Part shown: positions 1 to 64,000 of the stretch, piece by piece
Position numbering within the stretch: the first letter of the stretch is position 1
Layout of the letters: every line of letters begins with the position of its first letter
Assembly (NCBI GenBank): GCA_963735595.1
Contig: CAVTLK010000001.1
Coordinates: 611,591 to 675,590, forward strand
Source: an uncultured delta proteobacterium
Lineage (GTDB): Bacteria > Desulfobacterota > Zymogenia > Zymogenales > Zymogenaceae
Direction of reading: 5' to 3'
DNA: 64,000 bases
Notes under the pieces: model-generated
What the model was told of the DNA's origin: nothing
The model's input: only the letters and a program-made list of their open reading frames with translations
Databases searched by the model: none
Program-made: the position numbers and the translations under genes

Positions 1-441
1 ATCCTCAAACCGCAGGGCGGCCCGAAAGGAGCCGCCGGCGCGAATCATAAACAGGACGGCCATTGGGACAATAAATGCCGACGAGAGAAAGAGGATTGCG
101 CTCAGTATAAGGAACACAAAGCCGATGTTCACGGCAATTACGTGGGGAATGACGAGGATGAAAAACAGGCCGAGCGAAAATGGAACGAGTGATACCAACC
201 CGTATACGAAAAATATTCCCAGACCTTTAATCCCCAGCAGCAGGAGCCCGATAAAATCCTCCCACCGGCCGATCTCCGTAGCCCCTTCCATGACATCCCG
301 GGTGCTTCGTATCGCGTATCCCGCGGCGCTGAGACTGCCCAGGAGCGGGACCAGGCTTATCGCGCAGCCCAGGAGGAACCGCTTCGGGTACTTTTCCCCG
401 ATAAAGGGATATTTGAACGCACAGACTATTTCAGACCACAT
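1..441 (-). CDS. DUF4013-like membrane protein (3' end truncated by window edge)
   Basis: Not in the ORF track; translated manually from ATG at 441: MWSEIVCAFKYPFIGEKYPKRFLLGCAISLVPLLGSLSAAGYAIRSTRDVMEG...IGRWEDF...GIKG. The 'A.kYPF...k.llG....iP......GY' pattern and TM helices match DUF4013. Confidence 0.65.
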   Translation of the reverse strand, partial: MWSEIVCAFKYPFIGEKYPKRFLLGCAISLVPLLGSLSAAGYAIRSTRDVMEGATEIGRWEDFIGLLLLGIKGLGIFFVYGLVSLVPFSLGLFFILVIPHVIAVNIGFVFLILSAILFLSSAFIVPMAVLFMIRAGGSFRAALRFED

Positions 442-729
442 ATCTACTCAAATACGAAAGAGGTCGGCCCCTGCCACTTCACCTGCCGACCTCGTTAATT
501 TATAAATCGTAAATACTGTATCGCCCCGCCCCCAACCGTTTCCTCATGCGCGTCGCTTCCGCGCAGCTTTCCCGCCTTACCCTGCCTGGCTTACCCCTGC
601 CCCCTGCCCGTGCAATCCATCCTCGGCCGCCGCTCTCCTTGCCTGCCGCAGTCAAAAGCAGGAAATTCTTTTGACAATACCGTTGCATCGGCTAATTGTC
701 AAGGTAAAAGAATCGCTCGTATCGTGCCC

Positions 730-1173
730 TCACAGGGTATAGAGTTTCCGCTCCGAAATCAGATGTACCCAGTTTTGTGTCAGGATCGCTAGAGCCTCGT
801 CGATCTTATCCACCCCGAGGATCAGTATGGCGTTGTCCTTGATCCGTCCGATATAGGGATAGAGGTAATGGACATTGATCTGGGCGTCCCTCAGCGGCCT
901 GAGCACGGCATTGAGCCCTCCCGGGTGATCCGGGGTTTCTACGGCCAGCACCTCTCGCTGCCGGATGTTATACCCCTTGCTCTCAAGGACCAGTATCGCC
1001 TTGGCGGGATCGTCCACGATCATCCTTACCGTCGTGAGGTCGGACGTGTCGGCCACCGTAATGGCCCGGATATTGATTCCCTCCGCTCCGAGGACGTCCG
1101 AGAGGCCGGAAAGCTTACCGGGGATATTTTCCATGACCACCGAGATCTGTTTGATTCGCATATTTTTCGTCAT
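730..1173 (-). CDS. ACT domain-containing protein (tandem ACT)
   Basis: IKQISVVMENIPGKLSGLSDVLGAEGINIRAITVADT and TPDHPGGLNAVL...QINVHYLY are two ACT repeats. Confidence 0.85.
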   Translation of the reverse strand: MTKNMRIKQISVVMENIPGKLSGLSDVLGAEGINIRAITVADTSDLTTVRMIVDDPAKAILVLESKGYNIRQREVLAVETPDHPGGLNAVLRPLRDAQINVHYLYPYIGRIKDNAILILGVDKIDEALAILTQNWVHLISERKLYTL

Positions 1174-1187
1174 TAATTAGCTACCTG

Positions 1188-2483
1188 CTACAGGATTTCA
1201 AAACCTTTTCTCAGTGCGTCGGCGTTCATGTCGATGACTTTTTTCTTCCCCTCGAAGATTTCTCCGAGGCCCGCGACCAGGTTATCGAGGGTGACCAAAC
1301 CGGTCGTTCGCACAAATGCCCCGAGCATCACCATATTGGCCGTCCTCATATCGCCTAACTCCTCGGCGACCCTGCCTGCATCGATATTCACAACCTGGAT
1401 ATCCTGGCGGATCGGCACCTGGTCGATCATCGTCGTATTGATGAACAGGATTCCGCCCGATTGGAGCTTGTTCTCGAAGGCCTGGAGTGACGGCTTATTC
1501 ATCACGACGGCGTAATCGGGTGACGAAGCGATGGGAGACGCAATTTCCTCATCGGATATCGCCACCGTGCAGTTGGCGGTCCCTCCCCTTACTTCCGCAC
1601 CGTAAGACGGGAGATACGTCACCTCCCTGTCCTCCCGCATGGCCGCCACGGCAAATGCATAGCCCATCATGAGGACGCCCTGACCGCCGAAACCGGAAAA
1701 TACCGTCTTAATCAGCATCGGACGGCCTCCTTTCGGCGTGACGCCTTTAGTGGTGTCCTTGATGACCCCGATCGGGTATTCCTTGCTCATTACTTCGTCG
1801 ATCCACTTGCAGGAGGCCAGCGCCGTCATCTTCCAGTTCGTGGGACAGGGGGAAAGTACCTCCACGAGAGAGAAGCCCAGGCCTTCCTGCTGGATGGTGA
1901 ATGCCTTCTTGATGGCCTTCTTTGTCGCCCTGATGCCGGAAACCGAACTCACCGAGGTTCGCTCGACATAGACGGCTCCAGGCAACACCGCCAGCATCTC
2001 GCTTATCTTGAGGGGCGAGCCCTCCCTGTCGATGTCTCTTCCGAAGGGCGACGTCGTTGTCTTCTGCCCCAGGATGGTGGTGGGGGCCATCTGGCCTCCA
2101 GTCATCCCGTAGACGGCGTTGTTCATAAACACGGTGGAGATCCGCTCTCCCCGGTTTGCGGCGTGGACCGTTTCGGCGGTCCCGATTGCCGCCAGGTCTC
2201 CGTCGCCCTGGTAGGTAAAAACGAGGCGGTCGGGCAAAACCCGCTTGATCCCCGTCGCCACGGCAACGGCGCGCCCGTGGGCGGACTCGGTGGTATCTAC
2301 GTCGAGGTAGTTATAGGTTAGGACCGCGCATCCGGCCGGCGGGACGCATATCGTAATGTCAGCCACGTTCATCTGTTCGATGATCTCGGCGATCAGTTTG
2401 GTAACGATACTGTGGCCGCACCCCGGGCAGTAGTGCATGGGGACGGGTTTCAGGTATTTCGGGCGGGCATAGACCTTCTTCAT
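1188..2483 (-). CDS. 2-oxoacid:ferredoxin oxidoreductase beta (TPP-binding) + gamma subunits in one reading frame
   Basis: Beta part has YCPGCGH, YQGDGDLAAIG and NNAVYGMTGGQMAPTT; gamma part begins MLIKTVFSGFGGQGVL with YLPSYGAEVRGGTANC; VorA/KorBC-like. Confidence 0.9.
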   Translation of the reverse strand: MKKVYARPKYLKPVPMHYCPGCGHSIVTKLIAEIIEQMNVADITICVPPAGCAVLTYNYLDVDTTESAHGRAVAVATGIKRVLPDRLVFTYQGDGDLAAIGTAETVHAANRGERISTVFMNNAVYGMTGGQMAPTTILGQKTTTSPFGRDIDREGSPLKISEMLAVLPGAVYVERTSVSSVSGIRATKKAIKKAFTIQQEGLGFSLVEVLSPCPTNWKMTALASCKWIDEVMSKEYPIGVIKDTTKGVTPKGGRPMLIKTVFSGFGGQGVLMMGYAFAVAAMREDREVTYLPSYGAEVRGGTANCTVAISDEEIASPIASSPDYAVVMNKPSLQAFENKLQSGGILFINTTMIDQVPIRQDIQVVNIDAGRVAEELGDMRTANMVMLGAFVRTTGLVTLDNLVAGLGEIFEGKKKVIDMNADALRKGFEIL

Positions 2484-3562
2484 TTAGATCAACCCCTTCT
2501 GGTAATACTGCCGGGTGATGAGACGCTGCACCTCTACGGGCGTCGGGACGACCCCACCGGGACGGCCGTAGAAGTAGATCTCGGATTCGCCGTTGAGGGC
2601 AAGCCGTACGTCCTCTACCATCTGGCCGGCGCTCATCTCGAATACAAAGAAGAGCCCGACTGTGGCAGCCCGGCGGCTTATCACCTCCGAGGGAAACGGC
2701 CAGACGGTGATCGGCCTGATCAGCCCCACCCGCATTCCCTCGCTCCTGGCCCGTTTAACCGCCCCCTTGGCAATGCGCGCCGCCGTCCCGTAGGCTATCA
2801 CCGCCACCTTGGCGTCATCCATCATGAATTCTTCGTACTTCGTCTCGTTCTTTTCGATGATATGGTACTTACGCGAGAGCTTCCAGTTGAATTCCTCCAT
2901 CTCGTGAGGATTGAGAATGAGGGATTTAACGATACGGGAGGGTCTGCCTTTGGCCCCATTCAGGATGTAGTCCTTCGGGGGAATCTCTCGAGGCTTGTAG
3001 GTATCGTACGTCACCGGCTCCATCATCTGGCCGAGCATCCCGTCGGCAAGGATCATGACGGGATTACGGTAAACGTCGGCGACGTCAAATGCCTCCATCG
3101 TCAGATCGGCCAGTTCCTGGCAGGAGGCGGGGGCATAGACGACCGAACGATAGTCGCCGTGACCGCCGCCCCGGGTGGCCTGAAAATAGTCGGATTGGGC
3201 AGGAGATATGTTGCCGAGATCCGGGCCCTCCCACGCGCCATGTTCACGATGACACACGGCAGCTCGCATCCGGCCAGAAATGAGATCCCTTCCTGCTTGA
3301 GGCTGATGCCGGGGCTCGAGGATGAGGTCATTACCCGGGCCCCCGCGACTGAAGCGCCCAGTGCCATGTTGATGGCCGAGATCTCGCTCTCCGACTGAAT
3401 AAAGACGCCGCCGGTCTCGACAAGCCTCCGCGACATGTATTCGGGAAGCTGGTTCTGCGGGGTGATGGGATAGCCGAAGTAGCAGGTGCATCCCGCCTTG
3501 ATGGCGGCCTCGCCGACAACGGCGTTTCCCCGCATCAGTTTTTTGTCTTTATTTCTCGTCAC
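2484..3562 (-). CDS. vorB: 2-oxoacid:ferredoxin oxidoreductase alpha subunit (VorB-like), apparent frameshift near 3250
   Basis: [43 protein letters not shown] in ORF 3101-3562 continue as [18 protein letters not shown]...GRPGG in ORF 2484-3491. Confidence 0.88.
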
Positions 3563-3770
3563 GGTAGACCTCTATAGCCGCTTCTGGACAGGAAACCGCA
3601 CAAAGGGTGCAGGCCGTGCACCCTGTATCGTCGGACGGCTTGAATTCCGCGGGGTAATAACCCTTTGTATTAAGCCGGGTCGCCCCCGTAATGAGATCGT
3701 TTGGGCATGCCTCCACGCAATAGAGACACCCCTTACACAGTTCGATATCGATGATGATCTTTCCTTTCAC
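3549..3770 (-). CDS. 2x[4Fe-4S] ferredoxin, oxidoreductase delta subunit
   Basis: [12 protein letters not shown] and [16 protein letters not shown] motifs; GTG start at 3770 assumed. Confidence 0.88.
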
Positions 3771-4036
3771 GGCATGTCCAAAAATTGTGTAATTAAACAT
3801 TTTAAATGATTTCAAATAATTATGTCAAGCATTTTTTCCCTTTTTATACGGTTTTACCGCAGACTACCCACGATCCCCCCCGTAGTCTACAACACCCGTT
3901 TCCGCTATATGCGGCCGGTTGTGTCCCTCATCCTGAGCAACACGATCAGGCGCGAATTCCTTCCCTCCTTGCTTTTCTGCGGTTTTCGTACTATCATGAG
4001 ATAGCTGACAATAACCCCTCGGAGAGACGGACTGCC

Positions 4037-5524
4037 ATGACAAAAAACTTCACCGCCCAGCTCAATTCGATCTTCTATCCGGAGAGCGTGGCCGTAATCG
4101 GCGCCAGCAACAGATTCGCCAAGTGGGGCTCCTTCATCATGTCCCATATGCTGTCGGGAGGGTATCAGGGTCGGGTTTACCCCATAAACCCGAAGGAAAA
4201 AGAGATATACGGGAAAAAGGTCTACACAAGATCGGGGCCGTCCCGGAGAGGGTGGACCTTGCCGTCATCACTACGCCCGCCGAATCGATACTCGATGTTA
4301 CGTCGGCAGTGTATTGAGAAAAAGGTCGGCGGCATGGTCGTCATCACCTCGGGATTTTCCGAGACCGGCGCGGACGGTAAAGTGATAGAGCGTGATCTGA
4401 TTGACCTCGTTTCGTCGGCCCAAATCCCAACGGTCGGTCCCAATACCATGGGAGTGATGTGCACCCAGAAGAAACTGTTCGCCCTGGGCGCACCACTCTA
4501 TCCCCGCAGGGGAGACATCTCTTTCATCTCGCAGAGCGGCAATATCGGCAATCAGATGCTCGAATGGGCCGAGGAACACGGTGTCGGGATGAGCAAGTTC
4601 GTCGGGTCCGGCAACGAAGGTATCGTTCGAAAAGACCACTATCTCGAATACCTTGCGGAGGACCCGGATACCAAGGTTATTCTCGTCTATCTCGAGGGTA
4701 TTGCCGACGGCCACCGGTTCCTGGAAATCGCCGAAAAGACCTCGGTAAAGAAACCCATTATCGCCCTCAAGGGCGGGCGAACGGAGGCCGGCGGCGAGGC
4801 CGCCCGCTCGCACACCGGGTCGATGGCCGGAAACAGCGCCATCTTTACGTCCGCCTTCCGCCAGACCGGGGTCATCGAGGCGAGGAACCCCACCGACATG
4901 CTGGACTATTCCATGGCGCTGGCCAACCTGCCCCTGCCCCGGGGTAATCGGGTCGGGGTGATCACGTTCGGCGGTGGGTGGGGCGTTGTCGCCTGTGACG
5001 CGATCGTGGAACAGGGTATGACCGTGGCAATCCTCGGACAGGATGTCATCGAGAAGCTGGATAAAGTCCTGCCGCCTTTCTGGAGCAGGAGAAATCCGGT
5101 GGACCTTGTCGGACAAATTAATCCGGAGGCATTCATCGAATCCGTAAAACTGGTAACGTCTTCACCCGACGTGGACGCGGTCGTCTGCCTGGGGATCGTC
5201 GGGGTATCCAGTATGGGCATCCGCTCATTTACCGCGTCGGCGACAGCCGCCGATCTTGACAACATCGAATACGCCGTCCGAAAGGCTCGGGACAAGCTCT
5301 TCACCATCGAGCGGGGCTTCCTCAATGAGGTCAACGACATCATGAACCAGACCCATAAGCCGGTTATCAACGTCTCTCTGTACGCCGGCGGCACCAGGGA
5401 GCGTTACCAGTCTAAAACCGGCTACTCCGAGGTGGTGTATACAACACCCGAAAAGGCGGTCGAGTCCCTCGTGGCCATGTACCATTACTACCTGCATCTC
5501 AAGGGACACGATATGGTAGACTAG
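4037..5524 (+). CDS. Acetate/acyl-CoA ligase (ADP-forming) alpha subunit, CoA-binding; compensating indels at about 4230-4310
   Basis: IFYPESVAVIGAS, GPNTMG, FISQSG, KGGRTEAGGEAARSHTGSMAG, NPVDL; the alternative frame restores VPERVDLAVITTPAESI. Confidence 0.88.
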   Translation: MTKNFTAQLNSIFYPESVAVIGASNRFAKWGSFIMSHMLSGGYQGRVYPINPKEKEIYGKKVYTRSGPSRRGWTLPSSLRPPNRYSMLRRQCIEKKVGGMVVITSGFSETGADGKVIERDLIDLVSSAQIPTVGPNTMGVMCTQKKLFALGAPLYPRRGDISFISQSGNIGNQMLEWAEEHGVGMSKFVGSGNEGIVRKDHYLEYLAEDPDTKVILVYLEGIADGHRFLEIAEKTSVKKPIIALKGGRTEAGGEAARSHTGSMAGNSAIFTSAFRQTGVIEARNPTDMLDYSMALANLPLPRGNRVGVITFGGGWGVVACDAIVEQGMTVAILGQDVIEKLDKVLPPFWSRRNPVDLVGQINPEAFIESVKLVTSSPDVDAVVCLGIVGVSSMGIRSFTASATAADLDNIEYAVRKARDKLFTIERGFLNEVNDIMNQTHKPVINVSLYAGGTRERYQSKTGYSEVVYTTPEKAVESLVAMYHYYLHLKGHDMVD

Positions 5525-5660
5525 CCGCCGCCCTCCCACGAAAACTGTCGACGGCTTTTCACCGGTCACCGGCGGATTCGGGCGGTATCGAGCGCACCGG
5601 ATATCGATTTCGCCCCGCGTACGCGGTTGCGGCTTCCGGAACGGTGCCTTTTTGACAAAT

Positions 5661-5697
5661 AAAAAAGGAAGAGGGAAATGTTCCCTCTTCCTTTTTT
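5661..5697. terminator. Bidirectional rho-independent terminator
   Basis: AAAAAAGGAAGAGGGAA-ATG-TTCCCTCTTCCTTTTTT perfect hairpin between the convergent acyl-CoA ligase and tRNA-Ala. Confidence 0.85.
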
Positions 5698-5705
5698 GCT
5701 TTAAA

Positions 5706-5781
5706 TGGTGGAGATGATGGGACTCGAACCCACGACCTCAGCGTTGCGAACGCCGCGCTCTCCCAGCTGAGCTACATCCCC
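5706..5781 (-). tRNA. tRNA-Ala(CGC)
   Basis: GGGGATGTAGCTCAGCTGGGAGAGCGCGGCGTTCGCAACGCTGAGGTCGTGGGTTCGAGTCCCATCATCTCCACCA; anticodon loop TT-CGC-AA, encoded CCA. Confidence 0.96.
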
Positions 5782-6106
5782 ACTGCTTTTTTATGTAGCA
5801 CCTATCAGATTTTTTGTCAATAGTTTGTTTTACCGCCGCACGTTTCGCGCACCGTTGCGGCAGAATTCGCCCGGACTGCTCGTAAATGGATCTAACCCGA
5901 ATCGATGGATAGGGTCATGGAACGTGTGTACCCTCTTTTTTTCGGCCCAACCCCTGCCCTTCACGCGGTTAAGCATTTCGCCCGGTGGAATGATTGCACC
6001 TGTCATATGCGGCCAGACCGTGTTGCGTTCGACGGCGCCAAGCCGAGCGTCTAATAACTATATCTTGATTTCCTCGAAAATAGTTATTAAAATGTACCGA
6101 AATATA

Positions 6107-6136
6107 TTGACTATTAATAGTTAAATGCGATATTAT
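6107..6136 (+). promoter_or_regulatory. Sigma70-like promoter of the PadR gene overlapped by a near-perfect palindrome (putative operator)
   Basis: TTGACT-18 nt-TATTAT; TTGACTATTAATAGTTAA (6107-6124) is palindromic with one mismatched pair. Confidence 0.55.
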
Positions 6137-6189
6137 ATAGTCCAATATATCTTTTATATTATCCTAATTTAACTATCCGGGTGTGAAGA

Positions 6190-6711
6190 ATGCTTAAATT
6201 AATCCTCATGGGGCTTCTCATCAAGGGAGATAATCACGGGTATAACCTGCGTAAAATGATCGAGAAGGACCTTTCTAACCTGATCAACGTAGATAACACC
6301 TCTATCTACTACACGCTCAATAAGATGGAAAAGGAGGGGCTGGTTACGTTTAAGATCATCTCCGATACGAAACGTCCGCAAAAGAACCTCTATTCCCTCA
6401 CTGATAGGGGAAGAAAGGAATTTCGAGAACTCCTCCTTTCCAATATGAGCGACAACCGGCGCCCACTGTTAAACATCGATATTTCCCTCTATTTTATCGA
6501 TATGCTCGACAAGCAAGAGGCAATCGATAAGCTCACCGAACGATCCCGTGAGTTGAGAAAGCTGATCTTTTTTATGAAAGCACAACAGCGATCCGCCGAA
6601 ACCGGAGATCCCAAGGGCAAGGAGTCCATCATTATCTCGCACAATATCAAACTGGCCGAGACCGAGCTTCTGTTCCTCAAAGATGTCGCCGAGACGATTA
6701 AAGAGAAGTAA
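6190..6711 (+). CDS. PadR family transcriptional regulator
   Basis: ILMGLLIKGDNHGYNL...SIYYTLNKMEKEGLV...KNLYSLTDRGRKEF winged helix plus helical C-terminal domain. Confidence 0.92.
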   Translation: MLKLILMGLLIKGDNHGYNLRKMIEKDLSNLINVDNTSIYYTLNKMEKEGLVTFKIISDTKRPQKNLYSLTDRGRKEFRELLLSNMSDNRRPLLNIDISLYFIDMLDKQEAIDKLTERSRELRKLIFFMKAQQRSAETGDPKGKESIIISHNIKLAETELLFLKDVAETIKEK

Positions 6712-7135
6712 TCCGGATTGCCCGGAGGGTATATCTCTGCGTCGATCTCGATACCCGGAGTGCGTCTATCCGATTTATCGGAGCAAAGAGGGCACCGGCT
6801 GATCCCTGCCTCCCGCCGTGATATCTGATCCCCTCCCTTTACCGCCGCGCTTGTGCCAAACCGTCGACCTATCGTGACCGTCCCCGGGGGATACGGCGCT
6901 TCCATAACGTAATCACACCGGTCGGTCGCTGATCGCTTAATCCTGCGCCCCACCTCCCCCGTCTCTCTGCGCCGCTCCTTTCTCCCGGCTGATAGGCGGT
7001 ATGCCGGAAGCCTACCCCAGCGCAGTTGACTGATTCATCCTCCCGAATAGTACCCGGTTACCTGGTGTTTTCGAGTCGGCAGTAGTAATTCGAAGGGCGA
7101 CGGACCTACTATTTTGTTGAATATTTTCCCAAAAT

Positions 7136-7153
7136 AAGTTAAATAGTTAACTT
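7136..7153. promoter_or_regulatory. Inverted repeat upstream of the acyl-CoA ligase (putative PadR operator)
   Basis: AAGTTAA-ATAG-TTAACTT; shares AATAGTTAA with the palindrome at 6107-6124. Confidence 0.45.
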
Positions 7154-7185
7154 AAAGTAGTTTGCTTCTTTACGGAGAAGACAAT

Positions 7186-8709
7186 ATGAATATCAGACAA
7201 GAGCTTAAGAAATCGGCCGAAAGGCTTCCCGGTAAGAACGGCGTTATCTACGGAGCACAAAAGATTACTTTTCCACAGCTCAAGGATAACGCCTTCAGGA
7301 TCGCCTCCGCCCTGGGAAAATCGGGCGTCAAGAAGGGGGACAAAGTCCTCACCTACCTCCCCAATACCCCCGAGTTTGTGGAGATTTATCTCGGCGCGCT
7401 TTCGGCGGGTGTGATTTGCGTACCCATCGATTTCCGCATAATCGGCGATGAACTTAAACATATCATTGCCGATTCGGATGCGTCGATCATCCTGACCACC
7501 GTGGACATGGCAAAACCGATTAAGGCCGTCGGCGACCTTCCGCCTCGCGTCAAAAAGCTTGTTATCATCGGGCAGGGCGATAAATCTCCAGACACGGACT
7601 ACACCGATTTCATTACCTCCGGCGAAACAAGCGAGCCGACCGTCCCTATTTCCGACGATGACGAAGCGCTCTATCTCTACACCTCCGGCAGTACCGGCAG
7701 GCCCAAGGGCGTAATCCTCCAATATCGACATCTGGACCTCTTCCCCCAGTCCCTCAACGCGATTATTCCGGAACACTGCACCGTGGATACCGTTATGGCC
7801 TGTATTCTGCCGATGAGCCACATCACCGGCCCTATCCTCGTCAACACCCAGCTCAAATACGGCAATTCGCTGGTCATCTTCGAGAGCTGGCGGCCAGACA
7901 CCGTCTGGAAGGCCGTTGAACGCGAGAAGGTAAACCTCTTCAACAGCGTCCCGCCTATCAGCCAGATGCTGCTTGGCCGACCCCAAGCTCGAGCAGTATG
8001 ACCTCTCCTCACTGAAATATGTCTCGATGATGGGAATGAGCGTCCCCAAGGCCCTCATGGAGGAATACCGCAGGAGGATACCCCACCTCAAGGTCATCCA
8101 GGGCTACGGCCTCACGGAGACCTCCCCCCTGCTGACCCTCGTCCCCCTCAAGCACGCCGACGAGAAGCTCGGTTCGGTGGGAAAGGCCGTTCCGGGTGTC
8201 GAGATCAAGATCGTCGACGAAGACGGCCGCCCCGCAAAACCCGACACACCCGGCGAGATCGTCGTGAGGGGGCCGCAGATCATGAAGGGGTACTATAAAC
8301 ACCCCGAAGAGACAGCCACGGTGATCAAGGACGGATGGTTCTGGACCGGCGACCTGGGCAGGATCGACTCGGACGGTTTTATCTATCATCTTGGCCGATC
8401 TAAAGAGATCATCATCACCGGCGGTATCAATGTCTTCCCGGCGGAGGTGGAAAACGTGTTGGTTGCCCACCAGTCCGTCATGGACGCCGCCGTAGTCGGC
8501 ATTCCCGATCCGAAGCGCGGCGAGGTCCTGTCGGCCTTCGTGGTCAGGCGGCCCGGCAGTCGATCGTTACCGAGAACGATATCGTAAAATACTGCAGGGA
8601 GAAGATGGCCGACTATAAGGTTCCCAAGATGGTGCGATTCATCGAGGCGCTTCCGATGGTAGGTCCGGGGAAAGTGAATAAAAAAGTCCTTATGGAATCG
8701 GCGGGTTAA
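7186..8709 (+). CDS. Long-chain fatty acid--CoA ligase (ANL superfamily); apparent frameshifts near 7975 and 8560
   Basis: YTSGSTGRPKG (A3), QGYGLTET (A5), WFWTGDLG, GRSKEIIITGGINVFPAEVE, and KVPK...LPMVGPGKVNKK before the TAA at 8707-8709. Confidence 0.9.
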
Positions 8710-8715
8710 ATTATC

Positions 8716-9666
8716 ATGTCCCGTAGTTTCAGGAAATTCGAGCGTTTCGGGTCGACGATTGTATCCCTGCCCGCGCAACTCTTTCTCTATCTGGCTTTTC
8801 GGCTCCCCGAGCCTATCCTTCGAGTTTTCGCGGAGACATTCGGGCGGCTCTTCTGGCTCCTCGGCGTTCCCTGGCGGCGGCTGTCTATGCAAAACCTCCG
8901 GCTCGTCTATGGGGACGCACTCGCCGAAGGTGAATTGAGGAAGATTGCCAGAAAAAGCATGATCAATGTCGTTCGTATGATGGTCGAGATGACGGTATTC
9001 TTCCGCTATCCATATACTGCCGCCAAAGAAACGCCTGTCCGTGGAGAGGAATACCTTAAAGATGCGTTGCAGCAGGGAAGGCCCGTCCTTATGCTCGGCA
9101 GTCACGTGGGTAATTTTATCCTCATACTTTTCGCCCTCACGCAGCGCGGATACCCTATCCACTTCATATTTAAGCAGCCGCAGGCCAGCACATTTGGGGA
9201 TTACGTTGATAACCTCATCCGCGAGGCCAATCTCAATCCGATACACCTCAAACCCCGCAGCGAGGCGGTCAAACGTTCGCTCGGCGTCTTGAGGAATAAG
9301 GGTATCCTTTGGGTAGCGCTGGATCAGAATACGAGAGAAGGCGATGTGGGGGTACCCTTCTTCGGCGTCAAGGCCGCCACAGCCCGCGGACCCGCCGTAC
9401 TGGCACTGCGGACCGGCGCCGTCGTTCTTCCCGTCTATGTCAAAAGGGATAAATGGCTCAGACACACTATCATCATCAAGGAGCCGATCGATCTCGAATA
9501 CACGGGCGACAAAGAGGATGACATCGATAAAAATCTCCGCCATTTCAATGCGATAATCGAACAGGAAGTGCTCGAAAATCCGATGGAATGGTGGTGGCTT
9601 CATGAGCGGTGGAAACGGGCCCATCGCTACGCACAGGAAACGACCTCGGAACCCGAGGCCGATTGA
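8716..9666 (+). CDS. Lipid A biosynthesis acyltransferase-like (LpxL/HtrB, lysophospholipid acyltransferase family)
   Basis: N-terminal TM helix, HVGNF, ALDQN...VPFFG..A.TARGPA.LA.RTGA.VLP, P.EWWWLHERWK. Confidence 0.85.
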   Translation: MSRSFRKFERFGSTIVSLPAQLFLYLAFRLPEPILRVFAETFGRLFWLLGVPWRRLSMQNLRLVYGDALAEGELRKIARKSMINVVRMMVEMTVFFRYPYTAAKETPVRGEEYLKDALQQGRPVLMLGSHVGNFILILFALTQRGYPIHFIFKQPQASTFGDYVDNLIREANLNPIHLKPRSEAVKRSLGVLRNKGILWVALDQNTREGDVGVPFFGVKAATARGPAVLALRTGAVVLPVYVKRDKWLRHTIIIKEPIDLEYTGDKEDDIDKNLRHFNAIIEQEVLENPMEWWWLHERWKRAHRYAQETTSEPEAD

Positions 9667-9830
9667 AGCGCCGCGTCGCCGGGTATCCGCGGCCCCGGAG
9701 GCGGTTCGCCGGCTACGAAAGCGGTTACCATACTCCGCACGCTCCGGGATCACGGACCGGCACGGGCGAATGCGCCCAAGGATACGCCGCTGTTATCAGA
9801 TCGGGATTCCTCCCGATCGTTTCTTTTTTA

Positions 9831-9859
9831 TTGACAATATCGGAAAACGGCCATATTAT
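9831..9859 (+). promoter_or_regulatory. Sigma70 promoter of tRNA-Glu
   Basis: TTGACA-17 nt-TATTAT, 18 nt before the tRNA. Confidence 0.8.
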
Positions 9860-9877
9860 AGCAAAATTACTTTTCAC

Positions 9878-9953
9878 GGTCCCATCGTCTAGTGGTCTAG
9901 GATACTGGCCTCTCACGCCGGAGACACGGGTTCGAAACCCGTTGGGACTACCA
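9878..9953 (+). tRNA. tRNA-Glu(CTC)
   Basis: GGTCCCATCGTCTAGTGGTCTAGGATACTGGCCTCTCACGCCGGAGACACGGGTTCGAAACCCGTTGGGACTACCA; anticodon loop CT-CTC-AC. Confidence 0.96.
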
Positions 9954-9978
9954 AAAACCGCCTCCTCAGGGCGGTTTT
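9954..9978 (+). terminator. Rho-independent terminator after tRNA-Glu
   Basis: AAAACCGCC-loop-GGCGGTTTT. Confidence 0.75.
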
Positions 9979-10034
9979 CGGCTTTTACAGAATCCCTCTT
10001 CCATAAAGAGGGTTTTTTATTTGTATTGGAGATG

Positions 10035-10214
10035 TTATCCCGCCGTCTGTCTTTGCGGGAACGCGGACTGCTGCTGCCGATTCTGGTATCGGCGATACTG
10101 CCTCGTTATGGATATCAGAATTTTGAACTCCCGCCACTTCCTTTCTCTGCCGTGTCTTATCAGGCTTATACTCCTATTCAAGACATAATAAGAAGGAATC
10201 ACGGCATCCGCCAT
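10035..10214 (-). CDS. Possible small hypothetical protein (59 aa)
   Basis: GAGGGGG Shine-Dalgarno 2 nt before ATG 10214; MADAVIPSYYVLNRSISLIRHGRERKWREFKILISITRQYRRYQNRQQQSAFPQRQTAG; no recognised domain. Confidence 0.25.
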   Translation of the reverse strand: MADAVIPSYYVLNRSISLIRHGRERKWREFKILISITRQYRRYQNRQQQSAFPQRQTAG

Positions 10215-10243
10215 AACCCCCTCAGCAAATTGTGCGGAACGAG

Positions 10244-10273
10244 AGGGGGGGAGGCAACTATTGCCTCCCCCCT
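10244..10273. terminator. GC-rich hairpin downstream of the GT39 gene
   Basis: AGGGGGGGAGGCAA-CTA-TTGCCTCCCCCCT. Confidence 0.6.
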
Positions 10274-10301
10274 TGCTGCCTCTATTTTCGTTAGCTAAAA
10301 A

Positions 10302-11972
10302 CTATTTTTCGAGTACTTCGTTGGATGTCATCACCATTTCCTTTTCCCCCACGGTAAAGGGCTTTACGGTCTTTAGCTCCGCCTTGATATCATCCGGGAG
10401 CTTTTTGAAGTCCTTGTCCCTCATGATTACAATAACCCGCCTGTCCTGCCCGTAATATTCTTTCAGTTCACCGGATTCGGAGAGGAGGTCTATATAGCGT
10501 TTGGAGTAGTAGAGGTATCCGTCCCATAGGTAGTCGCCCGAGCTGGAGTACGCGGCAAACCCGTCGTCGGGCCCGAGATAGGAGCTGATTTCCTCCGAGA
10601 TCATCCGGGGCGACTTGAGGGGATTGGCGGCGTTCAGGATGGAAAGCTGGGTATAGAGCATCAGGATTCCCATAAAGACGATCAGGGTAATCGTGTAGAG
10701 GCGATTCCTTTTCGTAGTGAGGAAGAAGATCATCAGTCCCGATCCTAAAACGAAAAGCGAAACGATAGGAAGGGCGAGGGTTGTGATTCGTTTCGCGTCA
10801 AATCCGTATCCCAGCAACTCGGCGTAGACCTCGCCAAAGAGGCCCAGGGGATTTACGAGGAAGACGATCGACGCGAGCCCCGTAAGGCCCAGGGCAACGG
10901 CAATAATCCATGCCGGAAGATCGGCCCAGAACCAGCGAAGGTTCTTTTGCTTTATCCACGACGAGACGAGCCAGCCCGTCAGGATTGCCGCCGCGGGATA
11001 AAGGGGAATGATATAGGGCGACCGCTTGGAATCAGATAGCGAGAAGAAGATGAATATCGAAATAAGCCACGTCAGGAAAAACGATAGCTTCCCCTCCGGC
11101 AGCTGCTTTCTGGTTATAAAGGCATAGACGATCGCGCCGGGGACGAAGAGGGACCAGGGAGCGAAGTCGGACATCAGGACGCCAAAGAAATAATAAAAGG
11201 GCCTTTGGTGATTGAACGCGTGGAAGAAGCGGATGAAGTTCTGGTTGATCACCAGTTCGTGCATGTATTCGTTTCCGGCCTGTGATTTTGCCAGGAGATA
11301 CCACGGCAGGGCTATGGCAAAAAAGACAATGGGGCCCAGTATAAGCTCCATCTTGAGGAGTTTTTTAAGGTTTTTTGTGGCGACGAGGTAGGAGAGGATT
11401 ACGACCGCCACGACAACGCACCCAGCAACTCCCTTCATCAGCGTTGCCACGGCTGCGGCGGCATATCCCAACAGATAAAAGGTCCGGCTTCTTTCCTCGC
11501 GGTTCATCCCCATAAAAAAGAAAAAGAGGGAGAGGGTGATGAAAAAGCTAAAAACGATGTCGGCCTCGACCCACCGGGATTGCCACGCGATTTTAAAGGC
11601 CGTCGCCAGAATAAGGCTGGAGAGTAGGGCGCCCTCCTCATCCATGATTCTTCGCGCAAAGAGAAAGGTCAATAGGACCAGTAGGATTCCAAAGACTGCC
11701 GAGGGGAGCCGGGCCGCCGTTTCGTTGAGGCCGCCCGTCAGCTTGGTGGACGCAATAATCAGCCAGTAGAAGGGAGCGGGCTTCATGCCCAGGGGCTCAC
11801 CGTTTCTGGTTGGAAACAGATAATTATCCTTATCCATCATCTCCCGGGCCGATTCGCCAAAGTTCGGTTCATTGGGGGTCCAGAGGTCCCTCTCACCCAG
11901 GCCCGGAAGGTATAGCAATGAAGCGAAGACAATTACTATGAGAATATAGGCGTAGTTTTTCTGGATATTCAT
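10302..11972 (-). CDS. ArnT-like / GT39 (GT-C) polyprenyl-phosphate-sugar transferase
   Basis: Multi-TM; WTPNEPNFGESAREM, KPAPFYWL, AARLPSA, LMKG, HQRPFYYF, KRSPYIIPLYPA. Confidence 0.88.
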   Translation of the reverse strand: MNIQKNYAYILIVIVFASLLYLPGLGERDLWTPNEPNFGESAREMMDKDNYLFPTRNGEPLGMKPAPFYWLIIASTKLTGGLNETAARLPSAVFGILLVLLTFLFARRIMDEEGALLSSLILATAFKIAWQSRWVEADIVFSFFITLSLFFFFMGMNREERSRTFYLLGYAAAAVATLMKGVAGCVVVAVVILSYLVATKNLKKLLKMELILGPIVFFAIALPWYLLAKSQAGNEYMHELVINQNFIRFFHAFNHQRPFYYFFGVLMSDFAPWSLFVPGAIVYAFITRKQLPEGKLSFFLTWLISIFIFFSLSDSKRSPYIIPLYPAAAILTGWLVSSWIKQKNLRWFWADLPAWIIAVALGLTGLASIVFLVNPLGLFGEVYAELLGYGFDAKRITTLALPIVSLFVLGSGLMIFFLTTKRNRLYTITLIVFMGILMLYTQLSILNAANPLKSPRMISEEISSYLGPDDGFAAYSSSGDYLWDGYLYYSKRYIDLLSESGELKEYYGQDRRVIVIMRDKDFKKLPDDIKAELKTVKPFTVGEKEMVMTSNEVLEK

Positions 11973-12053
11973 GGGCTACTCTCTATTTTCGTTCTTTAAT
12001 TGAAAAGACGAGGGAAATGCCCTCCCCTTATGAAAGATTCCCCCGCGGCTCTC

Positions 12054-13754
12054 TCAGAAATAACCAAGGAATACCACCCCTCCCCTTTCGTCGAAGAAAT
12101 CCGGGGCAGGCAGCGATTCCCGATACCGCTCATAATACTTCCTGGATAGAAGTATGACAACCCTTTTATCGCCGTCAGTGATGATTTTCCGTGTCTCTTC
12201 AAGGCCAAGGATATAGTCGGAGGGATTTTCCATATACGATAGCCCTCCCGCAAGGGTGTTCCCTGTTCTTGTGAGAAAACGGACATCCGACCGGTCATAA
12301 TACCACGCGACCGCAGAGGGCAATTCCTTTTCGGAAATGAGTATGGTATCGGGAGTGATCAGCTCTTTATGGGAGATCAGAAAATCACCGGGGGCGCTTT
12401 TTTCCAGAACGCTATCGGGAATGAGGAAGGGAGCGGTTACGAAGAAGATGACCGGGCCCAGGAGGAAAAGTGCGAGTTTTGTCTTCGCCTCCTTGCCATA
12501 GAGGGCAAACACCAGCAGTGATATCCAGATACCAATTGCAAGAACTGTAAAGAGGATTTTTGATAATTCCCCTCCTCCGAAGAATTTCGTGCCGATGGGG
12601 TCTATCGCTTCGTTGATGATAATCAGGAGCACGATCAGGGAAAGTAGACTGATGAGAACGAGCGTCCCGATAAAAAAGGGCTTCTCCCGTTTCATCTCCA
12701 GGGAACGAATGGTCCCGGTTATGGTCAGGATGCTCAGGGGCACCAGGCAGGGGAGGATATAGGTCCCCAGTTTTACCGAGGAGGCCGAGAAAAACAGGAA
12801 GGGCACGACACACCAGAGAAACAGGAAGCGAACCAGCGGGTCTTTTAGCCGGATCTCCTTAATCCCGATGTACGTACTAAAGAGAAGCACCGTCCACGGA
12901 AACCAGTCTCCCAGAAGGACGGGCAAAAAATACCAGAACGGTTGACCACCTTTGGGGCTCGACTCTGAACCTATAAATCGGTAAAGATGCTCGGTAAAGA
13001 TGAAGTGATCCCAAAAGCCGACTTCCCTGGATGCGATCATTAACGCCCAGGGAGCAATAATAATGACAGCGGTAGCCAGCGGAATCCAGGGGAGCGTGAG
13101 TAGTCTTTTCGCGTTCTTTTCCCAGATCAGAAAGGGTACGATGACTATAACCGGAAGGACAAACGCCAGGAACCCCTTTGCCAGGAACGACAAGCCCAGA
13201 AAGAGCCCGAAAAGAAAGAGAAGGAATAATCGGTTCTTTAAATCTTTGCTCAGATACGCAAAAAAGAAACACACCAATCCGCCGGTAAGCAAAAGCGTAA
13301 GGAGGGCATCGAGGACACATGTCGTCCCGACGGCTATAACGAGGCCCGACGTTAAGAAGGCGCCTGCCGAGAGGAGAGCAGTTAAACGCGTCTTTGAGTA
13401 CTTGCTCACGAGGAGGAAGATAAAGAGCGCGGTTATGCCCACTGCCAGGGCCGAAGGGAGGCGGACCGCAAAATTGTTCTTTCCCAAAAGGGTGATCGAA
13501 ATAGTGCCGAGCCACGTACCCAGGGGCGGTTTGCTGAGGTAGGGGATCTCGTTGAGCCTCGTGACGACGTAGTCGTTCGTTACGATCATCTCCCGTGCGA
13601 TTTCGGCATAACGGGTCTCGTCCGGGAAAAGGAGGGGACGATGGCCCAGAAACGCAATATAGAGAAGGGAAAAAAGGACCAGCAGCAGGAGAATGCTTCT
13701 CGGATTGGTGAATATTTCGGGCTGTTTAAGACCGGATAACTTATCTTCTTTCAT
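12054..13754 (-). CDS. arnT: ArnT family lipid A / glycolipid aminosugar or uronate transferase
   Basis: FPDETRYAEIAREM, YLSKPPL, AVRLPSA, FLAKG, QPFWYFLPVL, KLGTYILPC; periplasmic C-terminal domain. Confidence 0.88.
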   Translation of the reverse strand: MKEDKLSGLKQPEIFTNPRSILLLLVLFSLLYIAFLGHRPLLFPDETRYAEIAREMIVTNDYVVTRLNEIPYLSKPPLGTWLGTISITLLGKNNFAVRLPSALAVGITALFIFLLVSKYSKTRLTALLSAGAFLTSGLVIAVGTTCVLDALLTLLLTGGLVCFFFAYLSKDLKNRLFLLFLFGLFLGLSFLAKGFLAFVLPVIVIVPFLIWEKNAKRLLTLPWIPLATAVIIIAPWALMIASREVGFWDHFIFTEHLYRFIGSESSPKGGQPFWYFLPVLLGDWFPWTVLLFSTYIGIKEIRLKDPLVRFLFLWCVVPFLFFSASSVKLGTYILPCLVPLSILTITGTIRSLEMKREKPFFIGTLVLISLLSLIVLLIIINEAIDPIGTKFFGGGELSKILFTVLAIGIWISLLVFALYGKEAKTKLALFLLGPVIFFVTAPFLIPDSVLEKSAPGDFLISHKELITPDTILISEKELPSAVAWYYDRSDVRFLTRTGNTLAGGLSYMENPSDYILGLEETRKIITDGDKRVVILLSRKYYERYRESLPAPDFFDERGGVVFLGYF

Positions 13755-14066
13755 GTGCGGCCCTTATTCTATCCAAATGAGTTGAACTTAGCTTGAAAAA
13801 GCGTATCAGTAACCGGCAAATACGATCTATGACGGTCAAGCATGTACTCCCATCTAAGAGAGTACACTATACGAAAAGTCTTTAACAATCCAGTCCATTC
13901 TACTAAAATACTATCTGATTATCAACAAAAAGGCTGAATAGAAAGCTCACAAATCAGTTTATCTACTACAGCCGGTATTCCATGAATACATTTCTTCTCC
14001 CATTTCTATTGACAGGTGTGTTATAGTTATGTACAAAATAGCGGATTCGTTTTAAAAGGAAAAACA

Positions 14067-15026
14067 ATGGCAAAAGACCAAATAGAAATATCTGTAGTCA
14101 TCCCGATGTATCGGGAAGAAGAGGTTGTAGATAAGCTGTACGAAAAACTCACCGGCGCCCTCAATAAGCTGAAGAGAAGCTACGAAATTATTCTTGTCAA
14201 TGACGGGAGCACCGATAATACCCTCACAAGAATCCTGGCGCTTAATAAGAAGGACAGAAGAATTAAGGTTATTGACCTCATGGGTAATTTTGGGCAGACC
14301 GCAGCCCTTGCCGCAGGGTTCGATAACGCCGGCGGGAAACTCATCGTTACCATGGATGGCGACCTGCAGGATGATCCCGAGGATATCTCCAAATTAATCG
14401 CAAAGCTTGAAGAAGGGTACGATATTGTCAGTGGGTGGAGGAAGGAGAGAAAAGAAAGCCTCTTTATCAGGCGTATTCCCTCCCGGATCGCCAACTGGCT
14501 CCTGTCCCGGATTTCCGGAATAGATATCCATGATTTCGGAGCGCCGCTGAAGGCGTATCGCGGCGAGGTCATTAAGGGCGTTCGCCTCTACGGGCAGTTT
14601 CATCGCTTTATTCCCGCCATCGCCCGGGAGATGCGGGTGAGAATTGCCGAAGTCGTCGTGAGAAATTACGAGCGTCCCTACGGCCAGTCTAAATACGGCC
14701 TGAGCCGAACTTATACCGTTTTCTTTGATCTCTTTCGGCTCAAATTCATTCTGGACTACCTCCAGAATCCCCTCAAAACCTTCGGGACGGTGGGGTTTCT
14801 CTTCTCCTCTGTGGGCTTCATCTTCTTTATCTATGTCTTTGTGGAAAAACTGGTCTTTGGTACGGAAATCATGAAAGAGCACGGCCCGATGTTCATCACG
14901 TCCATCTTTCTCATCACTGCGGGAATCAACTTTTTCACCATCGGGTTCCTGGGAGAGCTCATCATAAAAGTACTGTATGAATCCAGGGAAAAGAAAAACT
15001 ACCATATCAGAAATATCTACGGGTAG
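14067..15026 (+). CDS. GT2 polyprenyl-phosphate glycosyltransferase (ArnC/DPM-like)
   Basis: SVVIPMYREEE, VNDGSTD, NFGQTAALAAG, MDGDLQDDP, HRFIP, two C-terminal TM helices; AAGGA RBS before ATG 14067. Confidence 0.9.
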   Translation: MAKDQIEISVVIPMYREEEVVDKLYEKLTGALNKLKRSYEIILVNDGSTDNTLTRILALNKKDRRIKVIDLMGNFGQTAALAAGFDNAGGKLIVTMDGDLQDDPEDISKLIAKLEEGYDIVSGWRKERKESLFIRRIPSRIANWLLSRISGIDIHDFGAPLKAYRGEVIKGVRLYGQFHRFIPAIAREMRVRIAEVVVRNYERPYGQSKYGLSRTYTVFFDLFRLKFILDYLQNPLKTFGTVGFLFSSVGFIFFIYVFVEKLVFGTEIMKEHGPMFITSIFLITAGINFFTIGFLGELIIKVLYESREKKNYHIRNIYG

Positions 15027-15073
15027 ATGTTATCTCTTGCCCATTTTTCAAACTACTATAATATTGCCATACG

Positions 15074-16068
15074 ATGAAAATCCCTCCTTTAATCAAAACC
15101 TATGCCTTCCCCGTTGTCATCACCATCGTTTTCATCTTTTTTCTGACGAAAACCATTGACGTCAAAGAAAGCCTCGAACATTTCACCGGCATTAATACCC
15201 TGCCCCTTATAGCCGCCTTCTTCCTATACATAATCCAGTATTTCTTCCTGGCCCTTCGATGGAGGCTGCTAACTGACAAGACAATCGGCGTCTCGCCCTT
15301 CTTTTACGTCACCGCCATTCATACCATGACCAATAACCTCATGCCCATGAGGACGGGAGAGGTGATGTATCCGTTGCTTCTAAAGAGGTATTTTAATATC
15401 GGCTTTGGAGATTCCACGGCAACTCTCATCTACGCCAGGATTTTCGATGTATTTGCCATGGGGGTATTCGTCCTGGTGGCCCTCGTTTTCGGATGGGACA
15501 GGCTTCATATCTCTCTCGAGGGGCTCGGAGGCAAATCGTTTCATTTTCTTATATATGTTTTTCTATTGCTTCTTATTGTCTTCATCCTCTACAGGATATT
15601 TGCCCGCCTGACCGGCGAAGAAAAAAGGCCGGGAACGGTTCCCTCATGGGGATGCTTAAAAACGGACTCGATTCCCTCGGCCGGGGGATGAAGCGGGTGG
15701 AAATATTTAAGGTCTCGTTGGAACTCATGCTATTGAGCCTTGCGGTCTTTTGGGCCCGCTATGCCTTTTTCATGTATACATTGATGGTCTTCGGAATCAG
15801 CGTTACCTTTCTGGAGGCGGTCCTGATGGCGTCACTTCCCATCGTTGCCGCGGTCATTCCCGCCCAGGGAATCGGCGGATACGGCACTATCGAGACGGGC
15901 TGGGTCCTGGGGTTCTTGTTGGTGGGATTAAGCAAAGAAATGGCGCTCATAGTCGGGTTCGGGATACATACGATGTACCTCGTCTTTTCCGTAGTGCTGG
16001 GGGGGATTTCCTTTCCTCTTTTGGGAATGGTCAAAAAGAGAAGGGAAGAACGGGAATCGGCGAAGTAA
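15074..16068 (+). CDS. Lysylphosphatidylglycerol synthase TM / flippase-like membrane protein; apparent frameshift near 15640
   Basis: ALRWRLL, NNLMPMRTGE, ARIFD, IPAQGIGGYGTIE spread over ORFs 15074-15691 and 15493-16068. Confidence 0.8.
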
Positions 16069-16132
16069 TGCCGGAATTATCCCGTATGTATCACTATAAA
16101 CAGTACAATTAAAACGGGGTTCAGGAAACACG

Positions 16133-17095
16133 ATGAGATATTTCATTACCGGCGGGGCGGGTTTTATCGGCTCTCACCTTTCAGAAAGGCTCGTGGCCGA
16201 GGGTGGCGAGGTCATGGCCATCGACAATTTCGATCCCTATTATGATCCCGCTGTCAAACGGAGAAATATCGAGGGGCTCCTTTCTGCCGGGGGATTTTCC
16301 CTTGCCGAGGCCGATATTCGCGACCGCGCGGCTATTGAGAAGAAGATGGAGGAATTTACTCCCGATGTCATCGTTCACCTGGCGGCGAGGGCAGGCGTCC
16401 GCCCGTCGCTTCTCGATCCGCTTCTCTATCAGGACGTCAATATGATCGGGACCAACGTACTGCTGGAAGTTTCCCGGCAGATTGGCATAAAGAATTTCGT
16501 TTTCGCCTCGTCGTCGTCGATATATGGAAATTGCATCAACGTTCCCTTTTCTGAAGATGATCATTCGGCAACTCCCATCTCTCCCTACGGCGCCACGAAA
16601 CGGGGCGGAGAAGTCCTCTGTGAAACCTACCATATCCTCTACGACATGAAAATTGCCTGCCTTCGGTTTTTTACCGTCTATGGCCCCCGGCAGCGGCCGG
16701 ATATGGCGATCCACAAGTTTACCAGGCTCATCGACAGCGGCGACTCCATCGAGGTCTACGCGTCCGACAACAGCGCCCGGGACTATACCTACATCGATGA
16801 CATTCTTCAGGGAATCTGCGGCTCGATCGATTTCGTCTGCGAGACAAAGACTCCGGCCTACGAGGTGGTAAACCTCGGTGAATCGAGGACTGTTCCCCTC
16901 AACGAGCTGATCGGCCTCATCGAGAAGAACCTCGGCAAAAGGGCGAAAAGGATAGAAAAGCCCCGCCAGCCCGGAGACGTGTTGACAACCTATGCCAATA
17001 TCAATAAGGCTCGGCGGCTTTTCGGCTATGACCCAAAGACGCCCATAGAGGACGGGATAGAGAAATTCGTGAAGTGGTACAAGAAAAACGGGTAG
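16133..17095 (+). CDS. NAD-dependent epimerase, UDP-glucuronate 4-epimerase-like
   Basis: TGGAGFIG, HLAARAGVRPS, ASSSSIYG, PISPYGATK, LRFFTVYGPRQRPDMA. Confidence 0.88.
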   Translation: MRYFITGGAGFIGSHLSERLVAEGGEVMAIDNFDPYYDPAVKRRNIEGLLSAGGFSLAEADIRDRAAIEKKMEEFTPDVIVHLAARAGVRPSLLDPLLYQDVNMIGTNVLLEVSRQIGIKNFVFASSSSIYGNCINVPFSEDDHSATPISPYGATKRGGEVLCETYHILYDMKIACLRFFTVYGPRQRPDMAIHKFTRLIDSGDSIEVYASDNSARDYTYIDDILQGICGSIDFVCETKTPAYEVVNLGESRTVPLNELIGLIEKNLGKRAKRIEKPRQPGDVLTTYANINKARRLFGYDPKTPIEDGIEKFVKWYKKNG

Positions 17096-17138
17096 CTTTT
17101 AAGAGTGTAAACCCTTTATATTAATTGCCTTTTCATCT

Positions 17139-18461
17139 TTAACTGCGGGGGCTTCTTGAAACGTCTTTTCCACGTGGACGTTTCTTATTAAGCCCGTTGG
17201 ACACGACTTGTGAGAGCACCGCGAAGTCGAAGGGCTTTTCGATGTAGTCCAACGCCCCGAGCCTCAGCGCTGCGATCGCCGAATCTTTTCCGCCCTTTCC
17301 GGTGATCACTACCACCTGCGTTTGCGGGTTCAAGGCCTTTACCCTTCTCAGCACCTCAATACCATGCCGCTTCGGCATAGCGATATCAACGATGACGACA
17401 TCATAGTTCCCGTTCCCGAAACAATCCAGGGCTTCCTGGCCGTCGCGCGCGGTATCTACATGGAGGAAACCGTCTTCTCTGAGGTACTCGGCGACTGTTG
17501 TCCTGATCCCCTCTTCGTCATCCACGACCAGCACCGCGGCCTCCCGCACGTTCGATTCTTTGCTATACGGCGCGGCGCCCTGTTTCTCGCGGCCCTTTTC
17601 TTTCCGGGCCGGGCCCTTATCTACTCCTTCCCTTTCTTCTGCTGAATAGAGATCTTCGAGTCTTTTCCCGTGTCCCTTAAGTTCGAGGATCATGTTTTCG
17701 TACTGAATCGTCCTCCATGAGTATCCCCGGAAATTGTCGTGAAAGCTGGAGAAGAGGGTGTGGATATGTCCCTCCTGTTGGATTGCATAGTCGACGATCT
17801 CCCGGCCACCCGCATCAGCGGGGATCGGCGAATTGTATATTCCGTATCGGCCGACTCGCTCGTCCATCCAATCGAGGACTTTTATGTCCGGGGCCTTAGG
17901 AGACCAGCGCGTTAACAGCGACTCAACCTCCCGGGCGTGCATACGCTTTTCCGCCGCCAATCGGTTACAGAGTTCTCTGACGCTCGTACCAGTGCTGTTT
18001 CCGGCCGCTTCTTCAAACAGGAGACTACCCCGCGCGTGTACCTTGGCCAGCACGCCCATGATATCGCGTAACGAGATCTCATGAGGAGACGGGCCGTTCC
18101 CCTGATGATCTTTCGTAACGATACCGTTCTGCGGTGGAATAACGTCGTTCTTTTCCGCCCCTTTGTGCCGAAGCGCTATCGACTTCTCAACATACAGAAA
18201 CAAGGAGGCCAATCCCGTCCCGAAGAAAAGCCCCAGCAGGTCGGCGGCGATATCATCGGCAGAGATCTCCGTATCTAATAGAATCTCTTTTCCCACCATG
18301 AATGAGAATGAAAGTACGCCGACGAATATGAGAGTCTTGTACCATTGAGCGCGGTGCCCCCGCCAATACGGATAGAGTATCAGCGCCCAGCCTAAAGGAA
18401 CGAGCAGGGCAAGCAGACCGTGATAGAAGATGGTAACGTCGCTATATGGCGCACTGCCCAT
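17139..18461 (-). CDS. Membrane-anchored response regulator: VanZ-like TM region + ferritin/rubrerythrin-like helical domain + REC
   Basis: AGGAGG RBS; 3 TM helices with GKE...SADDIAADLLG; ExxH motifs; REC with VVDDEE, IVDIAMP and IEKPF. Confidence 0.7.
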   Translation of the reverse strand: MGSAPYSDVTIFYHGLLALLVPLGWALILYPYWRGHRAQWYKTLIFVGVLSFSFMVGKEILLDTEISADDIAADLLGLFFGTGLASLFLYVEKSIALRHKGAEKNDVIPPQNGIVTKDHQGNGPSPHEISLRDIMGVLAKVHARGSLLFEEAAGNSTGTSVRELCNRLAAEKRMHAREVESLLTRWSPKAPDIKVLDWMDERVGRYGIYNSPIPADAGGREIVDYAIQQEGHIHTLFSSFHDNFRGYSWRTIQYENMILELKGHGKRLEDLYSAEEREGVDKGPARKEKGREKQGAAPYSKESNVREAAVLVVDDEEGIRTTVAEYLREDGFLHVDTARDGQEALDCFGNGNYDVVIVDIAMPKRHGIEVLRRVKALNPQTQVVVITGKGGKDSAIAALRLGALDYIEKPFDFAVLSQVVSNGLNKKRPRGKDVSRSPRS

Positions 18462-18701
18462 TCGTTTGGCCTCCTATCCCGGGACGGCGGGGTTGGGAAC
18501 AACCCGGATTGGCTTATCCTTCCAAGGAAAGCGAAAACCGGCCTGTATCATCGGGGTATCCCGTTTCCGGCGAATTCCACTCCCTCAAGTGCTGAAGGAC
18601 TTTCGATCGGTACGTGAATCGGGGCGACCCCCGAATACAATATTGGCTCTTTGGCACGGGAGGTATACGTATTACCTCCGAATTTTTGTATCCCGGTGTG
18701 C

Positions 18702-21700
18702 TTAGCGTCGGTCTTCCCCAATCCGCTCGATCTCCTCCGCAAGCGAGTTCAGAATGAACCGGATTACTTCGTCATTGCGTTCTTTCGCGGCTGCCTCTAT
18801 CTGTCTGCCGATGATGCTGATCTTTTCTCTCCCGAAAGCCCCTCCGGTACCCTTCAGGTCGTGCCCTATTCGAGAGAGGGCCTCATAATCCCGATTGTCG
18901 GCCGCCTGCGACAACTCACCGTATCTTTCGGGAAGACTCTCATCAAACTCCTTGAATATCTCCATGAGTTCTTCACTGACTGCCGGCTCGTCCTGTCGGC
19001 TATCGGGTGAAACGGCAGCCGGTATTCCCTGCACTACGTGAACGGTGATTTCACGGATTAGATCCTCTTTTTTCACCGGCTTGGTAAGATACCCGTCGAA
19101 TCCGGCGGTAAGGATTTTTTCTTTCTCTCCCTTCATCGCATGGGCGGTAAGGGCAATAATGGGAATGTGGCTCACACGTTTATCTGATTTGATCAGGCGT
19201 GTCGCCTCATAGCCGTCCATAACCGGCATCTGGATATCCATAAGAATGAGGTCAAACGATCCCGGTTCGACCATCTGCACAGCCTCGCGCCCGTTTGTCG
19301 CGGTCTTTATCTCATAATTTTCCTTGAGAAGTATCCTCAATATCAGTTTACGGTTTAATTCGTTATCCTCGACCAGGAGTATGACCGCCTTCCGCCCCAG
19401 TCCCGAGTGTATATATTTCCTGTGCGGTACGGCCGGCATCTTGAATTTGTTAATGATCTGCTCGATCTGGGACAGAACCATTCGCGAGCTAAGCTGGCTT
19501 TCATCCAGTAGTGAGTGCGTGATCCCTTCCAACTTCGCTGTGTCCTGTTCGGTTATCGGCTTTCCCGTGATGAAGACTACCGGGACATCGCGTATCGCAG
19601 ATTCATGCTTGAGCAACAGGAGAAAATCGAAGCCGGTCGTCTTCTCCAGGAATACATCAAGGATAATGAGGTCCACTTCGTTACCGTCTTTCAGGTACGC
19701 GAGAGCGTCCGCCGGATCAGAAAAGGGGACGGAGACAAAGCCCTCTTCGCGTAACATCTCGGCCAAGAAATCGAGAACGGGCTGATCATCATCGATGATG
19801 AGAATCCTTATTCTTTTTTCCACGCCTACGAACCTTCCGAGCGTTACTATCTTATTGATCAACGCTTCACCGACAATCGGCTTCTGGACGTAATCGATGG
19901 CTCCGAGAGATATTGCTTTCTCCTTCTCCGATAATACGGAAATGACTACCACCGGTATATCGGCGGTCTTTTCGTTCTGCTTCAGTCGCTGAAGCACTTC
20001 CCATCCGGAAATACCGGGCAGCATAATATCCAGAATAATGAGGGACGGGTTATGCTTAATAACAAGAGGCAGGACCTCTTTGCCGTTGGATGTGGTAAAC
20101 ACGGAAAAACCATTATTCTCGAACAGATGCCGATAGAGCTTTAAGGTAAGAGGATCATCCTCTACAATAATAATTGTATTTGCGGGCTCCCGACCGGTCT
20201 CGGGATACCTCGGTTTGGGAAGCTGCACCGGTATTTGGAACGTAAAGACGCTGCCCTTCCCCTCCTCGGAAGATACATCGATCTCTCCCCCGAGCAACTC
20301 TACCAGCCTTTTCGCGATAAAGAGCCCCAGGCCGGTCCCGCCGTATTTGCGTGTCGTGAGCGCGTCGGCCTGTGTAAAGGGATCGAAGATGAGGTCAATC
20401 TTTTCACCGGGTATCCCGCAACCGGTATCCCTGACTGAAACGAAAATCCGTGTAGTTTCCTCATCAATCGTATCCGCGCGAACCGATATAAAAACGCCTC
20501 CCTCTTCGGTAAATTTCACGGCGTTTGAGACCAGGTTAACGAGAATCTGCCTGAGCTTGTCGGAATCACTGATGATCTTGGTCGGTGTATCCTGGTCAAT
20601 TGTGAGATCCAGTTCTATTCCCTTTTCCCGGGCCTTCAGTCGTGTTATGGACACAACGCTGTTAAGAAGCTCAAAGAGGAAAAATTCCTCACTATTGATA
20701 CTGGTTGCGCCGGATTCGATCTTGGACAGGTCCAAGATCTCGTTTATGAGATTAAGCAGCGTCTGCCCGCTTTCGTAGATCGCCTTGACGGATTCCCTCT
20801 CCTCTTCGGACAGGTCTTCTTCCATCAGAAGCTCCGAAAAGCCGAGAATGGCATTCATCGGCGTCCTGATTTCGTGCGACATATTAGCGAGAAACTGGCT
20901 TTTGGCCATACTGGCTTGTTCGGCACTGACCTTGGCTTCTTCTAGTTCGTTCAACAGTTTCCTTTTTTCCGATACGTCCCGTATGATACCCTGATACCCG
21001 ACGATGTTGCCCGAATCATCTTTCCTCACTACCGCCGTCTCAAGACACTCAACGGGAGTCCCGTTCCTTTTCTTGTACAGTACTTCGAAATCTCGTACAT
21101 ATTCCTTGCTCTGTATCTCTTTTTCGAACGCCGCCCTATCGCCGCTAACGGCGTACAGATTGCGCGCATCGAGGGACATTAGTTCATTCTCCGAGTAGCC
21201 GAATAACGCAATCCCCGCAGGATTAATATCGGTTATCTTTCCATCAACGTCCGATATATAGATAGCGTCTCTGGAAGTCATGAATATTCCCAGCCACTTA
21301 ACCTCCGAGCTCCTTAATTCTATCGTCCTGTCAAAAAGGAGTTTATTTAACTCCTCCAGCTTCGTTTCCGCCTCCTTCCTTTTCGAGATATCAATGCCGA
21401 CACCGGTCAGGAAGTGGTCGCCGCCAACCTGCACATCCGCGACCGACAGTAAGAACGGGATCTTTCCGCCGCCTCGTGATATGAGATTTGTCTCCACTGT
21501 AGACTGCGCATCTGTTGAAACCTCGTTAATCCGTTTTGCTATCTCATCGCGTTTCTCCGTGTCAAAATAGTCAAAGAAACTCATCTTCGATATTTCCGTG
21601 TTGGAGTATCCCGATATTATTTCGAGGTTATTATTCCATCGGAGAACATTCAGCTGGTCGTCTAACAGGTAGAAGATGACGGGCAAGCTGTTGACGATCG

Positions 21701-22496
21701 ACTCAAAAAAATCTTTTTCTTTCCGTAGTTCATGTTCGGCTTTCTTTCTGAGCGAGATATCCCGGGCAATTCCCAGTACGAGGTTTTCACCACGAATCGC
21801 TACCGGGTACGTGCGTACCTCCACATATATCTCGCTTCCGTCCCTTCGTATCACTGCCAGCTCGTCCGGGCCTGTGGGAAGACCCTGGATATTTTTTGCG
21901 AGGATCTCGGCCCCTTTCTCGGCCTGATCCTCACCAAATACATTAAGCTGCCGAAAAGTCCTCCCGATGAAGTCCGCCTTGCTACCGCCGATCATGGCCT
22001 GCGCCGCCTTATTTGCGTCGACTATCCTGCCTTTGAGATCACTGAGGTAGTACGCATCCGGCGCGTCTTCAAAGAGCACTCTCAGTCTCTCTTCGGAATC
22101 CCTTATCTCCCGGTCTCTCGCCTTATGCTCGGATATATCCCGACAGATCCCGATCGAGTACCTGAACTCATCTTTCTGAACTATTGATACGGATAGTTCG
22201 ACATCAAATTCCGAACCGTCTTTCCTCTTTGCCTCCAGCTGCACCGTCTTGCCTATGACCGAACCGCTCCCGGTTTTGCTGAAGATATCCAGGCCCTTCT
22301 TCTTGTCCTTTTTATATCGGTCCGGGACAATAAAACCAATAAGCGGCCTATCGATGACATCCTCGTATGAATACCCGAACATCGATTCTGCGGCCGAATT
22401 CCACAAAATAACGTTAAAGGATTCGTCGATGACCACGATCGCGTCAACCGAGTTGTCAACTATTTCTTGATATGGTAGGTTGTGTTTCATTTTCAC
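18702..22496 (-). CDS. Hybrid sensor kinase: 4 PAS + HisKA + HATPase_c + 3 REC + Hpt
   Basis: FLANMSHEIRTPMNAI, GGTGLGL, three REC domains, C-terminal IGHDLKGTGG Hpt. Confidence 0.93.
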   Translation of the reverse strand: MKMKHNLPYQEIVDNSVDAIVVIDESFNVILWNSAAESMFGYSYEDVIDRPLIGFIVPDRYKKDKKKGLDIFSKTGSGSVIGKTVQLEAKRKDGSEFDVELSVSIVQKDEFRYSIGICRDISEHKARDREIRDSEERLRVLFEDAPDAYYLSDLKGRIVDANKAAQAMIGGSKADFIGRTFRQLNVFGEDQAEKGAEILAKNIQGLPTGPDELAVIRRDGSEIYVEVRTYPVAIRGENLVLGIARDISLRKKAEHELRKEKDFFESIVNSLPVIFYLLDDQLNVLRWNNNLEIISGYSNTEISKMSFFDYFDTEKRDEIAKRINEVSTDAQSTVETNLISRGGGKIPFLLSVADVQVGGDHFLTGVGIDISKRKEAETKLEELNKLLFDRTIELRSSEVKWLGIFMTSRDAIYISDVDGKITDINPAGIALFGYSENELMSLDARNLYAVSGDRAAFEKEIQSKEYVRDFEVLYKKRNGTPVECLETAVVRKDDSGNIVGYQGIIRDVSEKRKLLNELEEAKVSAEQASMAKSQFLANMSHEIRTPMNAILGFSELLMEEDLSEEERESVKAIYESGQTLLNLINEILDLSKIESGATSINSEEFFLFELLNSVVSITRLKAREKGIELDLTIDQDTPTKIISDSDKLRQILVNLVSNAVKFTEEGGVFISVRADTIDEETTRIFVSVRDTGCGIPGEKIDLIFDPFTQADALTTRKYGGTGLGLFIAKRLVELLGGEIDVSSEEGKGSVFTFQIPVQLPKPRYPETGREPANTIIIVEDDPLTLKLYRHLFENNGFSVFTTSNGKEVLPLVIKHNPSLIILDIMLPGISGWEVLQRLKQNEKTADIPVVVISVLSEKEKAISLGAIDYVQKPIVGEALINKIVTLGRFVGVEKRIRILIIDDDQPVLDFLAEMLREEGFVSVPFSDPADALAYLKDGNEVDLIILDVFLEKTTGFDFLLLLKHESAIRDVPVVFITGKPITEQDTAKLEGITHSLLDESQLSSRMVLSQIEQIINKFKMPAVPHRKYIHSGLGRKAVILLVEDNELNRKLILRILLKENYEIKTATNGREAVQMVEPGSFDLILMDIQMPVMDGYEATRLIKSDKRVSHIPIIALTAHAMKGEKEKILTAGFDGYLTKPVKKEDLIREITVHVVQGIPAAVSPDSRQDEPAVSEELMEIFKEFDESLPERYGELSQAADNRDYEALSRIGHDLKGTGGAFGREKISIIGRQIEAAAKERNDEVIRFILNSLAEEIERIGEDRR

Positions 22497-24037
22497 GTCT
22501 TCTGATCAAACAGTAGTTTCAATTCCATGGCCTGCCGGACTATTTTGTTCAGTGCGCTGAAGTCAATCGGCTTTTCAATTAAACGGTGGGCTCCCAGTCT
22601 GAGGGCCGCCACGGCCGCATCTTTATCGGCATGGCCCGTTATTATGATAACCTGGGAATGGGGGGACAATATCTTAACGTATCCGAGGACTTCAATGCCG
22701 TTTCGTTTTGGCATGACGATATCGGTAATCACCACGTCGTGCTTTTTCTCCGTAAACAGCGTTATTGCTTCCTGGCCGTCTTTGGCCAAATCAATGTGCG
22801 TAAATCCTTCGGTGCGCATAAACCCTTCCCCAAGCCTGCGTATCTCCGGCTCATCATCCACAAAAAGGATCTGCGCGTTCAGAATATCGGACTCGTCCTT
22901 GAACGAAACCGACCCTTTCCTGATGAGCTGACTGAGCAGCTCCTCTCGTACCGAGGCAAGCTGTTCCTTTTCGAGAAAGGCTTGCCGTTTGCCGTAGATG
23001 TTCTCGATATTAAATGCTATTTCTTCAATGAACTGCGTAAGTAGCTGGCCCTTGTCACCCCTTCCCGGTAGTTCCATTTTCGGCTTCGGGATGAAATACG
23101 ATGCCCCGAGGAAACTCGTCTCTATCTTCAGCTCCGCATCGTCCGAACCCGTCGTGATGACCACCGGTATCGATGGGAAGTTGCGGCTGATATACTTGAG
23201 AAGATCCATCCCCCCATAGACGTCCTTGTCGTCGTAGAGACCCGCCATCACCAAATCCAGAATTATGACCGGAGATACCCGTTCCATGTCGATCTGCTGA
23301 ATTCTCTTCAGTGCGTCCTTTACGTTGTCGTACGCTTCCACATCGAAGCCGAAAGCGGTTAGCCCGTCGGTTATTATCCGTCGGATAAGCAGCTCATCTT
23401 CGACAACAATAACTATCTCACGGGGTTTAAACGTTGTGAGGCTCTTTGCTACTTTCGATAACGTTTCGCTGATATCCTGCTCATATCCTCCCGGGGGTTT
23501 TGAACTTAGGCCGGTAAAGGCATTTTCCAGCTCATCGTCAAGCTCATCGATGGAGTCGTCGACCTTATTGAGGAAGTCATCGATATCTACCATCGGCACG
23601 GCCGCATCATCCGCCGTGTCACCTGCCTTGAAACGATATATGCCTTCCCAAAAGAGCATCCCAAACAAAGCCTCTTCGCTTAGACCCCTTAGGATATCAG
23701 ACAATGTATCTGTCGATAAACAACCCTCATCAATGAGCAGCTTCTCCAATCGGTAATGGGGATTGTTTTTCTGTTTCTCCTCCACTATCCGTAATTCATT
23801 TTCCGTGATTATTCCCCGCTTCAGGATCTCCTCGCTCACCTTTTTCTTCAGCAATGGGGTCGTCGCGGAGACAATATCGCCCCTGTTGATCGTAATGGTC
23901 CCGAAACCTTCTCTCGCCTTTATAAGGAGCTTGCCCGTCTGCCTGTCTTGTTTGACGGCCCTCAGCAGCGATTGAAGGGTCCCCGCTTTCAGTTTCCCCG
24001 ACGTTATCTCCTCGGATTGCTTAACCCTTTTTTCCAC
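22493..24037 (-). CDS. DUF4388 (PatA-N-like) + 2 REC response regulator
   Basis: LQSLLRAV...QTGKLLI...GTITINRGDIVSA...ALFGMLFWEGIYRF, followed by two REC domains (ILDLVM, ITDIVMP). Confidence 0.8.
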   Translation of the reverse strand: MEKRVKQSEEITSGKLKAGTLQSLLRAVKQDRQTGKLLIKAREGFGTITINRGDIVSATTPLLKKKVSEEILKRGIITENELRIVEEKQKNNPHYRLEKLLIDEGCLSTDTLSDILRGLSEEALFGMLFWEGIYRFKAGDTADDAAVPMVDIDDFLNKVDDSIDELDDELENAFTGLSSKPPGGYEQDISETLSKVAKSLTTFKPREIVIVVEDELLIRRIITDGLTAFGFDVEAYDNVKDALKRIQQIDMERVSPVIILDLVMAGLYDDKDVYGGMDLLKYISRNFPSIPVVITTGSDDAELKIETSFLGASYFIPKPKMELPGRGDKGQLLTQFIEEIAFNIENIYGKRQAFLEKEQLASVREELLSQLIRKGSVSFKDESDILNAQILFVDDEPEIRRLGEGFMRTEGFTHIDLAKDGQEAITLFTEKKHDVVITDIVMPKRNGIEVLGYVKILSPHSQVIIITGHADKDAAVAALRLGAHRLIEKPIDFSALNKIVRQAMELKLLFDQKT

Positions 24038-24091
24038 GACTTAATCCCGTATCCTTTCGTTGCGGCGCTCTATCTATCGCCCCTCGGAATC

Positions 24092-24901
24092 CTACTCCGT
24101 TTCTCCCCTGTATTTTATCAGCATCCGCTTTTCCACCGCCCGCTTGGCGATCCGCGCAAGGCCAAACAGGTCAAACGGCTTTTCAATATAGTCGTAAGCC
24201 CCGAGCCGCACCGCGGTTATGGCCGAGCTCTTGTCCGCGTTGCCCGTAGCTATTATCACCTGGGATTCGGGGGATATCGCCTTCACGTGTCTGAGTACCT
24301 CAATTCCGTTGGCTTTCGGCATTACGATATCGACAATCACAAGATCGTGCCTGACCTCATTGAATTTCGCTATCGCTTCCTGCCCGTCGCGCGCCGTATC
24401 CAGAGAAGTAAACCCCTCTCCGCCCAGGCATTCAGTGACTATTTTAACGATTTCGTCCTCGTCGTCGGCAATCAGGATACGCGCCCCTTTCATCTTCTCC
24501 ATGTCAAGCCCGTGTGGATTGTCGTAGATGAACTCGATGGGGCCTTTTACCAGTTCATAGGCCTTATTAATCTCTTCGAGCTGTTCTATCGTGATCGGCT
24601 TGGTAACGCTGGCATATACGCCCTTCTTCAATGTTGATTCCGACAACCGCTGCACCGCGTTTCCGGAAAGGATTACCGCCGATATCGTTGGGTCTATGTC
24701 CCGCATTTTTTTCAGCGTTTCGTATCCGTCTATTCCCGGCATGACAACGTCGACATAGGCAAGGTCAACCCCATGATCTCTGACATAATCAATCGCGTCA
24801 TATCCGTTTGCGACGGCTACCACGGTCTGACCCGAGAGTTCAAGGGCCTCTTTAAGGTACTCCCTGATTGCGGGATCATCATCCACGACTAGAATCTTCA
24901 T
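24092..24901 (-). CDS. Tandem REC-REC response regulator
   Basis: MKILVVDDD...VDVVMPG and ILIADDE...VDIVMPK...IEKPF; no output domain. Confidence 0.9.
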   Translation of the reverse strand: MKILVVDDDPAIREYLKEALELSGQTVVAVANGYDAIDYVRDHGVDLAYVDVVMPGIDGYETLKKMRDIDPTISAVILSGNAVQRLSESTLKKGVYASVTKPITIEQLEEINKAYELVKGPIEFIYDNPHGLDMEKMKGARILIADDEDEIVKIVTECLGGEGFTSLDTARDGQEAIAKFNEVRHDLVIVDIVMPKANGIEVLRHVKAISPESQVIIATGNADKSSAITAVRLGAYDYIEKPFDLFGLARIAKRAVEKRMLIKYRGETE

Positions 24902-25128
24902 CGATTACCCCTCCGTATTACCCGTTTTCACATACAACTAATCCTCGATCATGCTCCGTATCTTTTCCAACGAGGTTAGGCCAGCGCATACAATAAACCG
25001 GCGTCCCCATATCTACGTCATGTCAACGGCACGACGCGACAGGCCGTAAGGCCGGGGAGATCGGACGGACAGAAGCCGTTGCGTTTTCTATTTCGGTAAC
25101 AGGCCCGCCGAGAAAACGCATGCGTCGC

Positions 25129-27648
25129 TCATCCGATGATTTCATCGACTGTCTTTAATAATACACCGATCTCAAACGGTTTTTCAATAAATCTGTTGCC
25201 GGCGAGAGTCAGGGTATTTTGCAGTTCTGTGTCAAGAGCACCGCCCGTGACATAAAGCACTTTCCCCACCAAGTTCGGACAGTGAGTCTCAATATAATAA
25301 TAGAATCCCTCTCCGATGGTCGCTCCCGTTTTCGGATCGGAAATGACCAGATCGTATCGATTCTTCTCCAATTCCCCGATGGCCCTCTCGCAGCCGTCGC
25401 AGCGATCAACGTGATATCCCTCGTTCGAAAGTGCTTCTGAGATCATTGGCGCCAACCCGTCATCACCATCTACCAGCAGTATCGATTTAGCGCGTCGTAA
25501 TGCATCCTCTTGCACGGGATGCCCGCCATCGTGTAACTCCCTTCTTTCTGCTCTTTCCTCCGGCGCACGTATCGGCAGCATAATCGTAAACGTTGTTCCA
25601 TTGCCCGGTTGGCTGTCTGCAGAAATCGTTCCGTTGTGCTCATTGATGATGCCGTAGGCCATGCTCAACCCGAGGCCGGTTCCTTCGCCGACCTCCTTTG
25701 TGGTGAAGAAGGGATCGAATATTCTCTTGAGGCGTTCTTCGCTGATACCCGGGCCGTTATCCTCGAATTCGATGACGATCTTACCCTCCTTCCGAGATGT
25801 TCTGACGGCGAGAGTGCCGCCCCCGTTTTCCACCATGGCGTCGCGCGCGTTGTTGATGACGTTGATAAACACCTGCCGAAGCTGGAACGGATCACAGAGG
25901 GTCTTGGGGAGGCCGTCGTCCAGCAACAGCCGCACGCCTATATTATTGGCCCCCATTTCGTATTCCCCGGACTTAACGGACTCCGCAATAATCTCGTTGA
26001 TATCGGTCGGCCTTCGCTCCGGCTTACGCTCCCGCGCAAAAGCGAGCAATCCGCTGACTATGCGGGCCGACCTTTGCGACTCCCTGAAAACAACATTCAG
26101 TTTCTCCCGTACCTCGTCCGGGATATCCTTTCTCATGAGCAGCTGGACGTTTCCGATGATCGACGTCAACGGGTTGTTTAATTCATGGGCGACGCCAGAG
26201 ATCATCGTACCGATACTCGACAGCTTCTCGGTCTGCAGGAGCCGCCGCTCCAGCACTCGTCGTTCCGTGACGTCCCTGACGCTCCCCTGAAAACCGACGA
26301 TATTACCGTCTTTATCCTTTCTGGTGACGACGGTTACCTCGCCGTCGATTATTGTGCCGTCTTTCTTCCGTAATTTCAATTCATGGCCTTCCACGTATCC
26401 CTTCTGCGCTACTATATCCCTGAATCTTTCTCGTTCGCCGGGTTGCGCATAAAAATCGCTGATATTCATGGTCCGGATCTCGTCGAGTGAGTATCCGAAA
26501 AAGTCCCTGACGGCCTCGTTGTTATCGAGGATCTTTCCGTCAAGCGTGCTTATGAAGGTGAAGTCCCGCGAGGTCTCGAACACGCCCCTGAATTTCCCTT
26601 CGGATTCCGTTAACGCATCTTCGGCCCGTTTTCTCTCGGTGACGTCCTCAAAGATGGTGGCAAATTGCCCCGGCTCGGGGCGGAAGGCCGAGATCTTAAA
26701 ATGCTTATCCAATAGAGGAAAATAGGTATCGAACGAGGCCGGCTGCCCGGTCGCCGATACTTCCGCATAAATATCCAGGTACGGCGCCGCATCCGCACCA
26801 TAGAGGGTGGAGGCCGTTTCTCCGATAACATTCTCCCGTTTCAACCCGAGGATGGTCTCGTAGGCCGGGTTCACGTCCAATACTCGGTAGTCGATCGGCC
26901 GGCTGTCCGCGTCGTAGATGATCTCGTGGAGCGCCATCCCTTCCCGCATGGAATTGTACAGTGATGCGTAATTGTGTTCCTGCGTCTGAACGTCATGGGC
27001 CAGACGCTGGGTAACCATCAGTATCAGGGCAAACGTCAGGGCGATACTGAGCATTTGGAAAACGAGAATGTACATGACCTGAAGCGTCGGAAGCTCGAAA
27101 AAAGACGTGGCGCTCGGAATCGGCTTCAGCAGCAGGACAACGGCTCTTGTCAGCGCGACAAACGAGTAAAGGAAAAAGACGAGACCGACCCCCAGCGTGA
27201 CGCGACGAAGCGAGAGATCCACGCGTCTCACCATGAGCCATGCGCATTGCAGCGTCAGGATAACCAGAGCGCCATTGATGATTATTGTCCTGATTTCTAT
27301 GTCGGGCAATCCGAGCGTGAAATAGGACATCAGACCGATAAAGACGACGACGAGGATATAGTTATGAGTCTGCGGCCGCTGTTTCTGGACGAAACGCTCT
27401 AATCCGATATATATGAATACAATGCCGATAATGATCATCGAGTTTGCTATGACGATCGAGATATAATCGGGGATAACGTTGCGGAGCGAAAGCAGAATGA
27501 ACCCGGCCATCTGCAGGATAAAGTCCATCAGCCAGAACGAAAGGCCCTCGTATCGTTTCCGGTTCCGATACCACAGCAGTGCAATGAACAGGGTAACCAG
27601 CGCATTGCTGATAACACTGCTCAACAGGACCGTTTTCATGTCAAGCAT
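25129..27648 (-). CDS. Membrane hybrid sensor kinase: about 7 TM + 2 PAS + HisKA + HATPase_c + REC
   Basis: Hydrophobic N-terminus, SGVAHELNNPL, DPFFTTKEVGEGTGLGL, C-terminal REC. Confidence 0.92.
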   Translation of the reverse strand: MLDMKTVLLSSVISNALVTLFIALLWYRNRKRYEGLSFWLMDFILQMAGFILLSLRNVIPDYISIVIANSMIIIGIVFIYIGLERFVQKQRPQTHNYILVVVFIGLMSYFTLGLPDIEIRTIIINGALVILTLQCAWLMVRRVDLSLRRVTLGVGLVFFLYSFVALTRAVVLLLKPIPSATSFFELPTLQVMYILVFQMLSIALTFALILMVTQRLAHDVQTQEHNYASLYNSMREGMALHEIIYDADSRPIDYRVLDVNPAYETILGLKRENVIGETASTLYGADAAPYLDIYAEVSATGQPASFDTYFPLLDKHFKISAFRPEPGQFATIFEDVTERKRAEDALTESEGKFRGVFETSRDFTFISTLDGKILDNNEAVRDFFGYSLDEIRTMNISDFYAQPGERERFRDIVAQKGYVEGHELKLRKKDGTIIDGEVTVVTRKDKDGNIVGFQGSVRDVTERRVLERRLLQTEKLSSIGTMISGVAHELNNPLTSIIGNVQLLMRKDIPDEVREKLNVVFRESQRSARIVSGLLAFARERKPERRPTDINEIIAESVKSGEYEMGANNIGVRLLLDDGLPKTLCDPFQLRQVFINVINNARDAMVENGGGTLAVRTSRKEGKIVIEFEDNGPGISEERLKRIFDPFFTTKEVGEGTGLGLSMAYGIINEHNGTISADSQPGNGTTFTIMLPIRAPEERAERRELHDGGHPVQEDALRRAKSILLVDGDDGLAPMISEALSNEGYHVDRCDGCERAIGELEKNRYDLVISDPKTGATIGEGFYYYIETHCPNLVGKVLYVTGGALDTELQNTLTLAGNRFIEKPFEIGVLLKTVDEIIG

Positions 27649-27788
27649 GGCACGTTCCCTGAATTAAACGAATTAAATATCGTGTTCCATACGCGTTCTA
27701 CGGCCCGCCGTCTCCTGCCGAAGGCCCTCGTAGCACCCCCGGTCTGCTATGGATGAAGACGACCGTATTATTTCGGTTTTTTCACATA

Positions 27789-30700
27789 TCATGTAGATAC
27801 CAAATCGTTGAGCATAGCCACCAGGGCATCGACGTCAAAGGGTTTCTCGATAAACCGATTATTGGTGATCTGTAAGAACGACTGCGTATCTTTGCTCAGT
27901 ACGTCGCCCGTTATGAAGATGACTTTTTCGGCGATCTCCGGATGATGCTTCTGGATGTACAGGTAGAGTTCCCTGCCGCCGATCCCCGGCATCTTGATGT
28001 CCGAGACGACTGCGTCGAAGTGTCGTATCTCAAGGAGGCTGACGGCTTCCTCGCCGGTTGACGCGGTTTCGAGGAGGAACCCGGCCTCTGCCAGGGCGTC
28101 GGAGAGGAGGTTGCGCAGCGACGCCTCGTCCTCGACCACCAGCACTCCTTTTGCGCCGGGTGGCGCCTGTATGTGCGCCCTGATCTCTTCCCGGACGGTT
28201 TTCCCGCCCTCTATGAGCGGCAGCGTTATGGTGAATTTCGACCCCTTACCCGGTTTGCTGTGAACCTCTATTGTGCCGTTGTGCTCATGGATGATACCGT
28301 AGGCCATGCTGAGTCCGAGCCCGGTGCCCTTCCCGACGTCTTTGGTCGTGAAGAATGGGTCGAAGATCCTATTGATGAGATCGTTGGGAATGCCCGGCCC
28401 GTTGTCCTCGAACTCCACCAGGATGAGACTGTCTTCCCTGTATGACCTGATTACCAGCGCCGCCTGTTCCTGCCCGGCGAGCGCGTCCCGGGCGTTGTTG
28501 ATGAGGTTGATAAAGACCTGCTGGAGCTGGTATGGGTCGACAAAGTTCTCCGGCAGGTCGTCGGCAAACGACGTACGTACGTCGATGTTGCTGACCCTCA
28601 GATCGTACTCCCTGAGCTTGAGCGATTCGGTCAGGATCTCGTTGATGTCGGTCATCATCCGCTCCGGCCGGTGCTCACGCGCGAACGCCAGCAGACCGCC
28701 GACGATCTTTGCCGACCGTCTCGACTCCCTCAGGATAACGTCGAGCTTTGCCCTGATATCGTCCGGCACGTCCCGCCTCGAAAGCAGCTGCGCGTTGCCG
28801 ATGATTGACGTGAGCGGGTTATTGAGCTCGTGTGCCACCCCGGAGATCATAGTGCCGACGGCGGAGAGCTTTTCGGACTGCAGGAGCTGCATCTCCATTC
28901 TCTTCTTTTCGGTCATGTCCCGCGCGGAAGAGAAAAAGTGGACGGGCTTGCCGTTATCATCTTTCTTCAGGTTCACCGACACCAATACATCGATAGTCTC
29001 CCCGCTTTTCTTCTTTAACCTGGCCTCGAGGTTCGTTACATAGCCTTTTTCGATGATCCCGTTTATAATCTCCTGCCTGTCGTCCGGGTTCGAATAAAGT
29101 TCAAGCATCGTGATTTTGGAAAGCTCCTCGGGAGAGTAACCGAAGAACTCCTGAGCGGCATCGTTGGTGTCGATAAATCTCCCTTCGAGGTCGGTGATGC
29201 ACATAAAATCCCGGGATGTCTCAAACAGGCTGCGGAATTTTTCCTCGGATGCTCTGAGCTCAAGCGTACGGTCGAAAAGGAGCCTGTTTATTTCCTGTAT
29301 ATTTTCCTCGGCTTGCCTGCGATCGGTAATGTCGCTGCAGGCCCCTATCATTCCGTATGCATTTCCTGTTTCATCGAACATGGCCGAGCCGCGGTCCGTC
29401 CAGTAGCGAATCGTCCCGTCCTTCTGTATCACGCGGTATTCCTCGTTATACGGCACCTTCTTTTTCACATGCTGCTCTAACGCCGCCAATACCCTGTCGC
29501 GGTCTTCGGGATGAATCACCTCTTCCCACGCCTCGATCGTCCGGGGGAATTCGCCCGGGTCATAGCCGAGCATTTCATCAATATTACCGTACCAGTCCAG
29601 GCTTCCCCGTTTGATATCCCACTCGTATATCAAGTCGCTCGCGCTGACGGCGCCGACGCGAAACCGCTCCTCGCTCTTCCGTAATTCGTCTTCCGCTTGC
29701 CTGCGCTCGGTAATGTCGGTTATCAGGCCCGTCAGGCCGATAACCGAACCGCCGTCCATGACGGGGTTCGATGACGAGCGGACGTAACGATAGGAACCGT
29801 CTTTCGTGACAACCCGAAATTCCGCCTCCTCCTTGATTCCCTGGAGGCTCCGGCCGAAGCTGCCGATGAGATCAGGGAGATCATCAGGATGTATGAACTC
29901 GGCGAGGTTCTTCCGTACGTATTCGTCCGTTGTATAACCGGTTATCCCTTCCGCAACGGGGCTCATATACGTTATCGTTCCGTCAATATCTACATTAAAC
30001 ACAACGTCACTGATATTCTCCACGAGCGAGCGGAATTGTTCCTCGCTTTTCTTGAGCGCTTCCTCGATCCTTATACGCTCGGTGATATCTGCATTGAATC
30101 CGTGCCAGATTATGCCGCCGTCTGCCAGTTTCTCGGGTGTCGATTGGGCAAACAGCCATCTGACCGGCCCGCCGGGGATCTGTACTCGATATTCGCATTG
30201 CCAGAGCGTCATGCGGTCGGCGCTCAATTCAATTGACGTTACTACTTTGTCAAAATCCCCGGGCACTATCGCTCCGGCGATTGGAGAGAAATCCTCGCGC
30301 ACGTCCTGAGGCGAACAGCCGAAGATGTCTCTAATACCTTCCGAGGTAAATGGAACACAATAGGTTCCGTCGGGCCTCTTCAAGAACTGGAAAATCATCC
30401 CGGGGACGTTGGCAGACAGTTTCCTGAATCGGACGTCGCTTTCGCGCAGGGCGTCCTCCATCTGTCTACGCTCGGTGACGTCTCTGATGATCTCCAGCGA
30501 GCAGTAGTGCCCCTCCGGCATAAGGATCGGGGATATATGAATCTCGAGCACCGAGCCGTTCGAGTAGGTTGCTTCCTTAACGAACTGCTTATGCTCGCGG
30601 ATGGTCTCCAGCGTAACGCATCCGTTGCACGGAACGTCGATGCCGTGGTAAAACTCGTGGCATATCTGTCCTATTCCATCGCCGAAACGCTCCTTCGCGG

Positions 30701-33167
30701 CCCGGTTTTGAAAAACGATCCGGTACGATTCATCGATGATATCTATCGAATCGTCCATGAAGTTGATCACGTTCTCATTGAACTTCTTGAGGTACGATAT
30801 CTTCTCTTCCGCGCTTTTCCTTTCGGTGACGTCCTCAAGCATTCCCATCTGGCGCGACGCCTTCCCCTTTTCGTCCGGGACAAAGAACCCTCGATCGCGG
30901 ATCCAAACGTAGTGCCCGCCCTTGTGCCGCAGGCGGTACTGGACGTCCCAGAAGGAACAGGCCGCCTCCGCCTGATTGAGGAGTCGCAGCGTCTCTTCCT
31001 TGTCGTCCGGATGCAGCCACTCGAGCCACTGGTCGAACCCTCCGCCATATTCCTCCGGCGCGTAGCCCAGCAGCTCTTCCATCGTCAGGCCCCAGACGAT
31101 CCGCCCGGTAGGAACGTCGTAGTCATAGGCAACCTGGCCCGAGGCCGCCACGACCAGCTCGTAGCGCTCCTTCCACTGACGAACGGCGTCTTCCCGCTGC
31201 CTGCGCTCGGTGACGTCCTGGATGGCGCCGCGAAGGCATATCGGGGACCCCTTCGCGTCCCGGACGATCTCTCCGAGCGCGTAGATCCATTTCGCCTCGC
31301 CCGCGGGGGTTATGATGCGGTATTCGAGCTCGTACGTATCCTCATCCTCGACGGCCTGAACGACAATCCGCTCGGCCATCTCCCGGTCGTCCGGGTGCAC
31401 CAAGGTCAGGGTGTCGGAAACGACCGGCGTATAGACAGCCGGGTCCCGGCCGAAGATTTTGTAAGTCTCATCGGACCAGACCAGCCGGTCGGTGACGAGG
31501 TCCCAGTCCCAGCTCCCCACGGAGGCGATTCGCTGGGCCATCGACAGGGTGCGCTCGCTTTCCTGAATCTTTTCTTCGGATATCCTCCTCTCGGTGATGT
31601 CCTCGGTGAATCCCTCGAAGTATTCTATCGTGCCCTCGGAATTATAGACGGGATGCACCGACTGCCGGCCCCACCTGATGCTCCCATCTCTTCGCTTGAA
31701 CCGGCCTTCGGTGGTGGCCCAGCCGTCTTTTCGTATAGCCTCTTCCAGAAGCGCCGAGCGCTGCCCGGGCTCAGCGTACAGCTCGGATGCGATATCCTTC
31801 ACCGAGGAAACCATCTCTTCGGGCGAATCGAACCCGACCATGCGCGCCAGTGCCGTGTTGACCCGCAAATATTTCCCCTCGGGCAGGGAATGGAAGATCC
31901 CGACCGTCGCCCCCTCGAAGAGGTGGCGGTAGCGGCCTTCGCTTTCGATCAGCGCCTCCTCGGCCCGCTTGCGGTCGGTGATGTTCTTGATAACGTGGAC
32001 CGACCCGACGACGTCGCCCTTCGCGTCGAAGATCGGCGAATCCACCAGCTGCATATAGATACCAAGCCTCGGCTCGAATATCTCCCCCTCCACGCTCCGT
32101 TTGGTCTCGAAGACTTTACTGTGCGGGCAAAACGGGGGTGGTTCCGTTGTCCCGTGGATCACCTCGTAGCAGAACTTGCCGATAAGGTCTTTCGGGCTTA
32201 TCTTGACGAAATCAGCGAAAGACCTGCTCACCCTTTGTATCCGGTAGTCGGCGTCCTGGATGGAGATCATGTCCGTGATGGAGTCAAAGGTGGTTCTCCA
32301 TTCCTGCGCGGCCCTCAACAGGGCCGCCTCGGACTTCTTGCGCTCGGTTACGTCTCGCCCGACGCCGATGATCTCCCTGGGTTTGCCGTCCGCGTCCCTC
32401 ACCAGCGTCACGGCGAGTTCACCCCAGATGGTCGTCCCGTCTTTTCGGTAAAATTCAAGCTCCATGCTCCGGGATATCGTAACGTCTTTGTTGGCAAGCC
32501 GCTCAGCGGTCATTTCTTCGGCAATGATGCTCTTGAGGGTTTTAAGCGACTGGGGCGTTACCTGTTTGTCAAGCGGCAGGGCGTTAAGCTCTTTCAGCGT
32601 ATATCCGCGGTCCTTGGTCACCGACGGGCTGATATAGGTCGCCTTGAGGTTGAGATCCATGACCCACACGGTATCGGTCATGTTCTCGGTTATCGTGCGG
32701 TAGTGTTTTTCGCTGAGCCGGACTTCCTCGTGCAGCGCCCCGTTTTCGATCACGAGGCGCTGCTTTTCGAGAGCGTCGGTGACTACAGCCAGGACTTCAT
32801 CCATGTTAAGGGGCTTAATGAGGTATCTCTGAGCCCCTTCGTTTATCGAGCGCACCGCCGAATCAAGGGTTGGGTCCGCGGCAACCATGACGATCGCCGT
32901 GTCCGGTTGCAGCTTCTTGAGCGGCGCTATCAGTTCGGTCCCCGGCGTATCGGGAAGTCCGATATCAAGCAGCACCACATTGAAGGGCTTTCCACGCGCG
33001 GCGGTAATCGCCTCGTTTGCCGTCCCGACCGCGAGAACCTCAAATCCCTCCTTTTTGAATATCGCGGAGAAGCGCTTGCGCGCGCCCGTATCGTTATCGA
33101 CAATCAGGATTGTCGGCTTCCCGTTCATTGTTTTCCCTGCCTTGACCATATCCTGCGCCTTTTTCAT
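27789..33167 (-). CDS. Cytoplasmic hybrid sensor kinase: REC + 10 PAS/PAC + HisKA + HATPase_c + REC
   Basis: Repeated SE..(F/Y)R...DITER modules (10 counted), SGVAHELNNPL, GKGTGLGL. Confidence 0.93.
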   Translation of the reverse strand: MKKAQDMVKAGKTMNGKPTILIVDNDTGARKRFSAIFKKEGFEVLAVGTANEAITAARGKPFNVVLLDIGLPDTPGTELIAPLKKLQPDTAIVMVAADPTLDSAVRSINEGAQRYLIKPLNMDEVLAVVTDALEKQRLVIENGALHEEVRLSEKHYRTITENMTDTVWVMDLNLKATYISPSVTKDRGYTLKELNALPLDKQVTPQSLKTLKSIIAEEMTAERLANKDVTISRSMELEFYRKDGTTIWGELAVTLVRDADGKPREIIGVGRDVTERKKSEAALLRAAQEWRTTFDSITDMISIQDADYRIQRVSRSFADFVKISPKDLIGKFCYEVIHGTTEPPPFCPHSKVFETKRSVEGEIFEPRLGIYMQLVDSPIFDAKGDVVGSVHVIKNITDRKRAEEALIESEGRYRHLFEGATVGIFHSLPEGKYLRVNTALARMVGFDSPEEMVSSVKDIASELYAEPGQRSALLEEAIRKDGWATTEGRFKRRDGSIRWGRQSVHPVYNSEGTIEYFEGFTEDITERRISEEKIQESERTLSMAQRIASVGSWDWDLVTDRLVWSDETYKIFGRDPAVYTPVVSDTLTLVHPDDREMAERIVVQAVEDEDTYELEYRIITPAGEAKWIYALGEIVRDAKGSPICLRGAIQDVTERRQREDAVRQWKERYELVVAASGQVAYDYDVPTGRIVWGLTMEELLGYAPEEYGGGFDQWLEWLHPDDKEETLRLLNQAEAACSFWDVQYRLRHKGGHYVWIRDRGFFVPDEKGKASRQMGMLEDVTERKSAEEKISYLKKFNENVINFMDDSIDIIDESYRIVFQNRAAKERFGDGIGQICHEFYHGIDVPCNGCVTLETIREHKQFVKEATYSNGSVLEIHISPILMPEGHYCSLEIIRDVTERRQMEDALRESDVRFRKLSANVPGMIFQFLKRPDGTYCVPFTSEGIRDIFGCSPQDVREDFSPIAGAIVPGDFDKVVTSIELSADRMTLWQCEYRVQIPGGPVRWLFAQSTPEKLADGGIIWHGFNADITERIRIEEALKKSEEQFRSLVENISDVVFNVDIDGTITYMSPVAEGITGYTTDEYVRKNLAEFIHPDDLPDLIGSFGRSLQGIKEEAEFRVVTKDGSYRYVRSSSNPVMDGGSVIGLTGLITDITERRQAEDELRKSEERFRVGAVSASDLIYEWDIKRGSLDWYGNIDEMLGYDPGEFPRTIEAWEEVIHPEDRDRVLAALEQHVKKKVPYNEEYRVIQKDGTIRYWTDRGSAMFDETGNAYGMIGACSDITDRRQAEENIQEINRLLFDRTLELRASEEKFRSLFETSRDFMCITDLEGRFIDTNDAAQEFFGYSPEELSKITMLELYSNPDDRQEIINGIIEKGYVTNLEARLKKKSGETIDVLVSVNLKKDDNGKPVHFFSSARDMTEKKRMEMQLLQSEKLSAVGTMISGVAHELNNPLTSIIGNAQLLSRRDVPDDIRAKLDVILRESRRSAKIVGGLLAFAREHRPERMMTDINEILTESLKLREYDLRVSNIDVRTSFADDLPENFVDPYQLQQVFINLINNARDALAGQEQAALVIRSYREDSLILVEFEDNGPGIPNDLINRIFDPFFTTKDVGKGTGLGLSMAYGIIHEHNGTIEVHSKPGKGSKFTITLPLIEGGKTVREEIRAHIQAPPGAKGVLVVEDEASLRNLLSDALAEAGFLLETASTGEEAVSLLEIRHFDAVVSDIKMPGIGGRELYLYIQKHHPEIAEKVIFITGDVLSKDTQSFLQITNNRFIEKPFDVDALVAMLNDLVST

Positions 33168-33770
33168 AGAACCTCACCCATGCGAATCAAAGACGATGAG
33201 AGCGACGAACCGGGTTTCCCCGGAATTCCAAACCGGCCGGCCCTCGAACAGGTCGCCGGATTCACTCGGGCCGGCAACTCCACGGAAAGGAATAGCCCGT
33301 CCCCCCGGTCCCGTCGGCAGTAACGGCCCGGTTCCCTACTGCTGAAACGAACAAATAATTCCACTATATCGGTTATTTACCGTCGTCCCTGTAAAATACA
33401 AACGTTTCCCGGAGAGGTGCGATCCGTATTGGGTTATGGTGATTCCGGCCAATCCGAATGGGACGGCGAAGAGCTGCTCGATACGAAGTAAGAAGAGACG
33501 GATGGCCTGACGAGAAAAAACACTCCATCATATCGGCTAACGGAATAGTTGAATATATTAGTTATTTTACTATTCAATTCCGGTTTTGTCAAACCGCGCA
33601 GCTGAACGTGAAGTGTAATATGAAGAATTCCTGCTATAGATGATGCAATAAATAGCACGCAGGAATACGATTCAATAGTAATATTTTGTTAAATGCATCT
33701 TCCGGTAATTTCTTTTTTTTATTTTTGGGGGGCTTCGTAGCGGCCGCGCAGACCCCCGTCCTGAAGACGC

Positions 33771-33844
33771 AAAAAGGGGTTACGGCAATTGCCGTAACCC
33801 CCCGCTGTCATTGGTCGGGACGGGAGGATTTGAACCTCCGACCC
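33771..33844 (-). repeat. Copy 3 of tRNA-Pro 3' end (33812-33844) plus downstream terminator (att-like)
   Basis: TGGTCGGGACGGGAGGATTTGAACCTCCGACCC has 1 mismatch in 33 nt to tRNA-Pro; hairpin AAAAAGGGGTTACGGCAATTGCCGTAACCCC. Confidence 0.85.
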
Positions 33845-33985
33845 GATGGGAACCGGTAATGAGGAGATCGCATCTCGCAATGAAACCACTGAACGCGGGA
33901 CGAATGGAGAGATGCGAAAAGGCAACGAAGGGCCCGGTGATCTCAAGGCTCACGATCGATTCACCGGTACTCCGTGAGCAGGGGA

Positions 33986-34720
33986 CTAACGCTTGAGACT
34001 TGTCTGACTGCCTCCTCTCTCATCATCCTTGTCATTCCCCTCGACGCCCCTCTTTCCCCCGGGCGGGAAGACCATCATCTTCTGGAGGAAGTGGTAGGTT
34101 GTCTCTCCTGACGCCCTGGAGGGCATGGGCGGCAATTTGTCTCCCGTTACGGTGATTTCTTCCCCTCCGACGACGAAAATCGGTGGCAAATCCGGGAAAT
34201 AAGTCGGGGCGAGATAGACGGCGCCCTTAATAGTCAATAGGTGCGTGGTGCCTCCGTCCGGGTCGCGGGTCACGCCGAAGTCCGTCCCCCGCACTCCGAC
34301 CGTCGCATTACCCGTCTCAATAGTGAACCGAGAATCCTTGCTGACAAAGGGAACGACGATCGCCCTGATCTTGCCTTTGAGCAGCCCGAATGTGCTGGTG
34401 GATACCTTCGTGACCTCCAGCGTATTGAGCTCCTTGATCACGACCCGGCTGTTTGCCCCTATCACGATCGTGCTGCCATCGGAGAGCATAAGCTCGACCT
34501 TCCCCTTATCGCTGGTTTCGATCATGTCACCGACGCCAAGCCGTGTCCCCTTGACGAGCCGCACAAAACTCGTCTCCGCCCTGAATGTGACTTCCGGGAA
34601 CCCCCTCGTATCTACGACCACGGCGTCGGCCGGGTTCTGGCCCCGGGCGTCTACAAAACCCGCGACAATCAGTAACGTCACTACGGTACATACGGTCCCT
34701 ATGCTCCTCAACGACATCAC
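33986..34720 (-). CDS. FecR domain-containing secreted protein
   Basis: Signal peptide; GDMIETSDKGKVELMLSDGSTIVIGANS, LLKGKIRA, IETGNATVGVRGTDF. Confidence 0.85.
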   Translation of the reverse strand: MMSLRSIGTVCTVVTLLIVAGFVDARGQNPADAVVVDTRGFPEVTFRAETSFVRLVKGTRLGVGDMIETSDKGKVELMLSDGSTIVIGANSRVVIKELNTLEVTKVSTSTFGLLKGKIRAIVVPFVSKDSRFTIETGNATVGVRGTDFGVTRDPDGGTTHLLTIKGAVYLAPTYFPDLPPIFVVGGEEITVTGDKLPPMPSRASGETTYHFLQKMMVFPPGGKRGVEGNDKDDERGGSQTSLKR

Positions 34721-34759
34721 CTATCCCTCCTTTTTCGCGCAATATACCGTTCCAGTACT

Positions 34760-34788
34760 ATGATACCCCTCTCCATTGTGATAGTCAA
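34760..34788 (-). promoter_or_regulatory. Sigma70 promoter of the FecR cassette
   Basis: TTGACT-17 nt-TATCAT on the minus strand; AAGGAGGG RBS before the start. Confidence 0.6.
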
Positions 34789-34836
34789 CGTACTTCCTTC
34801 TCTCCTCTTCCCGGTTCCATTTCCGGCATAATCCAT

Positions 34837-34927
34837 AAAAAAGGGGTCACGCGAACCGCGTAACCCCTTGATATTCTTGGTCGGTACGAGAGGATTTGAA
34901 CCTCCGACCATAGGCCCCCCCGTCATG
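34837..34927 (-). repeat. Copy 2 of tRNA-Pro 3' half (34878-34927, degenerate anticodon arm) plus terminator (att-like)
   Basis: TGGTCGGTACGAGAGGATTTGAACCTCCGACC has 1 mismatch in 32 nt; the AGGGGTCACGCGAACCGCGTAACCCCT hairpin is identical to that after the intact tRNA. Confidence 0.88.
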
Positions 34928-34972
34928 CAGAGCCGGTGAGGCGAACCCCCTGATACTGCAGCGAAAATGATC

Positions 34973-36658
34973 TCAGGGTCGAGGCCCGTTTCCTTCCCAG
35001 CCCTTCAGACCATTGACGTAAACCTGCGTCGAGGCGCTGGTAACGGTGTGATCGGTGATCACGTTGACGCAGGCGGGTTTGCCCGATTGCAGGGCTCTCT
35101 CAATGGCCGGGGCGATCTGTTCGTCACTGGTGACGAACTCGCCGTAACCGCCCAGGGACTCTACCATGCGCTCGTAATGGACGATGCCCAGCTCGGTACC
35201 GCATACGCGGTCCATCCCGTAGCACATCTCCTGGGAATGCCTGGCGGAGCCCCACGCCTGGTCGTTGCAAATGACCGAGACCACCGGGATAGAGTGGCGG
35301 GCGGCGGACTCGAACTCTATGGCATTGAAACCGAAGGAGCCGTCGCCAGAGACGAGGATGACCTTCGCCTCGGGGCGTGCCAGCTTGGCGGCCATGGCGA
35401 AGGGAAGACCTATGCCCAGGCTTCCGAACTGGAGCCCGTTCGCGATGACGCCGGACTTCACGCCTGCACGCAGGGTGATAAGGCCGAAATAGACGGTGTC
35501 GCCCCCATCTATGATATAGATGGCGTCGTCCCCCGCTACGTGTCTCAGCTGATGCATGAGCCGGAAGGGATGGATAGGGTCGGTGGGTGTCTCCATCTGC
35601 TTCCGGTCGCCCTCGCTCACCGCCGTCTGGATGCCCGCGAGGGTTTCGATCCATTCGCCGCGCTTTCTTTCCTTTACCCGGCGGTTAAGCTGCCGGAGCA
35701 CCGCGCCGGCATCTCCGACCAGGGCGACGTCGGCGACCCGGTTTCTGTTCACCTCGACGGGATCGATATCCACCCGTATCACCTTGGCGTTGGCCATATA
35801 GTCCCCGTAGCTGAGGACCCAGTTGAACCGGATGCCGACGGCCAGGACCACATCTGCCATGGTCAGGGCGGCGAATGATCCCGCGAACCCTCCCGGCCAG
35901 AGTGAGAGGGGGTGCTCGTCCGGGATGGCGCCGCGTCCGCAGTTCATCAGCAGGGTGGGAATGCCGGCTTTTTCCACCAGCTTCAAAAGCTCTGCGTCGG
36001 CGTCGCTCCAGCAAATTCCGTCTCCCGCCACGAGAATCGGTTTCTTGGCGTTGTTGAGGAGTTCGGCTGCTTCCTCGATCAGGCCCTCGTCCGGTGACGC
36101 CGGGATAACGGCGCCGCGTTTAGCCGGCAACAGGATCTCGGCCCCTCCAAGCGGCGGAAAGAGGATATCCGGGGGGAGTTCCAGGTAAACGGGACCCGGC
36201 CTGCCGGACACCGCGTGCGTGAACGCCGTCGCCAGGTATTCGGGGATCCGTGCCGCCTGGTGGCATTTACCCGTCCACTTAGTGACCGGCTTGATCATAT
36301 CCACCTGGTTCACATCCTGGAGGGCTCCCCTGTCCAGCTCGCGTATGGAGCCTACGCCGCTCAGGACCACCATGGGGGCGCCCTCGTAGTAGGCGTTGGC
36401 GACCCCGGTGAGGGTGTTCGTGAACCCCGGACCGGCGGTTACCACGCATACCCCCGGCCTGCCCGTGTATATGGACCAGCCGTGGGCCATCATCGCGGCG
36501 GCCTGTTCGTGGCGCACGTCTATGACCCTGATCTTGTGCTCCAGGCAGCCGTCCAGAATGGGCATGATATGCCCGCCGGAGATAGAGAACAGGGTATCGA
36601 CCCCCTCTATTTCCTTCAGGTACCGGGCAACAACGTGTCCGCCGTGCGTGTCTCCCAT
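34973..36658 (-). CDS. Thiamine pyrophosphate-dependent enzyme (acetolactate synthase-like / 2-hydroxyacyl-CoA lyase-like)
   Basis: SISGGHI, VRHEQAAAMMA, TAGPGFTN, GDGSFGFN...NDQAWG. Confidence 0.9.
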   Translation of the reverse strand: MGDTHGGHVVARYLKEIEGVDTLFSISGGHIMPILDGCLEHKIRVIDVRHEQAAAMMAHGWSIYTGRPGVCVVTAGPGFTNTLTGVANAYYEGAPMVVLSGVGSIRELDRGALQDVNQVDMIKPVTKWTGKCHQAARIPEYLATAFTHAVSGRPGPVYLELPPDILFPPLGGAEILLPAKRGAVIPASPDEGLIEEAAELLNNAKKPILVAGDGICWSDADAELLKLVEKAGIPTLLMNCGRGAIPDEHPLSLWPGGFAGSFAALTMADVVLAVGIRFNWVLSYGDYMANAKVIRVDIDPVEVNRNRVADVALVGDAGAVLRQLNRRVKERKRGEWIETLAGIQTAVSEGDRKQMETPTDPIHPFRLMHQLRHVAGDDAIYIIDGGDTVYFGLITLRAGVKSGVIANGLQFGSLGIGLPFAMAAKLARPEAKVILVSGDGSFGFNAIEFESAARHSIPVVSVICNDQAWGSARHSQEMCYGMDRVCGTELGIVHYERMVESLGGYGEFVTSDEQIAPAIERALQSGKPACVNVITDHTVTSASTQVYVNGLKGWEGNGPRP

Positions 36659-36757
36659 GATCCCCTCCTTCCGATGCAGGATTAAGAATTGACGCGTCGA
36701 ACGGGGCGGTTCTGAGTGCAGTGAATAAATTTTACACTATTTTGACAAAAGACAAAA

Positions 36758-36790
36758 GAAAAAAGGGGTCACGCGAACCGCGTAACCCCT
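36758..36790 (-). terminator. Terminator of tRNA-Pro
   Basis: Minus strand AGGGGTTACGCG-GTT-CGCGTGACCCCT-TTTTT. Confidence 0.85.
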
Positions 36791-36798
36791 GCTATCAT

Positions 36799-36876
36799 TG
36801 GTCGGGACGAGAGGATTTGAACCTCCGACCCCATGACCCCCAGTCATGTGCGCTAACCAGTCTGCGCTACGTCCCG
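36799..36876 (-). tRNA. tRNA-Pro(GGG)
   Basis: CGGGACGTAGCGCAGACTGGTTAGCGCACATGACTGGGGGTCATGGGGTCGGAGGTTCAAATCCTCTCGTCCCGACCA; loop CT-GGG-GG. Confidence 0.96.
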
Positions 36877-36986
36877 ATTTTTTCTATCTGTTGTATCCCC
36901 TCAGCGGCCGGATAGGCCCCCCTCACACCCCTCGCCCTACCGTAATATGTCATGATAGTAAAAAAGAAAAAAAAGTGCAAGACAAA

Positions 36987-37262
36987 TTATTCGTTGAGGG
37001 CGCGTTTCAGCACGTGGCTCGGTTTGAAAGTAACAACTCGCCGCGCGTCGATCTCGAGTTCGTCTCCGGTCTGGGGATTTCGCCCCTTACGGGGTTCCTT
37101 CTGCCGAACCACAAAGTTGCCGAACCCGGATATCTTGACCTTCTCCCCGCTTTCGAGCGTTTCCTTTATGACCTCGAACAGCTCATCGATGATGACGGCG
37201 GACTCCTTCTTTGACAAGCCGAGATTCTTATAAATGGAATTTATTAAGTCGGTCTTCGTCAT
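36987..37262 (-). CDS. ihfA: Integration host factor alpha
   Basis: MTKTDLI...VKISGFGNF.VRQKEPRKGRNPQTG...ARRVVTFKPS; lies directly after pheT. Confidence 0.93.
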   Translation of the reverse strand: MTKTDLINSIYKNLGLSKKESAVIIDELFEVIKETLESGEKVKISGFGNFVVRQKEPRKGRNPQTGDELEIDARRVVTFKPSHVLKRALNE

Positions 37263-37280
37263 AACGTCCCCCCTAAAAAG

Positions 37281-39684
37281 TTATCTGATCTGCACATCGA
37301 GTTTCTTCTTTAAGACATCCAGTACCCTCCCGTGAACCGCGTTTACCTCGTCGTCGGTAAGCGTCCTATCTTCCGATTGGTATCTTACCGTCAGGGCGAG
37401 GCTCTTCTTATCCTCCTGAATCTGCTTGCCCTGGTAGACATCGAAAATGGTAACGTCATTGATGAGGCTGTCGCCCGCGCCACAGATCGCCTCGATAATC
37501 TTCTTTGACGTGAGGCTTCCGCCCACGACCATCGATATATCGCGCAGAACCGATGGAAAACGGGAAACCGATCGGAACGTGAAATCCCGTGCCGCACAGC
37601 CCACCAGGGCAGATAGATCGGCTTCGAGAACATACGCGTCTCGGCCGAGGTCAAAGTTCTTCATAACCTTCGGGTCGATCCTGCCCATGTATCCGACGGG
37701 TACCTTCCCGCTCATAATGGCGCACGACTGCTCCGCGTCAAGATACGGATAGTCGTTCGTATCAGTGTATTCTATTTCCAGGAAGCCCAGCTTGTCAACC
37801 ACCGTCTCCCAGATGCCCTTGATATCGAAGAAATCGACGTCACCCGCCGGCATGCCCCATTGTCTCGGATATCGTTTCCCGGATATCAGGGCGCACACAT
37901 GTTCGTTCTCGGTGGGCAGGCCCTTTTTGTTCGGTCTGAAAACCCGCGCCGTCTCAAAGATCCGTACGTCATAGTTCAGGTAGTTGATGTTCGTGACGCA
38001 GGTCTTGATTATCGACGGTATCAAAGTCGTACGCATCGACGCCATGTCTTCGTTCATCGGGTTGGCCAGTTTAATGGCGGTACGGCGCGCGTCGCCCGCC
38101 GGGAGTTCCAGCTTCTCCAGCCAGTCGATCCCGATAAAGCTGTAGGTGATTACCTCGCTAAATCCTTCAGACAGCATGACCTCCGACACCCGCTGGGTGA
38201 GCGTGCGGATCGGCGAGCGTTCTGAATAGTCCATTCCGATTTCGGGGAGCGTCTCGGGAATCCGGTCAAAGCCCTTGAGCCGGGCGACCTCTTCGATAAG
38301 GTCTATCTCTCGCTCGAGGTCCATCCGGAACGGCGGCGGCAGGGCAGTTACCGAGTCGTCCGTCTCGGCCTGCACCTCGAGCTGGAGCCTCTTGAGGAAT
38401 TCCTTTGACTCCGTGCGTCGTAATGTCAAACCCCATGATTTTCCTGGTTCGGGGCGTTCGGATGGTCACCGGTTTGGGCAGCGGTATCGGCCCCAGGACA
38501 TCGATCATACCCCGTGCGATCACCCCGCCGGCCAGTTCGCGGACAAGCTCCGCCGCGCGGTTTGCCGCATCCACCAGGCCCACCGGGTCGACCCCCCGCT
38601 CGAAGCGGAAGGCCGCCTCGCTGGGCAGCCCCAGCTTCTTGGCGGTGCGTCTGATTGACGGTGGATGGAAATACGCGGCCTCCAGGAGTACGTCCGTGGT
38701 GTCCTCCTGAATTTCCGAGTTCGCGCCGCCCATGACGCCGGCTATGCCCACCGGCCTTTGTCCGTCGCAGATCATCAGCACGTCCTCGTTGAGCACCCGC
38801 TCGACGGCGTCCAGGGTATAGAAGGTTTCACCTTTGGCGGCACGCTTTACCACGATCCTGTGTCCCTCAAGGAGGCTGTAATCGAAGGCGTGCATGGGTT
38901 GCCCGTATTCGAGCATGACGTAGTTGGTGATATCAACGACGTTGCTGATGTCGCGCAGGTCAAGCCTCTTCAGGCGAAGGCGCATCCAGAAGGGGGACTT
39001 TCCTATCGTGATCTTCTGGACGACCCGGGCGGTATAGCGGGGGCAGAGGTCCGCATCGATAACGTCTACCGACGCGAGGGTTTTGATATCCGGCCCTTCC
39101 TCGACAATCGATATTTTCTTTTCCTTGAGCGGGACACTCGTGAGCGCCGATATCTCCCGCGCAAGACCGATGATAGAGAGGCAGTCTGCCCGATTAGGAG
39201 TCACGCCGACGTCCAGCAGCCAATCCGTGAGGTCCATCGCCTCCGTTATCGGCCTTCCGGTCGCCGCGGTCGGCTCGAGCTCCATAATCCCCGAGTGATC
39301 GGCCGTAAGCGCCATTTCGTCCTCGGCCAGCAGCACGCCGACCGACTCGACGCCGCCGAACGCGCGCTTGCCGACCTCGATACCGCCCGGAAGGCGAACG
39401 CCGGGCAGCGCGAGAGGGGCCTTAATGCCGGCCCGTATATTGGGGGCCGACGAGACGATGGTTACCGGGGATTGCCCGGTAGTAACCTGACAAACCGTGA
39501 GCCCCTCTGTCGTGGGATGGGGCCCGGCCTCGATTACTTCACCAACGAGGATCTTTTCCAATCCTTCGCCGAGCCGCTGGACAGCCTCGACCTCAAAGCC
39601 GGACATGGTCATGAGATCGGCGAGCTTATGGACCTCAAGATCAATATCGACAAAATCAGACAGCCACTGTATGGTCGCTTTCAT
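37281..39684 (-). CDS. pheT: Phenylalanine--tRNA ligase beta subunit; apparent frameshift near 38415
   Basis: TPNRADCLS, RFERGVD, REIDLIEEVARL.G, SLALTVRYQSEDRTLTD. Confidence 0.95.
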
Positions 39685-39843
39685 ATCTCTTACGTTTTAC
39701 CATCAATCGATCACGGAAAAGCCGTGGAAGTATCACCCTGTTCGGTATTCCCCGTAAATGGGGAAACCGGTAACGGGCAGGTCACGAAACGCGCGGCTTA
39801 AACTGATTCCCGTGATCCGAGCGTTATGCGTATGCTCGTCCGG

Positions 39844-40854
39844 TTAGAACTGGTTGAGGAATCTTAAATCGTTCTCGAAGAAAAGCCTGATGTCATCGAT
39901 TCCGTATTTTAGCATCGTAATACGCTCGATTCCCATCCCGAAGGCGAATCCGGTATACTCCTCCGGATCATAGCCTACCATCGAAAAGACCGCCGGATCT
40001 ACCATCCCCGATCCGAGTATCTCAAGCCACCCGGTCTGCGAACAGACACGGCACCCCTTCCCCTTGCAGATGACGCACCCGATATCGACTTCTGCCGACG
40101 GCTCCGTAAAGGGGAAGAAGCTCGGGCGAAAGCGGAGGTCCGTTTCGCTTCCAAACATCGCGTGGACGAATACCGAGAGTACCCCCTTGAGGTCGGCCAT
40201 GCTGATGTCGTTTCCGACCATCAATCCTTCCACCTGATGAAACATCGGTGAATGGGTGACGTCGTAATCGGGACGATAGGCTTTGCCGGGGGCAACGATC
40301 TTGATGGGAGGCCGTCTGCTCTCCATCGTCCTGACCTGCACCGGCGAGGTATGGGTCCTGAGCAGCATCTCGTCGTCGATATAGAACGTGTCCTGCATGT
40401 CCCGGGCCGGATGGTGCCGCGGCATATTGAGCGCCTCGAAGTTGTAGTAGTCAAGCTCAACCTCGGGACCCTCGGCCAGGTCAAATCCCATGCCAAGAAA
40501 GATATCCACGATCTGCCGGTATACCCGGGTAACGGGATGCACTCTCCCCGTGTATCCCCGCCTTCCGGGAAGCGTATAATCGATCGATTTGGTCTTCTTG
40601 TCGGATGCACCACCGGCAAGCCGCGCCAGGGATTCGTCGAAGGCCTTTTCTATCCTGTTCTTCAGTTCGTTGGCGAGTTTGCCGATTTTCGGACGCTCCT
40701 CGGACGAGAGCGACCCCATATCGCGCAGGATAGACGTCAGCTCGCCCTTCCTGCCGAGGTATTGTATCCTGAGTGATTCGATAGACTGCACGCCGGTGGC
40801 GTTCTTGATCTGTGAAAGAGCGGAAGCCTCCAGGGCCTTGAGTCTATCCAGCAT
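39844..40854 (-). CDS. pheS: Phenylalanine--tRNA ligase alpha subunit
   Basis: [43 protein letters not shown]. Confidence 0.97.
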
Positions 40855-41212
40855 GTGCCGTGAGCCCTTCCTTGGCGCGTTCTACGATCTTTGCAAAGCC
40901 GTCACGATCACGCACGGCCAGGTCCGCAAGGACTTTACGGTCGATCTCGATCCCTGACTTATGAAGGCCTTCCATGAAGCGACTGTAAGACAGGTTATTT
41001 TCCCGTGCCGCGGCGTTAATCCTGACGATCCAGAGACGCCGCATATCCCGTTTTTTCACCCGGCGATCCCGGTAGGCGTACATGAGGGCGCGCTCAACGG
41101 TTTCGCTGGCCGCCCTAAAACCGCGAGATCTCCCGCCTACGTACCCCTTTGCCAGTTTGAGGATCTTGTTGCGCCGCTTTCTGGCCTTCGTTCCTCTTAC
41201 AACCCTAGACAT
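40844..41212 (-). CDS. rplT: 50S ribosomal protein L20
   Basis: MSRVVRG...KLAKGY.G.R...[22 protein letters not shown]. Confidence 0.97.
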
Positions 41213-41293
41213 TGTATATGAACCTCCGTTGTTACAGGTGATACCGATAGCGGTCCCGACGGTCTCCCGACGGTCGGGCCGCCCTCGGCGGTC

Positions 41294-41498
41294 TCAGATG
41301 CCTGCGTTCGGCAACAGCCGCCTGATCTCACGCATATTTTCACGTACGATCAAACCCGCGGCCCTGAGGTGGCGTTTGCGTTTTGTGGTTTTCTTTGTCA
41401 GAATATGATTCGAAAACGCCTTACTGCGTTTAACCTTTCCCGCGCCGGTTCTTCTTGAATCGTTTTGCCGCCGCTCTGTTCGTCTTTATCTTAGGCAT
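41294..41498 (-). CDS. rpmI: 50S ribosomal protein L35; apparent +1 indel near 41450
   Basis: MPKIKTNRAAAKRFKK, then in the shifted frame TGAGKVKRSKAFSNHILTKKTTKRKRHLR; the span of 205 nt is one base too long. Confidence 0.9.
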
Positions 41499-41657
41499 GT
41501 GTAATCCTCTCTCTCATTCGAGTTACCGTGTTATTCGGTTCGTCTCTCTATCCCATCAATCGGCCACCCGGCAACACCACCCGATACGCCTCACGAAGGT
41601 GAGGCGTAAGGCGTTATTTCAGATTACCTCACTCCCTCCCGGGGGCCGTGGCCGTAT

Positions 41658-42176
41658 CTATTTTTGCGGGGCGATGATCATGACCATGTTTCGCCCCTCG
41701 AGGGTCGGCTTTTGCTCGACGGTCCCGATATCCACAATCTCGAGGGCTATCTTATCGAGTATCTTCCTTCCGATCTCCGTATAGGTGATCTCCCTCCCGC
41801 GAAAGATCATGGTAACCTTTGCCTTATCACCGTTTTCGAGAAAACGCTTGATGTCTTTGACTTTATTCTGCACGTCATGGTCCGCGGTCTTGGGGCTTAC
41901 CTTGACCTCCTTGATGTGCATCACGCTTTGTTTCTTGCGCGCGTCATGGGCCTTCTTGCTCTGCTGGTATTTGAACTTGCCGTAGTCCATGATGCGGCAA
42001 ACCGGAGGATCGGCCGTAGGCGCAACCTCCACGAGATCCAGACCGAAATCCTCGGCCCTTCTCAGGGCGTCGTCCGTCGTAATAATGCCCAGTTGTTCGC
42101 CGTCCGGAGCGATCACCCGAACCTTATCGGTCCTGATCATACGATTAATTCTGACGTCTTTGGCTTTCTCTTTTAT
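41658..42176 (-). CDS. infC: Translation initiation factor IF-3 with probable non-AUG (ATA) start
   Basis: In-frame ATA AAA GAG AAA GCC...RINRMIR...DLVEVAP.ADPPVCRIMDYGKFKYQ; GGAGGGGG RBS 6 nt upstream of the ATA. Confidence 0.95.
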   Translation of the reverse strand: MKEKAKDVRINRMIRTDKVRVIAPDGEQLGIITTDDALRRAEDFGLDLVEVAPTADPPVCRIMDYGKFKYQQSKKAHDARKKQSVMHIKEVKVSPKTADHDVQNKVKDIKRFLENGDKAKVTMIFRGREITYTEIGRKILDKIALEIVDIGTVEQKPTLEGRNMVMIIAPQK

Positions 42177-42179
42177 AGT

Positions 42180-44087
42180 CTACCCCCTCCAAAAGACTGA
42201 GCTTTCCGTCTTGACGCGCTCAATAAATTCGCCTATCTTCATCGGCTCGAGGTTTTTCCCGTCCAGCAGCCGCGGAGTAACAGTCCCGCCCGCCACCTCG
42301 GCCTGGCCGATGATGAGGGTAAAGGGAACCTTCTCGATCTGCGCCTCCCTGATCTTGAGCCCCAGTTTCTCGTTACGGAAGTCGGCCCGCGCACGGATTC
42401 CGGCGGACTTGAGCTCGCCCAGGACTTTCTTTCCGAAATCTATATGGTCATCGGTTATCGTCACGATTAGCGCCTGCAGCGGAGCAAAGCCGACCGGAAA
42501 CGCCCCGGCGTAATGCTCGATAAGGATCCCGAGAAACCGATCCATCGATCCGAGGATGACACGGTGCAGCATCACCGGCCGCTTCTTCTCGCCGTTTGAA
42601 TCGATAAACGTGAGGTCGAAGCGTTCCGGGAGGGTAAAGTCACATTGGATGGTCGCGCACTGCCACTGCCTGCCGATCGCATCCCTCAGCTTGAAGTCGA
42701 TCTTCGGGCCGTAGAACGCCCCGTCGCCCTCATTGACTGCGTATTCCTGTCCCTGCTTCTCGAGGGCAAACGTGAGGGCCTCCGTGGCCCGCGCCCAGTC
42801 CTCATCGGAGCCAATGGATTTTTCCGGCCTGGTCGACAGCTCCATCGAATACGGGAATCCGAACACCTTCATGGTATAGGCAACGAACTCCATAACACCC
42901 ACGATCTCATCGATGAGCTGCTCGGGCGTGCAAATGATATGGGCATCGTCCTGTGTGAAGGCCCGGGCCCTGAGCATCCCGTGGAGCACGCCTGACTTCT
43001 CGTGGCGGTGCACCGTACCAAGCTCGAAATACCGCAGCGGAAGATCCCGGTAGCTTCTGAGTTTCGACTTGTATATAAGCATGTGCGCCAGGCAATTCAT
43101 CGGCTTGATGCCGTACTGCTGTCCCTCCACCTCGGTGAAGTACATGTTCTCTCGATAGTTATCGAAGTGGCCGGATCGCTCCCAGAGTTCCCGCTTGAGT
43201 ATCATCGGGCCGATGACGATATCGTACCCGCGCCTGAGGTGTTCTGCCTTCATGAAGTCTTCGATGATCATCCGCAGCATCGCGCCCTTGGGGTGATAGA
43301 TTGGGAGGCCGGCGCCCGCGTCGTCGTTAAACTGGAAAAGATCGAGCTCCCTGCCGAGTCTCCGGTGGTCGCGGCGTTTGGCCTCCTCAATCAGCGTCAG
43401 GTGCTGTTGCAGCGACTCCTTATCCGCGAACGCCGTTCCGTAGACCCTTTGCAGCATCTTATTCTTCTCGTCTCCCCTCCAGTACGCCCCGGCTATCGAT
43501 GTCAGCTTAAAAGCCTTTATTACTCCCGACGAGGGGATGTGCGGCCCCCGGCAGAGATCGGTGAAATCTCCCTGTGTATAGAGTGAGACCGTTTCGTCCT
43601 GAATACCGTCTATCAACTCGATCTTATATGTCTCGCCCTTTTCCCTGAATAACTCAACCGCTTCCTTTACCGGGACGATCCTTCTTTCAAACGGGCTATC
43701 TTTCTTTATGATCTCGCCCATCCGCTTCTCGATTTTCTCGAGGTCTTCAGGCTCAAACGGCTTGGCGATGTCGAAGTCATAATAAAAGCCGTTTTCAATG
43801 GCCGGGCCGATCGTTACTTTCACATCGGGAAAGAGCGACTGGACCGCTTCGGCCATGATATGCGACGTGCTGTGCCGCAGTATCTCGATACCCTCGGGGC
43901 TGTCCAGGGTGATAAATCCGATTTCACCCTGGGCGGGAATCTTCTCCGAGAGATCGACGGGCCTCCCGTCGACCGTCGCCGCTATCGCCGACTTCCTGAG
44001 CTCGGCGGGAACCAGGTCGGCAATCGCCATCCCCTCTCTCGGCTCGGGCGTCTGAAAGCCCCTGCTCTGTATTGTTAGCTGTACCAT
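42180..44087 (-). CDS. thrS: Threonine--tRNA ligase
   Basis: [34 protein letters not shown]. Confidence 0.97.
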
Positions 44088-44102
44088 CGTAATAAAAGTA
44101 AA

Positions 44103-44138
44103 AAAGGCATCAAAAACCTGGAGTCATTGATGCCTTTC
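44103..44138. terminator. Hairpin between tRNA-Val and thrS
   Basis: AAAGGCATCAA-loop-TTGATGCCTTT, with a T-run on the minus strand. Confidence 0.6.
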
Positions 44139-44191
44139 TCGTTTCTTCAAAACGTCTCGATAGCTCTTTATCCCACACAGGTTTTTAATAC

Positions 44192-44266
44192 TGGTAGGCA
44201 CGGGCGGGATTGAACCGCCGACATCTACCGCGTCAGGATAGCGCTCTACCACTGAGCTACGTGCCT
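44192..44266 (-). tRNA. tRNA-Val(GAC)
   Basis: AGGCACGTAGCTCAGTGGTAGAGCGCTATCCTGACGCGGTAGATGTCGGCGGTTCAATCCCGCCCGTGCCTACCA. Confidence 0.96.
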
Positions 44267-44342
44267 AAATTCTTAGAATTAATAGCAATTTCTCCATCAA
44301 ATGTCAAGATAATTCTCGTGCTCGCGGCGATTTGTACCGCGC

Positions 44343-44903
44343 TTATTGTATCTCCCTGAGGTACCGCTCGGCATCACGCTTGTACGTCCCTTCGAGTTCA
44401 ATCACCTTCTTCAGGTCCTTCCTGGCTTCCTCGGTCTTTCCCGCCTTGATGAGTGAAACCCCCATCCAGAACAGCGCCTTGTCGTTATTGGGAGAGATCG
44501 ACAGTATAGACTCGAAATCGGTCGTCACCCTGTCCAGCCACCCGTCCCCGCCGATGATCAGAGACGTACGCATAGAGGCCAGGAGCGCAAGTACCGTTTC
44601 GTTGCCCTCGGCCGCGTATTGTTTTGCGAGATCGATATAACCCTCAGATACATCCGGAACGTCCTCTATCGCCCAGTATATGCCCTTTCCGGCCAGGGCA
44701 GGAGAGAACTGAGGATTATCGGCAAGCGCCGTCTCGAACTCCCGCATGGCGTCTTCTGGAAACCCCATATCGACGAATGCTATTCCGTTTTCGGCGTGAT
44801 GTATAGGAGAGCCGAAAGGGTAGTGCTGAACATCGATCCGATGGGCGCACCCGAAAAGAAAAAACACGATGAGCACTATCGGGGGTATATGTCGCTCAAT
44901 CAT
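44343..44903 (-). CDS. TPR-repeat lipoprotein
   Basis: Lipobox LFGC; TPR-like ALADNPQFSPALAGKG and SPNNDKALFWMGVSL. Confidence 0.75.
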   Translation of the reverse strand: MIERHIPPIVLIVFFLFGCAHRIDVQHYPFGSPIHHAENGIAFVDMGFPEDAMREFETALADNPQFSPALAGKGIYWAIEDVPDVSEGYIDLAKQYAAEGNETVLALLASMRTSLIIGGDGWLDRVTTDFESILSISPNNDKALFWMGVSLIKAGKTEEARKDLKKVIELEGTYKRDAERYLREIQ

Positions 44904-45103
44904 TCGTTTCGCATCGATATATCTGAAATCGCATGTTTATAGATGAGATACGGCCTATCGGCGTCGATGAATATACAAAAATTATCAAAACTCCTCACCA
45001 CCCCAACCACCTCACGGCCGTCGAGCAGGTGAATGGCGATCGAGGTTCTCTCTTTTCTGACCTGATTGAGGAACTGATCCTGGATATTAATACCGGTTTT
45101 CAT
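44900..45103 (-). CDS. hfq: RNA chaperone Hfq (atypical distal face)
   Basis: IQDQFLN..RKER, SFDNF, YKHAIS; aligns without gaps to E. coli Hfq residues 1-64. Confidence 0.92.
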   Translation of the reverse strand: MKTGINIQDQFLNQVRKERTSIAIHLLDGREVVGVVRSFDNFCIFIDADRPYLIYKHAISDISMRNE

Positions 45104-45271
45104 TATGTCGAGCCGTATACTATTTGTCCCGCTTTACGCGCACTCAAACCCCGGTACCGCGCACCGTACCGTGATTCCGCTTCCGTTCCAAACAAAAAAA
45201 CCTGATTATAGTTCTATCATTAAAACCGGTCGATGTCCAGCGATTTTTTATTGTATGCCTGTTACGAAAAA

Positions 45272-45298
45272 AAGGGGGGGCTACGATGCCCCCCCCTT
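45272..45298 (-). terminator. Terminator after the formate dehydrogenase gene
   Basis: G-run/C-run hairpin followed by a T-run on the minus strand. Confidence 0.75.
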
Positions 45299-45350
45299 GA
45301 TTGTACGCGTCTCCCTGACGGCCTGGCGTCGGCGGACACGCAGACAGGAT

Positions 45351-48062
45351 CTATACCGCCGCTCTCTTTTGCTTCAGTTCGATCTTGACCGCACTGACCT
45401 TATATTCCGGAATCTTACCAATCGGATCCAGAAAGGTATTTGTCAGGACGTTGGCCGCCGCCTCCGCATAGTGGAACGGCATAAAGATCGTACCGGGCTT
45501 GACCCGGTCGGTCACCCACGCACGGACCTCAACGGAACCGCGGCGCGACGAGATGAATGCATTTTTGCCGTCGCCGACCCCGTAGGTCGTTGCATCCTTC
45601 GGGTTTATCTCGAAGAACGGGCCTTTCGATCGGAAGTTGAGACCCTCCGACCGACGGGACATCGTTCCGGTATGATACTGGTAGAGTATCCGGCCTGTCG
45701 TGAGTATCAGCGGGTATTCCTTATCGGGAAGCTCCATCGCTTCCTTGAATTCTATCGCGTTAAAGAGTCCGAGACCCCGCACGAACTTGTCCTTATGCAG
45801 GAACCGGGTACCCGGATGCTCCTCGTTGGGGCACGGCCATTGGATGCCGCCCTTCTCAATTCTGTCATAGGAGATACCCGCGTAACTGGGCGTAACCTTC
45901 CTGATCTCCTCGAAGATATCTTTCGAGGTCCGATAGTCCATCGGATAGCCCATCCGCGCGGCAATATCCGCAATAATCTTCCAATCCGGCCGCGACTCAC
46001 CGATCGGCCCCACCGCCTTGCGTACCCTCTGAACACGCCGCTCGGTGTTGGTAAAGGTACCGTCTTTCTCTGCAAAGCTGGCCGCCGGGAATACGACATC
46101 GGCAAGTTCGGTCGTCTCGTTCATGAAGATATCCTGACAGACGATAAAGTCCGCTTTCTTCAGGGATTCCCTCACGTGGGCCGTATCGGGATCGGAGACC
46201 ATGGGGTTTTCCCCCATGAAGTAGAGCGCCTTGAGTTTTCCCTCATGGACCGCATTGGTCATCTCTACGATGGTCAGACCCACCTTCTCCGACAGGGGCA
46301 TTACCGGTTTCCACGCCTCGGTGAACTTGGCACGGACCGCTTCGTCGATCACCCGCTGGTATCCGCAGAAGACGTTCGGGAGCGCACCCATATCGCAGGC
46401 GCCCTGCACGTTGTTCTGACCCCTGAGCGGATTCACGCCGCCCCCCGCTACGCCGATGTTGCCGGTGAGCATCGCCAGGTTCGCGAGCGACATAACGTTA
46501 TCGGTGCCGGTGGTATGCTGCGTAATTCCCATGGCATAGTAGACCGCCGCCGGTTTGGAGGTCGCGAAGAGCCTGGCGGCCCCGATCAGGTCCGCGGCCG
46601 GGATGCCGGATATCTTCTCGACATACTCCGGGGTATACTTTTTGACCGCCTCCTTCATCTTATCGAACCCTTCGGTTCGTCCCGCCACATACTCCCGGTC
46701 GTAGAGACCTTCCTCTATGATGACGTTCATCATCCCGTTGATCCAGGCCACGTCGGTCCCCGGACGCTGACGGAGGTGTATGGTAGCGAACTTCGCGATT
46801 TCAATGTTCCGGGGATCCACAAGGATAAGCTTTGCGCCCTTGTTGACCGCCTGTTTAAGCTTCGTGGCGATAACCGGGTGGTTCTCCGTTGTGTTGGTGC
46901 CCGTCAGGAGAAATACCGAGCTCTCCGCCGCCTCCGCGATGGAGTTTGTCATCGCCCCGCTGCCGAACGCTGTGGCAAGACCTGCCACGGTAACGCTGTG
47001 TCAGAGGCGGGCGCAGTGATCGACGTTATTCGTACCGATCACCGCGCGGGAGAACTTTTGCAGTACGTAGTTATCTTCGTTGGTGCACCGGGCCGAGGTA
47101 AACACGCCGATCGAATCCGGTCCGTGTTTGTCCCGTATTCCCTTGAGACGTGCGGCCGTATAGTCGAGCGCCTCGTCCCAGGAAGACTCCCAGAATTTCC
47201 CGTCCTTCTTGATGAGGGGTTTCGTCAGCCGCTCTGGGTGATGGATGAAGTCGTGGCCAAAGCGTCCCTTGACACAGAGGCTTCCCTGGTTCGGCTCGCC
47301 CATTTCATAGTCGGAGGTAACCTTAACTACCTTTCCGTCCTTGACGTTCAGTGTGATCTGGCAGCCGACGCCGCAGTATGAACAGGTCGTTTTGACTTTC
47401 TCAAACTCCCAGTCTCTCCCCTTGAAACGGCCCTGCTTTTCGGACAGCGCCCCCACCGGGCAAACCGAGACACATTCACCGCAGAACACGCACTCGGAGT
47501 CTTCGTAGGTCCTGCCGAAGGCGGGACCTACGGTGGCGTGTCTGCCGCGATACGAGAAATCAAGGACCTGGTTGACCTGAACCTCGTTACAGGCCCGCAC
47601 GCATCGCCCGCAGACGATACATCGATCCATGTCCCTGATGATCATCGGGTTGCCGTCCTCGATCTCAAAACCGGGCGGGTTAATCGGAAATCGGGGTTCT
47701 TCGATACCCAGCTCGTACGTCAGCTCCTGTAGGAGACACCGGCCGTTGGCCTCGCAGACCAGGCAGTTGTGTTTTCCTGAAGACAGGAGGAGCTCCGTGG
47801 CGAGCCGTCGGGCGGAGATTACCTTGTCGGAACCGGTTGTTACCTCCATGCCTTCGGTAATCGGCTGGGCGCAGGAAGCCACCAGGTTCCTGGCTCCCGC
47901 CACCTCCACCACGCATACCCGACAGGCGCCCGCGGCCTTTGCCGCCGGGTGGTAACAGAGAATCGGAATCCGGATATTGCTTTCCTTGGCAACCTCATAA
48001 ATCGTCTGGCCGGGTGCCCCGTGCACCTGCTTGCCGTCGATAGTGAGCGTTATCGTCTTCAT
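45351..48062 (-). CDS. fdhF: Selenocysteine-containing Mo/W-bisPGD formate dehydrogenase alpha subunit with NuoG-like N-terminal Fe-S domains (903 aa, Sec354)
   Basis: Two ORFs are joined in frame by TGA at 47001-47003 giving DHCARL-U-HSVTVAGL...GSGAMTNS; also RGQNNVQG, [2Fe-2S], 2x[4Fe-4S] and TTCSYCGVGC motifs. Confidence 0.95.
46972..46988 (-). promoter_or_regulatory. Bacterial SECIS element
   Basis: GTGGCA-GGTCT-TGCCAC hairpin 12 nt 3' of the in-frame UGA; resembles the E. coli fdhF SECIS (GCAGGUCUGC). Confidence 0.88.
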
Positions 48063-48138
48063 AACACCTTCCTATGTGAATAACTATGGTACCTTGTGGC
48101 GCGTAATTCTCAGCTGGAGTCTATTGAACAGGTTTCCG

Positions 48139-51191
<3,053 letters not shown>

Positions 51192-51256
51192 GGGGGATTA
51201 TCCTCCTCAACCCGATAACGCGGCGCTTTGTTCGGCCGCGGTCAACAAGAGTCGTG

Positions 51257-51640
51257 TTACTTTACTATTTCCGCACCTTTGGCTAGGACAAAGGGAGTCT
51301 GTATCTCGCCTTTCACGATATGGCGCTTAAATACCTGACGCATTTTATTGGGATTCATATATTCGTATTTGATCGGTTCATTCCCGATTACTTCGACGGT
51401 CACCAGCGGCTCCCGGCTGCACAATCCCATGCATCCCGAGGTAGTCACTGCGACGTCCGAAACGCTGTCCTCGGCCATGACGTTCATGAGCGCCTCCAGC
51501 ACTTCTCGGGCGCCGGACGCGATACCGCACGTCCCCATGTGTACGGTGACTTTTACCCGCGCACCCCCCTCTCGCAGCGCCGTATCGGTATGAACCTTGT
51601 CCTTGATCTTCTTCAGATCTTCTATCGTCAACTTTGACAT
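51257..51640 (-). CDS. Thioredoxin-like [2Fe-2S] ferredoxin (HydD/HndB-like)
   Basis: VHMGTCGIASGAR...TSGCMGLCSREP. Confidence 0.88.
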   Translation of the reverse strand: MSKLTIEDLKKIKDKVHTDTALREGGARVKVTVHMGTCGIASGAREVLEALMNVMAEDSVSDVAVTTSGCMGLCSREPLVTVEVIGNEPIKYEYMNPNKMRQVFKRHIVKGEIQTPFVLAKGAEIVK

Positions 51641-51667
51641 ACTACCATCCTCATATAAATAGGTTGG

Positions 51668-52165
51668 TTATTTATAGTGGCTCAGAACCTCCGCCAACAT
51701 AGCCGGCTTCATCCTTCCATGCACCTCTTCGTCAACAACCACAACCGGCCCCAGTCCGCAGGCTCCGAGGCACCGCACCGACTCCAGAGAGAACATGCGG
51801 TCGGCCGTCGTCTCGCCTTCGCTAATCCCGAGGCTGCGTTTGAGCGTCTCCGCGATGGCCCTGCCCCCCCGAACGTAACAGGCGGTACCGAGACATACCC
51901 GGCAGGTATGCTTGCCGCGCGGTACCATGGTGAAGAAGGAATAAAAGGTCACCACCCCAAAGACCTGTGCCCGCGGAACCCCGAGGCCTTCGGCAATAAG
52001 CTCCTGGATTGAGACGGGCAGAAAACCGAGAACGCCCTGGACTTCTTCAAGAACCGGGATAAGCCCTCCGGGCTTACCCTTAAAACGCTTGATTATTTCG
52101 TCAACTTCCTTGAGTTGTCCCGGGGTAAATTCCTTGGCTATATCAACGTCCGGCAGTTTCTTCAT
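51668..52165 (-). CDS. NuoE/HydC-like [2Fe-2S] subunit
   Basis: GLIPVLEEVQ, VVTFYSFF, VCLGTACYVRG, VRCLGACGLGP. Confidence 0.93.
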   Translation of the reverse strand: MKKLPDVDIAKEFTPGQLKEVDEIIKRFKGKPGGLIPVLEEVQGVLGFLPVSIQELIAEGLGVPRAQVFGVVTFYSFFTMVPRGKHTCRVCLGTACYVRGGRAIAETLKRSLGISEGETTADRMFSLESVRCLGACGLGPVVVVDEEVHGRMKPAMLAEVLSHYK

Positions 52166-52207
52166 AAACCACTCCTTACTTACTGACCATTACAGGAATC
52201 ACATATT

Positions 52208-52757
52208 TTATGCTGTCGCTCCTAACTCCCTGGTTCCTTCCTCGATATCACCCCTGATGAGTGAGAGTACTTCCACGTGTTCGATAGGGACGTCATCGAG
52301 TTCGCACTTAATTGCTCGCGTATCCAGCCGGTATTCCCGGCCGTCTTTCCTATGGGTGTAGACGAAATCAACGTGCGGGCTTCCCGCGATAAGGCTGATG
52401 ATCGTCAGGGCCACATCACCGAGAGGCTGCCGATCGATATTCGAATGCCCGAACGTTACGGTAACCGTGGTGCCCTGCCCCTGTATCGAATCCAGCTTGA
52501 AGCTCCCATCGGCCAGCTCCGCGGCCAGCTTCAGCATGGGAAGGCCCAGACCCACGCGTCGCACCTTCTTTGGTCGTATAGAAGGGATCGAGCGCCTTTT
52601 CCCGTTCGTCGTCGCTCATCCCCTTTCCGTCATCGCTTATCTGAAGCGTGAGCGTATCGGCCTTCGTATCCTCGACAACGGTGATCATTACCGTCCGGCA
52701 TCCGGCACGTATCGAGTTTTCCGCGATATCGAGGATATGTTTCGAAAGTTCCAGCAT
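52208..52757 (-). CDS. Stand-alone HATPase_c (histidine-kinase-like ATPase, no HisKA); apparent frameshift near 52565
   Basis: HILDIAENSIRAG, ISDDGKGM, DPFYTTK/RRVGLGLP, SNIDRQPLGD. Confidence 0.85.
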
Positions 52758-52760
52758 TGC

Positions 52761-53503
52761 TCATTCGATAACGCATCGCCCCTCGGAGTACGCTATGGCC
52801 AGTTTCACCTCTTCAAACGTCGCCTCGGCCAGCCTCATCGTGGTTGCTGCCGAGCCGATATCGGAAAGGCAATGGGCGTCCGACGACGCGATAAAGGGAT
52901 AATGCGACAGATCCGGATATCGTTTCCGCGCCTGTGCGTACCCCAAGTGCCCGGGAGATCTCCAATGCGTCAAGGCCGCTGTCGTTATCTACAAATCCCA
53001 GCTGACTGATGACCGAAAAACTCTCCCGGTCTATATGCGACGCAATGGCAAGCCCCCCAAAGGAATGAATGATCCCGATCAAATCGCTCATCGGGATTTC
53101 GGTCGCCCCGATGAGAAGGCGCTCATTGATCCGTTCCACCTCTCCCTTTTCATTCACGACGGCCTGGCACCCAAAGAGGCGCTCGTCATTTCGGCCCGGG
53201 AGACGGTCATAGACGATCTGTCTGTATTTCCGGCGAGGCTCGTCAAGTACCCGGCAAGAGCGCCAGTATATGAACCTCCTCGCTCGTGGTGATCTCCATT
53301 CCCGGGATAATTCTAAGCGGCTCACGCTCGGCCGCCCGTATTACGTACCGAACGTTTTCGGCGGTGTTGTGGTCGCATATCGCAATCACATCGAGCCCCC
53401 TGGCTACCGCGCCACGGACAAGCGCCGCCGGATGCATATCGAGGTCGGCGCAGGGTGAAAGGCACGTGTGAATATGAAGATCACAGCGATACTCCCTGAA
53501 CAT
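52761..53503 (-). CDS. PHP domain phosphoesterase; apparent frameshifts near 53270 and 52960
   Basis: DLHIHTCLSPC, IAICDHN, GMEITTSEEVHIL, IASHIDRESFS, SSDAH. Confidence 0.88.
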
Positions 53504-53626
53504 GCTCACGACCCCGAAACCTGACCGAACGGCACAACCATCGAGATGCCCCGCCCCGGTGACGGTCCTGTTTCTTTTGCGCATCAGGAAAGGAGCTATG
53601 CCACCGTCGGTTCGGCAAGAAGAACC

Positions 53627-53972
53627 TTATTCTTCTCGCGCCGCAATGAGTTGATATATCCTTGCCGGCTGTCTCAAAGCAGGGAAGCTTCGAAACCATA
53701 ACCGGGACGTTCTCCTGCACCGCCTTTTCGAGCGTTTCCCGGGCCGGTTCGTTATTGTCAACCAGGATGATCCCGGCAAGGTCCTTAAGCGTCGCAACGG
53801 CGACGATATTCTGATGTACCTGGCGCGTAACCCAGATATCTCCCTGCTTACTGTTGGCGATCACGTCAGACAGGAGGTCGCCGACATAGCCGCCGTTGAC
53901 TTCAACCGTGAGATTCTGCGCTCCCGACCTGACCACCAGGTTGAGATTTTTAACGATAGAACCGAGTTCCAT
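53627..53972 (-). CDS. DRTGG/HPr-kinase-N-like domain protein; indel near 53660
   Basis: GGYVGDLLSDVIA...DIWVT.Q.HQNIVAVA.LKDLAGIIL; restored end IYQLIAAREE-TAA. Confidence 0.8.
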
Positions 53973-53991
53973 TTCTCAGCCCGCCTTATCG

Positions 53992-54448
53992 TTATGAAGC
54001 ATCGGTGATATCGACGACCATCACCAGCCTGGTTCCCTTTCCGACCTCCGAGGTAATATCGAAGTCGTCAGCGTATCGGTCAATATTCACCCAGCCCCAT
54101 CCCCGCGCCGAAACCCATCTCCCGTATCTTGGCCGTCGAGGTGCTGTACCCCGCCTGCCTGGCCAGGTCGATGTCGGGGATACCTTCCCCCTCGTCGACC
54201 ACCTCGATGACAACGTGATCCTCGTCCACCGACAGCGTGATATCACCCCGCCGGGCATAACAGACGATGTTCATCTCCGCCTCAAAGGTGCAGATGGCGG
54301 CCTTCCGAATCACGTCGAGGGGCAGACACATCTTCTTCAGTATGCCCTTGATGCGGCTCGAAACCTTGCCCGCGTCATCGAAGTCGCCGCCGGCGACCGA
54401 AAAGGTGTCCGAAAAGGACGGTTTTCTATCCGCGTTTTTTTCCGGCAT
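53992..54448 (-). CDS. RsbT-like anti-sigma regulatory factor (Ser/Thr kinase, HATPase_c_2); indel near 54100
   Basis: GGDFDDAGKVSS, TFEAEMNIVCYA, DEGEGIPDI..A..GYST, GFGAGMGL, SEVGKGT. Confidence 0.88.
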
Positions 54449-54800
54449 CTACCTTATCCACGCAGCCGACGATCCCCCATCTGTAGAGCCGTCCCGCAGT
54501 TTCGAAGAGGATGTACCGCGTCATGAGGATGGGTATCTTCAGTTCCTCGGCAAGTTTGACGGTCTCCGGAGGCGGTACCTTACCCCGGACGATGATGATG
54601 GCGGCGATATCGAGGATCTCGGACGTGCGGATCACCTGCGGATTCGTCAGGCCGGTTAACAAGCATGGTGCCCGGTCGGGCGAACGCGAGCACATCGCTC
54701 ATCAGGTCAGCGCCGAAGGCGGTATCACCTCCTTTTGCATCTGATCCTGTCCGACGACTACTTCGGCATCGAGTATCTGTCGTACCTCGCTAAGTTTCAC
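54426..54800 (-). CDS. DRTGG domain protein; several indels
   Basis: Manual reconstruction gives MKLSEVRQILDAEVVVG...AFGADLMSDVLAFARPGTMLLTGLTNPQVIRTSEILDIAAIIIVRGK. Confidence 0.8.
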
Positions 54801-54916
54801 GTAACCGGGTACCTCATAACTATTTGGTTAGCAGAGCCCGCCGTTGGCGCCGATCGAATGTGCACGCGACATCCGATACTACAAGCGTCTCCTTATCCGC
54901 TGTCCGTCAGTTCGGT

Positions 54917-56345
54917 CTATCTCGTCGCTATTTCTTTTTTTCCGTTCATCACGTAGGCGTGCATGGCCTGCGCGGCTTTCCTTCCGGCGCCCATCGCCAG
55001 GATGACGGTGGCGGCGCCGGTAACGATATCGCCGCCGGCATAGACGCCCTCCCGCGAGGTCAGGCCGGTCTCTTCGTCGGCGACGATGTTGCCCTTCCTC
55101 CCGGTATCGAGCCCCGGGGTCGTTGCGGGCACGAGCGGATTCGGGCTGTTACCGATGGCCACCACGACCGTATCCACCGGGTATCCTGAATTCGGACCCC
55201 TTGATCGGAACGGGTCGCCGTCTGCCGGAATCGTCGGGCTCACCCAGTTCCTGTTTCTGGCACTCGATCTCCCTGACCCAGTTGTTTTCGTCACCGATGA
55301 ACGCTATCGGGTTGGTAAGAATGTGGAACTGAATCCCTTCATCCTTCGGCGTGGTGGACTTCTTCTTTTCTGGCCGGCATTTCTTCGAGCGAGCGCCGAT
55401 ATATAATATACGCGTTGTCCGCCCCAAGCCTCAGCGCCGTCCGCGCGCTGTCCATGGCGACGTTGCCGCCGCCGATGACCGCCACGTTCTTGCCCAGCAC
55501 GATGGGTGTATCGTATTTAGGGAAGAGATACGCCTTCATGAGGTTGGAGCGGGTGAGATACTCGTTTGCCGAGTAGACCCCGTTGAGGTTTTCGCCGGGA
55601 ACGCCCAGAAAGAGCGGGAAGCCCCGCCCCGGTGCCCAGGAATACGGCATCGTACTCGGACAAGAATCGTATCTACCGTCCGGATTTTGCCAATGACATA
55701 GTTGGTGACGAACTTCACCCCCATCTTCTTGAGATAGTCCGACCTCGGCCTCGACGATCGCCTTCGGCAGACGGAACTCGGGGATACCGTAGACGAGCAC
55801 TCCTCCCGGTCTTGTGGAGGGCCTCAAAGACGGTGACGTCGTGGCCCAGGAGCCTGAGGGTGCCGGCCACCGTCAGCCCCGCGGGGCCCGATCCCACCAC
55901 GGCGATCTTCTTGCCGGTGGAAACGGCGATCTTCGGCACCTCGACCTTTCCGGCGTTTCGCTCGTAGTCGGCGGCAAATCTCTCCAGACGCCCGATGGCC
56001 ACCGGATCGCCCTTTTTGGCCAGAACGCACTTCACCTCGCACTGCTCCTCCTGGGGACAGACCCTCCCGCAGACGGCCGGCAGCGCGTTGGTCTCCTTGA
56101 TCTTTTTGGCCGCGCCGATGAAATCCCCGGTCTCGATCATCGAGATAAATCCGGGTATATCGATTTCGACCGGACAGCCGGCAACGCAGCTCGGCTTTCT
56201 TGCACTTCAGGCAGCGTTGCGCCTCGCGTATCGCGGTCTCTTCACTATACCCAAACGGGACCTCATTGAAGTTTTTGCCGCGAACCTTGGGATCCTGTTC
56301 CGGCATTTTTTGCCGGGGAATTTGCATACGCTCTTTGGCTTCCAT
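54917..56345 (-). CDS. nfnB: NfnB / NADPH-dependent GltD-like large subunit; multiple indels
   Basis: RGKNFNEV, EAQRCLKC, NALPAVCGRVCPQEEQCE, GSGPAGL, YGIPEFRLPK, GGGNVAMD, GGDIVTGAATVILAMGAG. Confidence 0.88.
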
Positions 56346-56354
56346 GGTTATCCT

Positions 56355-57192
56355 CTATTTCTTGAGCGCCTGATTGAGAAAGCAATCCAGGGATTCGTGT
56401 TCCTGTTTCATGTAGGTCTTCTGACGCATCATCAGCTCTTTGAAATCCACCTGATGCCCGTCAAATTCCGGCCCTTCCACACAGGCGAACTTGGACTTAC
56501 CGTCGACCGAAACGCGGCACCCTCCGCACATGCCGGTGGCGTCAACCATGATGGAGTTCAGCGATACGACGGTATGGATTTTGTAGGGCCGCGTCACCTC
56601 GCTGACGGCCCGCATCATTACGACCGGGCCGATGGCCACCACGATATCGATCTTTTCCCCGGATTTAATAATCTCCTCGAGTGCCTGGGTAACGAACCCC
56701 TTCTGCCCGTAGGTCCCGTCATCGGTCATGACGATAAGCCGATCGGAGACCTTCTTCATCTCCTCTTCGAGGATAAGGAGGTCCTTGGTTCGGGAGCCGA
56801 TGATGGTGATGACCTTGTTACCCGCCTTCTTGAGCGCCTCGGTAATCGGATACATGGGCGCTACCCCCACGCCCCCGCCAACACAGACTACGGTCCCGAA
56901 CTTTTCTATGTGGGTGGGCCTGCCGAGGGGACCGGCGAGGTCAAGGATGTTGTCACCCTGGTTCATCGTCCCGAGGAGTTTCGTGGATTTGCCGACTTCC
57001 TGAAAGATAATGGTAACGGTGCCCGCCTTTGGGTCGGCGTCCGCGATGGTCAGGGGAATTCGCTCCCCCTGCTTCGTTGATACGAAGCACGATAAACTGT
57101 CCGGCCTTGCGCGCCTCGGCGATCTCACGGGCTTCGAGAACCATCTTGACAACGTCGGCCGACAGCCGTTCTTTTTTCACAATCTTTGCCAC
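56355..57192 (-). CDS. nfnA: NfnA / PyrK-like small subunit (FAD, [2Fe-2S]); indel near 57075
   Basis: AGQFIVLR, GERIPLTIAD, GPLG, GGGVG, AIGPVVMM, MVDATGMCGGCRV...ACVEGPEFD. Confidence 0.9.
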
Positions 57193-57440
57193 TTCAGGCT
57201 CGCTCCTTTATCACATGGTATATAGTGCGTCGTGTCGATCGTTTTTTCGCAAAATTAAGGACGCCGTCCCGGAGAACCGCTTCGATAAATTCCTGATCAC
57301 ACATAGATATCCGGCGTCCTGATTCATACCGCTATCGGCTGGACTTCCGGGGCCGGCCTGTTTGGCCGGCCCCGTATCCTTACCAATCTGTTACGTACAT
57401 AATCAGATTCTTACTGAAAAAACTTCGCGCCGCTACGCCG

Positions 57441-58688
57441 TTACGCCTTCTTGGGCGCGGGAGCCTTATAAGGAGCGCGAGCAGGAATCCGACGACGAGA
57501 AACGCCGCCGCTATGTACAGGGCCACACCCTTGAACTGGGCAAAGACCCACGGGCCGATGATTCCGGCGGTTGCCCACGCGGTCAGCATGAATCCGTAGA
57601 CCCTGCCGATGTAGGTCGGTCCGAACGAGTCTGCCGCAAACGCGGGCATCGTCGCGAATCCGCCGCCGTAGCAGGCCAGCAGGTAGCAGGCGATGACGGT
57701 AAACAGCACCGCAGCCACCGACCTTCGGAAGCAGGATGTAGAGGACGGCCTGCGTGGCGAACATGATCATGAACACGGCCTTGCGCCCGATCGTGTCCGA
57801 TATCCACGCCCAGAAGAGCCTGCCGAGGCCGTTGAAGATCGACGCGATGGAAAGGATCGTTCCGCCGGCGACCGCCAGCGCGGCCGCAAGCTTGACGGGA
57901 TCGGTCTTCTGTCATCGGTCTTTTTCAGCACTTCCTGCGCCATCGGGCGACAGCTGTGAGATAAGGCCCAGGCCCGCCGATACGTTCAGGAAGAGCATGC
58001 CCCAGAGCATCCACCATTGCGGGCTTTTTCTGAGCCTCAGCCGCGGTAAATGAACCGGCGGCCGACGTTGCCGTCTTGGACGGGGTGAATCCCTTCGGCA
58101 GCCATCCCTGGGGCGGGTTCTTATAGAACGAAGCCGCACCGACACAGAGGACCAGGAAGATCGCGCCAAGGATGTACCACGTATTGGCGACACCCATTTT
58201 GAGGATCATCACCGGGGCAAGCTTGCCGATAAAAAAGGCACCCCCGCCATAGCCCATAACGGCAAGGCCGGTCACCAGGCCGCGCTTATCCGGAAACCAT
58301 CGAATAAGCGTGGCTATCGGCGTTACATACGCGGCGCCACCACCCATACCGGCGAATAAGCCAAAGCCGATATAGAGGAGGACTATGCTTCCGACGGAAT
58401 CGGCTAGACCTGCCATCATCGTGCCGATACCGAACAGGATAGCACCGATGGTCGCCACGAAACGGGGACCTTTTTTGTCAAGAATACTGCCGCCGAACGC
58501 TGCCGAAAGGCCGGTAAACGCCATCGGATCATAAAGGTAACCTGCACCCCGACCTCTTCCCAGCCGTGTGCTTCCATGAGCGGTTTCTTGAAGACCGACC
58601 ATGCGTAGACGGAGCCGAGGCAGAGCTGCATCACGATCGCCGCAACGGCTATCCACCAGCGCTTCATTTCTAAATTTTCTTTACTCAT
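57441..58688 (-). CDS. OFA-family (oxalate/formate antiporter, OxlT-like) MFS transporter; multiple indels
   Basis: CLGSVYAWSVF, GPRFVA, YVTPIATLIRWFPDKRGLVTGLAVMGYGGGA, YGGGFATMPAFAAD.FG....GRVYG.MLTAW. Confidence 0.88.
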
Positions 58689-58898
58689 TATTGCATTCCC
58701 TCTCAGAACTGTTATTGACGTAGCGTACAGTGAAACCGGCCTGTTCCGGTTTGCTTTCCACGATTCTCTTGGCTGTCTCTATATTATGCTCCCTCCCCTC
58801 CATGAAGCAGGACGTGTATCCGGGGCGGGGAGAAAGCGTGGTTCAATAATAGTATGAAACTGACGCTCAAGGGCGTCGCGTAACGCACTCTCTTGAAA

Positions 58899-58952
58899 TG
58901 AATGAGTACTCATTCACGCGACGACTGTAACATACGCCCTATTTCCTGTCAA
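58899..58952 (-). promoter_or_regulatory. Sigma70 promoter of the OFA transporter with a perfect 18-bp palindromic operator at the predicted start site
   Basis: TTGACA (58952-58947), 17 nt, TACAGT (58929-58924); palindrome TGAATGAGTACTCATTCA at 58899-58916. Confidence 0.75.
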
Positions 58953-59217
58953 GGGAAAATATCGTCATTCTTTCTATCAGTATTTTACTACTCGGTCTGC
59001 ACCGCGACCTAATAAACCGCTTTGTTGTGCGGGCGTGAAACCGGATAGGATACAGCAGCCGCATCAGAATAACATATCAGTATATCAAATCGGGTATTTT
59101 CAGTCAATGATTTTGTTGAAATTGGCTATGATATGTTATTGGACGACCCATCCCGTTGTTCGGTTTCATCGCCGCCCCCCCATTTGGATCGACTCCCGAC
59201 ACCGGGTGTTGGGTCTT

Positions 59218-61527
59218 TCATTCCGGGGATATACCGGCCTTCACCCTGCCGCCTGCCGTAACCGCCTGCCCCAGGGCAATCCCGCCGTCGTTGGTTGGCA
59301 CGCGGCGGTGAGTCAGTACCTCAAGCCGCGCCTTTTCGAGCGAATCGATCACGCCGGCCAGGAGCAGCCTGTTCTGAAAGCATCCGCCGCTCAGCGCCAC
59401 CCGGCCGATCCCCGTTGTCTCGGCGATTTCTTTTACCGTCTGAACGATCCCGGCAATCAGCGTCGCGTGAAACGCCGCCGCCAGGTCCTGACGGGAGATA
59501 CCGGCATCCATTCCCTCGACGATTGCGCGAATCGTACCGGACAGGTCCAGGACGACCGTATCGTCCTTCAGTATGACTTCGAATGGGAGGATATCCGCGG
59601 CCCCTGCCGCAGCACACGCCTCAAGCTCCATCGCGGCCTGCCCTTCGTAGCTCACGCTTCTCTTCAATCCAAGGATTGCCGCTACTCCGTCAAATACCCG
59701 GCCCATGCTTGTGGTTACGGGGCTGTTGATATCCCGGTCTACCATTCGCATGAACGCCCCTTTCGCGGCGCATTCCGGCACCAATCCAAGCCGCTCGGCA
59801 ATACCCTGCCACCGGCTTCCATACGCGGTCTTTACGAGGCTTGCTCCCGTCCGCCACGGCTCACGGATAGCCGCCTCTCCTCCCGGAAGGGTAAAGGGGG
59901 CCAGGTGTCCCGCCCGTTTGAACCCAACCCGGTCCGCGATGAGCCATTCTCCGCCCCAGATTGTCCCGTCCGTGCCGTAGCCGGTCCCATCCAGCGCCAC
60001 CCCGATTACCGTGTCCGATACCCCGTTTTCCGCCATGCAGGATACGATATGGGCGTGGTGGTGCTGGACCATGTGAACGATCGCCCCCTTCATACGCCGA
60101 GCCGCATCGGTCGTGAAATAGCCCGGGTGAAGATCGCAGGCGACGACCTTCGGCCCGCATTCGGTTATTCGCTGCATGAGCGCGACGGTCTCGTAGAAAA
60201 AGCCGCGCGCGCCGGGCGTATCCATGTCGCCGATATAGGGGCTCATGAAGGCCAGGTTCCCTTTCAGGATGCACACGGTTGACTTCAGGTGCCCCCCGAC
60301 GGCCAGAACCTCGGGATACGATTCGGCAAGGACGATCGGCCCGGGGACGTACCCCCGTGACCGGCGCAGTATCGCCGGCCGCTCCCCCACCACCATCGCG
60401 ATCGAATCGTCGCACCGAACGACGATCTCCCGGTCGTGGACAAGGAAGAAGTCGGCTATATCCGAGAGACTCGCCAGCGCGTCCTCGTTCCCGATGGCAA
60501 TCGGCTCTCCGGAGCGGTTCCCGCTCGTCATGACCAGGGGCGGCATGTCGGAATCAAAAAGGAGGTGCTGCAACGGGGTGTAGGGCAGCATAACGCCGAA
60601 AGTTCCCATCCCCGGGGCAACGGACTGCGCGACGATAGTCTTTTCGGTGCGTGGCATAAGAACAATCGGCCGCCTGGCCGACGTCAAGAGCGCTTGTTCT
60701 TCGGGCGTAATCTCGACAATCCGGCGGGCCTCCCGGAGATCCCTGACCATGAGCGCGAACGGCTTTTCTTCTCGAAGCTTGCGCCGCCTGAGCCGCAGGA
60801 CCGCTTCGTCATCGGTCGCGTCGACGGCCAGGTGAAATCCCCCGACACCCCGGATCGCCATGATCGAGCCGGAACGCAACAAGCGCGCCGCCTCGCCCAC
60901 TGGATCGCCCGTGTCAACGGGCACGCCGTCGCCCGTCAGCAGCAGCACCTTCGGCCCGCAACGGGCGCAGGCGTTCGGCTGGGCGTGGAACCGCCGGCTT
61001 GCGGGATCCTCGTATTCGCTCCTGCAGTCCGGACAGAGATCAAATGCAGCCATCGAGGTCTTTTCCCGGTCATAGGGGATATCTTGAATGATGGTCAGAC
61101 GGGGGCCGCAGTCGGTACAGTTGATGAATGGATAATGGTAGCGGCGATCGCCGGGGTCAAAGAGCTCCTCGACGCACCGGTCGCACGTCGCGATGTCGGG
61201 GGGGATGTGCAGGGCCGATTGCCCGGTCCTGCGGCTCGCTATGATGCGAAACTCGTCGGCCCCGACCGTCGGGATCGTTTCTTTTACGAGAGCCGGTGAT
61301 CTCGGCCAGCGGCGGGAGTTCCGTTTCGGACGGCGGAAAAGAAGGATGATACCGAAGGGGGTTGTCCTTCCAGCTCCACGACAACGCCGTCCGACGTGTT
61401 CTTTACGAACCCCGCCAGTCCGAAGCGTACGGCGTATCCGATAGATAAAGGGACGAAAGCCCACTCCCTGCACCGTGCCGGAGAACAGGGACCTCACGCG
61501 AATACGATCGTCCGAATTGGTTAACAA
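59218..61527 (-). CDS. hypF: Carbamoyltransferase HypF (compensated indels in the N-terminal acylphosphatase domain)
   Basis: GTVQGVGFRPF, CTDCGPR, RFHAQPNAC, GGFHLAVDA, VQHHHAH, DGTGYG, GGCFQN, NDGGIALGQA. Confidence 0.93.
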   Translation of the reverse strand: MLTNSDDRIRVRSLFSGTVQGVGFRPFIYRIRRTLRTGGVRKEHVGRRCRGAGRTTPFGIILLFRRPKRNSRRWPRSPALVKETIPTVGADEFRIIASRRTGQSALHIPPDIATCDRCVEELFDPGDRRYHYPFINCTDCGPRLTIIQDIPYDREKTSMAAFDLCPDCRSEYEDPASRRFHAQPNACARCGPKVLLLTGDGVPVDTGDPVGEAARLLRSGSIMAIRGVGGFHLAVDATDDEAVLRLRRRKLREEKPFALMVRDLREARRIVEITPEEQALLTSARRPIVLMPRTEKTIVAQSVAPGMGTFGVMLPYTPLQHLLFDSDMPPLVMTSGNRSGEPIAIGNEDALASLSDIADFFLVHDREIVVRCDDSIAMVVGERPAILRRSRGYVPGPIVLAESYPEVLAVGGHLKSTVCILKGNLAFMSPYIGDMDTPGARGFFYETVALMQRITECGPKVVACDLHPGYFTTDAARRMKGAIVHMVQHHHAHIVSCMAENGVSDTVIGVALDGTGYGTDGTIWGGEWLIADRVGFKRAGHLAPFTLPGGEAAIREPWRTGASLVKTAYGSRWQGIAERLGLVPECAAKGAFMRMVDRDINSPVTTSMGRVFDGVAAILGLKRSVSYEGQAAMELEACAAAGAADILPFEVILKDDTVVLDLSGTIRAIVEGMDAGISRQDLAAAFHATLIAGIVQTVKEIAETTGIGRVALSGGCFQNRLLLAGVIDSLEKARLEVLTHRRVPTNDGGIALGQAVTAGGRVKAGISPE

Positions 61528-61534
61528 GCATCCA

Positions 61535-62636
61535 TCATTGGTACTTGTAATAGGCCGCGCAGGTTCCCTCCGCCGAGACCATGCAGGGGCCGAGGGGGTT
61601 TCGAGGGAAGCACGCCGAGCCGAAACCGCGGACATTCGGGTGGCGAGATGATCCCCTTGAGCACGTCTCCGCAGCGGCAGCCCGGCGTATCGTGAGACTC
61701 AACGGCCGGGATGTCAAATCGCATCGACGCGTCAAATCCCCGATACTCCTTACGAAAGCCAAGGCCGCTTTTCGGTATCATCCCGAGGCCCCGCCAGATG
61801 CGAGTCGGCCAGCTCGAAGACCTCGTATGAGGATCCTGCGGGCCGCCGCTATTGCCCTCTTCCTTGACGCGCGCGCCGATACTGAATCTCGGTCTTTACG
61901 TCTCCCGGAGATGATCTGTTCCAGGATCATCAGATCCCTTCGAGGATGTCCACCGGCTCAAAACCGGTGATCACTCCCGCCCGGCCGCTTTCGGGCGATG
62001 ATGCGAATAGGCGGCCGTCCCGAGGATCGTGCTCACGTGCCCGGGAAGCATGAAACCGTCCACGGAGATCAGGGGATCGGAAAGGAGTGCATCGATTGCC
62101 GGGGGGATAACTTTATGAACGGAAAACACCGCGAGATTGGAAATGGAGCATGACACTGGCGGTCTTGACGACCGACGCCGCCGCCGGCGACGTCGTCTCG
62201 AATCCGATCCCCATGAAGACGATCTGCCGGTCCGGGATTGTTTTTGCGCCAGCGTCCAGACACTCCACCGCGGAATCGACGACCCTGACGTCCGCACCGT
62301 CGGCCCGCTCCTTTTCCAGCGACCGCCGTTCCGGTGCCGGGCACCCGGAGCATGTCGCCGAAGGAGGCAAATATGACGCCGGGCTGACGGGCCAGGAACA
62401 GCGCCGCGTCGACGTCCTGCACGGCAGGTCACGCAGACCGGACAGCCGGGTCCCGAAATAAGCCGGATGTTTTCGGGGAGCAGTCCCCGTATGCCGAAAC
62501 GGCCGATGGCGTTGGTGTGGCTTCCGCAGACCTCCATAATGGTGATCGACCGGGTTAGCCGTCCCGCCCGTTTTCTGACTGCGGCCAGAAGCCCGTTAAA
62601 AAGCTTCGGGTCCCGATACTCGTCAATAAACTTCAT
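61535..62636 (-). CDS. hypD: Hydrogenase maturation protein HypD; multiple indels
   Basis: MEVCGSHT, GPGCPVCVT, GIGFETT, GFMLPGHVSTI, GCRCGDVLKG..SP.EC..FG..C.P.NP.GPCMVSAEGTCAAYY. Confidence 0.92.
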
Positions 62637-62850
62637 GTTCGGTAAGCTCCCGAAGCAGCGCAAGCTTCTCCCTGGCGAGCTCCTCATCGACCTTATGAAT
62701 CGCGAAGCCCGCGTGACAGATGACGTAATCCCCGATCGTGACCTCTTCATCGATCAGGTCCAGAAAGGCCTCGCGCCGAGTCCCTTCGATATCGATAATC
62801 GCCCGATTATCGTCGATGGAGATGATTTTCCCGGGAAATGCAATGCACAT
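62623..62850 (-). CDS. hypC: Hydrogenase chaperone HypC
   Basis: MCIAFPGKI...GDYVICHAGFAI. Confidence 0.95.
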   Translation of the reverse strand: MCIAFPGKIISIDDNRAIIDIEGTRREAFLDLIDEEVTIGDYVICHAGFAIHKVDEELAREKLALLRELTEHEVY

Positions 62851-62852
62851 TG

Positions 62853-63210
62853 CTACTCCTCTTGTTCCACTTCCATTTCGATGAGCTTCAGGTCTTCCGT
62901 GCCCCCTACCAGAAGCACCGAAGGATCACCGCATGAGGGGCACGATGAGTATCCCCTGATAGTCGATGTCATATTCCTTCCGACAGGAAGACACGAAATG
63001 ACGACCGGAGTGATCTCGAAGGAAAGAACGGCCCCTTCGGCCCGGGTTCCCCGGGCCATCGCCTCAAACGCCGTCTCCAGGGCGTCCGGCTGGATGCACG
63101 ACATCCTGCCGAACGAAAGCGTGATCCTGTCCGACTTTTGCCGCGTTGTTTTTTTCGGCGTGTTCAAGGGCGATCTCAAGGACCGACTGCGCCAGGCTCA
63201 GTTCGTGCAT
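62853..63210 (-). CDS. hypA: Hydrogenase nickel metallochaperone HypA; indel near 63140
   Basis: MHELSLAQS (manual translation), FEAMARGT.AEGA.L, CPSCG...GG.EDLKLIEMEVE. Confidence 0.9.
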
Positions 63211-63707
63211 TCCGGCCTCCTGACGGGTTTTACCGAGAGGGCCGCCAACTCCTCCAGCAGCAACCGCTCAATATCCGAAAATCGCTCGACCAACAGATCC
63301 GAAATCCTTACTTCCATTGTATCATATTTCTCCGGCACGACGGTGATAAAAGTAACCGGCGGGCATTGATCCAAAAGATCGGCCATGGCAAGGACGTCCA
63401 GGAACTCCACCTCGTGGGCCGACGTGGGTGCGTGGCAGATAGAGCGACATCTCTTCTTTCGTGAATCGGTATAGTGAGCCCGGCGTATCGTCGATCCTGA
63501 TCGCATCGATGACGATGAGATGCCCGGCGCCGGTGACGATATCCAGGAGACCCAGGCCCGCCGTCCCCCCGTCCACCAGCGAGACGGTATCCGGCAGTAT
63601 ATACCGATCCGAAAACCAGGCGATAAATCGGACCCCGAATCCGTCGTCCCCGACGAGGAGGTTGCCGAGTCCCAGTATGGTGATAGTTTTGTTTTGTTCA
63701 TCGGCAT
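63198..63707 (-). CDS. Hydrogenase maturation protease (HyaD/HupD family); indels
   Basis: ILGLGNLLVGDDGFGV, VDGGTAG, IVIDAI, SAHEV. Confidence 0.88.
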   Translation of the reverse strand: MPMNKTKLSPYWDSATSSSGTTDSGSDLSPGFRIGIYCRIPSRWWTGGRRAWVSWISSPAPGISSSSMRSGSTIRRAHYTDSRKKRCRSICHAPTSAHEVEFLDVLAMADLLDQCPPVTFITVVPEKYDTMEVRISDLLVERFSDIERLLLEELAALSVKPVRRPECTN

Positions 63708-63826
63708 GTACGTAAAAAGACAAGGTCGCATAATAACAAAGTCCTCGCCGAAAAGCGAGGACTTTGCGAGATTTGTGAGGGGAGAGGATCCTTCTCCCCT
63801 CTCATTTCTTGAACAGGCGAGCCGAT

Positions 63827-64000
63827 TCAGTGCTCTTTGGCCTTAAAGACCATGCCGTTTATCATCGAGGAGACGGTGCCTTCCTTGAAGACGATGTCGT
63901 ACCAGAAGGCCATATAAATGTGCACGATGATAAACAGGACAAAGAGCCAGGTCAGGATATGGTGGACGTAGCGCACCATCGCCAGCCCCCCCATGCAGAC
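63827..64000 (-). CDS. [NiFe]-hydrogenase b-type cytochrome subunit, C-terminal end (truncated by window edge)
   Basis: Manual translation: GGLAMVRYVHHILTWLFVLFIIVHIYMAFWYDIVFKEGTVSSMINGMVFKAKEH-stop; HyaC-type HH..W...F...H.Y and SSMI.G motifs. Confidence 0.85.
   Translation of the reverse strand, partial: VCMGGLAMVRYVHHILTWLFVLFIIVHIYMAFWYDIVFKEGTVSSMINGMVFKAKEH

Follow-up and report, generated by a model that had tools for sequence, protein, structure and literature searches.

Small integrase-less islets stacked behind a tRNA-Pro gene in a Zymogenaceae bacterium as a probable trace of successive insertions

Introduction

How do single genes, each followed by a piece of the same tRNA gene and by a terminator, come to lie one behind another on a bacterial chromosome? 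This question is raised by the surroundings of a tRNA-Pro gene in an uncultured Candidatus Zymogenaceae-like bacterium, from which one stretch of 64 kb (64,000 nucleotides, the window) was analyzed together with the corresponding loci of its relatives. The first-pass annotation had proposed an integron-like array of minimal cassettes. We consider it probable that successive integrase-mediated insertions into the anticodon loop left integrase-less, CIME-like islets, some of which were later removed or reshaped by recombination between the repeats. The island is real and variable, but its kind is already known; it adds an example and no new principle.

Layout of the locus

ARAGORN and Rfam recognized one intact tRNA-Pro(GGG) in the window. 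Repeat search, an nhmmer profile and alignments confirmed the stacked order that had been read from the letters: on the minus strand the tRNA and its terminator come first, then a TPP-enzyme gene, then a second copy of the tRNA 3′ end whose terminator is identical, then a FecR-domain gene, and last a third copy whose terminator is a variant (Table 1). The 32-nt stretch from the T arm to CCA occurs three times on this strand, at 36799-36830 without mismatches and at 34878-34909 and 33812-33843 with one mismatch each, where 100 dinucleotide shuffles let us expect none by chance. The spacings from start to start are 1921 and 1066 nt. According to the nhmmer profile the full repeat is about 95 nt long and extends from the anticodon arm to the T-run of the terminator. 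Both displaced fragments lie on the strand of the tRNA. Their anticodon-arm (core) part matches the tRNA at 13/18 positions in copy 2 and at 11/18 in copy 3. The terminators behind the tRNA and behind copy 2 agree at 32/32 positions, and that of copy 3 is the palindromic variant GGGGTTACGGCAATTGCCGTAACCCC. Orthologues of copy 3 were found in the relatives L003, L135, and L139. The cassettes are highly compact, with 46-125 nt of non-coding DNA per end.

Table 1. Position of the tRNA gene, repeat modules, cargo genes and flanking features in the window
Feature	Position	Strand	Basis or remark
Intact tRNA-Pro(GGG), putative integration target (attB/attL)	36799-36876	-	ARAGORN; Rfam tRNA, 62 bits
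Repeat module copy 1: anticodon arm to CCA, 9-nt spacer, rho-independent terminator	36755-36848	-	nhmmer profile, terminator scan, alignments
Copy 1 terminator	hairpin 36764-36790, T-run to 36759	-	Terminator scan
Repeat module copy 2: degenerate anticodon arm	34833-34927	-	nhmmer profile; T-arm-to-CCA part 31/32 identical to tRNA
Copy 2 terminator	hairpin 34841-34869	-	Same as copy 1 terminator
Repeat module copy 3: anticodon arm more degenerate	33769-33860	-	nhmmer profile; T-arm-to-CCA part 31/32
Copy 3 terminator	33776-33801	-	Variant palindrome
Cargo gene 1: three-domain TPP enzyme, 561 aa, acetolactate synthase / 2-hydroxyacyl-CoA lyase-like	34973-36658	-	Pfam
Cargo gene 2: FecR-domain protein, hydrophobic N-terminus	33986-34720	-	Pfam, NCBIfam
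Sigma-70-like motif TTGACT-17-TATCAT upstream of FecR-domain gene	34760-34788	-	10/12 positions match
pheT anchor gene, two frames	37281-39684	-	Pfam; upstream of tRNA
ihfA-like HU/IHF anchor gene	36987-37262	-	Pfam; upstream of tRNA
Flank past the array: spacer, 49% GC, near-consensus promoter at 33564-33592	33168-33768	-	
PAS/histidine-kinase/receiver gene, 1792 aa, downstream of the spacer	27789-33167	-	Pfam

Could the fragments be decayed tandem duplicates of the tRNA gene, or an assembly artefact, with unrelated genes between them? There are three similar tRNA-derived segments in one orientation. However, the copies are devoid of the entire 5′ half (acceptor and D arm) and start at the anticodon arm like att scars, only one tRNA was recognized by ARAGORN and Rfam, and the structure recurs in independent assemblies from different samples (L003/L134, L135, L139, and a Logan contig). 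The last observation disposes of the assembly artefact, and this explanation as a whole is extremely unlikely.

The TPP-enzyme gene has a GGAGG ribosome-binding site and a GC content of 63% against the window mean of 55%; every NCBIfam match of its product was under the family cut-off. The FecR-domain protein has a weak resemblance to LipL45/Lsa33 (NCBIfam), and an exact-sequence look-up gave no match for it. Each cassette had been credited with a promoter-like motif of its own. The motif TTGACT-17-TATCAT is indeed present, but promoter-like matches in the region are not more common than in shuffled sequences, and the second one, TG-TAAAAT, does not have the usual spacer base.

The array is bordered by ihfA and the tRNA on one side and by the PAS histidine kinase gene on the other. 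The synteny of the pheT/ihfA anchor region (36987-39684, minus strand) is kept in all relatives, and in the window pheT has a frame shift near 38404-38441. The flank past the array is collinear in L003, L135, and L139 with about 90% identity. As had been claimed, no recombinase was detected in the 64 kb: Pfam gave no recombinase domain in the two cargo proteins, tblastn with the tyrosine integrase of the relative L001 had no match across the window, and there is no integron integrase at the array.

Variable content in relatives

If the repeats are traces of insertion, what lies behind the same tRNA in other strains? Contigs with identical IhfA form a nested series, namely tRNA and FecR (L135, L139), tRNA, TPP, and FecR (window), and tRNA, NH-PfkB-ARH, TPP, and FecR (L003). 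Compared with the window, L003 has 3444 bp more, an insert at whose borders 95 nt, anticodon loop through terminator, are duplicated. The variability of cassette content, which the first-pass annotation had put forward for checking, is thus observed, with sites empty of the TPP module (L135, L139) and of the NH-PfkB-ARH module. In all four relatives found through pheT (4/4), 1-3 displaced 3′ copies lie behind the tRNA-Pro, with varying distances and different cargo. Relatives' cargo lies in either orientation in groups of 1-3 genes, and many of these genes point away from the fragment. Several identical-IhfA contigs of one sample differ or break at the locus; a metagenome scan with PheT added one short close relative only. 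Three contigs that encode the identical IhfA came from the JGI sample 3300075153. By these comparisons the tRNA-Pro locus is a hypervariable integration hotspot.

The L133 locus looks like an empty site, because its flank directly past the tRNA terminator is homologous to the flank of L004 past the last fragment (z = 16). The giant GH94 gene behind the L133 tRNA was set aside, because neither the window nor L004 has a homologue of it; what L133 and L004 have in common is a flank of only about 80 nt.

A cognate integrase at the same site

Which enzyme could have made the junctions? In L001, a Zymogenaceae MAG, exactly this tRNA-Pro site is occupied by a 7.4 kb element with a tyrosine integrase of 386-417 aa, oriented convergently to the tRNA, and an HTH_36 protein that resembles a replication initiator. 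At the far end of the element stands a tRNA copy without any mismatch to the tRNA between the anticodon-loop base C32 and CCA. Three junctions (L001 f1, L003 f1, and L004 f2) match the tRNA from C32 (CTGGGGGTCATGG...) to CCA, the latter two bounding integrase-less cassettes; the window copies are degenerate at this start. These data support the interpretation of the repeats as attL/attR-type scars of site-specific integration.

Homologues of the L001 integrase beside tRNA-Arg and tRNA-Ala have the same geometry and occupy the ends of elements that resemble satellites and plasmids. A further homologue, the third, lies inside a prophage (L165), with only a weak tRNA-like match nearby. Among GTDB representative genomes, the only close relative retrieved with the L001 integrase was the query itself.

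Of about eight cargo modules at the tRNA-Pro locus only one has an integrase. What connects the others with such elements? At the left end of the integrase-less NH cassette of L003, 21/25 nt just past the terminator agree with the L001 element (z = 6.3, 0/300 shuffles). The fragment-side ends of the cassettes (P arms) have no significant common motif. On inspection the P arm of the L001 element had seemed to resemble the window FecR cassette at its right end, but this likeness was not significant against shuffles and was discarded. The integrase-less cassettes yielded neither an integrase pseudogene nor debris of other mobility genes, and so the loss of an integrase from these particular islets is only inferred.

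The terminator as part of the repeat

The duplication of a terminator together with the tRNA 3′ end had been called unusual. It is not a peculiarity of these cassettes, since all repeats that the family has at this locus include a terminator, among them both ends of the integrase element and a prophage end. In 21 repeats, 97% of the hairpin positions are paired and 4 pairs have compensatory changes, compared with 46-56% pairing in slid controls. The hairpin with its T-run also stands behind an unrelated tRNA-Ala. By its sequence, the repeat hairpin is a host-type rho-independent tRNA terminator kept by compensatory changes, and termination is predicted for it.

The tRNA fragments may alternatively have been co-opted as functional RNA, for example as tRNA-like 3′ UTR structures which process or stabilize the cargo mRNAs. 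Each window fragment belongs to the 3′ UTR of a gene read in the same direction, and the predicted folds of these 3′ UTRs are more stable than shuffles (z = -3.0 and -3.9). But most of this stability comes from the terminator hairpin, no tRNA-like fold was found in the 3′ UTRs, where acceptor stem and cloverleaf cannot form, the tRNA part decays between orthologues, and many cargo genes of relatives do not even face the fragment. We therefore hold such a role to be very improbable.

Age and divergence of cargo and repeats

How long have the cargo genes been in place? For TPP, dS between the window and L003 is 0.19 compared with 0.29-0.31 for pheT and ihfA; for FecR, dS between the window and L135 is 0.15 compared with 0.18 for the flanks. 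Since these values are like those of the housekeeping neighbours, both genes appear to be long-term residents and not recently moved cassettes, and they look vertically inherited. The dN/dS ratio is 0.10 for TPP (against L003) and 0.47 for FecR (against L135). Horizontal transfer of ABH (L002/L004) was at first suggested by 90% amino acid identity against 70% for PheT; this was dropped, because dS of 1.05 against 1.14 for ihfA fits vertical descent. The ARH cargo gene does look horizontally transferred, with dS of 0.40 against 1.4-1.8 for the flanks. Its homology ends at the borders of the coding sequence and not at those of the repeats, and it was not retained as evidence of whole-cassette movement.

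Are the cassettes then still mobile? They might be active minimal units, like integron cassettes or functional CIMEs, that never were autonomous or are still mobile. A tyrosine integrase specific for tRNA-Pro, its gene lying elsewhere on the genome or on a visiting element, would excise and insert them, and the cassette-borne site would be the tRNA 3′ half, perhaps together with the terminator hairpin. Most modules at the locus being compact, integrase-less and free of debris would agree with this, as would the three sharp C32 junctions, two of them on integrase-less cassettes, the arm sequence of the integrase element retained in the NH cassette, the differing or broken contigs of one sample, and the low dS of ARH. 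However, TPP, FecR, and ABH have diverged along with their flanks, ARH did not move with a cassette as a unit, the number and orientation of genes vary, there is no common P-arm motif, and the window has no integrase. The degenerate core arms of window copies 2 and 3 would also argue against still-functional att sites. Active cassettes are in our opinion rather unlikely. Were they mobilizable in trans, one would have here a simple model of gene exchange by integrase-less units. The more specific version, in which visiting elements like that of L001 supply in trans a tRNA-Pro-specific tyrosine integrase that acts on the ~95-nt module, with its hairpin of conserved structure but variable sequence, and moves units of 1-3 genes without mobility functions, integron-like in its working though unrelated to integrons, is distinctly unlikely.

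The repeats themselves have a more complex history. Orthologous copies of the displaced tRNA parts differ at 4-9/32 positions, while the intact tRNAs are identical at 32/32; judged by this comparison, the displaced parts are decaying. Copy 2 of the window is much better preserved than its orthologue in L003 (31/32 against 24/32 matches to the intact tRNA), and the spacer type agaatatca is common to non-orthologous fragments. The repeats do not fit a simple insertion history, so additional steps of gene conversion or recombination are needed.

Could homologous recombination alone have been sufficient, the ~95-nt module being a portable homology and no site-specific recombinase acting on these units at any stage? 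Gains would then result from Campbell-type or double crossovers with DNA of relatives, and losses from repeat-mediated deletion. L135 combines the tRNA-type spacer of the window with a copy-2-type terminator and flank, and its crossover relative to the window was apparently not in the anticodon loop but in the terminator, which is identical over 32 nt. The repeats are mosaic, with window copy 2 apparently overwritten, and the breaks of a short-read assembly coincide exactly with the 32-nt terminator repeats. But the origin of the repeats is left unexplained, as are the exact anticodon-loop start of fresh junctions, the same as in the integrase element, and the arm sequence common to the NH cassette and that element. 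As the only process it is clearly improbable; homologous recombination probably accounts for losses and reshuffling, not for the origin of the array.

Proposed history of the locus

In the insertion history that we prefer, the ihfA-proximal tRNA-Pro(GGG) would have served for a long time as an attachment site for tyrosine-integrase elements in Candidatus Zymogenaceae and relatives. An incoming element would recombine in the anticodon-loop region and bring its own tRNA 3′ half with a host-type terminator, so that a working, terminated tRNA gene is rebuilt, while the previous 3′ half and its terminator are displaced to the far end of the insert. Because the old 3′ half is displaced at each insertion, repeated insertions would stack modules with the newest beside the tRNA, and on this accretion model copy 3 would be the 3′ half that the chromosome had at first. 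The units with TPP and FecR are probably the remains of two insertions after loss of the integrase and other mobility genes. They would now be resident and vertically inherited, with intact terminator hairpins that presumably end the co-directional cargo transcripts. Direct repeats of ~95 nt would allow homologous recombination and gene conversion, with cassette deletion (possibly that of TPP in L135 and L139) and mosaic repeats as the outcome.

Comparison with known islands

Classical integration into the anticodon loop (class A) was reportedly described by Williams in 2002. As in that class, the tRNA is regenerated, a 3′ fragment displaced downstream keeps the orientation of the tRNA, and fresh junctions begin in the anticodon loop.

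Accretion of CIMEs at tRNA/tmRNA genes, for example of ICESt1-related elements, gives tandem islands including integrase-less members (PMC5704250). Among the ssrA islands of Dehalococcoides, which have a 20 bp repeat and a serine recombinase, 15 do not have integration modules (PMC3146451). As in both systems, one end of the locus retains a complete target gene, successive islands are set apart by direct repeats of that gene's 3′ end, an integration module is present in some islands but lacking in many, and content differs from strain to strain. In contrast, the units of the window are far smaller (1.07 and 1.92 kb, one gene each), and compared with Dehalococcoides the repeat is ~95 nt long with a complete terminator and the recombinase is a tyrosine integrase. 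As in CIMEs, attL/attR-type repeats flank units that do not have integration and transfer genes. On the derivation of a CIME by deletion bear the 21/25 nt of the NH cassette and the L001 element, with neither integrase remnants nor a P-arm motif.

In tycheposon-seeded islands of Prochlorococcus, successive integrations push older elements inward and partial tRNAs are scattered (10.1101/2020.12.28.424599). The present locus is likewise tRNA-adjacent and hypervariable, with partial tRNAs, metabolic cargo, and degenerate remnants. However, the host lineage is different, the remnants contain no integrase fragments, and the likeness rests on island layout.

The integron-like framing was not upheld. 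Small cargo units are stacked at one site and a structured, sequence-variable hairpin ends each unit, as in integrons, but there is no intI, attI, attC, or Pc: the hairpin is a tRNA terminator with a T-run, promoter-like motifs stand within the cassettes, and relatives' cargo varies in orientation and number.

Islander catalogues tRNA-targeted islands and requires an integrase in each island (PMC4383910), so arrays like that of the window are filtered out, and island finders with this requirement will miss them. In addition, the similarity here runs past CCA through spacer and terminator, unlike in Islander cases. The locus is a natural example of a tRNA gene which gains and sheds small accessory genes in uncultured bacteria, with a three-step nested series among near-identical strains and, in a relative, this site occupied by an element with a cognate integrase. 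It indicates that a 3′ module supplied by an element can include a complete tRNA terminator, later found behind cargo genes.

Occurrence in other sequence collections

The exact 32-mer was unspecific as a marker in GTDB genomes, the tRNA-Pro 3′ end being common to many phyla among the matches listed. The search of a phage collection matched tRNA-Pro genes only, and the combined pattern of fragment plus terminator had no match in IMG/VR. The 32-mer is present in 11 IMG/VR contigs, 9 of which have the 3′ fragment only; one of these nine is the end of a phage contig, where the terminator is built in the same way. Matches to the candidate arm motif TGACTTGAACCAG...TTGAA occur in viral contigs.

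The Repeat Array behind tRNA-Pro

The tRNA-Pro array in the window is real and well delimited. The 32 nt running from the T-stem to the CCA end are present in three copies, all co-oriented, with none expected by chance. The first-pass annotation, which had described an intact tRNA-Pro and two 3' copies, each with a terminator, and the two genes between them, was therefore accurate. ARAGORN and Rfam recognise only one tRNA here, because the displaced copies (fragments) lack the 5' half. According to a profile built from every copy in the window and its relatives, the repeat is longer, ~95 nt, and comprises the anticodon arm, the sequence to CCA, a 9-nt spacer, a GC-rich hairpin, and a T-run. 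The terminator of copy 2 is identical to that of the tRNA across 32 nt, and that of copy 3 is a perfectly palindromic variant.

Coordinates of features at the tRNA-Pro locus and at compared loci (L numbers denote other contigs)
Feature	Location	Strand	Remark
ihfA-like HU-family gene	window 36987-37262	minus	gene order pheT, ihfA-like, tRNA-Pro(GGG)
tRNA-Pro(GGG)	window 36799-36876	minus	sole tRNA at the array
32-nt copy 1	window 36799-36830	minus	exact
32-nt copy 2	window 34878-34909	minus	one mismatch
32-nt copy 3	window 33812-33843	minus	one mismatch
~95-nt repeat copy 1	window 36755-36848	minus	profile
~95-nt repeat copy 2	window 34833-34927	minus	profile
~95-nt repeat copy 3	window 33769-33860	minus	profile
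Weak repeat match	window 10187-10246	minus	nhmmer E = 0.0012
Promoter-like motif	window 33564-33592	minus	TTGACA-17-TAAAAT
Spacer holding this motif	window 33168-33770		49% GC
pheT segment	window 38404-38441	minus	read in two frames
ARH gene	L003 13809-14891		
ARH gene	L004 14526-15608		
ARH gene	L162 9932-10995		
FecR orthologue	L003 17146-17862		
Displaced tRNA-Pro copy	L136 5629-5657		begins in T-loop
tRNA-Pro locus	L019 4967-6630		more distant MAG
Satellite-like element at tRNA-Arg(TCT)	L163 1-11334		DnaG-type primase, AAA_25 protein, TerL; L001-integrase homologue at end
TubZ/HerA/kinase element at tRNA-Ala(GGC)	L167 1-11275		same MAG as L001; L001-integrase homologue at end

The hairpin is present in every repeat at the locus, including both ends of the integrase-bearing element of L001, and tRNA-Ala in the setting of that integrase family has the same terminator design. 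In a set of 21 copies, pairing holds at 97% of hairpin positions (~50% in slid controls), and four pairs show compensatory changes. The simplest reading is that the hairpin is the host's tRNA terminator. Elements targeting the tRNA would bring a homologous terminator copy; the rebuilt tRNA gene would stay terminated, without transcription into the convergent integrase. Since both cargo genes of the window are co-directional with the tRNA, each of them is now followed by one of the displaced terminators. Among relatives the opposite orientation is common for cargo genes, and the pairing of a gene with a terminator is thus not by design. Folding of the 3' UTRs predicts a terminator hairpin and no tRNA-like shape.

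Elsewhere in the window, a segment behind a 556-aa gene and close to tRNA-Glu weakly resembles the repeat over its acceptor 3' end, spacer, and terminator (~67% identical to copy 3). This may be a heavily decayed fourth relic or simply a similar terminator.

Cassette Content across Relatives

Four MAGs were retrieved via PheT, one Candidatus Zymogenaceae and three "uncultured delta proteobacterium". Each has ihfA, then tRNA-Pro(GGG), then displaced 3' copies, which number one to three and are variously spaced; the cargo is different in each. Further contigs were looked up by exact identity to the window's IhfA protein.

Gene order behind ihfA (TPP, thiamine-pyrophosphate enzyme; FecR, FecR-domain gene)
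Contig	Order
Window	tRNA / TPP / FecR / flank common to L135, L139, L003
L001	tRNA / 7.4 kb element / fragment
L002	tRNA / alpha/beta hydrolase (ABH) / fragment / inverted FecR-like gene / decayed fragment
L003	tRNA / nucleoside hydrolase, PfkB kinase, ADP-ribosylglycohydrolase (NH-PfkB-ARH) / fragment / TPP / fragment / FecR / fragment
L003/L134 and one further contig	tRNA / NH-PfkB-ARH / TPP / FecR / flank as in window
L004	tRNA / ABH / fragment / GFO/IDH/MocA oxidoreductase (GFO), ARH / fragment
L135, L139	tRNA / FecR / copy-3-type fragment / flank as in window
L136	tRNA / FMN reductase / fragment beginning in T-loop
L133	tRNA / 3070-aa GH94-type gene

The locus is hypervariable. Fixed content in all relatives, an outcome that the first-pass annotation had named as refuting its reading, is not what the relatives show, and at least the TPP and NH modules have empty-site counterparts. 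Window 36843-31597 and L003 15004-20257 are collinear (88% identity), except that L003 has an extra 3444-bp insert with a 95-nt duplication at its bounds. The roughly 80 nt that follow the last L004 fragment are homologous to the sequence directly behind the L133 tRNA terminator (z = 16), and L133 therefore resembles the L004 site in an unoccupied state.

For the FecR orthologue of L003, the alignment to the window protein spans two frames, which points to a pseudogene with a frameshift or to an indel from assembly. In L019, from a more distant "delta proteobacterium" MAG, the tRNA-Pro has a different anticodon stem; a 3' fragment with terminator lies ~1.5 kb beyond it, and between them is a UPF0175 (antitoxin-like) gene, without any integrase.

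Probable Recombination between Repeats

L135 lacks the TPP gene of the window and L003. By pheT synonymous divergence (dS), L135 is the nearer of these two contigs to the window, and a loss of TPP on the L135 branch is therefore most parsimonious. L135 joins a tRNA-type spacer to a copy-2-type terminator and flank, which puts the crossover within the 32 identical nt of the terminator, a position that implies homologous recombination between repeats. The repeats are also mosaic, an "agaatatca" spacer being common to non-orthologous fragments, and window copy 2 is far better preserved than its L003 orthologue. These features suggest gene conversion among repeats, but no single simple history accounts for them.

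The Integrase-Bearing Element and Its Family

The L001 element encodes zinc-ribbon proteins, a tyrosine integrase whose gene converges on the tRNA, and an HTH_36 protein resembling replication initiators. The copy at its far end is identical to the tRNA all the way from base C32 in the anticodon loop to CCA. The two ends are an attL/attR pair of the anticodon-loop class in textbook form. The integrase and its homologues make up a small family: two homologues have the same convergent geometry, adjoining tRNA-Arg(TCT) and tRNA-Ala(GGC), and a third lies inside a prophage (L165) with a weak tRNA-like match close by and no tRNA gene found in the vicinity. Nine of the 11 IMG/VR contigs with the 32-mer carry the 3' fragment only; one of these is a Mu-F-type phage contig end with the same terminator design.

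The displaced copy behind the FMN-reductase cassette of L136 begins in the T-loop and is not followed by a terminator, which suggests that a second integrase class, with another crossover position, also uses tRNA-Pro.

Origin and Present Mobility of the Cassettes

If the cassettes were moving, how would their divergence compare with that of their neighbours? Between the window and L003, dS is 0.19 for TPP, 0.29 for pheT, and 0.31 for ihfA; between the window and L135 it is 0.15 for FecR and 0.18 for pheT; and between L002 and L004 it is 1.05 for ABH and 1.14 for ihfA. Cargo values lie near those of neighbours, so TPP, FecR, and ABH diverged together with the neighbouring genes, and by this measure the window cassettes are probably not mobile at present. 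TPP is under purifying selection (dN/dS 0.10), and FecR is under weaker constraint (0.47). In the tRNA-derived parts of orthologous displaced copies, 4-9 of 32 positions differ, whereas intact tRNAs are invariant; the anticodon arm matches the tRNA at 13/18 positions in window copy 2 and 11/18 in copy 3. Thus, the displaced copies are decaying scars rather than maintained sites.

ARH has a different history. It is 87-89% identical in nucleotides across three species, with housekeeping genes at ~70%, and its dS is 0.40 versus 1.4-1.8 for the flanks. It occupies two different tRNA-Pro cassettes (L003, L004) and, within the L002 MAG, a place beside tRNA-Val(CAC) on a separate contig (L162). From these comparisons the gene looks horizontally transferred. 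Its homology stops at coding-sequence borders, not repeat borders, and therefore does not demonstrate a cassette moving as a unit. Active mobilisation of cassettes in trans, as the first-pass annotation had proposed, we consider improbable.

Descent from integrase-bearing elements is favoured by two similarities: at its left end, just past the terminator, the NH cassette, which has no integrase, has 21/25 nt in common with the L001 element (z = 6.3), and two integrase-less cassettes have a sharp anticodon-loop junction, as in L001. Against it, or unexplained by it, are the lack of integrase debris in any integrase-less cassette, the great compactness of cassettes, the lack of a common motif at their fragment-side ends, and the presence of an integrase in only 1 of ~8 cargo modules. 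On balance, we think it likely that the window cassettes are integrase-less relics of successive tRNA-Pro insertions, later reshaped by recombination between repeats.

Such a pattern has been described before. Tandem accretion at tRNA/tmRNA genes includes integrase-less members, the cis-mobilizable elements (PMC5704250), and our array matches it. It follows the same pattern as the Dehalococcoides ssrA islands, of which 15 are without integration modules (PMC3146451), and agrees with tycheposon-seeded islands, where successive integrations leave scattered partial tRNAs (10.1101/2020.12.28.424599). Islander catalogues tRNA-targeted islands and demands an integrase in each (PMC4383910), so this array would be skipped. 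The suggested integron-like organisation does not hold: the array is without intI, attI, and attC, its cassettes have promoter-like motifs of their own, and gene orientation and number vary. The array is a further case of the tRNA-island pattern, not an integron.

Cargo Genes and Flanks in the Window

Two proteins are encoded between the repeats. The TPP enzyme (561 aa, three domains) resembles acetolactate synthase and 2-hydroxyacyl-CoA lyase and scores under every NCBIfam family cut-off. The FecR-domain protein has a hydrophobic N-terminus. The TTGACT-17-TATCAT motif reported as promoter-like is present, but such motifs are no commoner here than in shuffled sequence. Another promoter-like motif, near consensus (11/12 positions), lies in a spacer ~90% conserved in L003, L135, and L139; downstream is encoded a 1792-aa protein that combines several PAS domains with a histidine kinase and a receiver domain.

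In the window, residues 1-427 of pheT come from one frame and residues 415-800 from a second. The gene is intact (800 aa) in L001, L004, L133, L135, and L136 and in three pieces in L003. The frame change is probably a long-read assembly indel error, not a pseudogene of an essential gene. A 1950-nt Logan contig from ERR12035938 codes for a protein identical to the window's TPP enzyme; the contig's length and the position of its gene are as expected if it starts and ends inside the 32-nt identical terminator repeats. This short-read contig illustrates how the tRNA-Pro locus fragments assemblies.

Follow-up and report, generated by a model that had tools for sequence, protein, structure and literature searches.

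A five-gene cassette of DRTGG, kinase, PHP and ATPase genes ahead of a formate dehydrogenase operon: a candidate signalling accessory of Bfu/HydABC-type oxidoreductases

In fermenters, syntrophs and acetogens, the H2/formate and NAD(P)H/ferredoxin balance is determined by bifurcating hydrogenases and formate dehydrogenases (FDHs). In the stretch of DNA analysed here (64,000 nucleotides from an uncultured delta proteobacterium, hereafter the window), five small genes precede an operon encoding NuoE, ferredoxin, NuoF and formate dehydrogenase subunits. A preliminary description of the locus interpreted them as a portable kinase/phosphatase system acting on serine residues, and the question is what these genes do for the enzyme next to which they lie. 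The best overall explanation is that the cassette is functional and serves a Bfu/HydABC-type flavin/Fe-S oxidoreductase as a signalling accessory, which would operate through a switch on a DRTGG serine; we give this reading a probability of roughly 0.4.

The five genes are co-directional on the minus strand and span exactly 52208-54800. In the order of transcription they encode DRTGG-1, a HATPase_c_2 kinase, DRTGG-2, a protein with PHP and PHP_C domains, and a HATPase_c protein, after which come NuoE, ferredoxin, NuoF-GltD and FdhA. The gaps from DRTGG-1 to NuoE are -23 (the kinase gene overlaps DRTGG-1 by 23 nt), 20 (kinase to DRTGG-2, with no sensor gene between them), about 120, 3 and 42 nt. 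DRTGG-1 starts with GTG, with GAGGT ahead of it. After frameshift repair, the Pfam matches of all five genes lie above the gathering cut-off. The features of the operon are as follows.

54426..54800, minus strand: DRTGG-1, 124 aa (Pfam DRTGG, 42.3 bits; cut-off 25.2)
53992..54448, minus strand: SpoIIAB/RsbW/RsbT-like GHKL kinase, 151 aa (Pfam HATPase_c_2 and HATPase_c, above cut-off)
53627..53972, minus strand: DRTGG-2, a paralog of DRTGG-1, 114 aa (Pfam DRTGG, 26.4 bits; cut-off 25.2)
52761..53503, minus strand: PHP-family metallophosphoesterase, 245 aa (Pfam PHP and PHP_C)
52208..52757, minus strand: second HATPase, the "HisK" of the HydABC literature, 182 aa (Pfam HATPase_c, 61.9 bits; also HATPase_c_3)
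51668..52165, minus strand: NuoE/HydC-like [2Fe-2S] subunit (BfuC), intact (Pfam 2Fe-2S_thioredx, 4.8e-49)
51257..51640, minus strand: small [2Fe-2S] ferredoxin-like protein (HydD-type), intact (weak Pfam 2Fe-2S_thioredx match)
48139..51191, minus strand: fusion of NuoF/HydB (FMN, Fe-S) with a GltD-like NAD(P)H-binding flavoprotein (Pfam, NCBIfam)
45351..48062, minus strand: formate dehydrogenase alpha subunit FdhA with a NuoG-like Fe-S N-terminus (TIGR01591)
45271..45298, minus strand: strong intrinsic terminator-like hairpin closing the operon (11-bp stem, 8 GC pairs, T-run)

The packing of these five genes directly upstream of the NuoE, ferredoxin, NuoF and FdhF genes, as first described, is borne out by the coordinates, by Pfam and by intact synteny in relatives. 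Since the same synteny is found intact in relatives and in dozens of genomes spanning phyla, the arrangement lies far beyond chance.

All five cassette genes are nevertheless frameshifted in the window, with 1-5 single-base indels per gene: two frameshifts in DRTGG-1 (at about 54724 and 54660), one in the kinase gene (about 54088), one in DRTGG-2 (about 53661), five 1-nt insertions in the PHP gene (53247-53218 and 52936), and one frameshift in the second HATPase gene (about 52568). NuoF-GltD carries two 1-nt insertions, at 49325 and 49205, and no indels were detected in FdhA, NuoE and ferredoxin by comparison with relatives. The density of the damage (10-12 frameshifts in 2.6 kb, against none in NuoE, ferredoxin and FdhA) and its patchy spread along the window would fit real indels in a cassette that is decaying into a pseudogene array in this organism, an outcome for which the preliminary description had allowed. 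The indel spectrum argues otherwise. Of the 98 gaps in the alignment of the window with relative L003, 71 are single-nucleotide insertions that lie outside homopolymers, which is an error signature and the opposite of bacterial deletion bias. The same patches disrupt hypD, hypF, an MFS gene, nfnB and the essential pheT gene, which is split in the window as well. Once the indels are removed, the genes contain 0 internal stops and show dN/dS values of 0.05-0.16, similar to those of intact neighbour genes. Finally, in relatives at 84-94% nucleotide identity the five genes are unbroken and have the same synteny; intact orthologs include those of DRTGG-1 (P0391, 95% identical) and of the kinase (P0001, 93% identical), the 114-aa DRTGG-2 orthologs of L001, L003 and L009, and, downstream, NuoF-GltD orthologs of 1016 aa. 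The indels are therefore judged to be assembly errors, and decay, which is hardly credible in view of the indel spectrum, the dN/dS values, the split pheT and the intact relatives, was rejected. The cassette is very likely real and intact.

The enzyme encoded downstream can be assigned from its subunits. FdhA scores 892 bits on TIGR01591 (cut-off 666), with a selenocysteine TGA at 47001-47003 in the context CARL-U-HS. NuoF-GltD matches NAD(P)-binding/GltD families and reaches 504 bits on the NCBIfam model nuoF_fam, below its 558.65-bit cut-off. Together, the NuoE-, NuoF- and NuoG-like parts and the FdhA catalytic module make it a Bfu/HydABC-type oxidoreductase, here a Sec-containing formate dehydrogenase that is probably linked to NAD(P)H and ferredoxin. 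Bfu-family formate dehydrogenases, for which 82 Fdh-type Bfu clusters were reported by Schut et al. (PMC9304861), share the NuoE-NuoF core and the NuoG-like Fe-S N-terminus of FdhA; the enzyme of the window differs from them by the C-terminal GltD-like NAD(P)H module of NuoF and by the five-gene cassette ahead of the operon. Motifs of [FeFe] or [NiFe] catalytic sites are absent from all six frames of the whole window, which, with the 20-nt gap behind the kinase gene, agrees with the original statement that neither an [FeFe] hydrogenase nor a hydrogenase-like sensor is present here.

The cassette is widespread and not unique to the window. Its kinase is encoded in at least 596 species genomes, and the loci were surveyed among the 80 most similar to the query, 68 of which were evaluable, a choice that biases the proportions given here. 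The usual order is DRTGG1, kinase, an M2e/group D HydS-like [FeFe] sensor, DRTGG2, PHP and HATPase, beside NuoE/NuoF-type (Bfu/HydABC) enzymes. DRTGG2 and PHP follow the kinase in 56/68 evaluable loci, and NuoF-type genes are found near 42 of the 45 such loci that have at least 8.5 kb of downstream sequence; ferredoxin is kept in synteny in nearly all surveyed loci. The catalytic partner is HydA, FdhA, an H-cluster-less BfuA, or none adjacent, so that the proposed portability irrespective of the catalytic subunit is supported by co-occurrence, and the cassette follows the NuoE/NuoF core, not the hydrogenase. A HydS-like sensor is present in 49/68 evaluable loci, usually between kinase and DRTGG-2, and 55 of 57 sensors carry the motif Cx2Cx4Cx16C described for M2e/M2f sensory hydrogenases (PMC8163306). 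The window and its clade lack the sensor gene and have NuoF fused to GltD; this entire clade uses the cassette with a formate dehydrogenase and without an H2 sensor. Taken as a whole, the cassette is probably a regulatory or accessory module of Bfu enzymes, a reading weakened by DRTGG1-kinase pairs that have no Bfu genes nearby (L015-L017, L023).

The kinase matches Pfam HATPase_c_2 with 35.6 bits (cut-off 27.4), and its closest solved structure is the Ser kinase SpoIIAB (1til). The ATP site is made up of an N-box (E56/E58/N60), a G1 box (D85xGxG) and a G2 box (GFGAGMG), each at least 95% conserved. Scores fall below the NCBIfam equivalog cut-offs for both SpoIIAB (spIIAB) and RsbW, and the protein is best regarded as a small GHKL kinase of the SpoIIAB/RsbW/RsbT type, with membership predicted at family level only. 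The "RsbT-like kinase" of the preliminary description is thus well named in this broader sense, and its ATP site is intact. Pfam finds in neither HATPase protein the HisKA domain of two-component histidine kinases. Among the top 150 representative kinase architectures, 53 are stand-alone, about 50 are fused to a HydS-like sensor, 29 are CBS-kinase fusions, 9 are DRTGG1-kinase fusions and one is a kinase-DRTGG2 fusion. These fusions support a signalling nature. A scan of the unusual architectures returned CBS, DRTGG and HydS as the only fusion partners, and no fused output or DNA-binding domain was seen among the 150; no PAS domain was seen in the sensor-kinase fusions scanned.

Family resemblance to SpoIIAB and RsbW invites a transcriptional explanation, in which the kinase-like protein would be an anti-sigma factor or anti-regulator, the DRTGG proteins would be anti-anti-factors, and the expression of the operon rather than the activity of the enzyme would be controlled through a transcription factor encoded elsewhere, as for SpoIIAB/RsbW. 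Classical sensor kinases do adjoin a few loci (L054, L079, L080, L007). However, the inspected loci share no sigma or DNA-binding gene within the cassette or next to it, the 150 representative architectures lack a fused DNA-binding domain, and no Rex-type operator lies upstream: a search for TTGTGA-N6-TCACAA with up to 3 mismatches gave 16 matches against 15.1 expected, none of them upstream of the cassette. STAS, sigma, HisKA and REC genes are missing within about 19 kb of the cassette, as had been noticed at first reading (the nearest HisKA/REC genes lie at 17-33 kb, roughly 19 kb or more away), and the precomputed Pfam annotation of the relatives' loci contains no STAS family 10 kb either side. 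An unlinked transcriptional output is distinctly improbable. The cassette itself has no DNA-binding or sigma component, and post-translational control is proposed.

What, then, would the kinase act on? The two DRTGG proteins carry the motif D-L-(L/M)-S-D-V, as the first description had pointed out: GADLMSDV in DRTGG-1 and VGDLLSDV in DRTGG-2. Its serine is invariant in 84/84 DRTGG1 and 71/71 DRTGG2 sequences, and in these sets threonine never replaces this residue, Ser35. Conserved positions are D32-L-M-S35-D-V, T49, R72 and K74 in DRTGG-1, and D32-L-L-S35-D-V, W47, T49 and N55 in DRTGG-2, which is without the R72/K74 pair. Direct sequence searches of the PDB with both proteins gave marginal matches only (2ioj at E 0.18), and a fold search with AF2 models was used for this reason. 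The DRTGG-1 model aligns with the DRTGG structure 2ioj at a TM score of 0.74; its other fold neighbours are the DRTGG domain of CBS-pyrophosphatases and, from HprK and MurE/F, their N-terminal domains. Both proteins are assigned to the DRTGG domain family (PF07085) by HMM, and the fold of the model agrees. A STAS-like fold was rejected, with zero STAS matches in the Foldseek search. In the AF2 model, Ser35 is the second residue of a short helix that follows a strand, and model and alignment group it with conserved D32, D36, T49, N53, R72 and K74 in post-strand loops.

The fourth gene encodes the sole phosphoesterase of the cassette, and it is a PHP enzyme, not a PP2C-type phosphatase of the SpoIIE/RsbU/RsbX kind. 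Its metal ligands (H10, H12, D44/H45, E70, H78, H155, D207, H209) are complete in the window and at least 95% conserved across 63 sequences. The closest solved relatives are 9etk and RNase AM (7ug9), the NCBIfam profiles matched are those of the TrlF PHP domain, RNase RNM and pAp phosphatase, and neither profile nor structure searches returned a protein phosphatase.

The fifth gene encodes a GHKL ATP-binding domain followed by an 80-aa C-terminal alpha/beta domain. Its AF2 model (pLDDT 89.8) shows neither a DHp/His box nor DHp helices, and only half of it aligns with kinase CA domains. Over its full length, it matches the clamp- or chaperone-type GHL ATPases TopoVI-B and MutL in Foldseek, with GRP94 also among this group. 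In many genomes, including those of many Bacillota, the gene is located between NuoE and ferredoxin, and the product resembles a GHL-type ATPase whose gene stays with the structural genes and not with the switch. The name "HisK" is probably wrong. The "HisK" genes of HydABC and NiFe-HydABCSL operons, such as Anamo_16xx, Cthe_0339 and TTE0891, likewise adjoin NuoE/ferredoxin or lie between them. The purified enzyme does not contain their product (PMC8880783, PMC9304861, PMC3990059).

Such an ATPase raises the alternative that the cassette encodes maturation or assembly factors, which would load cofactors (FMN, Fe-S) or assemble or repair the NuoE/NuoF core, and would not be a regulator. The full-length likeness to clamp/chaperone ATPases and the position of the gene inside the structural operon would suit this role, and the authors who found HisK absent from purified NiFe-HydABCSL assumed that it acts "in maturation and/or regulation" (PMC8880783, PMC9304861). 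That the kinase is fused to sensory domains (HydS-like, CBS) or encoded next to them indicates signalling instead, and the orphan DRTGG1-kinase pairs lie far from any Bfu core. Many characterised HydABC enzymes also assemble without the full cassette, which counts against an assembly role; we consider this alternative improbable.

Compared with known systems, the closest are the clusters upstream of HydABC that contain HydS (M2e/group D, HydDB "C1 histidine kinase-linked"). They have the same kinase family, DRTGG1, DRTGG2 and PHP, and share with the window the HisK-like ATPase and the NuoE/NuoF adjacency; the window's clade differs by lacking the sensor hydrogenase gene, by an FdhA instead of a HydA partner, and by the NuoF-GltD fusion. 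Kinase genes beside sensory or bifurcating hydrogenases and "HisK" genes in HydABC operons had been noted before (PMC3561251, PMC8163306, PMC8880783, PMC5037454), and to call the system undescribed was an overstatement. Tam HydS, for instance, is flanked by a kinase-like ATPase (PMC8163306), the role of the C1 group was called "undetermined" (PMC5037454), and the physiological role of "sensory" hydrogenases is still called unclear (PMC10055695, PMC5037454). The literature search found no paper linking DRTGG to these hydrogenase or FDH operons, and in the hfsABCD papers a regulatory phenotype is reported, without the DRTGG/PHP/HATPase domains. This kind of cassette was thus previously noted but never characterised, and its sensor-less, FDH-linked form is new. 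The kinase beside HydS is now placed in a cassette of fixed make-up, whose five or six genes include two for DRTGG proteins and one for a PHP enzyme, a definition that makes the vague "regulatory genes nearby" specific.

A second comparison is with the partner-switching systems of Bacillota (SpoIIAA/SpoIIAB, RsbV/RsbW, RsbR/RsbS/RsbT/RsbX). These likewise use a small SpoIIAB-like GHKL kinase; as in spoIIAA-spoIIAB, the gene for a small alpha/beta partner is directly upstream of the kinase gene and overlaps it; the two paralogous DRTGG partners, with an invariant serine at a helix N-terminus, recall RsbR and RsbS, and the downstream gene for a dedicated PHP phosphoesterase recalls RsbX. By contrast, DRTGG is not STAS, PHP is not PP2C, and neither a sigma factor nor an RsbU-type output is present. 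Given the invariant motif and the natural kinase fusions, a portable phospho-switch is a plausible hypothesis.

The cassette falls into two modules. Module A consists of DRTGG1, kinase, DRTGG2 and PHP, to which most bacteria add an M2e/group D HydS-like [FeFe] sensor (or a CBS pair), either as a fusion to the kinase or beside it; module B is the GHL-like ATPase ("HisK") that moves with the structural genes. In the proposed mechanism, the kinase would bind both DRTGG proteins in an ATP-dependent manner and phosphorylate Ser35 at the helix N-terminus; the PHP metalloenzyme would reset this state; and the phosphorylation or partner state would control the Bfu core (NuoE/Fd/NuoF) post-translationally, possibly via the module-B ATPase. 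The window's clade would have lost the dedicated H2/redox input domain, and as another input is then needed, its switch may read a different cue, for example the state of the adenylate or pyridine-nucleotide pool, or direct contact with the enzyme itself.

The kinase and acceptor roles are supported by the proximity to SpoIIAB, the conserved ATP site, the overlap of DRTGG1 with the kinase gene and the invariance of Ser35, which offers a precise candidate acceptor residue. The conserved metal ligands of PHP and the PHP-HATPase fusions (L019, L020, L026) also count in favour of the proposal. Several observations weaken the proposal: the DRTGG fold is not STAS; PHP is closest to nucleotide phosphoesterases of the TrpH/RNase AM/pAp-phosphatase type; threonine never occupies position 35; Ser35 stands among conserved residues at strand C-termini, where a ligand or phosphate pocket is equally plausible; and a GHL-type ATPase that goes with the structural genes fits less well as part of a switch. 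Phosphorylation of DRTGG on serine, with Ser35 as candidate acceptor, is accordingly offered as a tentative proposal that we hold at clearly less than even odds. The wider claim of an unrecognised Ser-phosphorylation partner switch, with DRTGG acceptors, a PHP phosphatase and HydS-like, CBS or no inputs, which would gate the activity of Bfu enzymes including formate dehydrogenases directly and post-translationally, is slightly more doubtful.

The same pocket could serve a ligand-sensing switch without any protein phosphorylation. DRTGG would use D32, S35, T49, N53, R72 and K74 to bind a small phosphorylated molecule (an adenine nucleotide, an Ap4A-type dinucleotide or a pyridine nucleotide), PHP would hydrolyse the ligand, and the GHKL protein would be an ATP-dependent binding partner. 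The clustering of conserved residues where strands end and helices begin is indeed that of Rossmann-like phosphate sites, the nearest relatives of PHP by structure and profile are nucleotide phosphoesterases, and the 29 CBS fusions among the 150 representative kinases bring in nucleotide-binding domains. A CBS pair with DRTGG also forms the adenylate/Ap4A-regulated insert of family II pyrophosphatases, whose structures were matched by the DRTGG model (3l31, 3l2b; TM about 0.7), and pyrophosphatases that lack DRTGG give no ApnA response (PMC7705103). In these enzymes, however, nucleotide binding takes place at the CBS domains and not at DRTGG (PMC7705103). Moreover, the R72/K74 pair is absent from DRTGG2, and the kinase retains the catalytic Glu/Asn and both G-boxes of SpoIIAB-type kinases. 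Ligand sensing of this kind is rather unlikely, and the DRTGG-Ser switch remains our preferred reading.

The likeness to the pyrophosphatase insert is one of fold and of the recurrent pairing with CBS. In the cassette, DRTGG forms a protein by itself, with a GHKL kinase as its partner, and has a D-L-(M/L)-S-D-V motif of its own that is missing from the aligned DRTGG structure 2ioj. The loop that is literally "DRTGG" in name reads LTGLTNPQ in one of the two proteins and VTRQVHQN in the other.

All genes between 45 and 57 kb of the window lie on the minus strand. Six-frame translation located five short genes at 54800–52208, their reading frames broken by single-base shifts; the frames were joined before the Pfam search. 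The features are as follows:

54800 end of the cassette, minus strand: DRTGG1, Pfam DRTGG (42.3 bits)
within 54800–52208, minus strand: kinase, Pfam HATPase_c_2/HATPase_c
within 54800–52208, minus strand: DRTGG2, Pfam DRTGG (26.4 bits)
within 54800–52208, minus strand: PHP protein, Pfam PHP and PHP_C
last cassette gene, stop at 52208, minus strand: HATPase, Pfam HATPase_c (61.9 bits) and HATPase_c_3
48139–51191, minus strand: NuoF fused to a GltD-like NAD(P)H flavoprotein, 1016 aa (Pfam)

DRTGG1 starts at a GTG codon with GAGGT just 5' of it, and the coordinates of the preliminary description agree with this start and the HATPase stop. Four genes spaced by 27–76 nt follow on the 3' side, encoding NuoE, a small 2Fe-2S protein, the NuoF–GltD fusion, and FdhA. 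The last, a molybdopterin protein with a NuoG N-terminus, is a formate dehydrogenase alpha subunit (TIGR01591, 892 bits against a cut-off of 666) with an in-frame TGA (selenocysteine) at 47001–47003 in the context HCARL-U-HS. A strong hairpin and T-run at 45298–45271 of the minus strand end the operon, no comparable terminator was found inside it, and the cassette is co-transcribed. The D-L-(L/M)-S-D-V motif was recovered in both DRTGG proteins. Neither an H-cluster motif, in line with the earlier statement that no [FeFe]-type gene is present, nor a NiFe large-subunit motif occurs in any of the six frames across 64 kb. The cassette was also said to have no HisKA or REC partner, and indeed the only such genes of the window form a hybrid kinase/receiver cluster at 17–33 kb. 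This signalling block (17139–33167) comprises a 1792-aa multi-PAS HisKA-HATPase-REC hybrid kinase, an 839-aa PAS hybrid kinase, a 1264-aa PAS-HisKA-HATPase-3xREC-Hpt protein, a DUF4388-REC protein, and two more REC proteins; it is unlinked to the cassette, from which pheST, thrS, and a distance of over 19 kb separate it.

The frameshifts were weighed as error or decay by comparison with the closest public relative, a JGI metagenome contig (L003; 93.6% identity across 18 kb). The alignment has 98 gap openings, 71 of which are 1-nt insertions in the window outside homopolymers, the inserted base being C or G in more than half of these 71. Insertions are patchy: they hit the cassette, nfnB, the MFS gene, hypD, and the start of hypF, and are absent from NuoE, ferredoxin, and FdhA within the compared stretch. 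The broken stretches of the window are:

37281–39684: pheT, an essential gene, split into two overlapping frames
48139–49402
54917–56345: nfnB-like gene
57380–58656: MFS gene
61296–62750: hypD and the start of hypF

Long clean stretches include the 1792-aa kinase gene, FdhA, and the greater part of hypF. In L003 and two further relatives (L001 and L009), all genes are intact, the cassette proteins measuring 124, 151, 114, 245–247, and 182 aa, followed by proteins of 165, 127, and 1016 aa and then FdhA. Once the indels are removed, internal stops persist in the MFS gene alone among 13 protein-coding genes compared, and dN/dS for the cassette is 0.05–0.16, with neighbouring genes in the same range; the cassette is thus conserved and under selection. 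The preliminary description had allowed that the indels might be real and the cassette decaying. Pseudogenisation is ruled out by the excess of insertions, their patchiness, the hit on an essential gene, and purifying selection, and the intact relatives likewise speak against it. The frameshifts look like local assembly or long-read error in a locally unpolished or gap-filled assembly. Given the insertion-dominated, patchy pattern and the purifying selection, the cassette is therefore treated as functional; gene calls anywhere in the window require frameshift-aware handling.

Close homologs of the kinase number 1353 in 90% clusters, with 1432 representatives at 50% identity; when one genome per species was scanned by pattern, at least 596 proved to encode a relative. 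Of these genome loci, the 80 most similar to the query were annotated by seed search and motif test, together with 9 metagenome loci. The usual order is DRTGG1, kinase, sensor, DRTGG2, PHP, (NuoE), HATPase, ferredoxin, NuoF, and a BfuA-type subunit. The sensor (420–470 aa) carries two [4Fe-4S] motifs, a divergent H-domain, PF04060, and, in 55 of 57 cases, a C-terminal Cx2Cx4Cx16C, an architecture reported for Tam HydS, a putative sensory hydrogenase of the M2e/group D type (PMC8163306). Of 68 evaluable loci, in proportions biased by the choice of loci, about 41 have sensor, DRTGG2, and PHP, about 14 the full cassette without sensor, 9 DRTGG1-kinase-sensor alone, 3 bare DRTGG1-kinase pairs in unrelated surroundings, and 1 a CBS-kinase fusion in place of the sensor. 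Orphan DRTGG1-kinase pairs, lacking DRTGG2, PHP, HATPase, and Bfu genes (those of HydABC-type NuoE/NuoF oxidoreductases) within 10 kb, occur in Syntrophorhabdaceae and other deltaproteobacterial MAGs (L015, L016, L017, L023); this dyad is evidently able to function in other settings. A neighbour-joining tree of the kinase groups nearly all sensor-less NuoF–GltD loci in one clade with the window and its relatives, a few other sensor-less loci being dispersed; one member of the clade (L011) has a hydrogenase-like gene 5 kb upstream, outside the cassette. The HATPase gene frequently sits between NuoE and ferredoxin, stays with the structural operon in a locus where this is divergently transcribed (L077), and is fused to PHP in three Acidobacteriota loci. 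The "five-gene cassette" therefore has two components, a switch module (A) and an ATPase (B), the latter belonging to the enzyme genes.

The proposed survey of co-occurrence links the cassette to a NuoE/NuoF core accompanied by any of several partners. HydA with H-cluster motifs was found as 24 ORFs in the surveyed loci, and FdhA in twelve loci (L001, L003, L005, L009, L030, L033, L040, L054, L062, L075, L082, L086). Acidobacteriota, among others, have a BfuA-like protein of roughly 585 aa without H-cluster; NiFe large subunits lie nearby in L038 and L088, and seven Syntrophales-type loci have no recognisable partner 3' of NuoF–GltD. The cassette is tied to the NuoE/NuoF core whatever the catalytic subunit, which bears out the portability first proposed. 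In L030, L033, L040, and L082, sensor-bearing cassettes adjoin FdhA-type (molybdopterin) subunits rather than HydA, so that an H2-sensor-like protein is coupled with a formate dehydrogenase. The NuoF–GltD form, present in the window (48139–51191), recurs in L007, L010, L013, L014, L032, L042, and L043. In relatives, the NuoE-Fd-NuoF/GltD trio adjoins FdhA or HydA (L011, L028) or has no catalytic subunit next to it, which suggests a modular NADPH-linked Bfu core; alone, the trio possibly acts as a transhydrogenase.

Parts of this neighbourhood have been noticed before. A kinase-like ATPase adjoins Tam HydS (Land et al., PMC8163306), and the HisK of NiFe-HydABCSL operons is non-structural, with an "assumed" role in maturation or regulation (Feng/Schut et al., PMC8880783, PMC9304861). 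No paper in the literature searched tied DRTGG to these hydrogenase/FDH operons or reported a function. The cassette belongs to a noticed but uncharacterised gene neighbourhood, and what is new is its sensor-less, FDH-linked, NuoF–GltD form.

The nearest solved relative of the kinase is SpoIIAB, a Ser kinase and anti-sigma factor. Among NCBIfam models, the kinase scores best on spIIAB and RsbW, under the equivalog cut-off in both cases; across phyla, its N-box (E56, E58, N60), G1 (D85xGxG), and G2 (GFGAGMG) show at least 95% conservation. Among the top 150 of the 1432 representatives, 53 are stand-alone, about 50 are kinase-HydS, and 29 CBS pair-kinase, with rarer DRTGG1-kinase (9), DRTGG1-CBS-kinase (1), and kinase-DRTGG2 (1) forms. 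Input domains are thus exchangeable, and the fusions provide Rosetta-stone evidence for physical cooperation of the kinase with both DRTGG proteins and an input domain. In PHP, every metal ligand is conserved; its nearest relatives are the PHP phosphoesterase 9etk and RNase AM 7ug9, and its profile matches are pAp-phosphatase, RNase RNM, and the TrlF N-terminal domain. In the HATPase, conserved ATP-binding motifs precede a D108-x2-P-x-G linker, also conserved, and an alpha-beta-beta-alpha-alpha C-terminal domain. Foldseek aligns it whole with TopoVI-B and MutL (about 190 columns, TMq 0.53), histidine-kinase CA domains aligning with its first ~100 residues only. Since it has no DHp/His box, "HisK" is probably a misnomer. 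Judged by their conserved residues, the ATP and metal sites of the cassette proteins look catalytically competent.

In both DRTGG paralogs, D32, L33, (M/L)34, S35, D36, and V37 are essentially invariant, and T49 is invariant too. The candidate Ser of the preliminary description holds up, S35 being kept in 84/84 DRTGG1 and 71/71 DRTGG2 sequences. DRTGG1 further keeps N53, Q55, R58, T59, R72, G73, and K74, and its conservation is unusually high (68% or more in the best 120 of 4180 matches). In the AF2 model (pLDDT 88), S35 is the second residue of helix 34–40, right after strand 27–31. The model resembles DRTGG structures, namely 2ioj (TM 0.74) and the insert of CBS-pyrophosphatase, as well as HprK/P and MurE/F in their N-terminal domains, and the structure search gave no match to a STAS fold. 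The D-L-(M/L)-S-D-V motif is absent from the aligned DRTGG structure 2ioj and is therefore specific to the cassette. The intact DRTGG1 ortholog P0391 and its relatives are labelled "predicted transcriptional regulator" by JGI; no DNA-binding domain is detectable in them, and the label is probably a propagated misannotation.

Tests of membership place the cassette in neither classical STAS partner switching nor two-component systems; by analogy, it plausibly works like the former all the same. The kinase would bind the DRTGG proteins and phosphorylate Ser35, PHP would reset the switch, and its state would be passed on to the enzyme, perhaps through the GHL-like ATPase. With spoIIAA-spoIIAB and rsbR/S/T/X, the cassette shares a small partner gene directly 5' of the kinase gene and overlapping it, and a Ser at a helix N-terminus. 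The main rival is a ligand-sensing switch without phosphorylation, to which the recurrent pairing of CBS with DRTGG, known from adenylate/Ap4A-regulated pyrophosphatases (PMC7705103), lends weight. Four observations weigh against phosphorylation: the DRTGG fold is not STAS, PHP is nearest to nucleotide esterases, conserved residues cluster like a pocket around Ser35, and Ser-to-Thr variation is completely lacking. The switch first proposed is supported in part, comparative data backing its portability and its candidate Ser. Post-translational rather than transcriptional control of the enzyme is favoured, since the surveyed loci share no DNA-binding or sigma component and none is fused in the top 150 kinase representatives. 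For the clade of the window, which has no input domain, either metabolism (adenylate or pyridine nucleotide) or the enzyme itself may supply the cue.

Directly 5' of the cassette and in the same orientation lies an NfnAB-like pair (54917–57192), with NAD_binding_1 and DHODB_Fe-S_bind in one gene and Fer4_20 and Pyr_redox_2 in the other; it is kept in L001, L003, and L009, and not in L005 or L007. The stretch 59218–64000 holds [NiFe]-hydrogenase maturation genes (hypF, hypD, hypC, hypA-like, and the hycI protease) and the end of a Ni_hydr_CYTB-type gene, with no hydrogenase large subunit inside the window. Two ORFs with no Pfam match at E<=1e-5 (7147–8097, 316 aa, and 8386–9753, 455 aa) adjoin PMT-family glycosyltransferase genes.
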